This document shows, piece after piece, positions 1 to 40,674 of a DNA stretch of 40,674 nucleotides. The notes beneath the pieces were generated by a model. That model was not told where the DNA came from. It saw only the letters and a program-made list of their open reading frames with translations, and ran no database searches. Source of the DNA: an uncultured Oscillospiraceae bacterium (GTDB taxonomy: Bacteria; Bacillota; Clostridia; Oscillospirales; Oscillospiraceae). A program made the translations under genes and the position numbers. Location: the NCBI GenBank assembly GCA_964528715.1, contig CAZGTR010000001.1:1-40674 (forward strand). Direction: 5' to 3'. How positions within the stretch are numbered: the first letter of the stretch is position 1; each line of letters begins with the position of its first letter.

Positions 1-301
1 GCATGGCAATGTTCAGACCGGTCTGACCGCCGATGCCGGGGATGATGGCATCGGGCCGCTCATAGCGGATGATCTTGGCCACATATTCCAGAGTCAGGGG
101 CTCCATGTAGACCTTGTCAGCAATGATGGTGTCGGTCATGATGGTGGCGGGGTTGGAGTTGCACAGGACCACCTCGTAGCCTTCTTCCTTCAAAGCAAGG
201 CAGGCCTGGGTGCCGGCATAGTCAAACTCTGCCGCCTGACCGATGACGATGGGGCCGGAGCCGATGATCAGAATTTTTTTGATGTCCGTTCTTTTTGCCA
301 T
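1..301 (-). CDS. carB: Carbamoyl-phosphate synthase large subunit, 5' part (runs off the window start)
   Basis: Manual translation from ATG at 301 gives [57 protein letters not shown], the CarB N-terminal signature. RBS GGAGG at 309-313. Not in the ORF track because it is truncated. Confidence 0.97.
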
Positions 302-337
302 GGGAAAACCTCCTAGTAAATAAACCAGCTTCTTAAC

Positions 338-1552
338 TTACTTCGCTTGATAAACGAGCTTGCCGCCGCTGACGGTGGCGATACATTTGCCGGAAACCTT
401 CCAGCCTTCAAAGGGCGTTGCTTTGCCTTGGGAGAGAAGATCATTGGGGTCGATGGGATAGCTTTCGTCTAGATCCCAGATGGAGTAGTCACAGCCCATG
501 GGAATGCCGAAGCGCTTCCGGGGGGCGGTACACATCAGCTCCACCAGCCGCTCAATGGTCAGGATACCGGGCTTGACCAGATAGGTATAGAGCAGGGAGA
601 AGGCCGTTTCCAGCCCTACGATGCCGAAGGCGCTCTTTTCAAGGCCCCGACTCTTTTCTTCTGCCGAGTGGGGGGCGTGGTCCGTGGCGATCATGTCGAT
701 GGTGCCGTCTAAGATCCCCTCGATCAGCGCCTGCCGGTCCTCTTTGCTCCGCAGGGGTGGGTTCATTTTGAAGCGACCGTCCTCCTGTAAATCGTTTTCG
801 TCCATCAGCAGATAATGGGGAGCTGTTTCACAGGTCACATCCAGACCTTCGGCCTTGGCGTTGCGGATCAGTTCAACACTTTCTTTGGTGGAAATGTGGC
901 ATACATGGTAGCCGCATCCCGTTTCCTGCACCAGTTCCAGATCCCGCCGAATCTGGCCCCATTCGCTTTCAGAGCAAATGCCCCGGTGACCGTGGGCCTT
1001 GGCATAGGCACCGTCGTGGATGTAGCCGCCCCGCAGGAGGGCATTGTCCTCGCAGTGGGCCACGATCAATTTCCCGCTCTCTTTTGCAAGGCCCATGGCG
1101 GTGCGCATCATGTTGTCGTTTTGAACGCCCCGCCCGTCATCGGAAAAGGCAATGACATTTTCTGCCATTTCCGGAAGGTCTGCCAGCTTTTCGCCCTTTT
1201 CGCCCACCGTGATAGCGCCGTAAGGGTAAACCGCAATGCAGGCGTCCCGGCGGATGATGTCCAGCTGCTGTTGCAGATGGGCCATGGTATCCGGCACGGG
1301 GTCCAGATTGGGCATGGTGCATACGGCGGTGTAGCCACCCCGGGCGGCAGCTTGGCTGCCACTGGCGATGGTCTCCTTATAAGAAAAACCCGGCTCTCGG
1401 AAGTGCACATGCACATCACAAAAACCGGGTAATATCAAATAGGAATGATGGGAAAGGGAAATATTGAGAGAAGAAAGAGAGGCAACGACCCCATTGGAAA
1501 ATGTCTGCCCCAAAGAACCGGAGATGAGCTTCGTCTTGGTGTTCGCAGTCAT
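338..1552 (-). CDS. pyrC: Dihydroorotase
   Basis: PGFCDVHVHFREPG (HxH metal motif), TMPN, FKMNPPLR, IATDHAPH; adjacent to carB. Confidence 0.96.
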   Translation of the reverse strand: MTANTKTKLISGSLGQTFSNGVVASLSSLNISLSHHSYLILPGFCDVHVHFREPGFSYKETIASGSQAAARGGYTAVCTMPNLDPVPDTMAHLQQQLDIIRRDACIAVYPYGAITVGEKGEKLADLPEMAENVIAFSDDGRGVQNDNMMRTAMGLAKESGKLIVAHCEDNALLRGGYIHDGAYAKAHGHRGICSESEWGQIRRDLELVQETGCGYHVCHISTKESVELIRNAKAEGLDVTCETAPHYLLMDENDLQEDGRFKMNPPLRSKEDRQALIEGILDGTIDMIATDHAPHSAEEKSRGLEKSAFGIVGLETAFSLLYTYLVKPGILTIERLVELMCTAPRKRFGIPMGCDYSIWDLDESYPIDPNDLLSQGKATPFEGWKVSGKCIATVSGGKLVYQAK

Positions 1553-1570
1553 GGTGATCCCTCTTTCTGT

Positions 1571-1601
1571 AAAAAAGTCCTGCCATCAGAGATGGCAAGA
1601 C
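1571..1601 (-). terminator. Attenuator terminator in the pyrC-carB leader
   Basis: Minus-strand RNA GUCUUGCCAUC-UCU-GAUGGCAGGAC followed by U6, lying between the promoter and the pyrC RBS. Confidence 0.85.
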
Positions 1602-1637
1602 GGCTCATTTTTTGCAAGCCATCATAGCTTCCGATAG

Positions 1638-1666
1638 ATTATACCACAGGGCGGGGGCAATGTCAA
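1638..1666 (-). promoter_or_regulatory. SigA promoter of pyrC-carB
   Basis: TTGACA-17 bp-TATAAT with extended -10 TG; perfect consensus. Confidence 0.9.
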
Positions 1667-1777
1667 TGGGAATTTGTCGAAATGTGCAAAAATGCGGATC
1701 GGCTTTGTGCAAGGTGACAATGTCACGGTGAACCGGAGGAAATTGGGGTATACTGAGAGAAAAAAGGAGAAAAAGAT

Positions 1778-2704
1778 ATGGATACGATCTACGATGTTTT
1801 GATCCTGGGCGGTGGCCCGGCAGGATATACGGCGGCGCTGTACGCCGCCCGGGCGGGACTTCGGACGCTGGTGCTGGAACGGATGGTGCCCGGCGGTCAG
1901 ATGGCGCTGACCCACATGGTGGATAATTACCCCGGCTTCGGTGATGGCATTGACGGCTACACCCTGGGGGAGAAGATGAAAGCGGGGGCCCAGCGCTTCG
2001 GGGCCCAGACGGTGTTTGCGCAGGTCAAGGACATCCGCCTGGAGGGAGAAGTAAAGGAACTGCATACGGATAAGCAGGTCTACTATGGTCGCACGGTGAT
2101 CCTCGCCACCGGGGCGGTGCCCCGAAAACTGGGGCTGCCGGGGGAAGCTGAACTGACCGGACGAGGTGTCCATTATTGTGCCACCTGCGATGCCATGTTC
2201 TACCGGGGCAAGACGGTGGTGCTGGTGGGCGGTGGGAATTCCGCCGCAGCGGACGCATTGACACTGGCGAGGGTCACAGAGAAGGTCATTTTGGTCCACC
2301 GCAGGGATACTTTGCGGGCATCGAAGGTATACCACGACCAATTGGAAAAGACGGAAAATTTGCAGATCCGCTGGAACAGCGCCGTCACAGCGCTGCATGG
2401 GCAGTCCCATCTGGAAAAGGTGACGGTGCGGGATGTTGTCACTGGGGAGGAGACGGATATCCCCTGCGACGGCCTGTTTGTCAGCATCGGGCGGATGCCT
2501 GCTACGGAGCTGTTGACCGGGAAAATACAGTTGGACGAAAATGGTTACATTCTGGCGGGAGAGGACACCGAAACCAACATCCCGGGGGTGTTTGTTGCTG
2601 GGGATGTGCGGAAAAAGCCCTTGCGGCAAATCGTCACTGCCGCAGCAGATGGTGCAGTGGCGGCTGAAAAATCTGCCGAATATCTGGGCAATTTTATTGC
2701 GTGA
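1778..2704 (+). CDS. trxB: Thioredoxin-disulfide reductase
   Basis: GGGPAG FAD motif, CATCD redox centre, [18 protein letters not shown]. Confidence 0.97.
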
Positions 2705-2725
2705 TGAAAAGATGTATGCTATAAT
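2697..2725 (+). promoter_or_regulatory. SigA promoter of nrdG-dut-Na/Pi transporter
   Basis: TTGCGT-17 bp-TATAAT with extended TG. Confidence 0.7.
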
Positions 2726-2755
2726 GTGGGCAAATGTATATGGGAGGCGAGGCTC

Positions 2756-3295
2756 GTGCATTATGCGACCATTAAAAACTGTGACATTGCCAACGGCCCC
2801 GGTGTCCGTGTGAGCCTGTTTGTGTCCGGCTGCACCCACCGCTGTAAGGGCTGCTTCAATGAAGTGGCATGGGATTTTGACTATGGTACCCCCTTTACCC
2901 GGGAGACAGTTGATCAGATCCTGGATATGCTGCGGCCCTCCTATATCCGGGGATTGACCCTGCTGGGCGGCGAGCCTTTCGAGCCCCAAAATCAGGGCCC
3001 CATCCTGGAGCTGCTTCGGGCAGTAAAAAGAAATTACCCACAGAAAAGTATCTGGGCCTTCTCTGGCTATTTATTCGAGACCATCTGCTCCGGCAGGCTG
3101 GGAAAGTGGGAGACCACGAAAGAATACCTGAGCTATCTGGATGTGCTGGTGGACGGGCCGTTTATGCAGGAAAAGAAAAATCTGAACCTGCGCTTCCGGG
3201 GCTCGGAAAATCAGCGGCTCATCGATGTGAAAAAATCTCTGGAAGCGGGGACGGTCGTCCTCTGGGATGACGGACAGAAAGGAATGGACAAATGA
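2756..3295 (+). CDS. nrdG: Anaerobic ribonucleotide reductase activating enzyme (radical SAM)
   Basis: DIANGPGVRVSLFVSGC, CxxxCxxC (CTHRCKGC), GGEP, FRGSENQR. Start moved to GTG 2756, which follows GGAGG. Confidence 0.95.
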   Translation: MHYATIKNCDIANGPGVRVSLFVSGCTHRCKGCFNEVAWDFDYGTPFTRETVDQILDMLRPSYIRGLTLLGGEPFEPQNQGPILELLRAVKRNYPQKSIWAFSGYLFETICSGRLGKWETTKEYLSYLDVLVDGPFMQEKKNLNLRFRGSENQRLIDVKKSLEAGTVVLWDDGQKGMDK

Positions 3296-3729
3296 ATACC
3301 ATTGCAGTAAAAAAAGTGAGAGAAAATGCGATCCTGCCTACCTATGGCTCCCGGGAGGCGGCGGGGGCAGATCTGTACGCCTGCCTGGAGGAACCGGTGA
3401 CCATTCAGCCGGGGCAGACGGTGTTTATTCCCACGGGCCTTGCCATGGAGGTGCCCAAGGGTTGCGCCGGTCTTGTGTATGCCCGCAGCAGCATGGGGGC
3501 CAAACGGGGCCTGGCTCCGGCCAATAAGGTGGGCGTTATCGACAGCGACTACCGGGGGGAGATCTCCGTGGTGCTGCATAACCACGGCGGCATTGCCCAG
3601 ACGGTGGAGCCGGGGGAGCGGATCGCCCAGCTGATCATCACCCCGGTGCTGACACCGGCGTATGAGCAGGTGCAGGCGCTGACGGATACCCACCGGGGCA
3701 CCGGCGGCTTTGGCTCCACCGGTAAGTAA
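3292..3729 (+). CDS. dut: dUTP diphosphatase
   Basis: AAGADL, ARSS, GVIDSDYRGE, ERIAQ, RGTGGFGSTG motifs; ATGA overlap with nrdG. Confidence 0.97.
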   Translation: MNTIAVKKVRENAILPTYGSREAAGADLYACLEEPVTIQPGQTVFIPTGLAMEVPKGCAGLVYARSSMGAKRGLAPANKVGVIDSDYRGEISVVLHNHGGIAQTVEPGERIAQLIITPVLTPAYEQVQALTDTHRGTGGFGSTGK

Positions 3730-3757
3730 AAGAGAATATTCCAAGGAGGCTTCGTTT

Positions 3758-5560
3758 ATGGAGATCATCAGTGCATTGGTACAATTGCTGGGCGGTCTTG
3801 CCATGTTCCTGTATGGCATTGAGCTGATGGGTGACGGCCTGAAGAACTGCTCCGGCGCCGCATTGAAGCGGGTGCTGGAAAAGGTCACGGGCAATGTGAT
3901 CCTGGGCGTGCTGACGGGCACATTGGTAACGGCTGTGATCCAAAGCTCCACGGCGACCATCGTGCTGACGGTGGCGCTGCTGGGTGCGGGTGCACTGAAT
4001 TTGAGGCAGGCGGTATCCATCGTCATGGGCGCCAACATCGGCACCACCGTGACGGCGCAGATCATTCGCCTGGGATCCATCCAATCAGACGGAAGCCTCC
4101 TTTTGTGGTTTTTCAATACCGATACCCTGGCGCCGTTGGCGCTGATCATCGGGATCGTGCTGCTGATGTTTATCAAGCGCAAGAGCGCTAAGCCCATGGG
4201 GGATATCTGCATTGGCTTCGGCGTTTTGTTCGTGGGCCTAAATTTGATGACCGAGGGAGTCAAGCCGCTTATTGGCACCAGTGCATTTGCAGCGTTCGTG
4301 GGGATCTTGGAAAATCCCATGCTGGGTATCCTATTCGGCCTTGTACTGACGGTGATCGTCCAGAGTTCTTCCGCAACGGTGGGAATGCTCCAGACCGTTG
4401 CCTCTGTGCCCGGCTCCGGTATCACCTTTGCCATGGCATATCCTGTGATCATGGGTATCAATTTGGGTACCTGCGTCACCACTGCCATGGTCTGTTCTAT
4501 CGGTGCGTCCAAGGACGCCAAGCGCACGGGAGTTGTCCACATTGCCTTTAATACCATTGGCACGGTGCTTTTTATGCTTGTAATGACAATTCTGCAAACA
4601 AACGGTGCTTTTGGTGCTGATTTCTGGGCCGGGGCAGTGGATAGTGGCAGCATTGCCAATTTCCAGACGGTGTTCAATCTTTTAACGGCGGTAGCATTGG
4701 TGCCGTTCACGCCGCAGCTGGTGAAGCTGTCCATGGCGATCATCCGGGAGGAACCGGAAAAGCCGCACAGCTATCCCCAGCTGCACACCTTGGATGAGAA
4801 GCTTTATATCTCACCTGCGGTAGCCGTGTCGGAGGCGACCAAGGCGGTGGCGGCGATGGGCCGTATTGCCTGTGAGAACTTTGCCCGGGGATGTGAACAG
4901 CTCCTTTCTTATGACGAAGGACGAACGAAGATCATTGACGAGGACGAAGATCAGCTGGACCGGTTTGCGGATCGGGCAAACCACTTCTTGGTCGGCCTGG
5001 GCAGGTGTGTGGAAAATCAAGACGAGGAGCGGCAGCTGGATCTTTTGTTGCAAACGGTGCCGGACTTGGAACGTATCGGTGATTACGCCACGAATTTCTG
5101 CGAATTGGCCCAGAAAATAGCCCAGGATGGAAGCAGCTTTTCAGAGACTGCACAAGGGGAGTTGAAGCTGATGACCCGTGCGGTGATGGAAATTCTGGAG
5201 ACCACTGTGTCGGCCTTGAGCCGGGATGATGACGATATGGCGAAGTCCATCGAGCCATTGGAGGAAACCATCGACGATATGGTGATGATCCTAAAAGATC
5301 GGCACACCAAACGACTGAAAACGGGCAATTGTTCTGTGAGTTCAGGCTTGGTGTTCATGGAAGCACTGACGTATTTTGAACGTGCCTCGGATCAGTGCTC
5401 CTCCATTGCGGTTCTGATGTTGGCAAGGCACAATGAGGAAATCTTGCAGGATCACTACCTGTACCTGCGGCAGATCCACGAGGGCAACGATGAAGCCTAT
5501 CGCAGCGAGCTGGAACGCCGCAGAGGGCAGTATATCAAACCCTTGCAACAGATCAAATAA
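3758..5560 (+). CDS. Na/Pi cotransporter family protein with C-terminal PhoU-like domains
   Basis: Repeated QSSTA/QSSSA and GANIGTT/GINLGT motifs, many TM segments, DLERIGD PhoU-like motif. ATG 3758 follows AAGGAGG. Confidence 0.92.
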   Translation: MEIISALVQLLGGLAMFLYGIELMGDGLKNCSGAALKRVLEKVTGNVILGVLTGTLVTAVIQSSTATIVLTVALLGAGALNLRQAVSIVMGANIGTTVTAQIIRLGSIQSDGSLLLWFFNTDTLAPLALIIGIVLLMFIKRKSAKPMGDICIGFGVLFVGLNLMTEGVKPLIGTSAFAAFVGILENPMLGILFGLVLTVIVQSSSATVGMLQTVASVPGSGITFAMAYPVIMGINLGTCVTTAMVCSIGASKDAKRTGVVHIAFNTIGTVLFMLVMTILQTNGAFGADFWAGAVDSGSIANFQTVFNLLTAVALVPFTPQLVKLSMAIIREEPEKPHSYPQLHTLDEKLYISPAVAVSEATKAVAAMGRIACENFARGCEQLLSYDEGRTKIIDEDEDQLDRFADRANHFLVGLGRCVENQDEERQLDLLLQTVPDLERIGDYATNFCELAQKIAQDGSSFSETAQGELKLMTRAVMEILETTVSALSRDDDDMAKSIEPLEETIDDMVMILKDRHTKRLKTGNCSVSSGLVFMEALTYFERASDQCSSIAVLMLARHNEEILQDHYLYLRQIHEGNDEAYRSELERRRGQYIKPLQQIK

Positions 5561-5597
5561 AACAACTCCCCACATCCACGGATGCGGGGGGTTCGTT
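5561..5597. terminator. Hairpin between convergent genes (probable bidirectional terminator)
   Basis: Imperfect inverted repeat AACTCCCCACATCC / GGATGCGGGGGGTT between the two stop codons. Confidence 0.65.
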
Positions 5598-5598
5598 A

Positions 5599-7683
5599 TC
5601 AGTAAAACAGAAGATCGGAATAAGTGGGATAGGGCCAGAAGGATTTGTCCGTCAGTTGCTCCAGAAGATCAGCATCCTGGCGAATGACTTCCATCCCGGG
5701 GACCAAGCGGGCACTGCAATGGGCGACTGCCTGCTCATTTTCACAGGGAATGGCTTCCAGTAGCGCTTGCAGCTGGCAGCAGTTGTCGTAAAGAGCGTCT
5801 GAGGTAGCACTGATCCGCTCCAGAAGGGAAGCCTCAGCCTTTGCGGCAATGCCCAGAGATTTTTTCTCCAGCACTGTCTTTGCCAGCTTTTCACTGTAAG
5901 AGATGGCGGCAGGCAGGATCTGGTGCATGACCATGTCGGTACAGGTCCGGGCTTCGATGGAAATGATCTTCCGATAGGATTGCAAATGGATATCATATCG
6001 GGCCCGAAACTCTGCCTCTGTATAGACACCCCGGCGAGTGACCAGATCGATGTTTTTGGGAGAGATGTAGGTGGGCAGGGCTTCAGCGGTGTTTTTCAAA
6101 TTGCTAAGGCCACGGCGGGCGGCTTCTGCCTCCCACTCGGGGGAGTAGCCGTTGCCATTGAAGATGATCCGCTGGTGGGCAGTGAGGGTGTCGCAGACCA
6201 GCTTTTGTAATGCTGCGTCAAAATCCTCTGCCTGTTCCAGAATGTCCGCAAATTTTCCCAGCTCCTCTGCCATGATGGTGTTCAGAGCGATGTTGGGTCC
6301 GGCGATGGACTGGGAAGAGCCTAGCATACGGAACTCGAACTTGTTGCCGGTGAAGGCGATGGGAGAGGTGCGGTTGCGGTCTGTGGTGTCCTTGGGGATG
6401 GAGGGAAGTACATCCACGCCGATACGCAGCAGATTTTTTTCGGGATCCTGGTAGTTGGTGCCATTGATGATGGACTCCACCACGGCGGTCAGTTCGTCCC
6501 CCAGAAAGATGGACAAAATGGTGGGAGGCGCTTCTGTTACGCCAAAGCGCCGGTCGTTTCCGGCGTAGGCCACGGTGCTGCGCAGAAAGTCCTGATATTC
6601 GTCAATGCCCTGGATGAATGCTGCCAGAAAAACCAGAAACTGGGCGTTTTGACGGGGCGTTTGCCCAGGCTTGAAGAGGTTTCTACCGGTATCGGTGCAC
6701 AGTGACCAGTTGTTGTGTTTGCCGGAACCTGCCACACTGGCAAAGGGCTTTTCGTGGAGCAGACAAACAAGATCGTGTTTGGCAGCGCACTTTTTCATGA
6801 TCTCCATGACAAGTTGATTGGAGTCGCAGGCATTGCCAGCTTCCGAATAGATGGGAGCCAACTCGTGCTGACAAGGGGCACCTTCGTTGTGCTTGGTCTT
6901 GGAGAGAATGCCCAGTCGCCACAGCTGTTCGTCCAGATCCTTCATGAAATTGGAAACCCGGGTGCGGATGGTGCCGAAATAGTGGTCGTCCAGCTCCTGC
7001 CCTTTGGGCGCAGGGGCACCGAAAAGGGTGCGGCCGGTCAGCCGCAGATCCATCCGCTGGGCATAGAGGGACTTGGGAATGAGAAAATACTCCTGCTCCG
7101 GGCCCACGCAGACTTGAACACGCTGCGTGGTGGTGTCACCAAACAGTCGCAGGATACGCACTGCTTCACGGGAAATTTCGTCCAGTGAGCGAAGGAGCGG
7201 TGTCTTTTTGTCCAGGGCTTCTCCGGTATAGGAGAAAAAGCAGGTGGGGATATACAGGCTCCCATCTTTGACAAAGGCAAAGGAAGTGGGATCCCAGGCG
7301 GTGTAGCCCCGGGCCTCAAAGGTGGCCCGAAGACCGCCGGAGGGGAAGGAACTGGCGTCTGGCTCGCCCCGGACTAATTCCGTGCCGGAGAATTCCATGA
7401 TGACCCGACCATCGCCGGTGGGGCTGATGAAGGAGTCGTGCTTTTCGGCGGTGATACCAGTCATGGGCTGGAACCAGTGGGTAAAGTGAGTCGCACCCTT
7501 TTCGGTTGCCCAGATCTTCATGGCTTCTGCGATCTCGTTTGCCACTTCCAGCGGAAGGGGGGAACCGGTGCGGATGCAGTTTTTCCAGGCCTGGTAGGTT
7601 TCAGGTTGGAGCCGTTGCTTCATCGTAGCCTCGTTGAAGACATCAGTGCCGAAAATCGTTGGTACATTTAGAATATGACTCAT
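5599..7683 (-). CDS. glnA: Glutamine synthetase type III
   Basis: About 694 aa; HFTHWFQP, GEPDASSFPSGGLRATFEARGYTAWD, GPEQEYF, HEKPF, DRNRTSP, all typical of GSIII. Confidence 0.96.
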   Translation of the reverse strand: MSHILNVPTIFGTDVFNEATMKQRLQPETYQAWKNCIRTGSPLPLEVANEIAEAMKIWATEKGATHFTHWFQPMTGITAEKHDSFISPTGDGRVIMEFSGTELVRGEPDASSFPSGGLRATFEARGYTAWDPTSFAFVKDGSLYIPTCFFSYTGEALDKKTPLLRSLDEISREAVRILRLFGDTTTQRVQVCVGPEQEYFLIPKSLYAQRMDLRLTGRTLFGAPAPKGQELDDHYFGTIRTRVSNFMKDLDEQLWRLGILSKTKHNEGAPCQHELAPIYSEAGNACDSNQLVMEIMKKCAAKHDLVCLLHEKPFASVAGSGKHNNWSLCTDTGRNLFKPGQTPRQNAQFLVFLAAFIQGIDEYQDFLRSTVAYAGNDRRFGVTEAPPTILSIFLGDELTAVVESIINGTNYQDPEKNLLRIGVDVLPSIPKDTTDRNRTSPIAFTGNKFEFRMLGSSQSIAGPNIALNTIMAEELGKFADILEQAEDFDAALQKLVCDTLTAHQRIIFNGNGYSPEWEAEAARRGLSNLKNTAEALPTYISPKNIDLVTRRGVYTEAEFRARYDIHLQSYRKIISIEARTCTDMVMHQILPAAISYSEKLAKTVLEKKSLGIAAKAEASLLERISATSDALYDNCCQLQALLEAIPCENEQAVAHCSARLVPGMEVIRQDADLLEQLTDKSFWPYPTYSDLLFY

Positions 7684-7719
7684 AATCACAGCGCCCTTTC
7701 TGAAAATTCTTCCACATCA

Positions 7720-7748
7720 ATTTTATCGGATACGTCAATAAGACGCAA
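7720..7748 (-). promoter_or_regulatory. SigA promoter of glutamine synthetase III
   Basis: TTGCGT-17 bp-TAAAAT on the minus strand. Confidence 0.55.
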
Positions 7749-7841
7749 GGATGAAAAATGACGGAATGCAATTGAAATTTTGCATTTTATTTGTGCAATG
7801 AGCATTATTACAGCTGAATATGAAATGAATTAAGAAATGAC

Positions 7842-7870
7842 TTGCAATTTTGACGCCTATGGCATATAAT
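7842..7870 (+). promoter_or_regulatory. SigA promoter of the aminotransferase
   Basis: TTGCAA-17 bp-TATAAT. Confidence 0.75.
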
Positions 7871-7912
7871 GGAGAAAACTGGATCACATGAATTAATGGA
7901 AGGATGATGGAA

Positions 7913-9202
7913 ATGGCCAGCTATTCCCGTAGAAGCCGTGAGGAGCTTCGGATAGAAGCAAAGAAGCTTATGGCCCGGTTTGAGGACCTGCGAAAGGAAA
8001 ATCTGAATTTGGATATGTCCCGGGGCAAGCCCAGTAAAGCGCAGCTGGATATGGTCAGCGATATTTTGACAGTGCTGCCGGATGGAGACAGCTGCATTTT
8101 AAATGGGATCGACTGCCGCAACTATGGTGATCTGGCAGGACTGCCCTGTGCACGGGAGTATTGGGCAGATGTGCTGGGCTGCAAGCCGGAGCAGACCTTT
8201 GTTGGTGGTAATGCCAGCCTCAGCTTAATGCACGATCTCATCGCCCGGGCCTATACCCATGGCCTGACAGACAGCGTGCGCCCCTGGTGCAAGGAGGAGC
8301 GGGTGAAATTTTTGTGCCCCGCTCCGGGCTACGACCGGCATTTCCGGATCACAGAGCATTTCGGCTTTGAGCTGATCACTGTTCCCATGACCCCAGACGG
8401 GCCGGACATGGATATTGTGGAGGAATTGGTGACAGATCCTATGGTCAAGGGTATTTGGTGCGTGCCAAAGTATTCCAATCCCCAGGGCTATACCTATTCG
8501 GAGGAGACGGTAGACCGGTTCGCCGCGTTGAAGCCTGCGGCGCCGGATTTTGTCATCATGTGGGACAATGCCTATTGCGTCCATGAATTTGACGGCGAGT
8601 TCGAGCCATTCCGGGACATCATTTCCCTGTGTGAAGCTACCGGGCGGCCCAATATGGTCTATGAATTTGCCTCAACCTCTAAAATTACCTTTCCAGGAGC
8701 AGGCATTTCGGTACTGGCTTCCTCTGTCGCAAACATTGAGTATTTCAAAAAGCTGGCAGGAGTGCAGACCATTTCCTATGACAAGGTCAATCAGCTGCGC
8801 CATGTGCTGTACTTAAAGGATAAAGCCTATACACTGGAGTTGATGAAGCGCCATGGGGAAATTCTGGGACCGAAATTCAAAATGGTGCTGCATATGCTCC
8901 GGGCAGAGCTGACCAATAAGGGCATCGCCCACTGGCATTTGCCCAAGGGTGGTTATTTTGTCTGCGTCGCGGCTATGCCCGGCACTGCCAAGCGCACCCT
9001 GGAGCTGTGCAAACAGTTGGGCGTGATCTTTACGCCCGCAGGAGCGACCTATCCCTACGGCGTGGATCCCCACGACTCCATGATCCGCATCGCCCCCAGC
9101 CTTCCGCCCATGGAAGAACTGGAAAAGGCAATGGAAGTGTTCTGCGTCAGTCTGAAGATCGCCGCATTGGAAAAATATTTGGGTATCTCCCTGGAAGCAT
9201 AA
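7913..9202 (+). CDS. PLP-dependent class I/II aminotransferase (aspartate aminotransferase-like)
   Basis: LDMSRGKPS, PGYDRHF, VPKYSNPQG, WDNAY, ASTSKITF (PLP lysine), IRIAPS. Start 7913 chosen from RBS spacing; 7904 is an alternative. Confidence 0.88.
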   Translation: MASYSRRSREELRIEAKKLMARFEDLRKENLNLDMSRGKPSKAQLDMVSDILTVLPDGDSCILNGIDCRNYGDLAGLPCAREYWADVLGCKPEQTFVGGNASLSLMHDLIARAYTHGLTDSVRPWCKEERVKFLCPAPGYDRHFRITEHFGFELITVPMTPDGPDMDIVEELVTDPMVKGIWCVPKYSNPQGYTYSEETVDRFAALKPAAPDFVIMWDNAYCVHEFDGEFEPFRDIISLCEATGRPNMVYEFASTSKITFPGAGISVLASSVANIEYFKKLAGVQTISYDKVNQLRHVLYLKDKAYTLELMKRHGEILGPKFKMVLHMLRAELTNKGIAHWHLPKGGYFVCVAAMPGTAKRTLELCKQLGVIFTPAGATYPYGVDPHDSMIRIAPSLPPMEELEKAMEVFCVSLKIAALEKYLGISLEA

Positions 9203-9233
9203 AATGCGCCCCGCACATCGTGCGGGGCGTTTT
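9201..9233. terminator. Intrinsic terminator (likely bidirectional)
   Basis: CGCCCCGCAC-ATC-GTGCGGGGCG with flanking A4 and T4, between convergent genes. Confidence 0.8.
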
Positions 9234-9244
9234 GAAGTGGTGTA

Positions 9245-10279
9245 TCAGAAGCAGCGCTTATTACGCTCTTTCCGGCAATGTTCCTGATTGCCGCAATGGT
9301 AGCAGACCTCGGTGGCGGGATTGAACTCGTTCCGGGCAAATTTCACCAGATTGTCCACCGTGGTGGCGGCGATGTTGTCCAGGGCCTCCTGGGTCAAAAA
9401 TGCCTGGTGGGAGGAAACGATCACATTGGGCATGGAGATCAGCCGCACCAGCTTATCATCCTGGATGATGTGACCGGAATTGTCCTCGTAGAACAGATCC
9501 GCTTCTTCTTCGTACACATCCAGACCGGCTGCGCCGATCTTCTCGGTGCGCAGACCGTCGATGAGCGCATCGGTGTCAACCAGACCGCCCCGGGAGGTAT
9601 TGATGATAGTCACGCCCTTTTTCATCTTGGACACGGCGTCGCTGTTGATGATGTGCCGGGTCTCGTCTGTCAGGGGGCAGTGGAGGGAGATGACATCGCT
9701 TCTTGCCAGCAGCTCATCCAGCTCCACATAGTTGAGATCAGAATTGGGAATGGGGAACTTGTCGTAGCACAGGATGTTCATGCCAAAGCCCTTGCAGATG
9801 TCGATGAAGATCCGACCAATCTTACCGGTGCCGATGATACCGACGGTCTTGCCGTGCAGATCGAAGCCACACAGACCGGACAGGGAGAAGTTGAAGTCCC
9901 GGGTGCGGATATAGGCCTTGTGGATGTGGCGATTCAGCGTCAGCAACAGCGCCATGGCGTGCTCCGCAACGGCATAGGGAGAGTAAGCGGGGACACGGAA
10001 AATGTGGATCTTGCCGAAGCAGGCCCGGGCGTCAACGTTGTTAAAACCAGCGCAGCGCAGGGCGATGACCCGCACGCCGTACTCGTAGAGCTTGTTCACC
10101 ACGGCCTCGTTGACGGTGTCGTTGACGAATACGCACACGCCGTCAAAACCGGCGGCAAGGGATACGGTGTCCTCGTTCAGGTGGGTCTCGAAGTACTTGA
10201 CCTCCCAATCGGTGTCCTTCAGGTACCGGTCAAAGCCGGGGATGTCATAGGGTTTTGCGTCGAAGAAAGCTAGCTTCAT
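9245..10279 (-). CDS. ldhA: D-lactate dehydrogenase / D-2-hydroxyacid dehydrogenase
   Basis: ALRCAGFNNVD, RVPAYSPYAVAEH, GTGKIG, LHCPLT, INTSRG, LDVYEEE, HQAFLT. Start ATG 10279 follows AAGGAG. Confidence 0.88.
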   Translation of the reverse strand: MKLAFFDAKPYDIPGFDRYLKDTDWEVKYFETHLNEDTVSLAAGFDGVCVFVNDTVNEAVVNKLYEYGVRVIALRCAGFNNVDARACFGKIHIFRVPAYSPYAVAEHAMALLLTLNRHIHKAYIRTRDFNFSLSGLCGFDLHGKTVGIIGTGKIGRIFIDICKGFGMNILCYDKFPIPNSDLNYVELDELLARSDVISLHCPLTDETRHIINSDAVSKMKKGVTIINTSRGGLVDTDALIDGLRTEKIGAAGLDVYEEEADLFYEDNSGHIIQDDKLVRLISMPNVIVSSHQAFLTQEALDNIAATTVDNLVKFARNEFNPATEVCYHCGNQEHCRKERNKRCF

Positions 10280-10304
10280 AGTAATCACTCCTTTTGTATC
10301 GATA

Positions 10305-10333
10305 ATAATACACTGATATAGTTCAAATGTCAA
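10305..10333 (-). promoter_or_regulatory. SigA promoter of the D-LDH gene
   Basis: TTGACA-17 bp-TATTAT. Confidence 0.7.
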
Positions 10334-10414
10334 TACCTTTTTTCATATTCCCGAAAAAAAGAATTTTATGTACAATCGGCGCAAACTATGATAAAATGAG
10401 TACGAGGTGTTGAT

Positions 10415-10822
10415 ATGAAAGAACTGATCAAGAAGCACGCCGATGTGCTGAGCTATTTGATTTTTGGCGGACTGACCACCGCCGTGAATTATCTGATCTA
10501 TTTGCCCTGCTATAATATCTTGCACTGGGATGCCAGCGTCAGCAATATGGCGGCTTGGGTGGTTTCCGTTGCCTTCGCATTTTTGACCAACAAGCCCTTT
10601 GTGTTCAAGAGCCACGATTGGTCTGCAAAAGTGGTCTTGCCAGAGCTTTCCAAGTTTCTGGGCTGCCGGGTGGGTTCCGGGGTGCTGGAGACGGCGATCA
10701 TTTTTATCACCGTGGATCTTGCCCATTGGAATGGCAACTGGATGAAGCTGTTTACTGCGGTGCTAGTTGTTGTTTTGAACTACTTCGGTAGCAAATTGCT
10801 GGTTTTTAAAAAGGAAAAGTAA
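10415..10822 (+). CDS. GtrA family membrane protein (lipid-linked sugar translocase-like)
   Basis: 135 aa with about 4 TM segments; YLIFGGLTTAVN, FAFLTNKPFVF, NYFGSKLLVF. Confidence 0.9.
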   Translation: MKELIKKHADVLSYLIFGGLTTAVNYLIYLPCYNILHWDASVSNMAAWVVSVAFAFLTNKPFVFKSHDWSAKVVLPELSKFLGCRVGSGVLETAIIFITVDLAHWNGNWMKLFTAVLVVVLNYFGSKLLVFKKEK

Positions 10823-10823
10823 G

Positions 10824-10855
10824 AAAAAGTCCGTGGCAAAAGCCACGGACTTTTT
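10824..10855. terminator. Bidirectional intrinsic terminator (end of aro operon and gtrA)
   Basis: AAAAAGTCCGTGGC-AAAA-GCCACGGACTTTTT, a perfect inverted repeat. Confidence 0.9.
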
Positions 10856-11288
10856 ATGCGCCGTATTTCTCTTTTAGGTAGAGGATCGCCTGGCGGTAAC
10901 CGTCGATCCCATGACCTTTGATGGTTTTTTCACAATACATCCCCGGATAGGATATCTGCCGGAAGGGCTCCCGGGCATCCACATCGGAGATATGGACCTC
11001 CACGGCGGGAATGGACACGGCTTTCAGGGCATCCAAAATGGCGACGGAGGTATGGGTATAGGCGGCGGGGTTGATGACGATACCGTCAAATTTCCCATAG
11101 GCCTGCTGGATGGTGTCCACGATGGCCCCTTCATGGTTGGACTGGAAGTGCTGGATCTCGATATCCAGTGCATTGCCGGTCTGCTCCAGCAGGGCCAGCA
11201 GATCTTCGTAAGAGTTTTTGCCGTAGATACCCGGCTCCCGAATGCCCAGCATATTGATGTTGGGGCCGTTGATCACGAGAATGTTCAT
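10854..11288 (-). CDS. aroQ: Type II 3-dehydroquinate dehydratase
   Basis: NGPNINMLGIREPGIYG, QSNHEG, INPAAYTHTS, EVHIS. ATG 11288 overlaps the upstream stop. Confidence 0.97.
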   Translation of the reverse strand: MNILVINGPNINMLGIREPGIYGKNSYEDLLALLEQTGNALDIEIQHFQSNHEGAIVDTIQQAYGKFDGIVINPAAYTHTSVAILDALKAVSIPAVEVHISDVDAREPFRQISYPGMYCEKTIKGHGIDGYRQAILYLKEKYGA

Positions 11289-12511
11289 TTGCGTTCCTCC
11301 CATTGCTTCAATATGGCGGCAACGGTGGTGTCCACGCCGCCGTTGTTGTCCACGTGGACATCCGCAAACCGGTCATACAGGGGCTTTCGAACCCGGTAAA
11401 GCTCCGAAAGAGCCGTGGCCTGGGACAGGGGGCGGCCCTCTGTTGCCAGGGCGTTCAGATCCCGATGGAGACAGAAGATCTGACCGTTCTGGTGCAGCAG
11501 CGGGTAATTTTCTACCCGGGTGACACAGCCACCCCCGGTGGCGATGACCAGGCCGGACTGTTTGCCCAGCTCTGACAGCACGCTGGTCTCCAAGGCTCGG
11601 AATGCAGCTTCTCCCTGTTTTTCGAAAATTTCCGGGATGGAAATGCCGGCCTTTTGGGCGATGGCTTCGTCTGCATCCACAAAATGCTTGCCGGTTTTGT
11701 CTGCCAGCAGGCGACCGACGGTGGATTTGCCGCTGCCGGGCATCCCGATGAGGATGATATTTTCCATCTGGTTGCGCAGAAGGTGGTAGATCTTGGAAAT
11801 GGCATTTTCGTCCAGGGAATGCCCGGAAAACCACTGGGCGCTTTCCCATGCCTGGGCCACCAACATTTCAAGGCCGTTGGCGGTGACAAGGCCCAGCCCT
11901 TCCGCTTCCAGAAGCAGTGCTGTCCGGGCGGGATTGTAGATGATGTCCAGCACGCCCTCCAGCTTGGGAAAGCCGGAAAGAGACAGGGGCGCAAGGCCGG
12001 TATCCGGGTACATCCCCACGGGAGTTGCATTGACGATGAGGGCCGCATCGGCGTGCCGGTGGAGATTTTGATAGTTGTTTTCACCGGAGCGGGAGATGAC
12101 TACTACATGAGCGCCCAGTTCTTCTAACACGGCGACAGCTGTGTTAGAAGCGCCGCCGCTGCCCAAAACCAGCGCCTTTTTCCCGGAAACGGAAAGCCCG
12201 GTGCGGCGCACCATGGTCTCAAAACCGAAATAGTCGGTGTTATGCCCCAGCAAAGAGCCGTCCGGCTGCCGCACGATGGTGTTCACCGCCCCCAGCTTTG
12301 CCGCAATGGGCGTTAGTTCCCGGCAGTAGGGGATGACCGCTTTTTTATAGGGAACTGTGACATTGAGCCCATGAAAGGCATCGCTTTTGAGAAATGTATC
12401 CAGCTCCTCCGGCTCTGTGGGAAACAGATCGTATGAGTAGCTCCCCAGATGGCTGTGGATCTGGGGGGAATAGCTGTGGGTCAGGTGACGGCCCAATAAC
12501 CCGCAGCGCAT
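11285..12511 (-). CDS. aroE: Fused shikimate dehydrogenase / shikimate kinase (AroE-AroK)
   Basis: N-terminal HSYSP..H, NVTVPYK, AVNT, NTD and GSGGA motifs; C-terminal IGMPGSGKST Walker A, FRALET, ATGGG. Confidence 0.93.
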   Translation of the reverse strand: MRCGLLGRHLTHSYSPQIHSHLGSYSYDLFPTEPEELDTFLKSDAFHGLNVTVPYKKAVIPYCRELTPIAAKLGAVNTIVRQPDGSLLGHNTDYFGFETMVRRTGLSVSGKKALVLGSGGASNTAVAVLEELGAHVVVISRSGENNYQNLHRHADAALIVNATPVGMYPDTGLAPLSLSGFPKLEGVLDIIYNPARTALLLEAEGLGLVTANGLEMLVAQAWESAQWFSGHSLDENAISKIYHLLRNQMENIILIGMPGSGKSTVGRLLADKTGKHFVDADEAIAQKAGISIPEIFEKQGEAAFRALETSVLSELGKQSGLVIATGGGCVTRVENYPLLHQNGQIFCLHRDLNALATEGRPLSQATALSELYRVRKPLYDRFADVHVDNNGGVDTTVAAILKQWEERK

Positions 12512-13653
12512 TACACGACCTCGCAGTAGCTGCCCAGATACTTAAATTCCTCGCACAATTCATCCAGCTCGCACATCAGCTGCACGAATTCCTCGGAATA
12601 GATGGAGGTGTCCAGATCAAAGTAGAACATGAACTCAAAATCACGGTCCGGAATGGGGCGGGATTCCAGCTTGGTCACGTTAATGCCCAGCACATAGAGC
12701 CGGGCCAGTACACGGTACAGGGCACCGGGACGGTGATTCAGCACCATCATGATACTGGTCTTATCGGAGCCGGGGTAGATCTCCAGATTTTTGCTGATAC
12801 AAATGAACCGGGTGCGGTTATTGTCCTTGTCCTGGATGGAGGTGGCCAGATTTACAAGGCCGTACAGCTCCATGCAGTTGCGGCTGCTGATGGCAGCAAC
12901 GTCGGTACGTCCGGAACGGGCGACCATTTCAGCTGCAACAGCAGTGTTTTCAACCGGGATGATCTTTACACCGGTAAGCGTGCTCAGAAATGCGCTGCAC
13001 TGGCTGATGGCCTGCTCGTGGGAGTAGATCTCCTTGATATTTGCCAGGGTAGCGCCGGGAGCAGCCAGCAGGTTGTGATCGATCTTCAGACGGAAGGTGC
13101 GCACGATGGAGAAGTTATGCTTGATCATCAAATCATAAACCTTTTTAACGGAACCGGCGGTGGAGTTCTCAATGGGGAGAATACCATACTGGCACAGCCC
13201 CTGCTCAATGGCAGTGAAGATTCCCTCAAAATTCTTGAAATACATGATCATGGGGCTTTGGAACATTTTCTCACAGGCGATTTGGGCATAAGAGCCCTCT
13301 ACGCCCTGGCAGGCCACCATGGGTGCCTTGGGGAACAGCTTGGGTGTATTCTCAATGGAGTCTGTGATCTGGCGATACAAGGCAGATACGGTGTTGTTGC
13401 GCTTGCTTTGGTAGCTACGGCTCAGCTCAAAGAGCATGGAGTAGAGTACCCGGGTGTAATTGTCCATCTCAGGCCCGGCCTGCTTGGCGACAGCCTGGAG
13501 CTTTTCCCGCTCCCGGGCCGGGACGAATACCGGCATATCGTGGGCTTTTTTGTAGTCCGCAATGCCGGCAGAGACGGCCATTCGTTTGGCAAACAGCTCC
13601 ACCAGTTGGTCGTCGATTTGGTCGATCTGCTCTCGAAGTTCTTGAATATCCAT
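12511..13653 (-). CDS. pheA: Chorismate mutase / prephenate dehydratase with ACT domain
   Basis: LREQIDQID chorismate mutase domain, PIENSTAG, NRTRF, NVTKLESRP. Confidence 0.96.
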   Translation of the reverse strand: MDIQELREQIDQIDDQLVELFAKRMAVSAGIADYKKAHDMPVFVPAREREKLQAVAKQAGPEMDNYTRVLYSMLFELSRSYQSKRNNTVSALYRQITDSIENTPKLFPKAPMVACQGVEGSYAQIACEKMFQSPMIMYFKNFEGIFTAIEQGLCQYGILPIENSTAGSVKKVYDLMIKHNFSIVRTFRLKIDHNLLAAPGATLANIKEIYSHEQAISQCSAFLSTLTGVKIIPVENTAVAAEMVARSGRTDVAAISSRNCMELYGLVNLATSIQDKDNNRTRFICISKNLEIYPGSDKTSIMMVLNHRPGALYRVLARLYVLGINVTKLESRPIPDRDFEFMFYFDLDTSIYSEEFVQLMCELDELCEEFKYLGSYCEVV

Positions 13654-13656
13654 GGT

Positions 13657-14745
13657 TTATTTCCTCCTGTTTGTCTGGGTGTTGCCCAGGATCATGTCAA
13701 AAATCGCAATGGCTGCGGCTGCCTCTATCACGGGCACCGCCCTGGGAACGATACAAGGATCATGCCGCCCCTGCACGGTCAAAACCGTGTTCTCCATCCG
13801 TACCAGAGAAATGCTCTGTTGCTGGCGAGCAATGGAGGGGGTAGCTTTGAGTGTCACGTCGAACAGCAGGGGCATTGCATTGGTAATTCCACCCAAAATG
13901 CCACCGCAGTGATTGGTGACGGTCTTCACTTCATTGTTTTCAATTTCGAAGGGGTCGTTGCTTTCGCTGCCCAGATGAGCGGCAAAAGTTTCGCTCCAAC
14001 CAAATCCAACATTTTTCACGGCGGGGATGCCGTAGACGATTTGGGCGATGCGGCTTTCCACGCCACCGAACATGGGCTCTCCCAGCCCGGCAGGAAGTCC
14101 GGTGACAGCACATTCAATGCGCCCCCCCACGCTGTCACCCAGTGCTTTGACCCGTGCGATCTCGTCGAGAAAAACTTCAGCGCTTTCGGCTGTCAGTGTG
14201 GGGAAGATGCGCCCGACTCGGTCCAGCTGGGGTTCCGACGGGTCGAACCGGGGAGCGCAGTGTGCACCGATCTGGATGATGTGCGCACCAATATGAATGC
14301 CCATCTCTGCCAGCCATTGCTTACATAGTCCACCGGCAATGCACAGAGGGGCAGTTAGCCGACCGGAAAAGTGACCACCACCGGCGCTGTCTTGAAAACC
14401 GCCGTATTTGATCTGAGCGGTATAATCTGCATGGCCCGGACGGGGGCAGTCTTTCAGATCGTTATAATCTGAGGAACGGGTGTTGGTGTTGCGAATGATG
14501 GCGGCGATGGGGGCACCACAGGTAAAGCCGTCCTGCACGCCGGAGAGAAATTCCGGAATGTCTGCTTCTTTCCGGGGTGTGGTGTGATCACCATGTCCCG
14601 GTGCCCGGCGTGAAAGAAAGGACTGCAATTCTTCCGTGTCCACGGATAGCCCCGCTGGAATGCCGTCCAGCGTCATGCCGATGGCGGCACCGTGAGATTG
14701 TCCGAAAATGGAAAGCTTCAAATTTTCACCGTAGGTACTGCTCAT
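13657..14745 (-). CDS. aroC: Chorismate synthase
   Basis: FGQSHG, RPGHAD, GGGHFSGRLT, TNHCGGILGG, GRHDPC. Confidence 0.97.
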   Translation of the reverse strand: MSSTYGENLKLSIFGQSHGAAIGMTLDGIPAGLSVDTEELQSFLSRRAPGHGDHTTPRKEADIPEFLSGVQDGFTCGAPIAAIIRNTNTRSSDYNDLKDCPRPGHADYTAQIKYGGFQDSAGGGHFSGRLTAPLCIAGGLCKQWLAEMGIHIGAHIIQIGAHCAPRFDPSEPQLDRVGRIFPTLTAESAEVFLDEIARVKALGDSVGGRIECAVTGLPAGLGEPMFGGVESRIAQIVYGIPAVKNVGFGWSETFAAHLGSESNDPFEIENNEVKTVTNHCGGILGGITNAMPLLFDVTLKATPSIARQQQSISLVRMENTVLTVQGRHDPCIVPRAVPVIEAAAAIAIFDMILGNTQTNRRK

Positions 14746-15916
14746 AATATCCTCCTAACCGGCGGTATTCCTCCCAAAATTGGGGATACGATTTATTTAC
14801 AGCCTGGGCACCCAAAATGGTCACGGGCTCCCGGGAAATCGTGGCGGCGATGGCGGCAGCCATGGCAATGCGGTGATCGTTGCACGTATCCACCGTGCCG
14901 CCCAGAAGCCCGGTGCCAAGAACAGTCAAGGTGTTTTCGTCTGCATACGCCTTGCCGCCTAAGTGGGTGATCATGGCAATGACGGAAGTCACCCGGTCGG
15001 ACTCTTTCAGCCGCAGGCGGCGGATATCCGTGAACACGGCACCGTGACAGGCAGCCGCCGTAACTGCCAGAATGGGCACCAGATCCGGAATGTCGGCAGC
15101 AGATATTTCGGCATTTCCGGCAGATAGAGCCGGCAGCAGTGTCGCTGCGGTACGATCACCTTGGGGAGAATCCGCTGCAAGTCCCCGGATATCCAGGTCG
15201 CTTCCCAGTGTATTTGCCGCCAGGAAGAAGGCACCGTTGCTCCAGTCGCCCTCCACGGTCAGCACCCCGGGGGAGCGGAAGTGCTGACTGCCAAGGGGCT
15301 GTGTCGAGACCCCAAAGCGGCTGAGCGCTTCTTCCGTCATGCGCACATAGGGCGCCGATTCCAGTTTGCCGGTGACGGTGAGCTGGCTTTCCTTTTCCAA
15401 AAGGGAGAGGGCCAGCAGAAGACCGGTGATAAATTGGCTGGATACGCCGCCGTCGATTCGGTATTGACCGGGGGAAAGCTTTCCCTGACAGCGGACAGTG
15501 TCCGTTGTGGGGCGGGTGAGGGTGCAGCCCATGCGCTCCATTTCCTCCCACAATGGAGAAAGGGGACGCTTGGGAAGCCGGCCTTTCATATAAAAGGTCG
15601 TATCCACGCCCAAAGCACCGACTACCGGAAGCAAAAAACGCAATGTTGAACCACTTTCACCGCAGGGAAGGGTCGCTTTCTCCGGTAAAACAGTCACAGG
15701 TGTGACCCAATAGCCATCTTCCGTGGGGACGATCTGTGCGCCCAGTGCATTTAGGCAGGCGGCAGTGGCCTCAATATCTTGATTGGAAGCCGGGCAGATC
15801 AAATGGGTGGAGGAGTCAGCAAAAGCGGCACAGATCAAGTAGCGGTGCGCCTGGGATTTGGAGGGGATGATATTCAGCTTACCCCGGAGAAGTCGGGGCT
15901 GGATGGTAATGTCCAT
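14726..15916 (-). CDS. aroA: EPSP synthase
   Basis: PSKSQAHR, CGESGSTLRF, SSQFITGLL, LRLKESDR, NDHRIAM, KSYPQF. Start ATG 15916. Confidence 0.96.
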   Translation of the reverse strand: MDITIQPRLLRGKLNIIPSKSQAHRYLICAAFADSSTHLICPASNQDIEATAACLNALGAQIVPTEDGYWVTPVTVLPEKATLPCGESGSTLRFLLPVVGALGVDTTFYMKGRLPKRPLSPLWEEMERMGCTLTRPTTDTVRCQGKLSPGQYRIDGGVSSQFITGLLLALSLLEKESQLTVTGKLESAPYVRMTEEALSRFGVSTQPLGSQHFRSPGVLTVEGDWSNGAFFLAANTLGSDLDIRGLAADSPQGDRTAATLLPALSAGNAEISAADIPDLVPILAVTAAACHGAVFTDIRRLRLKESDRVTSVIAMITHLGGKAYADENTLTVLGTGLLGGTVDTCNDHRIAMAAAIAATISREPVTILGAQAVNKSYPQFWEEYRRLGGYYEQYLR

Positions 15917-15917
15917 A

Positions 15918-16970
15918 TCAAAGACCTGCCTCAATAAATGCTTTAACTTCATCCACCGGTGTTGGGCGGATGGAACAGACACCGATCTGTTCCGGAACGA
16001 TGAGGTTTACCGTGCCGCCGGTGCGTTTTTTGTCGGAAAGGGTTGCTTCGTAAAGGACCTGTGTGTCGTATTCGGTGCGGATCGGAAGGCAAAAATGTTC
16101 CAAAATACCAACGATCCGGTGCGCTGTCTCTGGGGCACAAATGCCGAGTTTTGCACTGGAGCGGCTGACAATGGCCATACCGATGGCCACGGCGCTGCCG
16201 TGGGAAACGGCAAAGTCACTGGCCTTTTCCACACCATGACCGATGGTGTGGCCCAAATTTAGCTTCATCCGAAGTCCGGTGTCAAATTCGTCCTGCGCAA
16301 CCACGTCCCGCTTCAGCTCCACGCACCGGGCAATGACCTCCTCCCGGGAAAAGTCTGGACCGGTCTGCTCCAGGGAGGTAAACAGGGCTTCGTCGTACAG
16401 TACGCCGTATTTGAGGACCTCGGCGCAGCCGTCCCGGAAGATCTCCGAGGGCAGGGTATTCAGGGTATCCGTGTCACACAGCACCAAGCTGGGCTGATAG
16501 AATGCTCCTGCCAGGTTTTTTCCGGCGGGCAGATCGATGGCGGTCTTGCCGCCTACGGAGGAGTCCACCGCTGCCAGCAGCGTGGTGGGCACCTGGATGT
16601 ACGCAATGCCCCGCAGATAGGTAGCGGCGGCAAAGCCAGTGAGGTCTCCCACAACGCCGCCGCCCAGAGCAATGAGGCAGTCGGAGCGGGTCACATGGTG
16701 CGCTGCAAGATCATTGAGTAGGGAGAGGTAGGTGTTTCCATTTTTGCTCTCCTCTCCGGCGGGGATGACGTGTGTCAGGACGGAAAAGCCTGCTTCATGT
16801 AAAGAATGCGTTACTTTTTCACCGTACAGAGGGTACACACGGCTATCGCTGACCACCACGGCGGTGGTGCCTTTGGACACGGCGGAGACTTCCTGCCCAA
16901 TTTGGAAAAGCAGGCCATTGCCAATCTTTACATCATAGCTTTTGGATGCGTTGACATGGATGGTTTTCAT
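15918..16970 (-). CDS. aroB: 3-dehydroquinate synthase
   Basis: GEESK, ALGGGVVGDLTGFAAATYLRG, PTTLLAAVDSSVGGKT, LNLGHTIGH. Confidence 0.97.
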   Translation of the reverse strand: MKTIHVNASKSYDVKIGNGLLFQIGQEVSAVSKGTTAVVVSDSRVYPLYGEKVTHSLHEAGFSVLTHVIPAGEESKNGNTYLSLLNDLAAHHVTRSDCLIALGGGVVGDLTGFAAATYLRGIAYIQVPTTLLAAVDSSVGGKTAIDLPAGKNLAGAFYQPSLVLCDTDTLNTLPSEIFRDGCAEVLKYGVLYDEALFTSLEQTGPDFSREEVIARCVELKRDVVAQDEFDTGLRMKLNLGHTIGHGVEKASDFAVSHGSAVAIGMAIVSRSSAKLGICAPETAHRIVGILEHFCLPIRTEYDTQVLYEATLSDKKRTGGTVNLIVPEQIGVCSIRPTPVDEVKAFIEAGL

Positions 16971-17797
16971 CCGTCTACCTCCTCTTTGCGCTGGCGACCT
17001 TCGTTCAAAAGGGTAGTCAATAGCGCAATATCGCCCGTTTCCAGGGCGTTTTTATATTGCTGTAAGCTCTGAATATAGGTGTCCAGCTCAAACAGCATAT
17101 TTTCCCGGTTCTCCATGCACAGCTCTGCCCACATCTGGGGGTGCAGCCAAGCCACCCGTGTCAGATCCTTATAGCTCCCGGCGGAGAAGCCTCTATGATC
17201 AAGGGCTGTGGGGGACTTGATGTAAGCATTGCTCAAAACATGGGGCATTTGGGAAGTAAATGCGATACGCTTATCATGCTCCTGGGCCGTGCAGACGGAG
17301 AAGAAGCCAAAATGGCAAGGTTCCAGAGCGTTTTTTACTCGCTCCAGCAGCTGCATTTCGTCGAATTTTGCAGGAATGAGCACCATAGGCGCACCCTGGA
17401 ACAGATTAGAGCGACTGTATTTAAAGCCGGAAAAATGAGAGCCTGCCATGGGGTGTCCGCCAACAAAGGTAAAACCATATTTTTCTGCCAACGGGAAACA
17501 GCGGCGGCAGATTTCTTCTTTTACACCGCAAAGATCCATCACAAGGGTGTCAGGCTTGACCAAATGTGCATTTTCTTCCAGCCATGCGGCGCTACCTGCC
17601 GGATAGATGGCAAGAAGCAGCAGATCGCAATTGGCAATGGAGCATTCATCCAGGACCCCCTGTACAGCACCGGAGAGCTTTGCAAAGGAGAAAACGCTTA
17701 CGTCTTTTTCGGCGGCCAGTACGGTATGACCAGCTTTGGCATAGGCCCGGGCCATGGAGCCGCCGATAAGCCCAAGACCCAGAATACCGACGGTCAT
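16967..17797 (-). CDS. tyrA: Prephenate dehydrogenase
   Basis: GLGLIGGS, GGHPMAG, HDKRIAFTSQMPH, GSYKDLTRVA. Confidence 0.95.
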   Translation of the reverse strand: MTVGILGLGLIGGSMARAYAKAGHTVLAAEKDVSVFSFAKLSGAVQGVLDECSIANCDLLLLAIYPAGSAAWLEENAHLVKPDTLVMDLCGVKEEICRRCFPLAEKYGFTFVGGHPMAGSHFSGFKYSRSNLFQGAPMVLIPAKFDEMQLLERVKNALEPCHFGFFSVCTAQEHDKRIAFTSQMPHVLSNAYIKSPTALDHRGFSAGSYKDLTRVAWLHPQMWAELCMENRENMLFELDTYIQSLQQYKNALETGDIALLTTLLNEGRQRKEEVDG

Positions 17798-18795
17798 CCT
17801 ACGACCTCACGGATCTCGTTGACCTTGGCGTTGAGCTGTGCGAATTGAGCCGGAGTGATGGATTGTGCACCGTCGCACAATGCGGCAGAGGGGTTGTTGT
17901 GGACTTCCACCATAATGCCGTCCGCACCACAGGCAGCAGCGGCATAGGCCATGGAGGGAACCAGGCGGGCCTTGCCGGTGGCGTGGCTGGGATCGACCAC
18001 AACAGGCAGGTGAGTCAGCTCATGAAGCACCGGCACGGCAGAAAGATCCAGAGTATTGCGGGTGTACGTCTCGAAAGTGCGAACGCCCCGCTCGCAGAGG
18101 ATGACGTTTTCGTTGCCTTCGCTCATGATGTACTCGGCGCTCATGAGAAGTTCCTGCAAGGTGTTTGCAAGGCCACGCTTTAATAAGATGGGCTTGTCCG
18201 TCTTGCCCAGTTCCTTCAGCAGGTCGAAGTTTTGCATATTCCGGGCGCCTACCTGGATCAAGTCCACGTCTGCAAACAGATCAAGGGTGGAAATGTTCAT
18301 GATCTCCGTGACGATAGGCAGGCCGGTGGCTTCCTTTGCTTTCAGCAATAGCTTTAATCCTTCGCCCTTCATGCCCTGGAAGGCGTATGGTGAGGTGCGA
18401 GGCTTGAAGGCACCGCCCCGGAGCATGGTGGCACCGGCGGCTTTGACCGCCTGGGCGACCTCAATGATCTGCGCTTCGGATTCCACGCTGCACGGTCCGG
18501 CGATCATGCCAAAATAGCCGCCGCCGATCCGGGCAGGACCGACTTGGATGATGGAGTCCTTGGGATGGAACTTGCGGTTGGCCTGCTTGAAAGGCTCGGA
18601 GACCCGCTTGACACTTTCCACGATCTCAAGAGAGCTCAATAGTTCCATGTCCACCCGGCTGGTATCACCGATAAGACCGAGAACGGTCACCTCCTGGCCT
18701 GCGGAGATGTGTACATCCAGGTTCATGTGATTCAGCCATTCCACCAAATGCTGTGTTTGCTGCTGGGTGGTGCCCTGTTTCAAAATTGCGATCAT
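17794..18795 (-). CDS. aroF: DAHP synthase (type I-beta) with N-terminal regulatory domain
   Basis: IAGPCSVE, RGGAFKPRTSPY, QVGARNMQNF, LKRG, CERG, DPSH. ATG 18795; TTG 18801 is an alternative. Confidence 0.95.
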   Translation of the reverse strand: MIAILKQGTTQQQTQHLVEWLNHMNLDVHISAGQEVTVLGLIGDTSRVDMELLSSLEIVESVKRVSEPFKQANRKFHPKDSIIQVGPARIGGGYFGMIAGPCSVESEAQIIEVAQAVKAAGATMLRGGAFKPRTSPYAFQGMKGEGLKLLLKAKEATGLPIVTEIMNISTLDLFADVDLIQVGARNMQNFDLLKELGKTDKPILLKRGLANTLQELLMSAEYIMSEGNENVILCERGVRTFETYTRNTLDLSAVPVLHELTHLPVVVDPSHATGKARLVPSMAYAAAACGADGIMVEVHNNPSAALCDGAQSITPAQFAQLNAKVNEIREVVG

Positions 18796-18812
18796 GGTCA
18801 ATCTACTCCTTC

Positions 18813-18851
18813 AAAAAAATAGCGCCGCACGAATGCGAGTCGTGCGGCGCT
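18813..18851 (-). terminator. Attenuator terminator of the aro operon leader
   Basis: RNA AGCGCCGCACGA-CUCGCAU-UCGUGCGGCGCU-A-U7, directly upstream of the aroF RBS. Confidence 0.92.
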
Positions 18852-18903
18852 TTCAAATACAGCTTTGCAAATCCTACTGGAATGTATGCAGCACAAATCG
18901 CTA

Positions 18904-18969
18904 TTACTTTTTCAACATAAAAAAGTAATAGTTAAAAAAGAAAAATGCCACGGAAGCGGGGATCATCAT
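18904..18969 (-). CDS. Phe/Tyr-rich leader peptide MMIPASVAFFFFNYYFFMLKK (21 aa)
   Basis: Manual translation. AGGAGG (18978-18983) lies 8 nt before the ATG; 6 Phe and 2 Tyr fall within 9 codons; tandem stops TAA TAG; sits between promoter and terminator. Confidence 0.9.
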   Translation of the reverse strand: MMIPASVAFFFFNYYFFMLKK

Positions 18970-19001
18970 GATATGAGCCTCCTAAACCAGTAATTACGGT
19001 T

Positions 19002-19030
19002 ATTATAGCACTGTAAAATGGGGAATGCAA
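19002..19030 (-). promoter_or_regulatory. SigA promoter of the aro operon leader
   Basis: TTGCAT-17 bp-TATAAT with extended TG. Confidence 0.85.
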
Positions 19031-19043
19031 GAGCCAAATGCCG

Positions 19044-19083
19044 AAAAAAAGGAAAAATGCGGCGCCCGCAGGCACCGCATTTT
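19044..19083 (-). terminator. Terminator of the kinase-like gene
   Basis: AAAAUGCGGUGCC-UGCG-GGCGCCGCAUUUUU then a U-rich tail, just after the stop at 19088. Confidence 0.85.
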
Positions 19084-19087
19084 GACA

Positions 19088-22000
19088 TTATTCCGTAATG
19101 GTAAATTCCCGGGTGGTAACGTGGGCAAAGTTGAAGTAGATCTCAACGGTGTAGTTACCAGCTTCCTTGGGCATGAAGGGGATCGTCAGCTTGCCACGGC
19201 TGCGGTACCACATATTGGTCCAGGTGCGGCTTTCGTTTGCGACGCTGACCAGATTTCCCTGTTCATCACGAATGACATAGAGGGTAACGATCTCATCATC
19301 GGAGGTGGTGTAATTATTCAGCAATCGCATGGTAAAGGAGGCGCTGACACCAGAGGCAAAGTTGGTGGTGAAATCGCTGTCCTTCACATCCCAACGGTCC
19401 CAATTTTCCTTGGAGGGGGTGATACACATTTTCAGAGAAATGGTCTCATTGTTCACGCCATAGCCGGAAAAGTCCTCAGCATTGGGGACGGCATAGCTGC
19501 ACTCTCCGCCGAAGGTGGTAGCGCCATTGGCACATTGAATGGAAATGGTGTAGTTGCTACCGGGAACGAGGGGGAAGATGGTGGCTTCCGCAGTGGCGCA
19601 CTGAATCACCTGGCTGTCCATGCCGTCGAGGCTATACAGTACCAGCCAGCCACCTTCGGGTGCAGTACAATCGTAAGTCCAGCTGAGTTTTAGCGTTCCG
19701 GCAACAGTTGTATCCATTTGAATATCCTGCAAGGTGACGGAACCGGCAGTGAGGAAAGTGCGGGCATTGACAGTCATGCCATCGGCAGTGACTTCAATGG
19801 TGTAGCTTGCGGCATTGTCCAGCCCGGTGAGGATCACAGAAGTGGTGTCGGTGGTTACGGTCTGGTCGTAGCTGTCGTTATAGCAACGCACGGACCATTT
19901 TTGAACGGTCTCGCCTTCGGGGGCAGACCATGTAATGTGCAGACCGCCATCCTTGAAGCCAAGGATCTGCAGATTTTCAGCGACGATGACATTGGTGGGT
20001 ACGAAGGTCAAGCTTGTTTCACCGGATAGATACAGGGAAGATACAGGTTCCAGGGTGAAGGTATACTCCTTGCCCACTGTCAAGCCAGAGATATTTGCAA
20101 TGTGTCCGGCGAAAGTGGTGGCCATTTCTGGCACTTCCGGATCACCGGGAACGCCATAGTGGACGACCCACTGCTGGACATCCGGGCCCTGGACGGTGAA
20201 GCTCAAGATCACGGAACCATCGTCGTTGCCAATGGAGGCATGGAAATCGGAGATGGTGGTCAGCTGAGAAGTGGTATATGTGGCGGTCGTGGTGCCGCTC
20301 AACCGATGGAAACCGGAGATACGCACCTGGATTTTATAATTCATGCCCGCACTCAAGCCGTCAAAAGTGGCGATACCATCCACGACCTCAGCACGCTGGG
20401 TGGTACCGTAGGTGTCCGTACACAGGACGGTGAGCAGAGTGTGATCTGTATCGGTTTCCACACGGATGATCAGATGATCCTCGCTGCCACTGACGGTCAA
20501 GTCGTCAATGGTCTGCAGGTAGTATCTGTTGTAGAACAGATAACCGCCCAACAGCAGGGCCAGAAGCAAAACGCTGCCGATCAAGGAAGCCAACAGGCCC
20601 TTGTGCTGCTTTTTAGCGGGGATGGCGGCGGGATCTTCCGGCGTGGCCTCGACTTGCACAGGATCTTCCGGTTCATTTTCCGTTTCAGTTGCCTCCTGGG
20701 GCTGCTGAGTATCGTCTGCTTCGGATCCCTCCGGTACCTCATCGGTTGCCTGCACTTCTTCGACGGGAGTTTCCTCTGGGACAGGTAGTGTCACCTCAAT
20801 AGGCTCGGGAGCGACGACAGGGCTGGGGGTCTCGTGGGCGATGAGGTCATCGGCCTGGGCCAGCATTTGCTCTGTTTCGCTCTGGGTGGAAGCTTCTTCC
20901 GACTCTGGTGCGTATTCTGCCTCGTTTTCGCTATCCGTTTCGGGTTCGGTATCCTCATCAGACACTTCGTCAGGTGTTTGATCCGCTTCTTCGTCGGATC
21001 CTGTTTCTTCCGTTGTTTCTACGGCCTCGGCAGCTTCCGGTTCAGAGGGGGAGAGCTCTGGTGTTTCCTCCGAGGTGCTTTCCTCGTTCACTTCGGCTTC
21101 GGGGACTTCTTCAGACGTTTCATCGTGGGAGTCCTCATGCTCGGGAGCTTGGACACTGTCCAGTGCCTCGTCCACTTGTGCGATAACATCCGCAGTGTCC
21201 AGCGGATCGGCGGTCTCATCCGGCTCTGCTTCCACTGGCTCCTCCGGTTCCTCGGGAGCGGGTGGCGGTACGATGGGCGTGTCATTGACGCTGTTGCGCT
21301 GGAGATAGTTGATCAGCGCCTGGCCCATTTGCATGGGATCCTGCCAGCGGACATCGGGGTTCTGGTCGCAGGCTTTCAAAATGATGGTTGCCAGCTCGTG
21401 GTCTGCGTATTTCGGTGCATGGAGCACATCACCGGGCTCCGGCAAAAGACCATCATTGTAGGCCATGTACAGGATCATACCCACAGCATAGGTGTCCATA
21501 GTAGTGTTCAGCGACGAGTAAGCGTCTGATATCTCAGGGGGTGTAAAGGCACTGTGATATTTCTCTGGCAGTGAGGCATAGGGCAGGGAAGCCAGACTGA
21601 TAAAGCCAAGATCACCAATACGGTATTCACCGTTATTGCAGATATACACATTGTTGGGTTGCAGGTCGGCGTAAAGATAGCCGAACCGGCGGCACACGGA
21701 CAGGGCTGCACAAAGGTCCAGACCCAAATTCACCGCAGCCAGATGGGTCATGTCGTTGCGCTCCAGCTGTGCGGCCAGTGTGGGACGGTATCCGGATAGC
21801 AGGTATACATCGTAACCGGCTTCCGGGTCCATGGGCACCAGTTGCCATTTTTCGTAGGGTACAAAGCCCTCAAAGCGGGAGAGCTTTTGCAGTAGCTCTG
21901 CTTCCTGGACTACATCATCGGCCAATTCCTTAAAGTAAGCAATGGCGCTTTCCCGGTCAGAGAAAGCACCAGCTAACATCAATGCAGCCAGCTTTTTCTG

Positions 22001-22150
22001 TTTGGCGGGGATGGAGATCACCTTTACGATATATTTTTTATCTGTTTCCAGCTCCATAGCGGGGCAGCAGCGTACACCGTCGTGCTCGCTGATGGGGTCG
22101 CCCATGACGAAGCCGTCAAGCAGGGGAGAGATCAATGCAGGTTCCGACAA
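19088..22150 (-). CDS. Membrane protein: degenerate Hanks-type Ser/Thr kinase domain, long acidic linker, TM helix, extracellular FN3-like repeats
   Basis: YIVKVI, YADLQPNN, IGDLG, TPPE, DTYAVG kinase-like motifs; E/P/T-rich linker; TM GLLASLIGSVLLLALLLGGYLFY; GLxxGxxY and W-containing FN3-like strands. Confidence 0.8.
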   Translation of the reverse strand: MSEPALISPLLDGFVMGDPISEHDGVRCCPAMELETDKKYIVKVISIPAKQKKLAALMLAGAFSDRESAIAYFKELADDVVQEAELLQKLSRFEGFVPYEKWQLVPMDPEAGYDVYLLSGYRPTLAAQLERNDMTHLAAVNLGLDLCAALSVCRRFGYLYADLQPNNVYICNNGEYRIGDLGFISLASLPYASLPEKYHSAFTPPEISDAYSSLNTTMDTYAVGMILYMAYNDGLLPEPGDVLHAPKYADHELATIILKACDQNPDVRWQDPMQMGQALINYLQRNSVNDTPIVPPPAPEEPEEPVEAEPDETADPLDTADVIAQVDEALDSVQAPEHEDSHDETSEEVPEAEVNEESTSEETPELSPSEPEAAEAVETTEETGSDEEADQTPDEVSDEDTEPETDSENEAEYAPESEEASTQSETEQMLAQADDLIAHETPSPVVAPEPIEVTLPVPEETPVEEVQATDEVPEGSEADDTQQPQEATETENEPEDPVQVEATPEDPAAIPAKKQHKGLLASLIGSVLLLALLLGGYLFYNRYYLQTIDDLTVSGSEDHLIIRVETDTDHTLLTVLCTDTYGTTQRAEVVDGIATFDGLSAGMNYKIQVRISGFHRLSGTTTATYTTSQLTTISDFHASIGNDDGSVILSFTVQGPDVQQWVVHYGVPGDPEVPEMATTFAGHIANISGLTVGKEYTFTLEPVSSLYLSGETSLTFVPTNVIVAENLQILGFKDGGLHITWSAPEGETVQKWSVRCYNDSYDQTVTTDTTSVILTGLDNAASYTIEVTADGMTVNARTFLTAGSVTLQDIQMDTTVAGTLKLSWTYDCTAPEGGWLVLYSLDGMDSQVIQCATAEATIFPLVPGSNYTISIQCANGATTFGGECSYAVPNAEDFSGYGVNNETISLKMCITPSKENWDRWDVKDSDFTTNFASGVSASFTMRLLNNYTTSDDEIVTLYVIRDEQGNLVSVANESRTWTNMWYRSRGKLTIPFMPKEAGNYTVEIYFNFAHVTTREFTITE

Positions 22151-22189
22151 AATTATCGCCTCTTTCGTTACAGCGTTCCTATTTCTTAT

Positions 22190-22218
22190 ATTCTAAGATA
22201 TGCCCGGCAAAAAATCAA
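22190..22218 (-). promoter_or_regulatory. Putative SigA promoter of the kinase-like gene
   Basis: TTGATT-17 bp-TAGAAT. Confidence 0.55.
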
Positions 22219-22302
22219 CCACTGTTTTCCCGGATTTTCAGAATATTTTGTTCTCCGCACAAAAGGTGGTTTTGACATTTGCATGGGAATATGCAAAAAT
22301 AG

Positions 22303-22328
22303 TGTAACAAAATGGAAATTTGCCTGTC
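22303..22328 (+). promoter_or_regulatory. Putative ECF-type (autoregulatory) promoter
   Basis: TGTAAC-16 bp-TGTC, resembling the AAC/GTC pattern of SigX/SigV-type promoters, 30 nt upstream of the ECF ATG. Confidence 0.5.
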
Positions 22329-22357
22329 TTTAACAGTATAGAAAGGGGGGAACACCG

Positions 22358-22915
22358 ATGGAGGATGAACAGATCATCGCTCTGTTTCAGCAACGCTCGG
22401 AGGAGGCCATCAGCGTATTGTCCGGGAAGTATGGTGGACTTTGCATGAATGCAGCGTATTGGGTACTCAGCGACAGACTTGATGCGCAGGAGTGCGTCAA
22501 CGACGCATATCTGAAGGTATGGGAGTCTATCCCACCTCAATGCCCCCGGTCATTGCCGGCGTATTTGCTGAAGATCGTGCGAAACTTAGCGATCAATCTT
22601 CAAAACGGAAAAAATTCCCAGAAACGCAGAGGAAATTATGAGCTTTGCCTGGAAGAATTATCTGACGTTATCTCATCGCCAGAGCGGGTCGAAACACACC
22701 TGGAGACAGCGGAATTGACAATCTTGCTGAATCGATTTCTGGACGAGCTGGACATGGAAAACAGAAGACTGTTCATGGGGCGATATTGGCACATGAAGTC
22801 TTATGAAGAACTATCTGCGGAAACGGGGCTTTCACAAGGGACGATCCGTACCCGTCTTTCCCGTATCCGCAGCCGACTGAAAAAGGAACTATCCAGGGAG
22901 GAAATATTTGTATGA
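22358..22915 (+). CDS. ECF RNA polymerase sigma factor
   Basis: 185 aa; region 2 DAQECVNDAYLKVW..YLLKIVRN; region 4 HTH SYEELSAETGLSQGTIRTRLSRIR. Confidence 0.95.
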   Translation: MEDEQIIALFQQRSEEAISVLSGKYGGLCMNAAYWVLSDRLDAQECVNDAYLKVWESIPPQCPRSLPAYLLKIVRNLAINLQNGKNSQKRRGNYELCLEELSDVISSPERVETHLETAELTILLNRFLDELDMENRRLFMGRYWHMKSYEELSAETGLSQGTIRTRLSRIRSRLKKELSREEIFV

Positions 22916-23592
22916 CAGAACAGCAGATCATGGTTGCGCTAACAGATGTTAAGCAGGAGCATATCCTTGCGGGGCTTTACACGCAAAAGAGAAAATGGAA
23001 AGCAGGATGGATCCGCAATGCAGCCGTTGCGGCGGTGTTGCTTTTATTGATCAGCGTAGCGGCCATTTGGCAGGGAGTGAATCATAAACCAACAGACAAA
23101 GCAGCTCACTTCTTTGCCATCACCGCACAAGCAGCAGATGGAAGCAAAACAAATTATGAGTTGAATAAAAGCTATTTCAATTCCGGAACATTTTTTGAAA
23201 CCAATATATTTGGTGGGGATATGCCACTGTTTGAATTTGCATTGGATACCACAAACTGGACGGATGACCCACTTACCATGCGGCAGTATTATTCAAATTT
23301 CGATGTTACTGTTTCCTATGATGGACAAACAGAAGATGACGCTGATCAGCATATTGCTATTTTCCATTTGATGGACGCAGAGATTTTGACAGGCAGCGCA
23401 ACTACCGGTTACGGTATCACAGGCTGGTTTGAAGAACCGACGGATCTTGAGATCTGCGTCACGGAAAAGCAGACGGGAGCGCTGGTGGAAAAGACCGTGC
23501 TGCACATTCGCTATTTGCCTGAAAAAAGCGGCTATGAGCTGACGGTGACGGGATGTGAGACCATAAAAGCATATCAGGACCAAAATACATAA
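22912..23592 (+). CDS. Putative anti-sigma factor (short N-terminal helix, one TM, extracellular domain of unknown fold)
   Basis: ATGA overlap with the ECF gene; MTEQQIMVALTDVKQEHIL, basic patch KRKWK, TM AAVAAVLLLLISVAAIW. Confidence 0.7.
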   Translation: MTEQQIMVALTDVKQEHILAGLYTQKRKWKAGWIRNAAVAAVLLLLISVAAIWQGVNHKPTDKAAHFFAITAQAADGSKTNYELNKSYFNSGTFFETNIFGGDMPLFEFALDTTNWTDDPLTMRQYYSNFDVTVSYDGQTEDDADQHIAIFHLMDAEILTGSATTGYGITGWFEEPTDLEICVTEKQTGALVEKTVLHIRYLPEKSGYELTVTGCETIKAYQDQNT

Positions 23593-23803
23593 GGTGCTTT
23601 CTGAAATAGGAAACCGGAAAACAGCAGAATTCCCGTGATAATTTCACAAAACTGACTTTTTAGGCGTGCCAGGCAACCTTGAAAGTCGGTTTTCTCCATA
23701 CAAAACAAGGGTATTTTAAGTAAGCTTGTTCATATCGTAAATAAGGGGCGGTCATTCGAAGATTTAGCTGTCGAAGGATCGCCCTTTTTCCGGGTTTGAC
23801 CAC

Positions 23804-23832
23804 TTGCAATCAGAAAGCGGCTGTGTTATAAT
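23804..23832 (+). promoter_or_regulatory. SigA promoter
   Basis: TTGCAA-17 bp-TATAAT with extended TG. Confidence 0.8.
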
Positions 23833-23875
23833 GACAAAAAATGAGGTGCGATTCCGTGCCGGACAGGAGGTTTCT

Positions 23876-25159
23876 ATGAGCAAAATTATTTGTGATGTTT
23901 GCGGTACCGCATATCCGGAAACTGCCAACCAGTGCCCCATTTGCGGCTGCGCAAAAGCGCCTGCCGCACAGGCAACCTGTGATGATACACAGCATGAGGG
24001 CTATACATACGTGAAAGGTGGCCGCTTTTCCAAGAGTAACGTAAAACGCAACAACCGTGCAAAGGCCCAGGAACAGCGGGTAGCTGCTCCCGCTCCCAAG
24101 CAGGAGAATACCACTGCTTCCAGTTATGCTGCCCCGGAACGCCGGGAAGATCGGCGTAGACCGGAAAAGGAAGAACCGGAGGGCGTGAACAAGGGACTTG
24201 TGGCAGTGGTGATCATTTTGCTGCTGGCGATCATTATGGTGGTCGTGTACATTGGAAGAAGTGTGTTCCTTGGCGGTAATGATACCACGACCCCCAGTGA
24301 TACCTATCAGCAGACCGAAGGAATGCAGACCGGTAGCACCGAATCTTCCGTTCCCTGCACAGAGCTGAAGCTGGGAAGTGCCATGGTGGAGCTGAAGAGC
24401 GAAACGGAGAAGTATCTGCTGGAAGTACGGCGGATCCCGGAAAATACCACAGACACACTTATTTTTACTTCGGACAATTCCTCCGTTGCAACGGTGGACC
24501 AGAACGGCTTGATCCTGCCCATGGGCAACGGCGAGACTGTGATCACCGTCACCTGCGGTAATGTGTCTGCACAGTGTCTGGTCAGCTGCACCTTTGGTGA
24601 GCCGACTCCCACTGAACCTGAGACCGAGCCGCCTGTGGATATTCCTGCTGGCTTCGTATTGACTCTGAACCGGAAGGACTTCACGCTGGGCAAAGAAGGG
24701 GAGACCTGGACGCTGTATAAGGAGACCGACGGCGTGAAGGCATCTGATATCACCTGGACCACCTCTGATCCTGCGGTGGCGACGGTGGAAAACGGCGTGG
24801 TCAAGGGTGTCAATAAGGGTAATGCCACCATCACGGCGACCTTGGGCGAGCAGAGCGTGACCTGCACGGTGCGTTGCAGCTTCAATGCTTCTGAGCCGAC
24901 CGAAGCTGCGGATTACTACATCAGCTACAAGGACGTGACCTTGAAGTCCGGCGAATCCTTCAACTTGACCCTCAAGACCAAGGAAGGCGCCAATGTCCAG
25001 GGCGTGGAATGGGTGATCAGCGACGAGGGCTATGTGACCATCAGCAAAAACACGGTGAAAGCTAATGCCATCACCGAAAAGAAGGTCATCACCATCTCTG
25101 CCACTTATGAAGGCGTGACCTACACTTGTATCGTTCGGTTGGTTCCGGATGAAGCCTAA
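23876..25159 (+). CDS. Single-pass membrane protein with N-terminal zinc ribbon and extracellular Ig-like (Big_2) repeats
   Basis: CDVC..CPIC at the N-terminus, TM LVAVVIILLLAIIMVVVYI, Big_2-like repeats (FTSDNSSVATVD..G, WTTSDPAVATVENG). ATG 23876 follows AGGAGG. Confidence 0.85.
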   Translation: MSKIICDVCGTAYPETANQCPICGCAKAPAAQATCDDTQHEGYTYVKGGRFSKSNVKRNNRAKAQEQRVAAPAPKQENTTASSYAAPERREDRRRPEKEEPEGVNKGLVAVVIILLLAIIMVVVYIGRSVFLGGNDTTTPSDTYQQTEGMQTGSTESSVPCTELKLGSAMVELKSETEKYLLEVRRIPENTTDTLIFTSDNSSVATVDQNGLILPMGNGETVITVTCGNVSAQCLVSCTFGEPTPTEPETEPPVDIPAGFVLTLNRKDFTLGKEGETWTLYKETDGVKASDITWTTSDPAVATVENGVVKGVNKGNATITATLGEQSVTCTVRCSFNASEPTEAADYYISYKDVTLKSGESFNLTLKTKEGANVQGVEWVISDEGYVTISKNTVKANAITEKKVITISATYEGVTYTCIVRLVPDEA

Positions 25160-25166
25160 ATAATTT

Positions 25167-25196
25167 GCGGCAGCACCCAATTGGGTGCTGCCGTTT
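25167..25196. terminator. Hairpin between convergent genes
   Basis: CGGCAGCACCCAATTGGGTGCTGCCG, a perfect palindrome. Confidence 0.75.
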
Positions 25197-25198
25197 CG

Positions 25199-25402
25199 TC
25201 ATTCGCCGTCGATGCAGGTGTGCTTTCGGAACAGAAGCGAGATGCACCACAGGCCTGCAAGGCCCACCAGCGCATACACGATCCGGCTGAGGACCGCATC
25301 CTGACCGCCGAACAGCCATGCTACCAGGTCAAACTGAAAGATGCCGATGAGACCCCAGTTCAGACTGCCGATGATGGACAGGATCAGTGCGAATGTATCC
25401 AT
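25199..25402 (-). CDS. DUF378 family small membrane protein
   Basis: MDTFALILSIIGSLNWGLIGIFQFDLVAWLFGG..SRIVYALVGLAGLW; ATG 25402 follows GGAGG. Confidence 0.9.
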   Translation of the reverse strand: MDTFALILSIIGSLNWGLIGIFQFDLVAWLFGGQDAVLSRIVYALVGLAGLWCISLLFRKHTCIDGE

Positions 25403-25471
25403 AATGCTACCTCCATTTTTCATTTGTTGCTGCTTATAGATTTTCCAGTGTGATGAAAAATATTCATACCC

Positions 25472-25500
25472 TTGCAAAAAGACTTTTCATGGGCTATAAT
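25472..25500 (+). promoter_or_regulatory. SigA promoter of ispE
   Basis: TTGCAA-17 bp-TATAAT. Confidence 0.75.
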
Positions 25501-25533
25501 AACGGAAAAGAACGAATTTGGAGGAATACCAAG

Positions 25534-26391
25534 ATGACGACCCTTTATGAAGGCGCATTCGCCAAAGTGAATTTGACACTGGATGTCCTGGGCAAGCGGG
25601 AGGACGGCTATCATGATCTGAAAAGCGTGATGCAGACCATTTCCCTCCGGGATGATATCGAGATCGATGTGGGAACCGGTAAGCCCTGGAAGCTGCTGTG
25701 TGACAAGGAGGGCATTCCTTGCGACGAGCGGAATTTGGCCTGGAAGGCTGCCAAAGTGTACCTTGATACCGTGAAGAAGGACCCGGATGGTCTGGAGATC
25801 CGCATCACCAAGCGCATTCCTTCCCAGGCGGGCCTGGGTGGCGGAAGCGCCGACGCTGCGGCGGTGCTCCGGGCGCTGAACCGCCACTATGGTGATCCGC
25901 TGTCCATTGCAGCACTGGCGGAGGTGGGCAGTCTTGTTGGTAGCGATGTGCCTTTCTGCGTCATTGGCGGCACCGCCGTGGTAGAGGGCCGGGGCGAGCG
26001 GATCCGGAAGCTGCCGGATATGCCGGACTGCATTTTCGTGGTGTGCAAGCCGGAGTTTTCCGCCTCCACGCCGGAGCTGTACGCCAAGCTGGATGAGCGC
26101 TCCATTGCGCTGCGCCCGGATCATGGTGCCATGGAAAGCGCTCTGCTGGCGGGAGATCTGGAAAAGGTCTGCCAGAATTTCTACAATGTGTTCGATCCCG
26201 TGGTCACGGAAGAACATCTGGAGATGAACTATATCAAGTCCATCTTCAATTCCTACGGCTCTCTGGGCCAGCAGATGACCGGTTCCGGCTCTGCGGTGTT
26301 CGCCGTGGTGACGGAATTCGAGTACGCCGCCGTGATCTGCAATATGCTGAAGGAAAACTATCCCCAGGTATTTATCGGAAAGCCGGTATAA
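25534..26391 (+). CDS. ispE: 4-diphosphocytidyl-2-C-methyl-D-erythritol kinase
   Basis: AKVNLTLDV..REDGYHDL, KRIPSQAGLGGGSADAA, GSDVPF, MTGSGSAVF. Confidence 0.97.
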   Translation: MTTLYEGAFAKVNLTLDVLGKREDGYHDLKSVMQTISLRDDIEIDVGTGKPWKLLCDKEGIPCDERNLAWKAAKVYLDTVKKDPDGLEIRITKRIPSQAGLGGGSADAAAVLRALNRHYGDPLSIAALAEVGSLVGSDVPFCVIGGTAVVEGRGERIRKLPDMPDCIFVVCKPEFSASTPELYAKLDERSIALRPDHGAMESALLAGDLEKVCQNFYNVFDPVVTEEHLEMNYIKSIFNSYGSLGQQMTGSGSAVFAVVTEFEYAAVICNMLKENYPQVFIGKPV

Positions 26392-26415
26392 TTCTGTCAA
26401 ATGCCGTCCATACTG
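26386..26415 (+). promoter_or_regulatory. Putative forespore (SigF/SigG-type) promoter of spoIIR
   Basis: GTATA-18 bp-CATACTG upstream of spoIIR. Confidence 0.55.
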
Positions 26416-26444
26416 GAAGTAATTCCAGAATGGACGGTGTTTTT

Positions 26445-27053
26445 ATGAAGAAGATCGCAAAATTGATGGTGCTTTGTCTGCTGCTGGTTTGCGCCGTGTG
26501 GGCCGGTTCCCTTTGGTCCGACCGGGCGGCGCTGCACGATGGGCTGATCCGGCTTCATGTGGTGGCGGAGTCAGATACAGATGAAGATCAAGCGTTAAAG
26601 TTGCAAGTGAGGGACGCCATCCTTGCCCAGCTGCAAACCGCTATGGAGAACCTGCCGGATGCGGAAACCGCCAAGTCTTACATCCAAAACCACCTGCCCC
26701 AGTTGCAGCAGACTGTAAATCTGGTGCTGGAGCAGGCGGGAGTGGCGGCCCGGGCTGTTGTAACATTGGGAAAGGAAGCGTTTCCCACCCGGGAATATGA
26801 GACCTTTACCCTCCCGGCGGGAGTCTATGAGTCCCTGCGTGTGACCATCGGCACCGGACAGGGGCACAACTGGTGGTGCGTCGTGTTTCCTACTTTCTGC
26901 GTCAGCGCCACATCGGAGGGCATGACGGACACGGCGGTGAGCGCCGGGTTCTCCCAAAGCCTTGCCGGTAGTCTCACCGGGGAAAAGCCCTATCAGGTGC
27001 GGTTTTTCCTGCTGGACTGCATGGGATGGGTGGAAAATCTGTTTCACAAATGA
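26445..27053 (+). CDS. spoIIR: Stage II sporulation protein R
   Basis: Signal peptide; IRLHVVAESD..DQALKLQVRD, FPTREY..LPAGVY, GHNWWCVVFP. Confidence 0.95.
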   Translation: MKKIAKLMVLCLLLVCAVWAGSLWSDRAALHDGLIRLHVVAESDTDEDQALKLQVRDAILAQLQTAMENLPDAETAKSYIQNHLPQLQQTVNLVLEQAGVAARAVVTLGKEAFPTREYETFTLPAGVYESLRVTIGTGQGHNWWCVVFPTFCVSATSEGMTDTAVSAGFSQSLAGSLTGEKPYQVRFFLLDCMGWVENLFHK

Positions 27054-27061
27054 GTGCTGGT

Positions 27062-27089
27062 ACCGCCCGGAAAATTCCGGGCGGTTTTT
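27062..27089 (+). terminator. Intrinsic terminator after spoIIR
   Basis: ACCGCCCGGAA-AA-TTCCGGGCGGT followed by a T run. Confidence 0.88.
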
Positions 27090-27090
27090 G

Positions 27091-27119
27091 TTGTATTTTT
27101 TGGAAGAAGATGCTATGAT
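27091..27119 (+). promoter_or_regulatory. Putative SigA promoter of the ECF-serpin operon
   Basis: TTGTAT-17 bp-TATGAT with extended TG. Confidence 0.6.
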
Positions 27120-27175
27120 GGGCGTAAGATTATGACAGCAAAATCGGTGATAATAGGTGAGAGGAGGCGGCGTAC

Positions 27176-27736
27176 ATGGACGATCGGCAGATACTGAAGC
27201 TGTTCTTCGCCAGAGCGGAAGGCGCCATTGAGGCTCTGGCGGAGAAGTTCGGCAACACATTGGAGCGCATCGCTATGAACATTCTGGAAAACCGGGAAGA
27301 TGCCCAGGAGAGTACCAACGATACATATCTGGCGATTTGGAACGCCATCCCGCCCAGAGAGCCGGAGCCCCTGGCACCCTATGTGTACCGCACAGGACGA
27401 AATATGGCCTTAAAGCACCTGACCCATGATAGGGCACAAAAACGGCGCAGTTGCTATGATGTGTCACTGGACGAACTTGCCGGGTGCCTGCCCGGTGAGG
27501 ATCTGGAGCAGATGCTGGATGCCCGTGCAGTTGGTCGGGCGATGGATGCGTTTCTGGAGACCCAGAGCCGGGAGAACCGCTATATATTTCTGCGGCGATA
27601 TTGGTACGGTGACAGCATCCGGGATATTGCGCAGGTGTTGAAAATGCGGGAAAATGTCGTGTCCGTCCGGTTGAACCGCCTCCGGGGAAAACTGAAAGAT
27701 CATTTGATCAGGGAGGGATTTTACTATGGATCGTGA
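27176..27736 (+). CDS. ECF RNA polymerase sigma factor (paralogue of 22358..22915)
   Basis: DAQESTNDTYLAIWNAIPP..YVYRTGRN; region 4 SIRDIAQVLKMRENVVSVRLNRLR. Confidence 0.95.
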   Translation: MDDRQILKLFFARAEGAIEALAEKFGNTLERIAMNILENREDAQESTNDTYLAIWNAIPPREPEPLAPYVYRTGRNMALKHLTHDRAQKRRSCYDVSLDELAGCLPGEDLEQMLDARAVGRAMDAFLETQSRENRYIFLRRYWYGDSIRDIAQVLKMRENVVSVRLNRLRGKLKDHLIREGFYYGS

Positions 27737-29141
27737 ACAGACTTTGCAGGCATTGGAGGAGATCTCCGACCAGCATATTGAAGAAGCGGCAAAACGCCCC
27801 AAAAAGAGACAGAGGATCATTTTCAGAAGTGCGGTGGCGGCAGTTTTGGCGGCGGCGGTGGGACTTGGCGTATTTTTGACCCCCGGAAAGGTCAATGCCA
27901 AGGCAGTGGCGTTGCCGGGGGAGCCACGGCTCACTGTGTATAAGAGCCATGACGAGTTCAAGGATGATGACGAATGGAAGGCATACACGGAATCCTACAA
28001 GGCAGAGCAGAATAAACGCAGTGCTCTGGCAAAGGCGGCGAAGAATGATCTGTTGCCCTTTTTCACCAACGCCAACCGGGAATTTTTGACCGGCGACGAT
28101 GGAGAAAACAAACTCTGGTCGCCCATCAATGCCTACATCGGTCTTGCCATGCTCACGGAGCTGACGGCAGGGGAGAGCAAGCAGCAGCTCATGAATCTGC
28201 TGGGGGCGCAGAGCAGCAAGGTGTTGCGCCAGCAGGTGAGCGCCGTGTGGGAGACCATCTATAACGACAGCGACAACGAGCGCAGTACCCTTGCCAATTC
28301 CTTGTGGATGCAGGAGGGGGGAGAATATGAGCAGAACACCATGGATGCGCTTGCCTACTATTACTACGCCTGCGTCTACCAGGGGAATTTGGGAAGCCAG
28401 AAGATCAACGAGGCCATTGGCACCTGGCTGGATAACAACACCGCTGGCCTGCTGAAAAAGTACACCGGTCAGATCGAACTGGATCCCAATACGGTGCTGG
28501 CTCTGTATTCTACCATCAACTTCCAGTCCAAGTGGCAGGATGAATTTTCCGCCAAGGCAAACACCGATGGAACATTCCACGGCAGCAAAGGCGACCAGAC
28601 CGTTACCTATATGAACAAAAAAGAAGCCCAGATGGATTATTACTGGGATGAGGATTTCGCCGCAATTGCCCTTCGTTTGAAAAACGGCAGCACCATGTGG
28701 TTCATTTTGCCGGATGAGGATAAGACGACCGCCGATGTGCTGTCCAGCGGAAGATATCAGGAGCTGGTCAGCGGCGGGGAATGGGAAAATAAAAAGTATA
28801 TGAAGGTCAATTTGTCCGTGCCGAAATTTGATGTTTCCGGGCAGATCAAACTGGACGACGGATTGAAAAATTTGGGCGTGACGGACATCTTTGATCCGGA
28901 TCAGGCTGATTTTTCTGCCATCGTATCGGATGATCCGTTGTATGCGCAGAGAATCAATCAGGCTGTCCGGGTGGAGATAGACGAGGAGGGCGTGAAGGCG
29001 GCGGCATACATTGAAATACCCATGAATGGTGCGGCAGCGCCTCCGGAGGAGATCGTGGACTTCGTGCTGGACAGACCCTTCCTGTTCGTCATTTCCAACA
29101 GCGGCCTGCCCATGTTTGCAGGTGTGGTCAACGAGCCGTAA
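27726..29141 (+). CDS. Serpin family protein with N-terminal anti-sigma-like segment and TM anchor
   Basis: Serpin motifs NKLWSPIN, ANSLW, WLDNNTAG, STINFQSKWQDEF, MWFILPD, VPKFDV, LKNLGVTDIF, hinge DEEGVKAAA, signature FVLDRPFLFVI..PMFAGVVNEP. Confidence 0.93.
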   Translation: MDREQTLQALEEISDQHIEEAAKRPKKRQRIIFRSAVAAVLAAAVGLGVFLTPGKVNAKAVALPGEPRLTVYKSHDEFKDDDEWKAYTESYKAEQNKRSALAKAAKNDLLPFFTNANREFLTGDDGENKLWSPINAYIGLAMLTELTAGESKQQLMNLLGAQSSKVLRQQVSAVWETIYNDSDNERSTLANSLWMQEGGEYEQNTMDALAYYYYACVYQGNLGSQKINEAIGTWLDNNTAGLLKKYTGQIELDPNTVLALYSTINFQSKWQDEFSAKANTDGTFHGSKGDQTVTYMNKKEAQMDYYWDEDFAAIALRLKNGSTMWFILPDEDKTTADVLSSGRYQELVSGGEWENKKYMKVNLSVPKFDVSGQIKLDDGLKNLGVTDIFDPDQADFSAIVSDDPLYAQRINQAVRVEIDEEGVKAAAYIEIPMNGAAAPPEEIVDFVLDRPFLFVISNSGLPMFAGVVNEP

Positions 29142-29232
29142 AAGATTGATTAAGATATTCTTAAGCGACTTGATTAATCAGAGTAAAAATGGTAAGATAA
29201 CCCTATCATCAGTAAAGGAAAAATGGTAGCAG

Positions 29233-29595
29233 ATGAAAGAGAAATTCAAGAAGGTGTTGCAGTTTGTGACAAACCCAAGGCTTTTGCTTTGCTTTGCCAT
29301 CGGCTGGATGATCACCAATGGCTGGTCGTATATCCTCTTTGGGCTGGGCACTTATTTCGGAATCACATGGATGACTGCCGTGGGCGGGGCGTATCTGGCA
29401 TTTCTCTGGCTACCCATTTCCCCGGAGAAGATCGTCACCTGCGCCATTGCGCTTGCACTTCTGCGCTGGCTTTTTCCCAATGATACCAAGACACTGGCGG
29501 TGCTCAAGGAGTTGCACGCCAGAGCCAGAGGCTTCGTGCAGAAAAAGAAAGAGCAACACGAAGAAAAGAAAGAACATGAGATCAAAGAGCGATAA
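29233..29595 (+). CDS. Hypothetical membrane protein (2-3 TM, charged tail)
   Basis: Hydrophobic ORF in an otherwise empty interval; candidate promoter TTGATT-17 bp-TAAGAT upstream and a terminator downstream. Confidence 0.75.
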   Translation: MKEKFKKVLQFVTNPRLLLCFAIGWMITNGWSYILFGLGTYFGITWMTAVGGAYLAFLWLPISPEKIVTCAIALALLRWLFPNDTKTLAVLKELHARARGFVQKKKEQHEEKKEHEIKER

Positions 29596-29634
29596 GAAGT
29601 ACCGACTTTGGACAGGTGGTAATAAAACAGTTTG

Positions 29635-29668
29635 TGGAGCGTATCGTTATCGATACGCTCCGCTTTTT
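29635..29668 (+). terminator. Intrinsic terminator
   Basis: GGAGCGTATCG-TTAT-CGATACGCTCC-GC-TTTTT. Confidence 0.8.
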
Positions 29669-29700
29669 GTGTTTCGATTTGGCGCAGTCTGTACCAACGC

Positions 29701-29812
29701 TGTCATACCGACTGAGCGACAGCGAATGGAGGGATCTTGGCAGGAATTTGACCTGAAATGTCCCGGAAGTGCGTAGATTTCTCGACTCCGCTTCGCTCCG
29801 CTGGAAATGACA
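29701..29812. repeat. REP/REPIN- or MITE-like pair of inverted palindromic units
   Basis: Left arm TGTCATACCGACTGAGCGACAGCGAATGGAGGGATCT; reverse complement of the right arm TGTCATTTCCAGCGGAGCGAAGCGGAGTCGAGAAATCT; 37-bp spacer. Confidence 0.7.
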
Positions 29813-29930
29813 GACATTTTTATGGGGCGTGGATATGTCCCTGCCCTTCAATGGCGCTTTTTTGCAAATGGTACTGTTATTTCTGTGGTTTTTGTGATAT
29901 GATAGACCAAACGAAAGGGACGGTGGTAGT

Positions 29931-32900
29931 GTGCTGACTTTGATATTGAGCAAAGACTGGGTAGCGGGGCGCAATGAGATTCTGGGCCGGGTGGCGCAGG
30001 ATGTGGCGGAAGAAAAGCCCGGGCGCATTTTAATGGTGCCGGAGCTGATCAGCCACGATACGGAGCGGCGGCTTTGCGCCGCTGCGGGAGACACCGCCAG
30101 CCGCTTTGCGGAAGTGCTGTCTTTCCCACGCCTGGCGGCCCGGGTGGCGGAAAAGCGGGGCAAGGGTACATTTGCCTGTCTGGACAGCGGCGGGCGCATC
30201 GTGACCATGGCGGCGGCGGCCCGGCAATTGCACAGCAGGCTGAAGGCCTATGCCTGCGTGGAGACCAAGCCGGAATTTTTGGCGGAATTGGTGGAAGCGG
30301 TGGATGAATTCAAGCGCTGCTGTATTTCGTCACAGGATCTTGCTGCGGCAAGTGCCCAGACCACCGGGACTCTGGCCCAGAAGCTGGAAGAACTGGCTCT
30401 GTTGATGGAAAGCTACGATGCTCTCTGCGCCCAGGGAAAGGCCGACCCCCGAGATCAGATGACCTGGCTGTTGGAGCAGCTGGAAGAGGATGATTTCGCT
30501 GAGACACATACGTTCTACATCGACGGTTTCCCGGACTACACCAGCCAGCACATGGCGATCCTGGCCCATTTGATCCGGGTATCCCCTCAGGTGACGGTGA
30601 GCCTCAACTGCGACCGGATCGGCTCCGATGGGATGGCTTTTGAAAAGGCCGGGGATACGGTACAGCAGATATTGCGTATTGCAAAGGAAATGGAGATACC
30701 TGTACGGATCGAGACCGTGGACACGGATGAGACGCCGCTTTTGATTTTGAGCCAGCGGCTGTTTCAGGGCAAGCTCCCGGAGCCGGAAATCTTTGCCGGA
30801 ACCGTTACAGCGGTGCGGGCAGAGTCCGTTTCCCAGGAGGTACAGGCGGCGGCAGATCGTGTGATGGAATTGGTGCGCAGTGGTTGTCGTTACCGGGATA
30901 TTAGCATTGTTTGCGCCGATATGGGGCTTTATCAGAGCCAAATGAGGTTGACGTTCCGCCGCTGTGGTATCCCCCTTTATCAGGCGGGCACCGAGGATAT
31001 TTTGCAGAAAACCGTCATTGCTACCGTCCTTTCAGCGATGGAAGCTGCTTTGGGTGGCTTTGAGCAAGGGGATGTACTGCGGTATCTGAGATCGGTCCTT
31101 TCCCCGGTGGAAGTGGATATCTGCGACCGGATGGAAAACTACATCATCACCTGGGGTGTTCGGGGAAATGCCTTTCTGCGGCCCTGGAGCAATCATCCGG
31201 ATGGCCTAAGCGGCCGATGGAACGAGAAATCTCAGTCTGAGATCCAGATTCTGGAAGAAGCCAGAGAACGGGCAATGGCGCCGTTGGCGCAGTTACGCAC
31301 AGGTTTCCAGCAAGGGAAGAATCTGGCACAGCAGGTGCAGTCGCTGTATCGTTTTCTGGAGGAGATCGATCTGGCGGGACGGTTGGAACAGCTGACTGCT
31401 GAAATGGATGATTTGGGGGAACACCGGGACGCTCAGATCCTTTCACAGCTGTGGGATATTTTGCTTTCCGCTTTGGAACAGCTCCATGATACCCTGGGCC
31501 AGACGGTTTGGGAGCCGGAGGTGTTCGTCCGGCTGCTGACACTGCTGTTGAGCCAGTATGATGTGGGCACTATTCCGCCGGTGCTGGATGCGGTGACGGT
31601 GGGCCCGGTCAGTGCCTGCCGGTGCCAGGAGGTAAAACACTTGCTGGTTCTGGGCGCCGTGGAGGGCGCACTGCCCGGCTATGGCGGCTCTGCGGGACTG
31701 CTGACAGATCAGGAACGGACGGCTCTGCGTGACATGGGCGTTCCGTTGACCGGTGGTGCCGTGGAGGGCTTGCAGGCGGAGTTTGCGGAGATCTATGGCG
31801 TGTTCTGCGGGGCCCGGGAGACGGTCTATGTGTCCTGCCCCGGGGGAGACGGTTCTTATCTGTACCGCCGGGTGGCCCAGATGGCTGGGGGAGAGATCCC
31901 CTGCGGGGAAAGTCTGGGAGCAGCGGCCTTTGATGAACGAGAACGAGGGACGCTCCTTGCAAGATACCATGCTTTGGAAGAAGCAAAGCGCTTTGGGGTC
32001 TGGCAATGGTACGCAGAGACGGAAAAACGCTGTCGCTTTGAGATTGGAAATGTTTCTCCGGCACATATTGAGACGTTGTACGGAAAGACCCTGCGCCTGT
32101 CTGCCTCCCAGATCGATAAGCAGGCAACGTGCCGGATGGCATATTTCCTGCAATATGGTCTGGGAGCAAAAGAGCGGAAAGAGAACACGGTGGATCCGGC
32201 GGAATTCGGAAGTTATGTCCATGACGTTCTGGAACATACTGCCCGGGATGTGATGGAATTGGGAGGATTTGAAGCAGTCTCGCTGGAGAAAACGCTGGAT
32301 CTTGCTTATGCGCATTCGGAGCGCTATGCCCAGGAGCGGTTTGCTCAAATGGAGACACAGCGGCTTCGCTATCTGTTTCAGCGAAACTGGCGTGAGCTGG
32401 AAATGGTGGTGCAGGAGTTGTGGGAGGAGCTTTCAACGTCGAAATTCCGCCCCCGGGATTTCGAGCTGCGCTTTGGCAGTGATGGAAAACTCCCGGCGAT
32501 CCGGATCCCCGGCTCTGTCGCTGCGGTGCTTCAAGGCTTTGTGGATCGGGTAGACATTTGGCAGACCAACGGAATGCACTATTTCCGGGTGGTGGACTAT
32601 AAAACCGGCAAAAAAGATTTTGATTACTGCGATATCCTCAGCGGCGTGGGCTTGCAAATGCTTCTGTACCTGTTCGCACTGGAGCAGGCAGGGGAAGCAG
32701 TTATTGGTGGTCATCCAATTGCGGCGGGTGTGCAGTATTTTCCTGCCCGGGTACCGCTGGTCACGGCGGATGGTCGCATGACCGATGAAGAAGCGGAAAA
32801 GGCACGGATCAAGGAATGGAAGCGCAAGGGATTGCTGCTGGAAGATGAGGATGTTCTTGCGGCTATGGAGCCTGGCGGGGAGATGCGCAGGCTTTCCTGC

Positions 32901-33188
32901 ACCCGGAGAAAAGATGGCACTTTAAGCGGTGATCTTGCAGACCGGGAACAGCTGAAAATGCTGAGAAGCTATGTTTTTGGCGTGCTGAGCGATCTTGTGG
33001 ATCAGATCGCTTCGGGAACGATCGCACCCAATCCCTATTCCAGAGGCAGCAGCTACAATGCCTGTGCCTACTGTCCCTACGGCAGTATCTGCCACAAATC
33101 CGAAGTGAAGGAACGGCGCAATTTTAAAACTGTGACAGCCCAGCGCTTCTGGGAGGAAGTGGAGAAGGAGGTGGGGCACAATGGCTGA
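29931..33188 (+). CDS. addB: ATP-dependent helicase/nuclease subunit B
   Basis: FYIDGF, YRDISIV, LSASQID..C, GFVDRVD..VVDYKTG nuclease motif, CAYC..IC Fe-S cysteines; overlaps addA. Confidence 0.93.
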   Translation: MLTLILSKDWVAGRNEILGRVAQDVAEEKPGRILMVPELISHDTERRLCAAAGDTASRFAEVLSFPRLAARVAEKRGKGTFACLDSGGRIVTMAAAARQLHSRLKAYACVETKPEFLAELVEAVDEFKRCCISSQDLAAASAQTTGTLAQKLEELALLMESYDALCAQGKADPRDQMTWLLEQLEEDDFAETHTFYIDGFPDYTSQHMAILAHLIRVSPQVTVSLNCDRIGSDGMAFEKAGDTVQQILRIAKEMEIPVRIETVDTDETPLLILSQRLFQGKLPEPEIFAGTVTAVRAESVSQEVQAAADRVMELVRSGCRYRDISIVCADMGLYQSQMRLTFRRCGIPLYQAGTEDILQKTVIATVLSAMEAALGGFEQGDVLRYLRSVLSPVEVDICDRMENYIITWGVRGNAFLRPWSNHPDGLSGRWNEKSQSEIQILEEARERAMAPLAQLRTGFQQGKNLAQQVQSLYRFLEEIDLAGRLEQLTAEMDDLGEHRDAQILSQLWDILLSALEQLHDTLGQTVWEPEVFVRLLTLLLSQYDVGTIPPVLDAVTVGPVSACRCQEVKHLLVLGAVEGALPGYGGSAGLLTDQERTALRDMGVPLTGGAVEGLQAEFAEIYGVFCGARETVYVSCPGGDGSYLYRRVAQMAGGEIPCGESLGAAAFDERERGTLLARYHALEEAKRFGVWQWYAETEKRCRFEIGNVSPAHIETLYGKTLRLSASQIDKQATCRMAYFLQYGLGAKERKENTVDPAEFGSYVHDVLEHTARDVMELGGFEAVSLEKTLDLAYAHSERYAQERFAQMETQRLRYLFQRNWRELEMVVQELWEELSTSKFRPRDFELRFGSDGKLPAIRIPGSVAAVLQGFVDRVDIWQTNGMHYFRVVDYKTGKKDFDYCDILSGVGLQMLLYLFALEQAGEAVIGGHPIAAGVQYFPARVPLVTADGRMTDEEAEKARIKEWKRKGLLLEDEDVLAAMEPGGEMRRLSCTRRKDGTLSGDLADREQLKMLRSYVFGVLSDLVDQIASGTIAPNPYSRGSSYNACAYCPYGSICHKSEVKERRNFKTVTAQRFWEEVEKEVGHNG

Positions 33189-36100
33189 AAAGCTCACAAA
33201 GGAACAGAAAATGGCAGTGACGGACCGGGGTGGGAAGCTGCTGGTCTCTGCCGCCGCCGGTTCCGGCAAGACCAAGGTGCTGGTGGATCGCCTGCTCAGC
33301 TATCTGATGGACCCTGTGGCTCCTGCCAATCTGGATGAATTTTTGATCATTACCTACACCAAGGCGGCGGCTTCAGAGTTGCGGGGAAAGATCGCATCCA
33401 AGTTGTCGGAAAAAATGGCGGAAGCCCCGGATAATAAACATCTGCAAAAGCAGATGCAGCGACTTTATTTGACGAAGATATCCACGGTCCACTCTTTCTG
33501 CGGCGATGTCCTGCGGGAATATGCGTATCTGCTGGATCTTCCGGCTGACTTCCGGGTGGCAGATGAAAATGAATGCCGTCAGTTGCGTAACAGCACCATG
33601 GCACGAGTGCTGGATAACGCCTATCAGCAGTCAGAGGATGAGGATTTTCGTGCATTCGTGGACACCCAGGGCCTTGGTAGAGATGACAGGTTGGTACCGG
33701 AAGTGCTGTTCAAGGTTTATGACAGCGCCCGCTGCCACAAAGAACCGGATGAATGGCTGCAAAACTGCATAGACAATGCGATGACCGATGGCTTGACTGA
33801 CGCCGCCCAGACCCCTTGGGGCAGCTATCTGATGGAAGAATTATTCAGATTTTTGGATATGCAGACGGAGGCCTTGGAGTTTTGTGCTCGGGAAGCGGCA
33901 CAGACAGAAACGATGGAAAAGCCCACGGCCCTGCTGGAAAGCACCGTGGCGCAGCTGCGACAACTGCGTGGTTGCAAGACGTGGGATGAGATCGTAAAAT
34001 GCGGCAGTGTTGATTTTGGCAGACTGCTGTTTTCTAAGAAATGCCCGGATCTGGAGCTGGCAGAGCGGATCAAGGCGGTGCGCACCGCTTGTAAAAAAGG
34101 CCTGGAAAAGCGGCTGAAAGTGTTTTCCGACGACAGCGTTGTGGTTTTAGAGGACCTGGAACGATCTGCCAGTGCGGTCCGGGGTATGGTGAAACTGGTC
34201 CGGCAGTTCGGGCAGGATTATGATCGAGCCAAGCGCAGCCGCCGTATTCTGGATTTTGGCGATCTGGAACATCGAATGCTGGATCTGTTACTGGGGAAAA
34301 GCCGCTCCGGTCCCACGGCGGCAGCGGCGGAGATCGGTGCCCGCTTCCGGGAGATCATGGTGGACGAATACCAGGACTCCAATGAGGTGCAGGATAAGAT
34401 CTTTGAAGCACTGACCCAGAAACGGCAGAACTGTTTTATGGTGGGCGATGTAAAGCAGTCCATCTATCAATTCCGATTGGCGGATCCGCAGATTTTTTTG
34501 GATAAGTATCATGCCTATGTAGCGGCAGAACAGGCGCAGCCAGGTCAGGGACGGAAGATCATGCTTTCCGCAAATTTCCGTTCCGGTGGAGCCGTGCTGG
34601 CTGGCGTAAACGATGTGTTTGAGACTTGTATGTCCCAGAGAGTGGGTGGCCTGGACTACGGAGCTGATGAAGCGCTGAAGGAAGGAATCCCACATGAACC
34701 GCTGGGGGAACCGGAAGTGGAATTGTGGGCCATCCCGGTGGCGGAAAGTACCTACGAAGAAGAAGCGGCTTTTGTGGCAGAACGGATCTGTCAGATGACA
34801 GATGGCACGCATTTTGTGCGGCAGGGAGAGGCGCTGCGCCCCATCCAGCCGGAGGACGTGGCGATCTTGCTTCGTTCTCCTGGATCTGTGGGTAGCTATT
34901 TTAAGGAAGCGCTGGCAGCACGGGGGATCCGCTGTACCAGCGGTGGCGGCAATGATCTGCTTCAGACCCAGGAGGTCATGGTCCTGCGTGCAATTTTGCA
35001 GACCATTAGCAATCCTCGGCAGGACATCCCGCTGATCACGGCGCTCAGCAGCCCGGTCTTCTGCGTCACGGCGGATGAGCTGGCAGTGTTGCGCAGTGAA
35101 AACAGGTCGTGCAGCTTCTATGATGTGTTGTTGCTGAGCAAAATGCCAAAGATACAGGATTTCTTGGGTGCACTATCCGTTTGGCGTCGAGAGGCCAGAT
35201 TGCAGACCCTGGCACAGCTTTTGGAGTCTATTTTGGCCCGGACCCGGATGGACAGTGTCTATGCAGCAATGGACAATGGTACGGTGCGGCAGGAAAACTT
35301 ACAGGCGTTTTATCAGCTTGCTGTGGATTTCGAAAAGACCGGACACCGAGATCTGGAACAGTTTTTGGACCATATTGCCGCTTTGGAAGATAAGGGCTTG
35401 ATGGTACAGGGAGAGCAGAGCTGCGCCGGGACTGTGACGCTGATGAGCATTCACAAGTCCAAGGGACTGGAATTCCCCGTGGTGTTCGTTTGCGGCCTTT
35501 CCCGGGAGTTTAACCGGGAAAGTACCCGGGCGCAGGTGCTGTGCGACCAAAGCCTTGGCCTTGGACTAACGGCAGTGGACAAGAAAAACCGTGTCCGCTA
35601 TCCCACCATTGCAAAGCGGGCCATTGCCGCAAAGATGACGGCTGACAGTATTTCTGAGGAAATGCGGGTGCTGTATGTGGCCTTGACTCGTGCAAGAGAC
35701 CGGCTGATCATGACCTACGCCTCCCAGACGCTGGAAAAGGATGTGCAGGAGCTTGCGCTGCGGATGGATGTGGGTGATCGGGAGCTGCTGACCCAGGACG
35801 CCGTGTGCAGTGGCGAATGGGTGTTGATGGCAGCTCTGCGGCGGACGGAGTCTGGAGAATTGTTCGCCTTGGGTGGAAAACCCCGAGAGACAAAGCTGGG
35901 ACAGCCCCAGTGGCTGGTAAAGGTGCAATCTGCGCCCCAGATCCGTGCGGGTGATTTGACAGAAAAGATACACACCCAAGCGATCCCACAGCAGCTTTTG
36001 CAGCAGCTGGAGCAGGTGAAAGATTTTACTTATGCCCATGTTGCAGCAACACAGGCCCCCTCAAAACAGACGGCGACCCAGCGAAAAGGCCGGGAAAAGG

Positions 36101-36690
36101 ATGAGGAAGCGGCACAAAATGCCCCGGTGCAGACCCAGCTTTCCAGAACCTGGCGCCGACCGGCATTTGTAGAAACGAAAGTCAGCGGTGCGGATCTGGG
36201 CACAGCGACCCATGCGGTCATGCACTACATTCGCTATGACCAGTGCGACGAGCTACGGCACATCCGGCAGGAGGTGGAGCGGCTGGTGCGTGAGAATTTG
36301 CTGACGCAGCAGCAGGCAGAAGCCGTGGATTGCGGACGCATTGCAGCCTTCTTTGCAAGCCCTCTGGGCCGGAAGCTGCGTACCGGGAAAAATGTTCTGC
36401 GGGAGTTCAAGTTCTCCATTTTGGACGACGGCTGCCATTATGGCGAGGGCTTGGAAGGAGAGCAGGTGCTGTTGCAGGGCGTGGTGGACTGCGCCATGAT
36501 CGAGGATGACGGGATCACGGTCATCGACTTCAAGACGGACTTTGTGACGGAAGCCACCTTGCCGGAAAAGGTGGCCTGCTACCGGCCCCAGGTGATGACC
36601 TACGCCGACGCTCTGGGTCGGATATACCAGAAAAATGTAAAAGCGGCGCTGCTGTACTTTTTCCGCATCAACCGCTTTGTGGCATTATAA
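33181..36690 (+). CDS. addA: ATP-dependent helicase/nuclease subunit A
   Basis: SAAAGSGKT, VDEYQD, VGDVKQSIYQFR, SIHKSKGLEFP, LYVALTRA, QGVVD..IDFKTD. Confidence 0.96.
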   Translation: MAEKLTKEQKMAVTDRGGKLLVSAAAGSGKTKVLVDRLLSYLMDPVAPANLDEFLIITYTKAAASELRGKIASKLSEKMAEAPDNKHLQKQMQRLYLTKISTVHSFCGDVLREYAYLLDLPADFRVADENECRQLRNSTMARVLDNAYQQSEDEDFRAFVDTQGLGRDDRLVPEVLFKVYDSARCHKEPDEWLQNCIDNAMTDGLTDAAQTPWGSYLMEELFRFLDMQTEALEFCAREAAQTETMEKPTALLESTVAQLRQLRGCKTWDEIVKCGSVDFGRLLFSKKCPDLELAERIKAVRTACKKGLEKRLKVFSDDSVVVLEDLERSASAVRGMVKLVRQFGQDYDRAKRSRRILDFGDLEHRMLDLLLGKSRSGPTAAAAEIGARFREIMVDEYQDSNEVQDKIFEALTQKRQNCFMVGDVKQSIYQFRLADPQIFLDKYHAYVAAEQAQPGQGRKIMLSANFRSGGAVLAGVNDVFETCMSQRVGGLDYGADEALKEGIPHEPLGEPEVELWAIPVAESTYEEEAAFVAERICQMTDGTHFVRQGEALRPIQPEDVAILLRSPGSVGSYFKEALAARGIRCTSGGGNDLLQTQEVMVLRAILQTISNPRQDIPLITALSSPVFCVTADELAVLRSENRSCSFYDVLLLSKMPKIQDFLGALSVWRREARLQTLAQLLESILARTRMDSVYAAMDNGTVRQENLQAFYQLAVDFEKTGHRDLEQFLDHIAALEDKGLMVQGEQSCAGTVTLMSIHKSKGLEFPVVFVCGLSREFNRESTRAQVLCDQSLGLGLTAVDKKNRVRYPTIAKRAIAAKMTADSISEEMRVLYVALTRARDRLIMTYASQTLEKDVQELALRMDVGDRELLTQDAVCSGEWVLMAALRRTESGELFALGGKPRETKLGQPQWLVKVQSAPQIRAGDLTEKIHTQAIPQQLLQQLEQVKDFTYAHVAATQAPSKQTATQRKGREKDEEAAQNAPVQTQLSRTWRRPAFVETKVSGADLGTATHAVMHYIRYDQCDELRHIRQEVERLVRENLLTQQQAEAVDCGRIAAFFASPLGRKLRTGKNVLREFKFSILDDGCHYGEGLEGEQVLLQGVVDCAMIEDDGITVIDFKTDFVTEATLPEKVACYRPQVMTYADALGRIYQKNVKAALLYFFRINRFVAL

Positions 36691-36728
36691 AAAAGCGCAC
36701 CAAACGGTAATTCGTTTGGTGCGCTTTT
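36690..36728. terminator. Bidirectional intrinsic terminator
   Basis: AAAAGCGCACCAAACG-GTAATT-CGTTTGGTGCGCTTTT. Confidence 0.9.
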
Positions 36729-36734
36729 GCCTGC

Positions 36735-36842
36735 TTACTTGCAGCCCCGCTCTTGCTTGGTCTCGTTGGTCTTGCTCTGCTGGGTGTTCTGGGTGCGCTC
36801 GTTCTTGCTCTGATCATTCTGATTCTGATTTTTGTTATTCAT
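36735..36842 (-). CDS. Small N/Q-rich hydrophilic protein (35 aa), candidate small spore protein
   Basis: Manual translation MNNKNQNQNDQSKNERTQNTQQSKTNETKQERGCK; GGAGG 7 nt upstream; stop is followed closely by the terminator; below the ORF-track cutoff. Confidence 0.8.
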   Translation of the reverse strand: MNNKNQNQNDQSKNERTQNTQQSKTNETKQERGCK

Positions 36843-36885
36843 GATATTTCCTCCGATTTTTTCTCTTGCGGCCTTGCCGCAATGG

Positions 36886-36914
36886 TAGTGTGTCCAATTT
36901 TTCAAGATTTATCC
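36886..36914 (-). promoter_or_regulatory. Putative SigG/SigF promoter of the small N/Q-rich gene
   Basis: GGATA-17 bp-CACACTA; the extended -10 GGACACACTA fits the GGnnAnAnTA pattern. Confidence 0.55.
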
Positions 36915-37258
36915 TTTGCTTTGAAAAGAATACTGGCCAAAAGTCCCGCCACCACGGCGGTGGCGATGCCCCCGGCGCTGGCCTTCAGCCCGCCGGTGAG
37001 GATCCCCAGGAAGCCCTGGTCATCCACCGCCTCCTTGACCCCTTTGGCAAGGAGACTTCCAAATCCCGTCAGAGGTACAGAAGCCCCGGCACCTGCAAAG
37101 TCGATGAGCTTCTGATACACCCCGATGGCCCCTAAGAATACGCCCATCACTACATAGCTGACCAGAATCCGGGCGGGGGTCAATTTTGTCTTATCGATGA
37201 GGACCTGTCCGATCAGGCAAAAACAGCCGCCCACAAGAAATGCCTTCAAATACTCCAT
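36902..37258 (-). CDS. spoVAE: Stage V sporulation protein AE (SpoVAC/SpoVAEb family)
   Basis: MEYLKAFLVGG..IGQVLID..LTPARILV..FAGAGASVPLTGFG; directly downstream of spoVAD. Confidence 0.92.
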   Translation of the reverse strand: MEYLKAFLVGGCFCLIGQVLIDKTKLTPARILVSYVVMGVFLGAIGVYQKLIDFAGAGASVPLTGFGSLLAKGVKEAVDDQGFLGILTGGLKASAGGIATAVVAGLLASILFKAKDKS

Positions 37259-37259
37259 T

Positions 37260-38276
37260 TCATTCACCTCCCGTGATGGATACGGCGTGACACACGCCGG
37301 GAATGGGAAGCCCCTGCTGGGTGGAAGTGGGGGAGAGCAATGCCCCGGTGCCGCAAAAGAGAATGCGCTTGAGCTTGCCGGTTTTCAGTTTTCCCAGAAG
37401 ATAGCCACACAGAGTGATGGCGCTGCAACCGCAGCCGGAGCCTCCGGCGTGAACATCCTGCCGTGTGGGGTCAAAGACCAGCGTGCCGCAGTCGGTGATG
37501 CGACCGCCCAGATAGATGCCCTCTTTCCGGGCCAGCTCCATGAGCACTTCTTTCCCAAGCTGCCCCAGATCCCCGGTAACGATCAGATCAAAGTCCTCCA
37601 CTTTTCGGCCCATGTCTGTCAGGTGTGCTTTGATGGTAGCCAGAGCAGCAGGTGCCATGGCGCAGCCCATGTTATTGGCGTCCTTGATCCCCAGATCCGT
37701 CACGGTGCCGATGGTGCAGCTGTCAATTTTGGGACCCTTTCCATCCTTGCTTACCAGCGCCGCACCAGAACCGGTGACGGTCCATTGGGAGGTTGGGGTT
37801 CGCTGACCGCCATATCCCAGGGGAAAACGGTACTGCCGCTCGGAGGAGGCAAAGTGAGAGGAGGTCAGAGCGGTGACCTTATCCGCAAATCCGCCACCCA
37901 CTACCAGTGCCGACACCAAAAGGCTTTCCGCCATGGTGGAGCAGGCACCGTACAGCCCCAGATGGGGCATTCCGGTGTTTCGTAGCGTGAAGGAGGAGCC
38001 GATACATTGGTTCAACAGATCCCCGGAGCAGACCAGATCGATTTGCCCCCGGGTCAGCCCAGCTTTTTGGATGAGCTTGTCCATGGCCATTTTTTGCATT
38101 TGCTTTTCCGCTTGCTCCCATGTTTTTTGCCCAAAGTAGGTGTCCTGGGAAGTGATATCAAAGGTGTTTTTCAAAGGGCCTTCACTTTCTTTTTTACCTG
38201 CAACGCTGGCCCAGTTCACGATGACCGGCGGCTGCGGCAGCACGAAGCTCTGCTTTCCTCGTTTGTTTTGTGCCAT
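37260..38276 (-). CDS. spoVAD: Stage V sporulation protein AD
   Basis: GKKESEGPL, TWEQAE, GDLLNQ, GLYGACSTMAE, ERQYRFPLGYG, GGSGCGCSA, TGALLSPTS. Confidence 0.97.
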   Translation of the reverse strand: MAQNKRGKQSFVLPQPPVIVNWASVAGKKESEGPLKNTFDITSQDTYFGQKTWEQAEKQMQKMAMDKLIQKAGLTRGQIDLVCSGDLLNQCIGSSFTLRNTGMPHLGLYGACSTMAESLLVSALVVGGGFADKVTALTSSHFASSERQYRFPLGYGGQRTPTSQWTVTGSGAALVSKDGKGPKIDSCTIGTVTDLGIKDANNMGCAMAPAALATIKAHLTDMGRKVEDFDLIVTGDLGQLGKEVLMELARKEGIYLGGRITDCGTLVFDPTRQDVHAGGSGCGCSAITLCGYLLGKLKTGKLKRILFCGTGALLSPTSTQQGLPIPGVCHAVSITGGE

Positions 38277-38305
38277 GATCGATCCCTTTCTTTCCGTGTT
38301 TTCCT

Positions 38306-38334
38306 TAGTATGCGGACTCTACGCAAATCCATAC
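38306..38334 (-). promoter_or_regulatory. SigG-type promoter of spoVAD-spoVAE
   Basis: GTATG-17 bp-CATACTA, close to the SigG consensus GHATR-17/18-CATAhTA. Confidence 0.75.
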
Positions 38335-38362
38335 AAAAAAGTCGGCACCATTGGTGCCGACT
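38335..38362 (-). terminator. Terminator after the NlpC/P60 gene
   Basis: GTCGGCACCA-A-TGGTGCCGAC then T6 on the minus strand. Confidence 0.88.
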
Positions 38363-38366
38363 GAAT

Positions 38367-39317
38367 TTATAAGATGCGTCTTGCCCCCAGATAGCGGGCA
38401 GACCAATAAGAATTGGAAAGACTTGAGATGGTAACGCCTTTGCTTGTGGAGGCGTGGATGAAATCGCCGTTCCCCATGTAAATGCCAAGATGCGAGACAC
38501 CGCTGCCGCTGGTGTTAAAGAATACCAGATCCCCGGCCTGTAAATTGGCCTTAGAGACCCAGGTGCCCACGGTATATTGATCCTTGCTGACCCGGGGAAG
38601 TGCAATGCCGTGTTGCGCAAACACATACTGGACATACCCGCTGCAATCAAATCCGGAAGGGCTGGTGCCGCCCCAGAGATAGGGCGTGCCGATGTACTTT
38701 ACCGCCGTGGAGACAATGGCGGTGGGTGTTTTGTTCAGCGCCGCGGCGCTGGGGGCAACACCGGTGGATTTGCCACCCCGAAAAAATAGTGGCGTGTTAG
38801 GGGAGTCGTCATTTTCGTAGGGAATTTCGGTCAAGTCTACATAGTCGCTGCGGATGTATCCGATCTGCTCACCGTAGATGACCTTGAACCATTGATCGTT
38901 GATGCCGATGATGTACGCCGTTTCTCCTTGGGTAGTAGTGGCAAGGGCAGAATACCCAGTGCCGGGGCCGCTGCGCAAGCGAACACCGGAGCCGTTGATT
39001 TTGCCGTAGCCAAGCTCGACATTTTCACGTGCCGTGAAGCGCAGATAGCCTTTGTGCATATATCCGGTGCGCAGGTTGTAGTTTACCTTGTACCAGTCGC
39101 CGCTGGAACCCAGAACCACTACCACTTCGTTTTCAGAAGCGTAGTCCAGCGTGGCGCTGGTATTACTGGCTTCCCTGCGTAGCCGCAGGGAAGAAGCGAT
39201 GATAAAGGCAATGCCTGTCTTGATTTCCCGGCTGGCGGCCTGGGCCGCCGGGGTCGTTATGGAAAGAATAAGAAAAAACGCCAGCATAAGGCTGGCGATA
39301 CGTTGCGTGTGCTTCAT
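38367..39317 (-). CDS. Secreted NlpC/P60 peptidoglycan endopeptidase with two SH3b domains
   Basis: Signal peptide (AQA); two SH3b-like units (LRLR..WYKV..GYM; VRLRSGPG..WFKV..GYI); GTPYLWGG..GFDCSG..GDLVFF..HLGIY..FIHAS. Confidence 0.94.
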   Translation of the reverse strand: MKHTQRIASLMLAFFLILSITTPAAQAASREIKTGIAFIIASSLRLRREASNTSATLDYASENEVVVVLGSSGDWYKVNYNLRTGYMHKGYLRFTARENVELGYGKINGSGVRLRSGPGTGYSALATTTQGETAYIIGINDQWFKVIYGEQIGYIRSDYVDLTEIPYENDDSPNTPLFFRGGKSTGVAPSAAALNKTPTAIVSTAVKYIGTPYLWGGTSPSGFDCSGYVQYVFAQHGIALPRVSKDQYTVGTWVSKANLQAGDLVFFNTSGSGVSHLGIYMGNGDFIHASTSKGVTISSLSNSYWSARYLGARRIL

Positions 39318-39344
39318 ACGATGCCCTCCGTCTTACGAGAAATG

Positions 39345-39635
39345 TTATTTGCCTGCCAATGCACGCTCGAGCCATACACAGCCAAAATCCAAAGCGGTGT
39401 ACAGTCCGTCCTTTTCGCCCTTTTTCACAATGCGGTCACGACCCTTGGCGTTGGGGTCGGTCAGCTGCAACTGGATGGCGACCTTCGTTGCCACATCCAG
39501 ATCGCCCACCTTCTTGGTCTCCAGGATCTGGAGCATGATGATGTGGGAGTCGGCCATGGAGCCGTAGTAGATCAGGTTGTCCTTGCGCATCAGGGGATGT
39601 CCCTTGTAGGTCAGAACTTTGCTTTCTTCAGCCAT
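39345..39635 (-). CDS. Hypothetical protein (96 aa)
   Basis: Strong RBS AGGAGG, its own promoter, globular composition; probably co-transcribed with the NlpC/P60 gene. Confidence 0.85.
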   Translation of the reverse strand: MAEESKVLTYKGHPLMRKDNLIYYGSMADSHIIMLQILETKKVGDLDVATKVAIQLQLTDPNAKGRDRIVKKGEKDGLYTALDFGCVWLERALAGK

Positions 39636-39667
39636 ATCGGTTACCTCCTAATCAAGAATATGCAGAA

Positions 39668-39696
39668 ATTGTAACACTTTGTAACCGAAGTGTCAA
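39668..39696 (-). promoter_or_regulatory. SigA promoter overlapped by TGTAAC direct repeats
   Basis: TTGACA-17 bp-TACAAT with extended TG; plus-strand TGTAAC at 39670 and 39680, TGTCAA at 39691. Confidence 0.8.
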
Positions 39697-39780
39697 CGGA
39701 TAAAGGACAAATGCCAGAATTTGGCTGCCCTTCATGGAATGGATTTTGTAAGACGGAGGGAGTATGAAGTATTGATTTGT

Positions 39781-39817
39781 AAAAACAAGAGGCTTTTGCC
39801 GTGGCAAAAGCCTCTTG
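39781..39817 (-). terminator. Terminator after ireB
   Basis: CAAGAGGCTTTTGCC-AC-GGCAAAAGCCTCTTG then T5 on the minus strand. Confidence 0.88.
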
Positions 39818-39829
39818 GCGGGAGATGTG

Positions 39830-40075
39830 TTAAGCCAGGTACTGCCGCACCAGCTCCTGCAGCAGCTCGTCCCGATCCAATTTGCAGATCATGCTACGGG
39901 CGCTGTTGTAGTTGGTGATATAGGTAGGATCCTCAGTCAGCAGATAGCCGACGATCTGATTGACGGGGTTATAGCCCTTTTCCTGCAATGCGTCAAAAAC
40001 ACTGCGCAGGATCCGGCGCATATTCTCCTTGTCGTCACTTGGGACTGTGAATTTCACGGTGCTTTGGTCGGTCAT
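39830..40075 (-). CDS. ireB: IreB/ReoM family regulatory phosphoprotein (UPF0297)
   Basis: [50 protein letters not shown]. Confidence 0.92.
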
Positions 40076-40106
40076 GTTAGTCGGCCTCCTTTTTTCTAAT
40101 ACTGGT

Positions 40107-40135
40107 ATTATATCCTAAAAAACGGCAGGTGTAAA
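40107..40135 (-). promoter_or_regulatory. SigA promoter of ireB
   Basis: TTTACA-17 bp-TATAAT. Confidence 0.75.
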
Positions 40136-40168
40136 GCCCTGAAAGAAAATTTTTTGTGAACAGATGTT

Positions 40169-40674
40169 TTAACGCTGTTGGGCATTGAGCTTTTCGGCCA
40201 GAGCGGCAAAGACTTTGCTCATGACACCTTCGGAGTCAGCGTCCGTCAATGTCCGGTCATCGGCCCGGAGAGACAGGGAGAAGGCCATGCTCTTTTTGCC
40301 CTCGGGAACACCGGTGCCCCGGTAGATGTCGAACAGCTTCACATCCCGCAGCAGCTTTCCGGCAGCGGCGGTGATCACATCTTCTGCTTCCGCAACGGTG
40401 ACCGCTTCGTCGCACAGCACCGACAGGTCACGGCTGACGCCGGGGTACTTGGGCAGGGCGGTGTAGGTGGCATCCGGCAGACGCAGGTCGAACAGAGCGG
40501 TGAAGTTCAGCTCGGCGCAGTACACTTCGCCGTCAATGCCATAGTTCTGAGCCACCAGGGGATGGATCTGACCCATGTAGCCGATGTCCACGCCGTCCAC
40601 ACTCACCTTGGCACAGCGACCGGGGTGGAAGGTGGGGTTGTGCTTTTCGGCGGTGTAGGTGGCCTTCTTGATCC
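40169..40674 (-). CDS. pheT: Phenylalanine-tRNA ligase beta subunit, 3' part (enters from the window end)
   Basis: FHPGRCA, GQIHP, PKYPGVSRDLS, LFDIYRG..GKKSMAF..DRTLTD (FDX-ACB domain). Confidence 0.96.
   Translation of the reverse strand, partial: IKKATYTAEKHNPTFHPGRCAKVSVDGVDIGYMGQIHPLVAQNYGIDGEVYCAELNFTALFDLRLPDATYTALPKYPGVSRDLSVLCDEAVTVAEAEDVITAAAGKLLRDVKLFDIYRGTGVPEGKKSMAFSLSLRADDRTLTDADSEGVMSKVFAALAEKLNAQQR

Follow-up and report, generated by a model that had tools for sequence, protein, structure and literature searches.

The window (the whole stretch of 40,674 nucleotides that was analysed) contains on its minus strand an aromatic amino acid operon starting with aroF at position 18795 (Table 1). 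As claimed in the initial annotation, its genes cover the full shikimate pathway (all seven steps) together with tyrA and pheA: matches to NCBIfam were above the curated cut-off for aroF, aroB, aroC, and aroQ, and strong yet below it for tyrA, aroA, pheA, and aroE/K. The pheA product is a chorismate mutase-prephenate dehydratase (NCBIfam). Since the nearest named aroF genes were mostly those of Faecousia and Oscillospiraceae MAGs (76-86% identity), the host probably belongs to Faecousia (Oscillospiraceae). The claim that a leader without Trp precedes an operon without trp genes also held: the peptide contains Phe and Tyr, and trpA was found neither in the genome itself (63% complete) nor in any of the 12 same-genus genomes searched.

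Upstream of the aro promoter, and insulated from it by a terminator (19083-19054) that begins 4 nt past the stop codon, lies a gene (19088-22150, minus strand) whose 1020-aa product has a kinase-like N-terminus and also contains an acidic linker and domains of the fibronectin type III family. Elsewhere in the window, there were genes for a dihydroorotase (338-1552), a serpin-family protein (27726-29141, plus strand; PF00079, 219 bits), and an NlpC/P60 cell-wall peptidase (38367-39317, minus strand), the top NCBIfam match of which, EntFM/CwpFM, was far under the cut-off. For ORFs 1622-2989, 3211-4743, 10343-10726, 22912-23592, 23810-25180, and 25420-26400, neither NCBIfam nor Pfam gave a match at the thresholds applied.

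The promoter, AGGAGG, 21-codon ORF, protector hairpin, antiterminator arm, and terminator with its U7 tract described in the initial annotation were all present on the minus strand in front of aroF. The control codons of the leader ORF are F9-F12, Y14-Y15, and F16-F17, and the protector contains TAT-TAC-TTT-TTT (Tyr-Tyr-Phe-Phe) and the TAA-TAG stops. The promoter escaped a consensus scanner owing to its -35 box, which matches TTGACA at only 3/6 positions; a TTG-n17-TG-n-TATAAT-like pair was seen in most same-genus leaders (by eye, uncounted).

Table 1. Features of the aro operon and its leader, in the coordinates of the window.
Feature	Position	Strand	Details
SigA-type promoter (inferred)	19002..19030	-	TTGCAT 19030-19025, 17 nt, extended -10 TG-n-TATAAT 19007-19002
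Shine-Dalgarno AGGAGG	18978..18983	-	sequence
Leader ORF, 21 codons, MMIPASVAFFFFNYYFFMLKK	18904..18969	-	6 Phe, 2 Tyr
5' extension of segment 1, weak (Val-Ala codons)	18945..18951	-	pairs with 18894-18888, three G-U pairs
Protector (1:2) hairpin, perfect 12 bp	18901..18931	-	18931-18920 with 18912-18901
Antiterminator 5' arm (segment 2)	18888..18901	-	pairs at 12/14 with 18848-18835; candidate pause 3' end 18890
Segment 3, the 3' partner in the antiterminator (5' arm plus loop of the terminator)	18835..18848	-	pairing with segment 2
Intrinsic terminator	18813..18851	-	12-bp stem 18851-18840/18832-18821, -23.2 kcal/mol, U7 18819-18813
Controlled operon	10854..18795	-	aroF, tyrA, aroB, aroA, aroC, pheA, aroE-aroK fusion, aroQ; NCBIfam
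Terminator closing the aro operon	10824..10855	-	abuts the aroQ stop codon

The fold of the leader was more stable than that of 200/200 shuffled sequences (z -4.8). The claim of mutually exclusive structures applied to the antiterminator and terminator, which compete for a common segment (18848-18835), and not to the protector and antiterminator, which overlap by one base (18901) and, in nascent RNA of this copy without a ribosome, formed together with pair probabilities of 0.96 and 0.89, respectively. Thus, only the antiterminator and terminator are strictly exclusive, and the predicted switch is between a ribosome at the stop codon and a stalled one. The leader peptide had no match in Pfam. 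In Rfam, no family matched the window at the gathering threshold, including Phe_leader, Trp_leader, and T-box, and the 14 matches obtained after relaxation to E 10 were weak and unrelated, with no leader or T-box family among them.

The aroF upstream region was read in 29 same-genus relatives (L002-L029 and L031; one genome with a split aroF was left out), and the leader was present at 27 of these loci. The two exceptions (L029 and L031), and the Faecousia-labelled L071, had neither a leader nor tyrA beside aroF. In L029 the promoter was retained along with a portion of segment 2, and the terminator was weakened; in L031 the promoter was located directly 5' of aroF, and in L071 aroF immediately followed the terminator of the upstream gene.

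We aligned 48 distinct leader-bearing sequences (50 loci minus 2 duplicates; leaderless loci were excluded), and selected the first ATG after the Shine-Dalgarno sequence without regard to codons. The expected run of Phe and Tyr codons was conserved: this ATG was in frame with TAT-TAC-TTT in 48/48 leaders, at a distance of 29, 32, 35, 38, or 41 nt, all differences being multiples of 3. The leader stop was located 6 nt upstream of the antiterminator core in 43/48. Upstream of the protector stem, Phe and Tyr codons replaced each other and varied synonymously; for example, codon -4, outside the stem, was Phe or Tyr in 40/48 (TAC, 12; TAT, 12; TTT, 9; TTC, 7). Out of 192, the four codons outside the stem gave 86 Tyr when read in frame, and 0 and 4 when read out of frame, a comparison favored by the preselection of leaders for aromatic content. 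Outside the genus, the peptide pattern was kept among leader sequences that were mutually dissimilar (by eye).

Covariation differed between the stems that had been expected to covary. The terminator contained 62 compensatory cells, a number reached by 0/500 shuffles. The protector was paired in 98.8% of cells with a near-invariant sequence and one compensatory change, and the antiterminator core in 93.8% with pair-neutral changes; neither did better than shuffles (84/500 and 191/500, respectively). The extension of the antiterminator into the terminator loop co-varied across the aligned leaders, and the 5' arms paired more strongly with their own partners than with those of other leaders (-15.85 versus -13.68 kcal/mol; 0/10,000 permutations, kinship uncorrected). 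The 5' extension was paired in 83% of cells in the majority register, with zero compensatory changes, and in 62.5% when scored in the register of the window, a misfit for most rows; most relatives have a stronger extension made of Ala-Ala-Gln codons. In two sister leaders of the Faecousia clade without pheA (L028 and L068), a change in the antiterminator core halved the pairing energy (-7.8 and -8.0), and these leaders may be decaying.

We compared the codon mix of the leaders with operon content in 114 non-redundant leaders (truncated contigs, operons with neither tyrA nor pheA, and T-box loci were dropped). The median Phe share of Phe and Tyr codons was 0.29 in front of tyrA-only operons (13 leaders), 0.56 in front of operons with both genes (85), and 0.80 in front of pheA-only operons (16), with a p value between tyrA-only and pheA-only of 2e-5 that is too favorable owing to kinship. 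The tree-independent comparisons were not significant, with few pairs available: independent pairs on the aroF tree gave 5.1 with and 0.1 against the pattern in one comparison (7 pairs; median p 0.06), and 4.0 with and 0.0 against in a second (5 pairs; p 0.125). A prediction of Phe share was fixed before the analysis of a held-out class-level set (60 matches selected by score and for paralog pairs). The same order, albeit weaker, was obtained: 0.39 for tyrA-only (6 leaders/10 loci), 0.50 for both (22/25), and 0.63 for pheA-only (4/10), with a one-sided p value of 0.019 between tyrA-only and pheA-only. Tyr exceeded Phe in 4/6 tyrA-only leaders, the other two lacking Tyr-richness, and Phe exceeded Tyr in 4/4 pheA-only leaders, of which only one reached the preset Phe share of 0.7.

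In four genomes with two aroF copies, a Tyr-rich leader preceded tyrA and a Phe-rich leader preceded pheA (F and Y with the number of codons): G214 (L215, F2Y6; L206, F5Y1), G159 (L221, F1Y6; L214, F4Y1), G174 (L226, F0Y7; L201, F7Y0), and G059 (L041, F1Y5; L042, F7Y3), of which the first three represent one family. G198 was a fifth fitting pair by eye (L220, F1Y8; L174, F6Y2, the latter missed by the leader rule described below), and G098 (L223 and L213) ran against the pattern. Other exceptions were L157 (pheA-only, F4Y6), L196, L222, L189, L111, L197, and L278. Trp codons in the leaders leaned to genomes with trpA (11/15 versus 23/69 in 84 genomes; p 0.008, kinship uncorrected), and the sister leaders L034 and L156 differed at a shared position, which is Trp in L034 (trpA present) and Cys in L156 (trpA absent). 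Phe/Tyr runs with one or two Trp codons occurred in L206, L214, L201, L208, L210, L212, L177, L179, and L183, and it is possible that such leaders sense three amino acids.

The way in which the codon mix tracks operon content is an argument for sensing of Tyr in addition to Phe. It is unlikely that this attenuator responds to Phe only, with its Tyr codons kept for the sake of the protector stem, in spite of the 6 Phe versus 2 Tyr codons in this copy, the location of both Tyr codons in the near-invariant stem, and the response of Corynebacterium glutamicum aroR to Phe alone (PMC11802643, as far as the accessible part of that source goes). Relatives commonly have Tyr codons outside the stem, Tyr-rich leaders preceded 15/19 tyrA-only operons versus 1/20 pheA-only operons, and the modelled antiterminator was identical for stalls at Y14/Y15 and at Phe codons.

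The occurrence of such leaders was estimated with a fixed rule blind to Phe versus Tyr (a Shine-Dalgarno sequence, a start, a length of 8-60 codons, 5 or more aromatic residues in 12, and a distance of at most 450 nt from aroF). The rule was positive at 166/247 aroF loci with enough upstream DNA, a combination of the genus, order, and named sets that includes duplicates and is rich in Faecousia, and 164/166 had a terminator; the order set comprised 120 of about 150 listed matches. In the class-level set, a leader was present at 37/60 aroF loci. As a background, 24/584 operon-leading ORF starts of the genome itself were positive, of which 9 also had a terminator. The top score (8) was that of the aroF leader, the sole one of at least 7. 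Named carriers included Lachnospiraceae, Christensenellaceae, Acutalibacteraceae, Oscillibacter, and one Lentisphaerae MAG. The clostridial aromatic leader family is widespread and apparently uncatalogued.

Several other arrangements were found at aroF. The Lentisphaerae MAG (L092) has a clostridial-like aroF with a Phe/Tyr leader outside Firmicutes, and a contig labelled Alloprevotella (L075) has a clostridial-like aroF with a short leader remnant; either may be due to transfer or a binning error. T-box-like motifs, called with a short pattern and not with Rfam, were found upstream of aroF at 17/247 and 3/60 loci (L043, L044, L230-L232, L235-L237, L239-L242, L244-L248, L282, L286, and L293), and leaders were absent or doubtful at the 17. 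In these operons, pheA was present (where the contig permits) and tyrA absent, constituting a natural swap of sensors for one pathway. In L046, as in several loci of f28 (L202, L203, L209, L211, and L217-L219), a second aroF copy had no leader and immediately followed another gene; in L046 this gene resembles trpF, judging from a motif, and trpA is nearby. Such copies may lie inside trp operons.

Folding was modelled with a ribosome that keeps 15 nt from the P site single-stranded (the footprint assumed). Wherever among the Phe and Tyr codons the ribosome stalled, Y14 and Y15 included, the antiterminator formed in nascent RNA. The cost of freeing segment 3 in this copy was 8.1-8.4 kcal/mol with a stalled ribosome, 4.0 with a ribosome at the stop, and 5.6 without a ribosome, and the medians for the 48 leaders were 10.1-11.4, 5.4, and 3.3 kcal/mol, respectively. 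Between the stalled and stop states, the modelled shift is approximately 4 kcal/mol in this copy and 6 for the median, and the cost fell by at least 3 kcal/mol at the stop in 39/48 leaders. With a ribosome at the stop, the partner bases of the terminator loop, at which the terminator can nucleate, were covered (nucleation cost, 2.6 versus 7.6-8.0); the antiterminator of this copy still formed at 0.9. Without a ribosome, the protector and antiterminator co-folded in 19/48 leaders and were made exclusive by the 5' extension in 29/48: the Ala-Ala-Gln extension of most relatives mimics segment 3 and holds segment 2 (median 0.11; >0.5 in 19/48). In the full-length leader, the probability of the terminator was 1.0 in every ribosome state. 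Among the Escherichia coli controls of this full-length test, trpL kept its terminator with a stalled ribosome and pheL switched. Full-length equilibrium folding was rejected as a test of switching, being non-discriminating: the terminator always won, as for trpL. Since the terminator wins at equilibrium, the switch would be kinetic.

We consider it highly probable, on the basis of sequence comparisons and folding models, that the leader is a classical ribosome-mediated transcription attenuator over the aro-tyrA-pheA operon. RNA polymerase would enter the operon only upon a shortage of charged tRNA-Phe or tRNA-Tyr. By stalling at any of the Phe or Tyr codons, the ribosome would leave segment 2 free to pair with the emerging segment 3, thereby pre-empting the terminator, and both amino acids may be sensed in the manner of an OR gate. 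On reaching the stop, 6 nt upstream of the conserved arm, a ribosome would mask that half of segment 2 whose partner is the terminator loop; the terminator could then nucleate at the loop and displace the remaining six pairs. Without a ribosome, the protector and 5' extension would hold segment 2, well in most relatives and weakly here. The conservation of the reading frame, the variation of the codons, the covariation of the terminator, and the match between composition and operon all supported the claim, made in the initial annotation, of a two-amino-acid attenuator over the whole pathway.

It is highly improbable that the leader instead reads general ribosome speed or is a fixed damper, with slippery U-rich codons, a strong terminator, and a constant leak: the dominance of the terminator at equilibrium in all states, the incomplete block of the antiterminator by the protector, and the fact that frameshifting in the Phe runs of pheL has been studied are consistent with this, but it leaves unexplained the agreement of the Phe:Tyr mix with the presence of tyrA and pheA, as well as the lean of Trp codons toward trpA genomes. 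A protein- or tRNA-bound switch (TRAP-like or T-box-like) that reads the U-rich hairpin, with the ORF as a by-product, is hardly credible, since, although the near-invariant protector with its single compensatory change resembles a binding site and T-boxes occur elsewhere in the genome (7 matches, 2 above the cut-off), no T-box or other Rfam family matched at the gathering level, the Shine-Dalgarno sequence, ATG, and frame were preserved through 3n indels, and the peptide pattern outlasts leader sequence similarity beyond the genus (by eye).

For the ribosome-mediated attenuator, a pause of the polymerase 11 nt past the protector, which would give the ribosome time to load, is plausible, and the protector is a candidate pause hairpin. 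The pause consensus consists of G at -10, Y at -1, and G at +1. For a 3' end 11 nt past the protector, 48/48 leaders had T at -1 together with G at +1, and 36/48 had G at -10; pause hairpins at -13 to -11 and enrichment at positions -10, -1, and +1 are described in the accessible part of PMC11077087. The invariant T is a mismatch within the antiterminator, which fits a second role in pausing and could equally be tuning. Outside the aligned set, a TGCTG-like arm was found in only 46/93 leaders (presence only, regardless of spacing). The polymerase of Bacillus subtilis outruns the ribosome (PMC7858274 and PMC9226507, in part), and runaway transcription and NusG pausing are treated in the available parts of PMC7858274, PMC9226507, and PMC13323073. 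Inspected by eye, the candidate pause showed no clear TTNTTT motif for NusG. As an indirect measure of runaway transcription, terminators starting at most 12 nt from a stop were counted: 51/83 in the genome itself (666 ORF ends) versus 11/26 in E. coli K-12 (400 kb, 175 ends). This proxy was rejected because the host and E. coli K-12 were not separated (p 0.11), and we therefore make no claim about transcription-translation coupling in the host.

The mechanism is classical, and there are precedents for aroF leaders. As in the pheL-pheA and trpL-trp systems of E. coli, a Shine-Dalgarno sequence and short ORF, a run of cognate codons, alternative helices, and a terminator precede the first gene. 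The present leader differs in having control codons for two amino acids, in preceding the whole common pathway with both branches, in its clostridial host, in having the stop codon inside the protector stem and approximately 40 nt between the antiterminator arms, and in having no Rfam match to the families of pheL and trpL even at E 10.

One precedent is aroR of C. glutamicum, a Phe-Tyr-Phe leader before the aroF operon that is induced by Phe, not Tyr, limitation (Neshat et al. 2014, summarised in the accessible part of PMC11802643). By description in that part, both have Phe and Tyr leader codons before a DAHP-synthase operon, and stalling raises transcription of the latter in the case of aroR, as is predicted here; aroR belongs to Actinomycetota and has three control codons, versus eight here. 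The uORFC-13-1 motif is a predicted aroF uORF attenuator from Acholeplasma and unassigned environmental DNA (24 sequences; Brewer et al. 2021, PMC8632094, in part). It resembles the present leader, again by description in the available text, in its location upstream of aroF and in its promoter boxes, RBS, start, Phe-coding U-run, second stem, terminator, and proposed attenuation, and differs in that only Phe is mentioned; the available supplement text of PMC8632094 has no entry for the motif. In the accessible part of PMC2659441, a Shewanella aroF element is listed as a possible tyr-tRNA attenuator, and attenuators before tyrA supraoperons, without leader peptides, are predicted in that of PMC1173090; aroF is unmentioned in the available part of PMC11109978. 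No description of a clostridial aroF leader family was found in a literature search that left most subscription work, including older comparative attenuator studies, outside.

Like the T-box of Firmicutes aro operons, the leader would relieve termination in the same operon upon accumulation of uncharged tRNA; in the T-box, by contrast, the tRNA binds RNA directly without translation, and none was found in the leader by Rfam. A Leu leader peptide is reportedly present in Staphylococcus aureus. Leader peptides for His (hisZ/hisS) are also found in Firmicutes (PMC2965389, in part). The His and Leu leader peptides are likewise amino acid-specific and replace T-boxes, and differ from the present leader in their amino acids and operons.

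What we mainly add is the agreement between the codon mix of the leaders and the content of their operons. A broader reading, to which we give somewhat less than an even chance, would be a class-wide clostridial family of hairpin pause-driven aromatic attenuators with codons retuned upon the gain or loss of a branch: Tyr-rich with tyrA, Phe-rich with pheA, both with the full operon, and Trp added in Trp-making genomes. It would include Tyr-specific attenuators, of which no experimentally tested example was found in the literature, and would place a hairpin pause at work in a phylum whose polymerase is believed to run ahead of the ribosome.

In teaching, Firmicutes are commonly presented as relying on T-boxes. 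If the attenuator reading is true, ribosome-read attenuation would act at most of the aroF operons sampled from gut Clostridia and be common in these bacteria, which bears on the control of their aromatic amino acid supply. The Tyr-rich, Phe-rich, and mixed leaders represent small natural test pieces, some of which occur as paralogs within a single genome. The branch served by an orphan aroF could also be easier to assign with the aid of its leader.

What the first reader, a model, noticed from the sequence alone, without database searches (positions are those of the whole stretch)
27176..29141. ECF sigma factor coupled to an anti-sigma-like membrane serpin: candidate protease-sensing signalling system
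Seen: the serpin gene overlaps the ECF sigma gene by 11 bp, in the slot normally held by the anti-sigma. Its N-terminus (MDREQTLQALEEISDQHIEEA, basic KRPKKRQR, TM AVAAVLAAAVGLGVFL) is longer than a simple signal peptide. It aligns by eye with the N-terminus of the partner of the other ECF in this window (MTEQQIMVALTDVKQEHILAG, KRKWK, TM). After the TM come AxA-like sites (VNA, AKA), a helical linker and a complete serpin domain. Established: inhibitory serpins undergo a large irreversible rearrangement on reactive-loop cleavage; the anti-sigma RsiV both inhibits lysozyme and senses it, triggering signal-peptidase cleavage and SigV release. Inference: this protein may trap an extracellular protease and convert loop insertion into regulated proteolysis and sigma release. 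I do not know of a described serpin acting as an anti-sigma sensor.
Basis: partly seen in the sequence, partly recalled or inferred. Interest (0 to 1): 0.9.

Follow-up and report, generated by a model that had tools for sequence, protein, structure and literature searches.

The report
Serpin-tipped anti-sigma factor switch
A gut-type Clostridia bacterium pairs a stress sigma factor with a membrane protein whose inner tail is predicted to hold that sigma and whose outer part is a complete serpin, which would likely let the cell detect protease attack and answer by making more of the inhibitor.

Summary
Observation confirmed. ECF sigma (27176-27736) overlaps by 11 bp a 471-aa gene: 25-residue cytoplasmic tail, one TM helix, full serpin. 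The tail is very likely an anti-sigma domain. Among relatives, 75 of 77 with enough upstream DNA have the ECF directly upstream; the two without it carry a lipoprotein signal instead. A profile built only from non-serpin ECF partners scores 81 of 81 coupled serpins and 0 of 136 others. The tail's divergence tracks the sigma (partial rho 0.59), not its own serpin (0.06). A predicted complex scored 0.81 against a best control of 0.02. An ECF-type promoter precedes the pair, and no other target was found. Serpins are fused to partners of four sigma families, and split ECF/anti-sigma/lipoprotein-serpin operons exist. New lead: the signal-peptidase-like site (residues 56-62) lies where tengpin's native-state latch lies, which loop insertion displaces in tengpin. 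Sensing, inhibition and processing are untested; the hinge is non-canonical (P14 Val, P9 Tyr). Not found in four literature searches. This scan noted the same pairing before on other DNA (38 notes, at least 35 genomes). New variant of a known kind; interest 0.78.

The parts
27062..27085 (+). Terminator-like hairpin ending the upstream spoIIR-like gene; separates the pair from upstream transcription
   Evidence: consensus match only; Spore_II_R upstream
27123..27155 (+). Predicted ECF-dependent promoter: -35 cGTAAGAT (27123-27130), 14-nt spacer, -10 CGGTGATAATA (27145-27155)
   Evidence: Motif class in 27 of 46 non-redundant pairs (28 by regex, L083 a false match). With the window left out of training it is the top site in the own genome, 19.0 bits, but the reversed-genome control reaches 18.2: position and conservation carry the claim, not the score
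27176..27736 (+). ECF sigma factor, 186 aa (sigma2 + sigma4); RBS AGGAGG at 27162-27167
27726..29141 (+). Anti-sigma::serpin gene, 471 aa, translationally coupled (11-bp overlap, RBS-like 27710-27717)
27726..27800 (+). Cytoplasmic anti-sigma tail, residues 1-25, two short helices; predicted to contact sigma4 helices 114-144, the linker and sigma2 65-79
27816..27881 (+). Single Ala-rich transmembrane helix (about residues 31-52) after a basic stretch
   Evidence: sequence; helix in model; A38/A39 invariant in 46 relatives
27891..27911 (+). Residues 56-62: overlapping VxA/AxA signal-peptidase-like motif; predicted beta-strand 59-62 at the position of tengpin's N-terminal latch
   Evidence: tengpin paper
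28020..29138 (+). Serpin domain (about residues 99-471)
   Evidence: Pfam; PDB sequence; fold
28983..29009 (+). Hinge P17-P9 (residues 420-428): conserved E/G and small P12-P10, but Val at P14 and Tyr at P9
   Evidence: register from the alignment to conserpin with the antitrypsin loop
29010..29045 (+). Reactive centre loop P8-P4'; predicted P1-P1' Ala436-Ala437 (29031-29036), Ala/Gly-rich; disordered in the model

Best explanation
The 471-aa protein is likely a single-pass anti-sigma factor whose cytoplasmic tail is predicted to hold the co-encoded ECF sigma and whose outer serpin likely acts both as protease trap and as sensor. Shown by calls: the gene pair, its conservation, the shared partner motif, co-divergence of tail and sigma, the promoter-like motif. 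Predicted: tail-sigma binding; residues 56-62 lying as a latch strand on the serpin body. Inferred: in the native state the latch hides the VxA/AxA site 10-15 residues outside the membrane; an elastase- or subtilisin-like protease cuts the Ala/Gly-rich loop; loop insertion moves strand 1A into the latch's place, as in tengpin; signal peptidase cuts the freed site; an M50 protease cuts the Ala-rich TM; the sigma is released and transcribes its own two-gene operon, replacing the spent inhibitor. Odds: anti-sigma about 0.9; switched on by protease attack by some route about 0.65; by this latch route about 0.45.
For: Context: 75 of 77 loci with enough upstream DNA, among 80 fetched, have an ECF directly upstream (74 by script plus L100, which has a GTG start; 3 end at contig edges). 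The two exceptions (L046, L066; 54-55% identical) have a lipoprotein signal in place of the tail; L151 and L155 repeat this. Class-wide draw of 301 genomes: 5 of 130 full-length serpins with at least 700 bp upstream follow an ECF directly, all 5 with the TM starting at residue 34-65. Motif: a profile from 37 distinct non-serpin ECF partners gives at least 10 bits to 81 of 81 coupled serpins and 0 of 136 uncoupled ones; the window's tail is the top hit of 4827 N-termini of the own genome. Co-divergence in 46 pairs: tail versus sigma 0.59 given the core, tail versus core 0.06 given the sigma; linker -0.005 and 0.76; fifteen 24-residue core windows at most 0.26. Complex: score 0.81, best of 3 controls 0.02; the mark was reached by 116 of 157 solved and 2 of 215 mismatched pairs (counts hold only roughly with my own alignments); runs share at least 92% of contacts, partner pLDDT at least 76. 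Promoter: strict pattern once per genome in 4 of 5 genomes, each at the sigma gene; no conserved neighbour gene. Recurrence: serpins fused to partners of four sigma families that are only distantly related (20-37% identity over partial alignments where detected), in three separate serpin groups, and split operons in L027, L028, L029, L173, L197, L215. Latch: model aligns to native tengpin 2pee_A from model 56 / chain 36 (Z 38.8, rmsd 2.2, 354 aligned); PMC1905895 shows residues 40-42 hold the native state and that s1A takes the tail's place after the S-to-R change. Strict Ala at both 58 and 60 in 34 of 46 fused proteins (32 of 38 with a short linker); read by eye, in 0 of 9 unfused kin. Signal peptidase I and M50 families are present in the own genome.
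Against: No experiment on binding, inhibition, processing or induction. The hinge departs from the inhibitory consensus ExGTEAAAA (PMC8233489): P14 Val 44 of 46, P9 Tyr/Phe 46 of 46, P10 Thr 8 of 46, P5 Pro 25 of 46; strand-3A Asn/Gly positions are also changed. The same hinge is in unfused lipoprotein kin, so it is no adaptation to sensing. An Ala before the latch is common in ordinary lipoprotein serpins (18 of 28 rows, some duplicated), so part of the motif is structural. Five long-linker members (L006-L009, L023) and fused L146/L147 lack AxA, so the latch route cannot be universal. The model matches loop-inserted serpins best (1att_A Z 42.2, rmsd 3.0, 371 aligned; latent tengpin 2pef Z 40.6) while strand 59-62 stays ordered, and the range gives only the first aligned pair; 2pef lacks the tail by construction. 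The same tail is joined to many unrelated outer domains (71 of 79 sigma-centred loci were not scored as serpin), so the slot does not prove sensing. ECF/anti-sigma complexes are solved, so the complex pass may partly reflect likeness. Related genomes are not independent samples.
Confidence: 0.45

Rival explanations
1. Protease-triggered but without conformational coupling: the attacking protease clips the exposed linker or degrades the cleaved or complexed ectodomain, and the truncated stub becomes a site-2 substrate.
For: Long Pro/Thr-rich linkers without AxA in L006-L009 and L023; no AxA in fused L146/L147; linker 64-108 is the most variable region.
Against: Ala58/Ala60 and Pro53 are kept in 32 of 38 short-linker members; hinge and distal loop are the most conserved regions (entropy 0.7 and 0.58 against 1.54 for the core).
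Confidence: 0.2
2. True anti-sigma, but the serpin is cargo: a split operon (ECF, anti-sigma, lipoprotein serpin) collapsed into a fusion; the sigma is released by envelope stress or by slow constitutive signal-peptidase shedding, and the serpin is only the output.
For: Split and fused forms occur with the same sigma families (L197/L215 versus L024/L025; L027-L029, L173 versus the window's family); lipoprotein forms without ECF nest inside the fused clade; canonical AxA near a TM is often cut constitutively (RsiP S84A passage, PMC8844934).
Against: Most fused proteins have no other outer domain that could sense; constitutive cutting would make a co-diverging anti-sigma tail nearly pointless; the fusion is kept across Oscillospiraceae, Acutalibacteraceae and Lachnospiraceae records.
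Confidence: 0.2
3. Non-inhibitory serpin used as a ligand-binding receptor (as hormone-binding globulins use the fold); the signal is a small molecule or glycan, not a protease.
For: Non-canonical P14/P9 and strand-3A positions; a loop no more variable than the core, unlike an arms-race bait.
Against: Breach residues (E420, G422, W270, K367, P366) and small P12-P11 are kept; loop length matches antitrypsin's up to the PPE motif.
Confidence: 0.1
4. A secreted or anchored serpin with a long signal peptide, merely co-transcribed with the sigma; the tail does not bind it.
For: N-region, hydrophobic stretch and AxA together resemble a signal peptide.
Against: Tail present only with an ECF upstream, tracks the sigma's divergence, and passes the controlled complex prediction.
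Confidence: 0.05

Closest known systems
SigV-RsiV (Bacillus subtilis; PMC6066255, abstract and outline seen; passages in PMC8844934 and the PMC7826278 supplement)
   Same: ECF plus single-pass anti-sigma; outer domain binds the threatening enzyme; signal-peptidase site near the TM protected until ligand binds; site-2 cut follows.
   Different: RsiV uses DUF4179 amphipathic helices and binds lysozyme; here Pfam finds only Serpin, the proposed guard is a beta-strand latch, and the proposed signal is proteolysis of a bait loop.
SigP-RsiP-PbpP (Bacillus thuringiensis; PMC8844934, passages)
   Same: Site-1 cut by a signal peptidase near the TM; a separate sensor protein, which the split ECF/anti-sigma/lipoprotein-serpin operons resemble.
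   Different: Senses beta-lactams through a PBP and a dedicated peptidase; sensor not fused.
SigI-RsgI sets of cellulolytic clostridia (PMC3413522, PMC12484212, passages)
   Same: One anti-sigma module joined to many different outer domains.
   Different: Different sigma and anti-sigma families; outer domains bind carbohydrates; the serpins named there are cellulosomal inhibitors, not sensors.
Tengpin (PDB 2PEE/2PEF; PMC1905895, main text read)
   Same: Best PDB sequence match (E 7e-35); N-terminal strand caps the strand 1A / helix E patch.
   Different: No sigma link reported in that paper; canonical Thr at P14; the window's protein has about 25 more residues between latch and helix A.
Siropins of Eubacterium siraeum (PMC5127057, passages)
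   Same: Serpins of gut Clostridia that inhibit host proteases.
   Different: Described as one intracellular and one secreted protein; the passages seen mention no TM tail or sigma factor.

Membership tests
ECF sigma factor | Sigma2 and sigma4 only, under about 200 aa | tested here: met
Serpin superfamily | Complete serpin fold with exposed loop | tested here: met
   Pfam E 1e-64; Z 42.2, rmsd 3.0, 371 aligned to 1att_A
Inhibitory serpin | Hinge ExGTEAAAA (P17-P9) | tested here: inconclusive
   E, G and small P12-P11 kept; P14 Val 44 of 46, P9 Tyr/Phe 46 of 46. That some inhibitory serpins have Val at P14 is recalled, not checked
Inhibitory serpin | Forms a covalent complex with a protease | not testable with these tools
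   needs an assay
Single-pass anti-sigma factor | Encoded directly after its ECF, one TM, cytoplasmic N-terminus | tested here: met
Single-pass anti-sigma factor | N-terminus binds and inhibits the sigma | tested here: inconclusive
   Predicted only: score 0.81, best control 0.02; co-divergence; inhibition untested
Single-pass anti-sigma factor | Destroyed by signal-dependent site-1 and site-2 proteolysis | not testable with these tools
   Motif and host proteases present
RsiV family (ECF30 partners) | DUF4179 / DUF3298 / DUF4163 domains | tested here: not met
   Only Serpin at E up to 0.1
Class I anti-sigma domain (ASDI) | Three-helix bundle plus helix 4 (PMC7406223, passages) | tested here: not met
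   About 30 residues and two helices before the TM (pLDDT near 55 there); no Pfam family

The most novel reading that the evidence does not exclude
Gut Clostridia have wired the serpin mousetrap into gene control: loop insertion ejects an N-terminal latch that carries the site-1 cut, so each protease caught frees a sigma factor that makes more traps. The fusion arose repeatedly, with at least four sigma families, and the split operons may be the same circuit with a separate lipoprotein sensor.
Probability: 0.4. Interest if true: 0.92.

Novelty: new variant of a known kind. Interest (0 to 1): 0.78.

Why it matters
I found no description of a serpin as a transmembrane signalling domain (four searches). 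If true, commensal gut Clostridia carry a dedicated detector of extracellular protease activity, which bears on how they cope with host or microbial proteases. It would also give a two-gene, apparently self-contained protease reporter whose specificity sits in a short loop. Even without sensing, the work defines a short unnamed anti-sigma tail shared by a very large clostridial ECF family, with a controlled model of how it binds the sigma.

Tried and rejected
Pairwise match to the window's other ECF partner: not significant. Wider regulon: PWM hits in the 63%-complete own genome were no more than in the reversed control (24 versus 27 at 12 bits or more). A looser pattern gave 24 hits against 7 controls in 5 genomes; of 16 of these sites fetched (plus one own-genome site), 2 lay before other ECF genes and the rest showed no common theme by reading of the ORFs. 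No conserved downstream gene among 46 pairs, so 29233-29595 is left out of the system. ECF group name: not assigned; the PMC7826278 supplement has no 'serpin', but the stored file is cut, so an unseen part may bear on novelty. No named family for the tail in Pfam or NCBIfam; Atlas hits were under 0.9, leads only. No RNA holder listed. PDB has no close sigma (best SigE, E 1e-4). Literature searches for prior description, listings only: serpin + anti-sigma (18 papers, 17 listed), serpin + ECF + sigma factor + Clostridi, anti-sigma + protease inhibitor terms (15 listed), serpin + regulated intramembrane proteolysis; none describes this by title or abstract start, and two cellulosome papers checked by passage do not either. 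The library lacks most subscription journals.

Full report
Observation. The window holds an ECF sigma gene at 27176-27736 and a 471-aa gene at 27726-29141, overlapping by 11 bp. Pfam and NCBIfam place the first as an ECF sigma and find a serpin over residues 121-471 of the second. The best PDB sequence match is tengpin, and the predicted model (mean pLDDT 81.9) superposes on many serpins.

Conserved pairing. Of these, 75 have an ECF directly upstream (74 by script, L100 by its GTG start), 3 end at a contig edge, and 2 lack the ECF. Those two, L046 and L066, are as similar as the rest (54-55%) but begin with a lipoprotein signal peptide in place of the tail. In a class-wide draw of 301 genomes I fetched 130 regions for the 150 listed matches, leaving out most fragments and 9 unlisted matches. 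They gave 141 serpin ORFs, a few duplicated. Of 130 full-length ones with at least 700 bp upstream, 5 follow an ECF directly and all 5 have a long N-terminus before the TM; the others with a credible start have a signal peptide or lipobox in the first 20 residues. Two more close relatives without an ECF, L151 and L155, are lipoproteins and nest inside the fused clade.

The tail is the partner motif of this sigma family. From the sigma side, 79 of 80 metagenome loci had a following gene; nearly all begin with the same two-helix motif, basic stretch and TM, followed by very different outer parts. Eight scored as serpins, seven of them next to the eight closest sigmas. A profile trained on 37 distinct non-serpin partners scored at least 10 bits on 81 of 81 ECF-coupled serpins and on 0 of 136 uncoupled class serpins, and ranked the window's tail first among 4827 N-termini of its genome. 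It also matched 119 of 119 close homologues. Three of the five class-level fused proteins did not match; they belong to other sigma families.

The tail follows the sigma, not its own serpin. Over 46 non-redundant pairs the partial rank correlation of tail distance with sigma distance was 0.59 given the serpin core, and with the core 0.06 given the sigma. The linker gave -0.005 and 0.76, and fifteen equal-sized core windows never exceeded 0.26 with the sigma. The signal was stronger for sigma4 (0.66) than sigma2 (0.48). Relatedness inflates such figures; the window controls share that bias. The predicted complex of the sigma with residues 1-36 scored 0.81 against a best control of 0.02. That mark was reached by 116 of 157 solved and 2 of 215 mismatched pairs in calibration, which holds only roughly with my alignments; runs agreed in at least 92% of contacts with partner pLDDT at least 76. 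The tightest contacts are on sigma residues 119-143. This supports binding and does not show it, and likeness to solved ECF complexes may contribute.

Output. A -35/-10 motif sits just before the sigma's ribosome site in 27 of 46 pairs and changes with the sigma subtype in most others. In five genomes the strict pattern occurred once in four, each time at the sigma gene. Looser scans gave no coherent regulon, and no neighbouring gene is conserved. I infer autoregulation of a two-gene operon, so the serpin would be the product of induction. Incomplete genomes and degenerate promoters limit this.

Recurrence. Serpins are joined to partners of four sigma families: the window's (with L146/L147), L148, L153/L157 and L024/L025. 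A FastTree of 192 cores puts them in three separate groups (no constrained test). Split operons of ECF, small partner and lipoprotein serpin occur with two of these families (L027-L029, L173; L197, L215), 3 of 89 class serpins with at least 2.5 kb upstream. The split partners L197/L215 and the fused L024/L025 share sigma family (53-59% identity) and tail type, which points to fusion from split operons.

How the serpin could signal. Residues 59-62 are a predicted strand, and the model aligns to native tengpin from model residue 56 and chain residue 36 (Z 38.8, rmsd 2.2, 354 aligned). In that register Val61 matches tengpin Leu41; position 61 is Val, Ile or Leu in 46 of 46. PMC1905895 (main text read) shows that tengpin residues 40-42 cap a hydrophobic patch, hold the native state, and that strand 1A takes the tail's position after the S-to-R change. 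In the window's clade the same residues carry Pro53, Ala58 and Ala60 (39, 39 and 35 of 46), 10-15 residues from the TM in most. AxA in the 18 residues after the TM occurs in 36 of 46 fused serpins against 11 of 33 non-serpin partners. This parallels RsiV, whose signal-peptidase site is shielded until lysozyme binds (PMC6066255, abstract). By register with the antitrypsin loop, P1-P1' is Ala436-Ala437, which suggests elastase- or subtilisin-like attackers (inference). Signal peptidase I and M50 genes are in the genome.

Against it. The hinge is not the consensus given in PMC8233489: Val at P14, an aromatic at P9, Thr at P10 in 8 of 46, Pro at P5 in 25 of 46; among 121 free class serpins P14 was Thr or Ser in 93. 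The same hinge is in unfused kin. An Ala before the latch is common in plain lipoprotein serpins. Seven fused proteins clearly lack AxA there. The model resembles loop-inserted serpins slightly more than native ones while keeping the strand ordered. A canonical AxA may simply be cut all the time (PMC8844934, passages).

Comparison and novelty. It works like SigV-RsiV but is not an RsiV (no DUF4179) and not a four-helix class I anti-sigma domain. Four literature searches (listings) and the stored, cut supplement of the ECF reclassification showed no serpin-bearing anti-sigma. The scan's own notes hold 38 similar findings in at least 35 genomes (8 shown); they agree, came after my reading was set, and are not independent support.

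Verdict. Real, conserved and very likely an anti-sigma::serpin fusion (about 0.9). Protease sensing is likely but unproven (about 0.65), the latch route about 0.45. New variant of a known kind; interest 0.78.

Noticed in passing
window 22358-23592: Second ECF of the same family (35% identical) with a 226-aa single-TM partner of no Pfam family; a similar partner follows another ECF on contig C46.
   Followed up: partly
window 29625-29667: Short palindromic element (terminator-like hairpin 29634-29663) with 80-200-fold summed contig depth and many loose ends in public runs: a dispersed repeat.
   Followed up: no
window 19088-22150 (-): 1020-aa protein with a weak protein-kinase match and fibronectin type III domains, divergent from the second ECF.
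   Followed up: no
window 23804-25159: Zinc-ribbon, TM and Ig-like (Big_2) surface protein just after the second ECF pair.
   Followed up: no
L027, L028, L029, L173, L197, L215 (L165, L174 one gene further): Split operons: ECF, small single-TM partner, lipoprotein serpin.
   Followed up: partly
L024, L025, L148, L153, L157: Serpins fused to three other kinds of N-terminal tail next to three other sigma families.
   Followed up: partly
L007:770-2770: Fused member with about 200 extra residues between TM and serpin, no Pfam match.
   Followed up: partly
L108:232-1230; L054 downstream; L089 minus strand: A second serpin of the same clade just upstream of the ECF in L108; another ECF right after the serpin in L054; a lipoprotein serpin nearby on the other strand in L089.
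   Followed up: no
L094: The pair lies on a 2.5-kb contig of a record titled Candidatus Cryptobacteroides, unlike all other titles; mis-binning or transfer.
   Followed up: no
L162, L184, L190, L205, L218: Clostridia serpins of 870-950 aa with long uncharacterised N-terminal regions.
   Followed up: no
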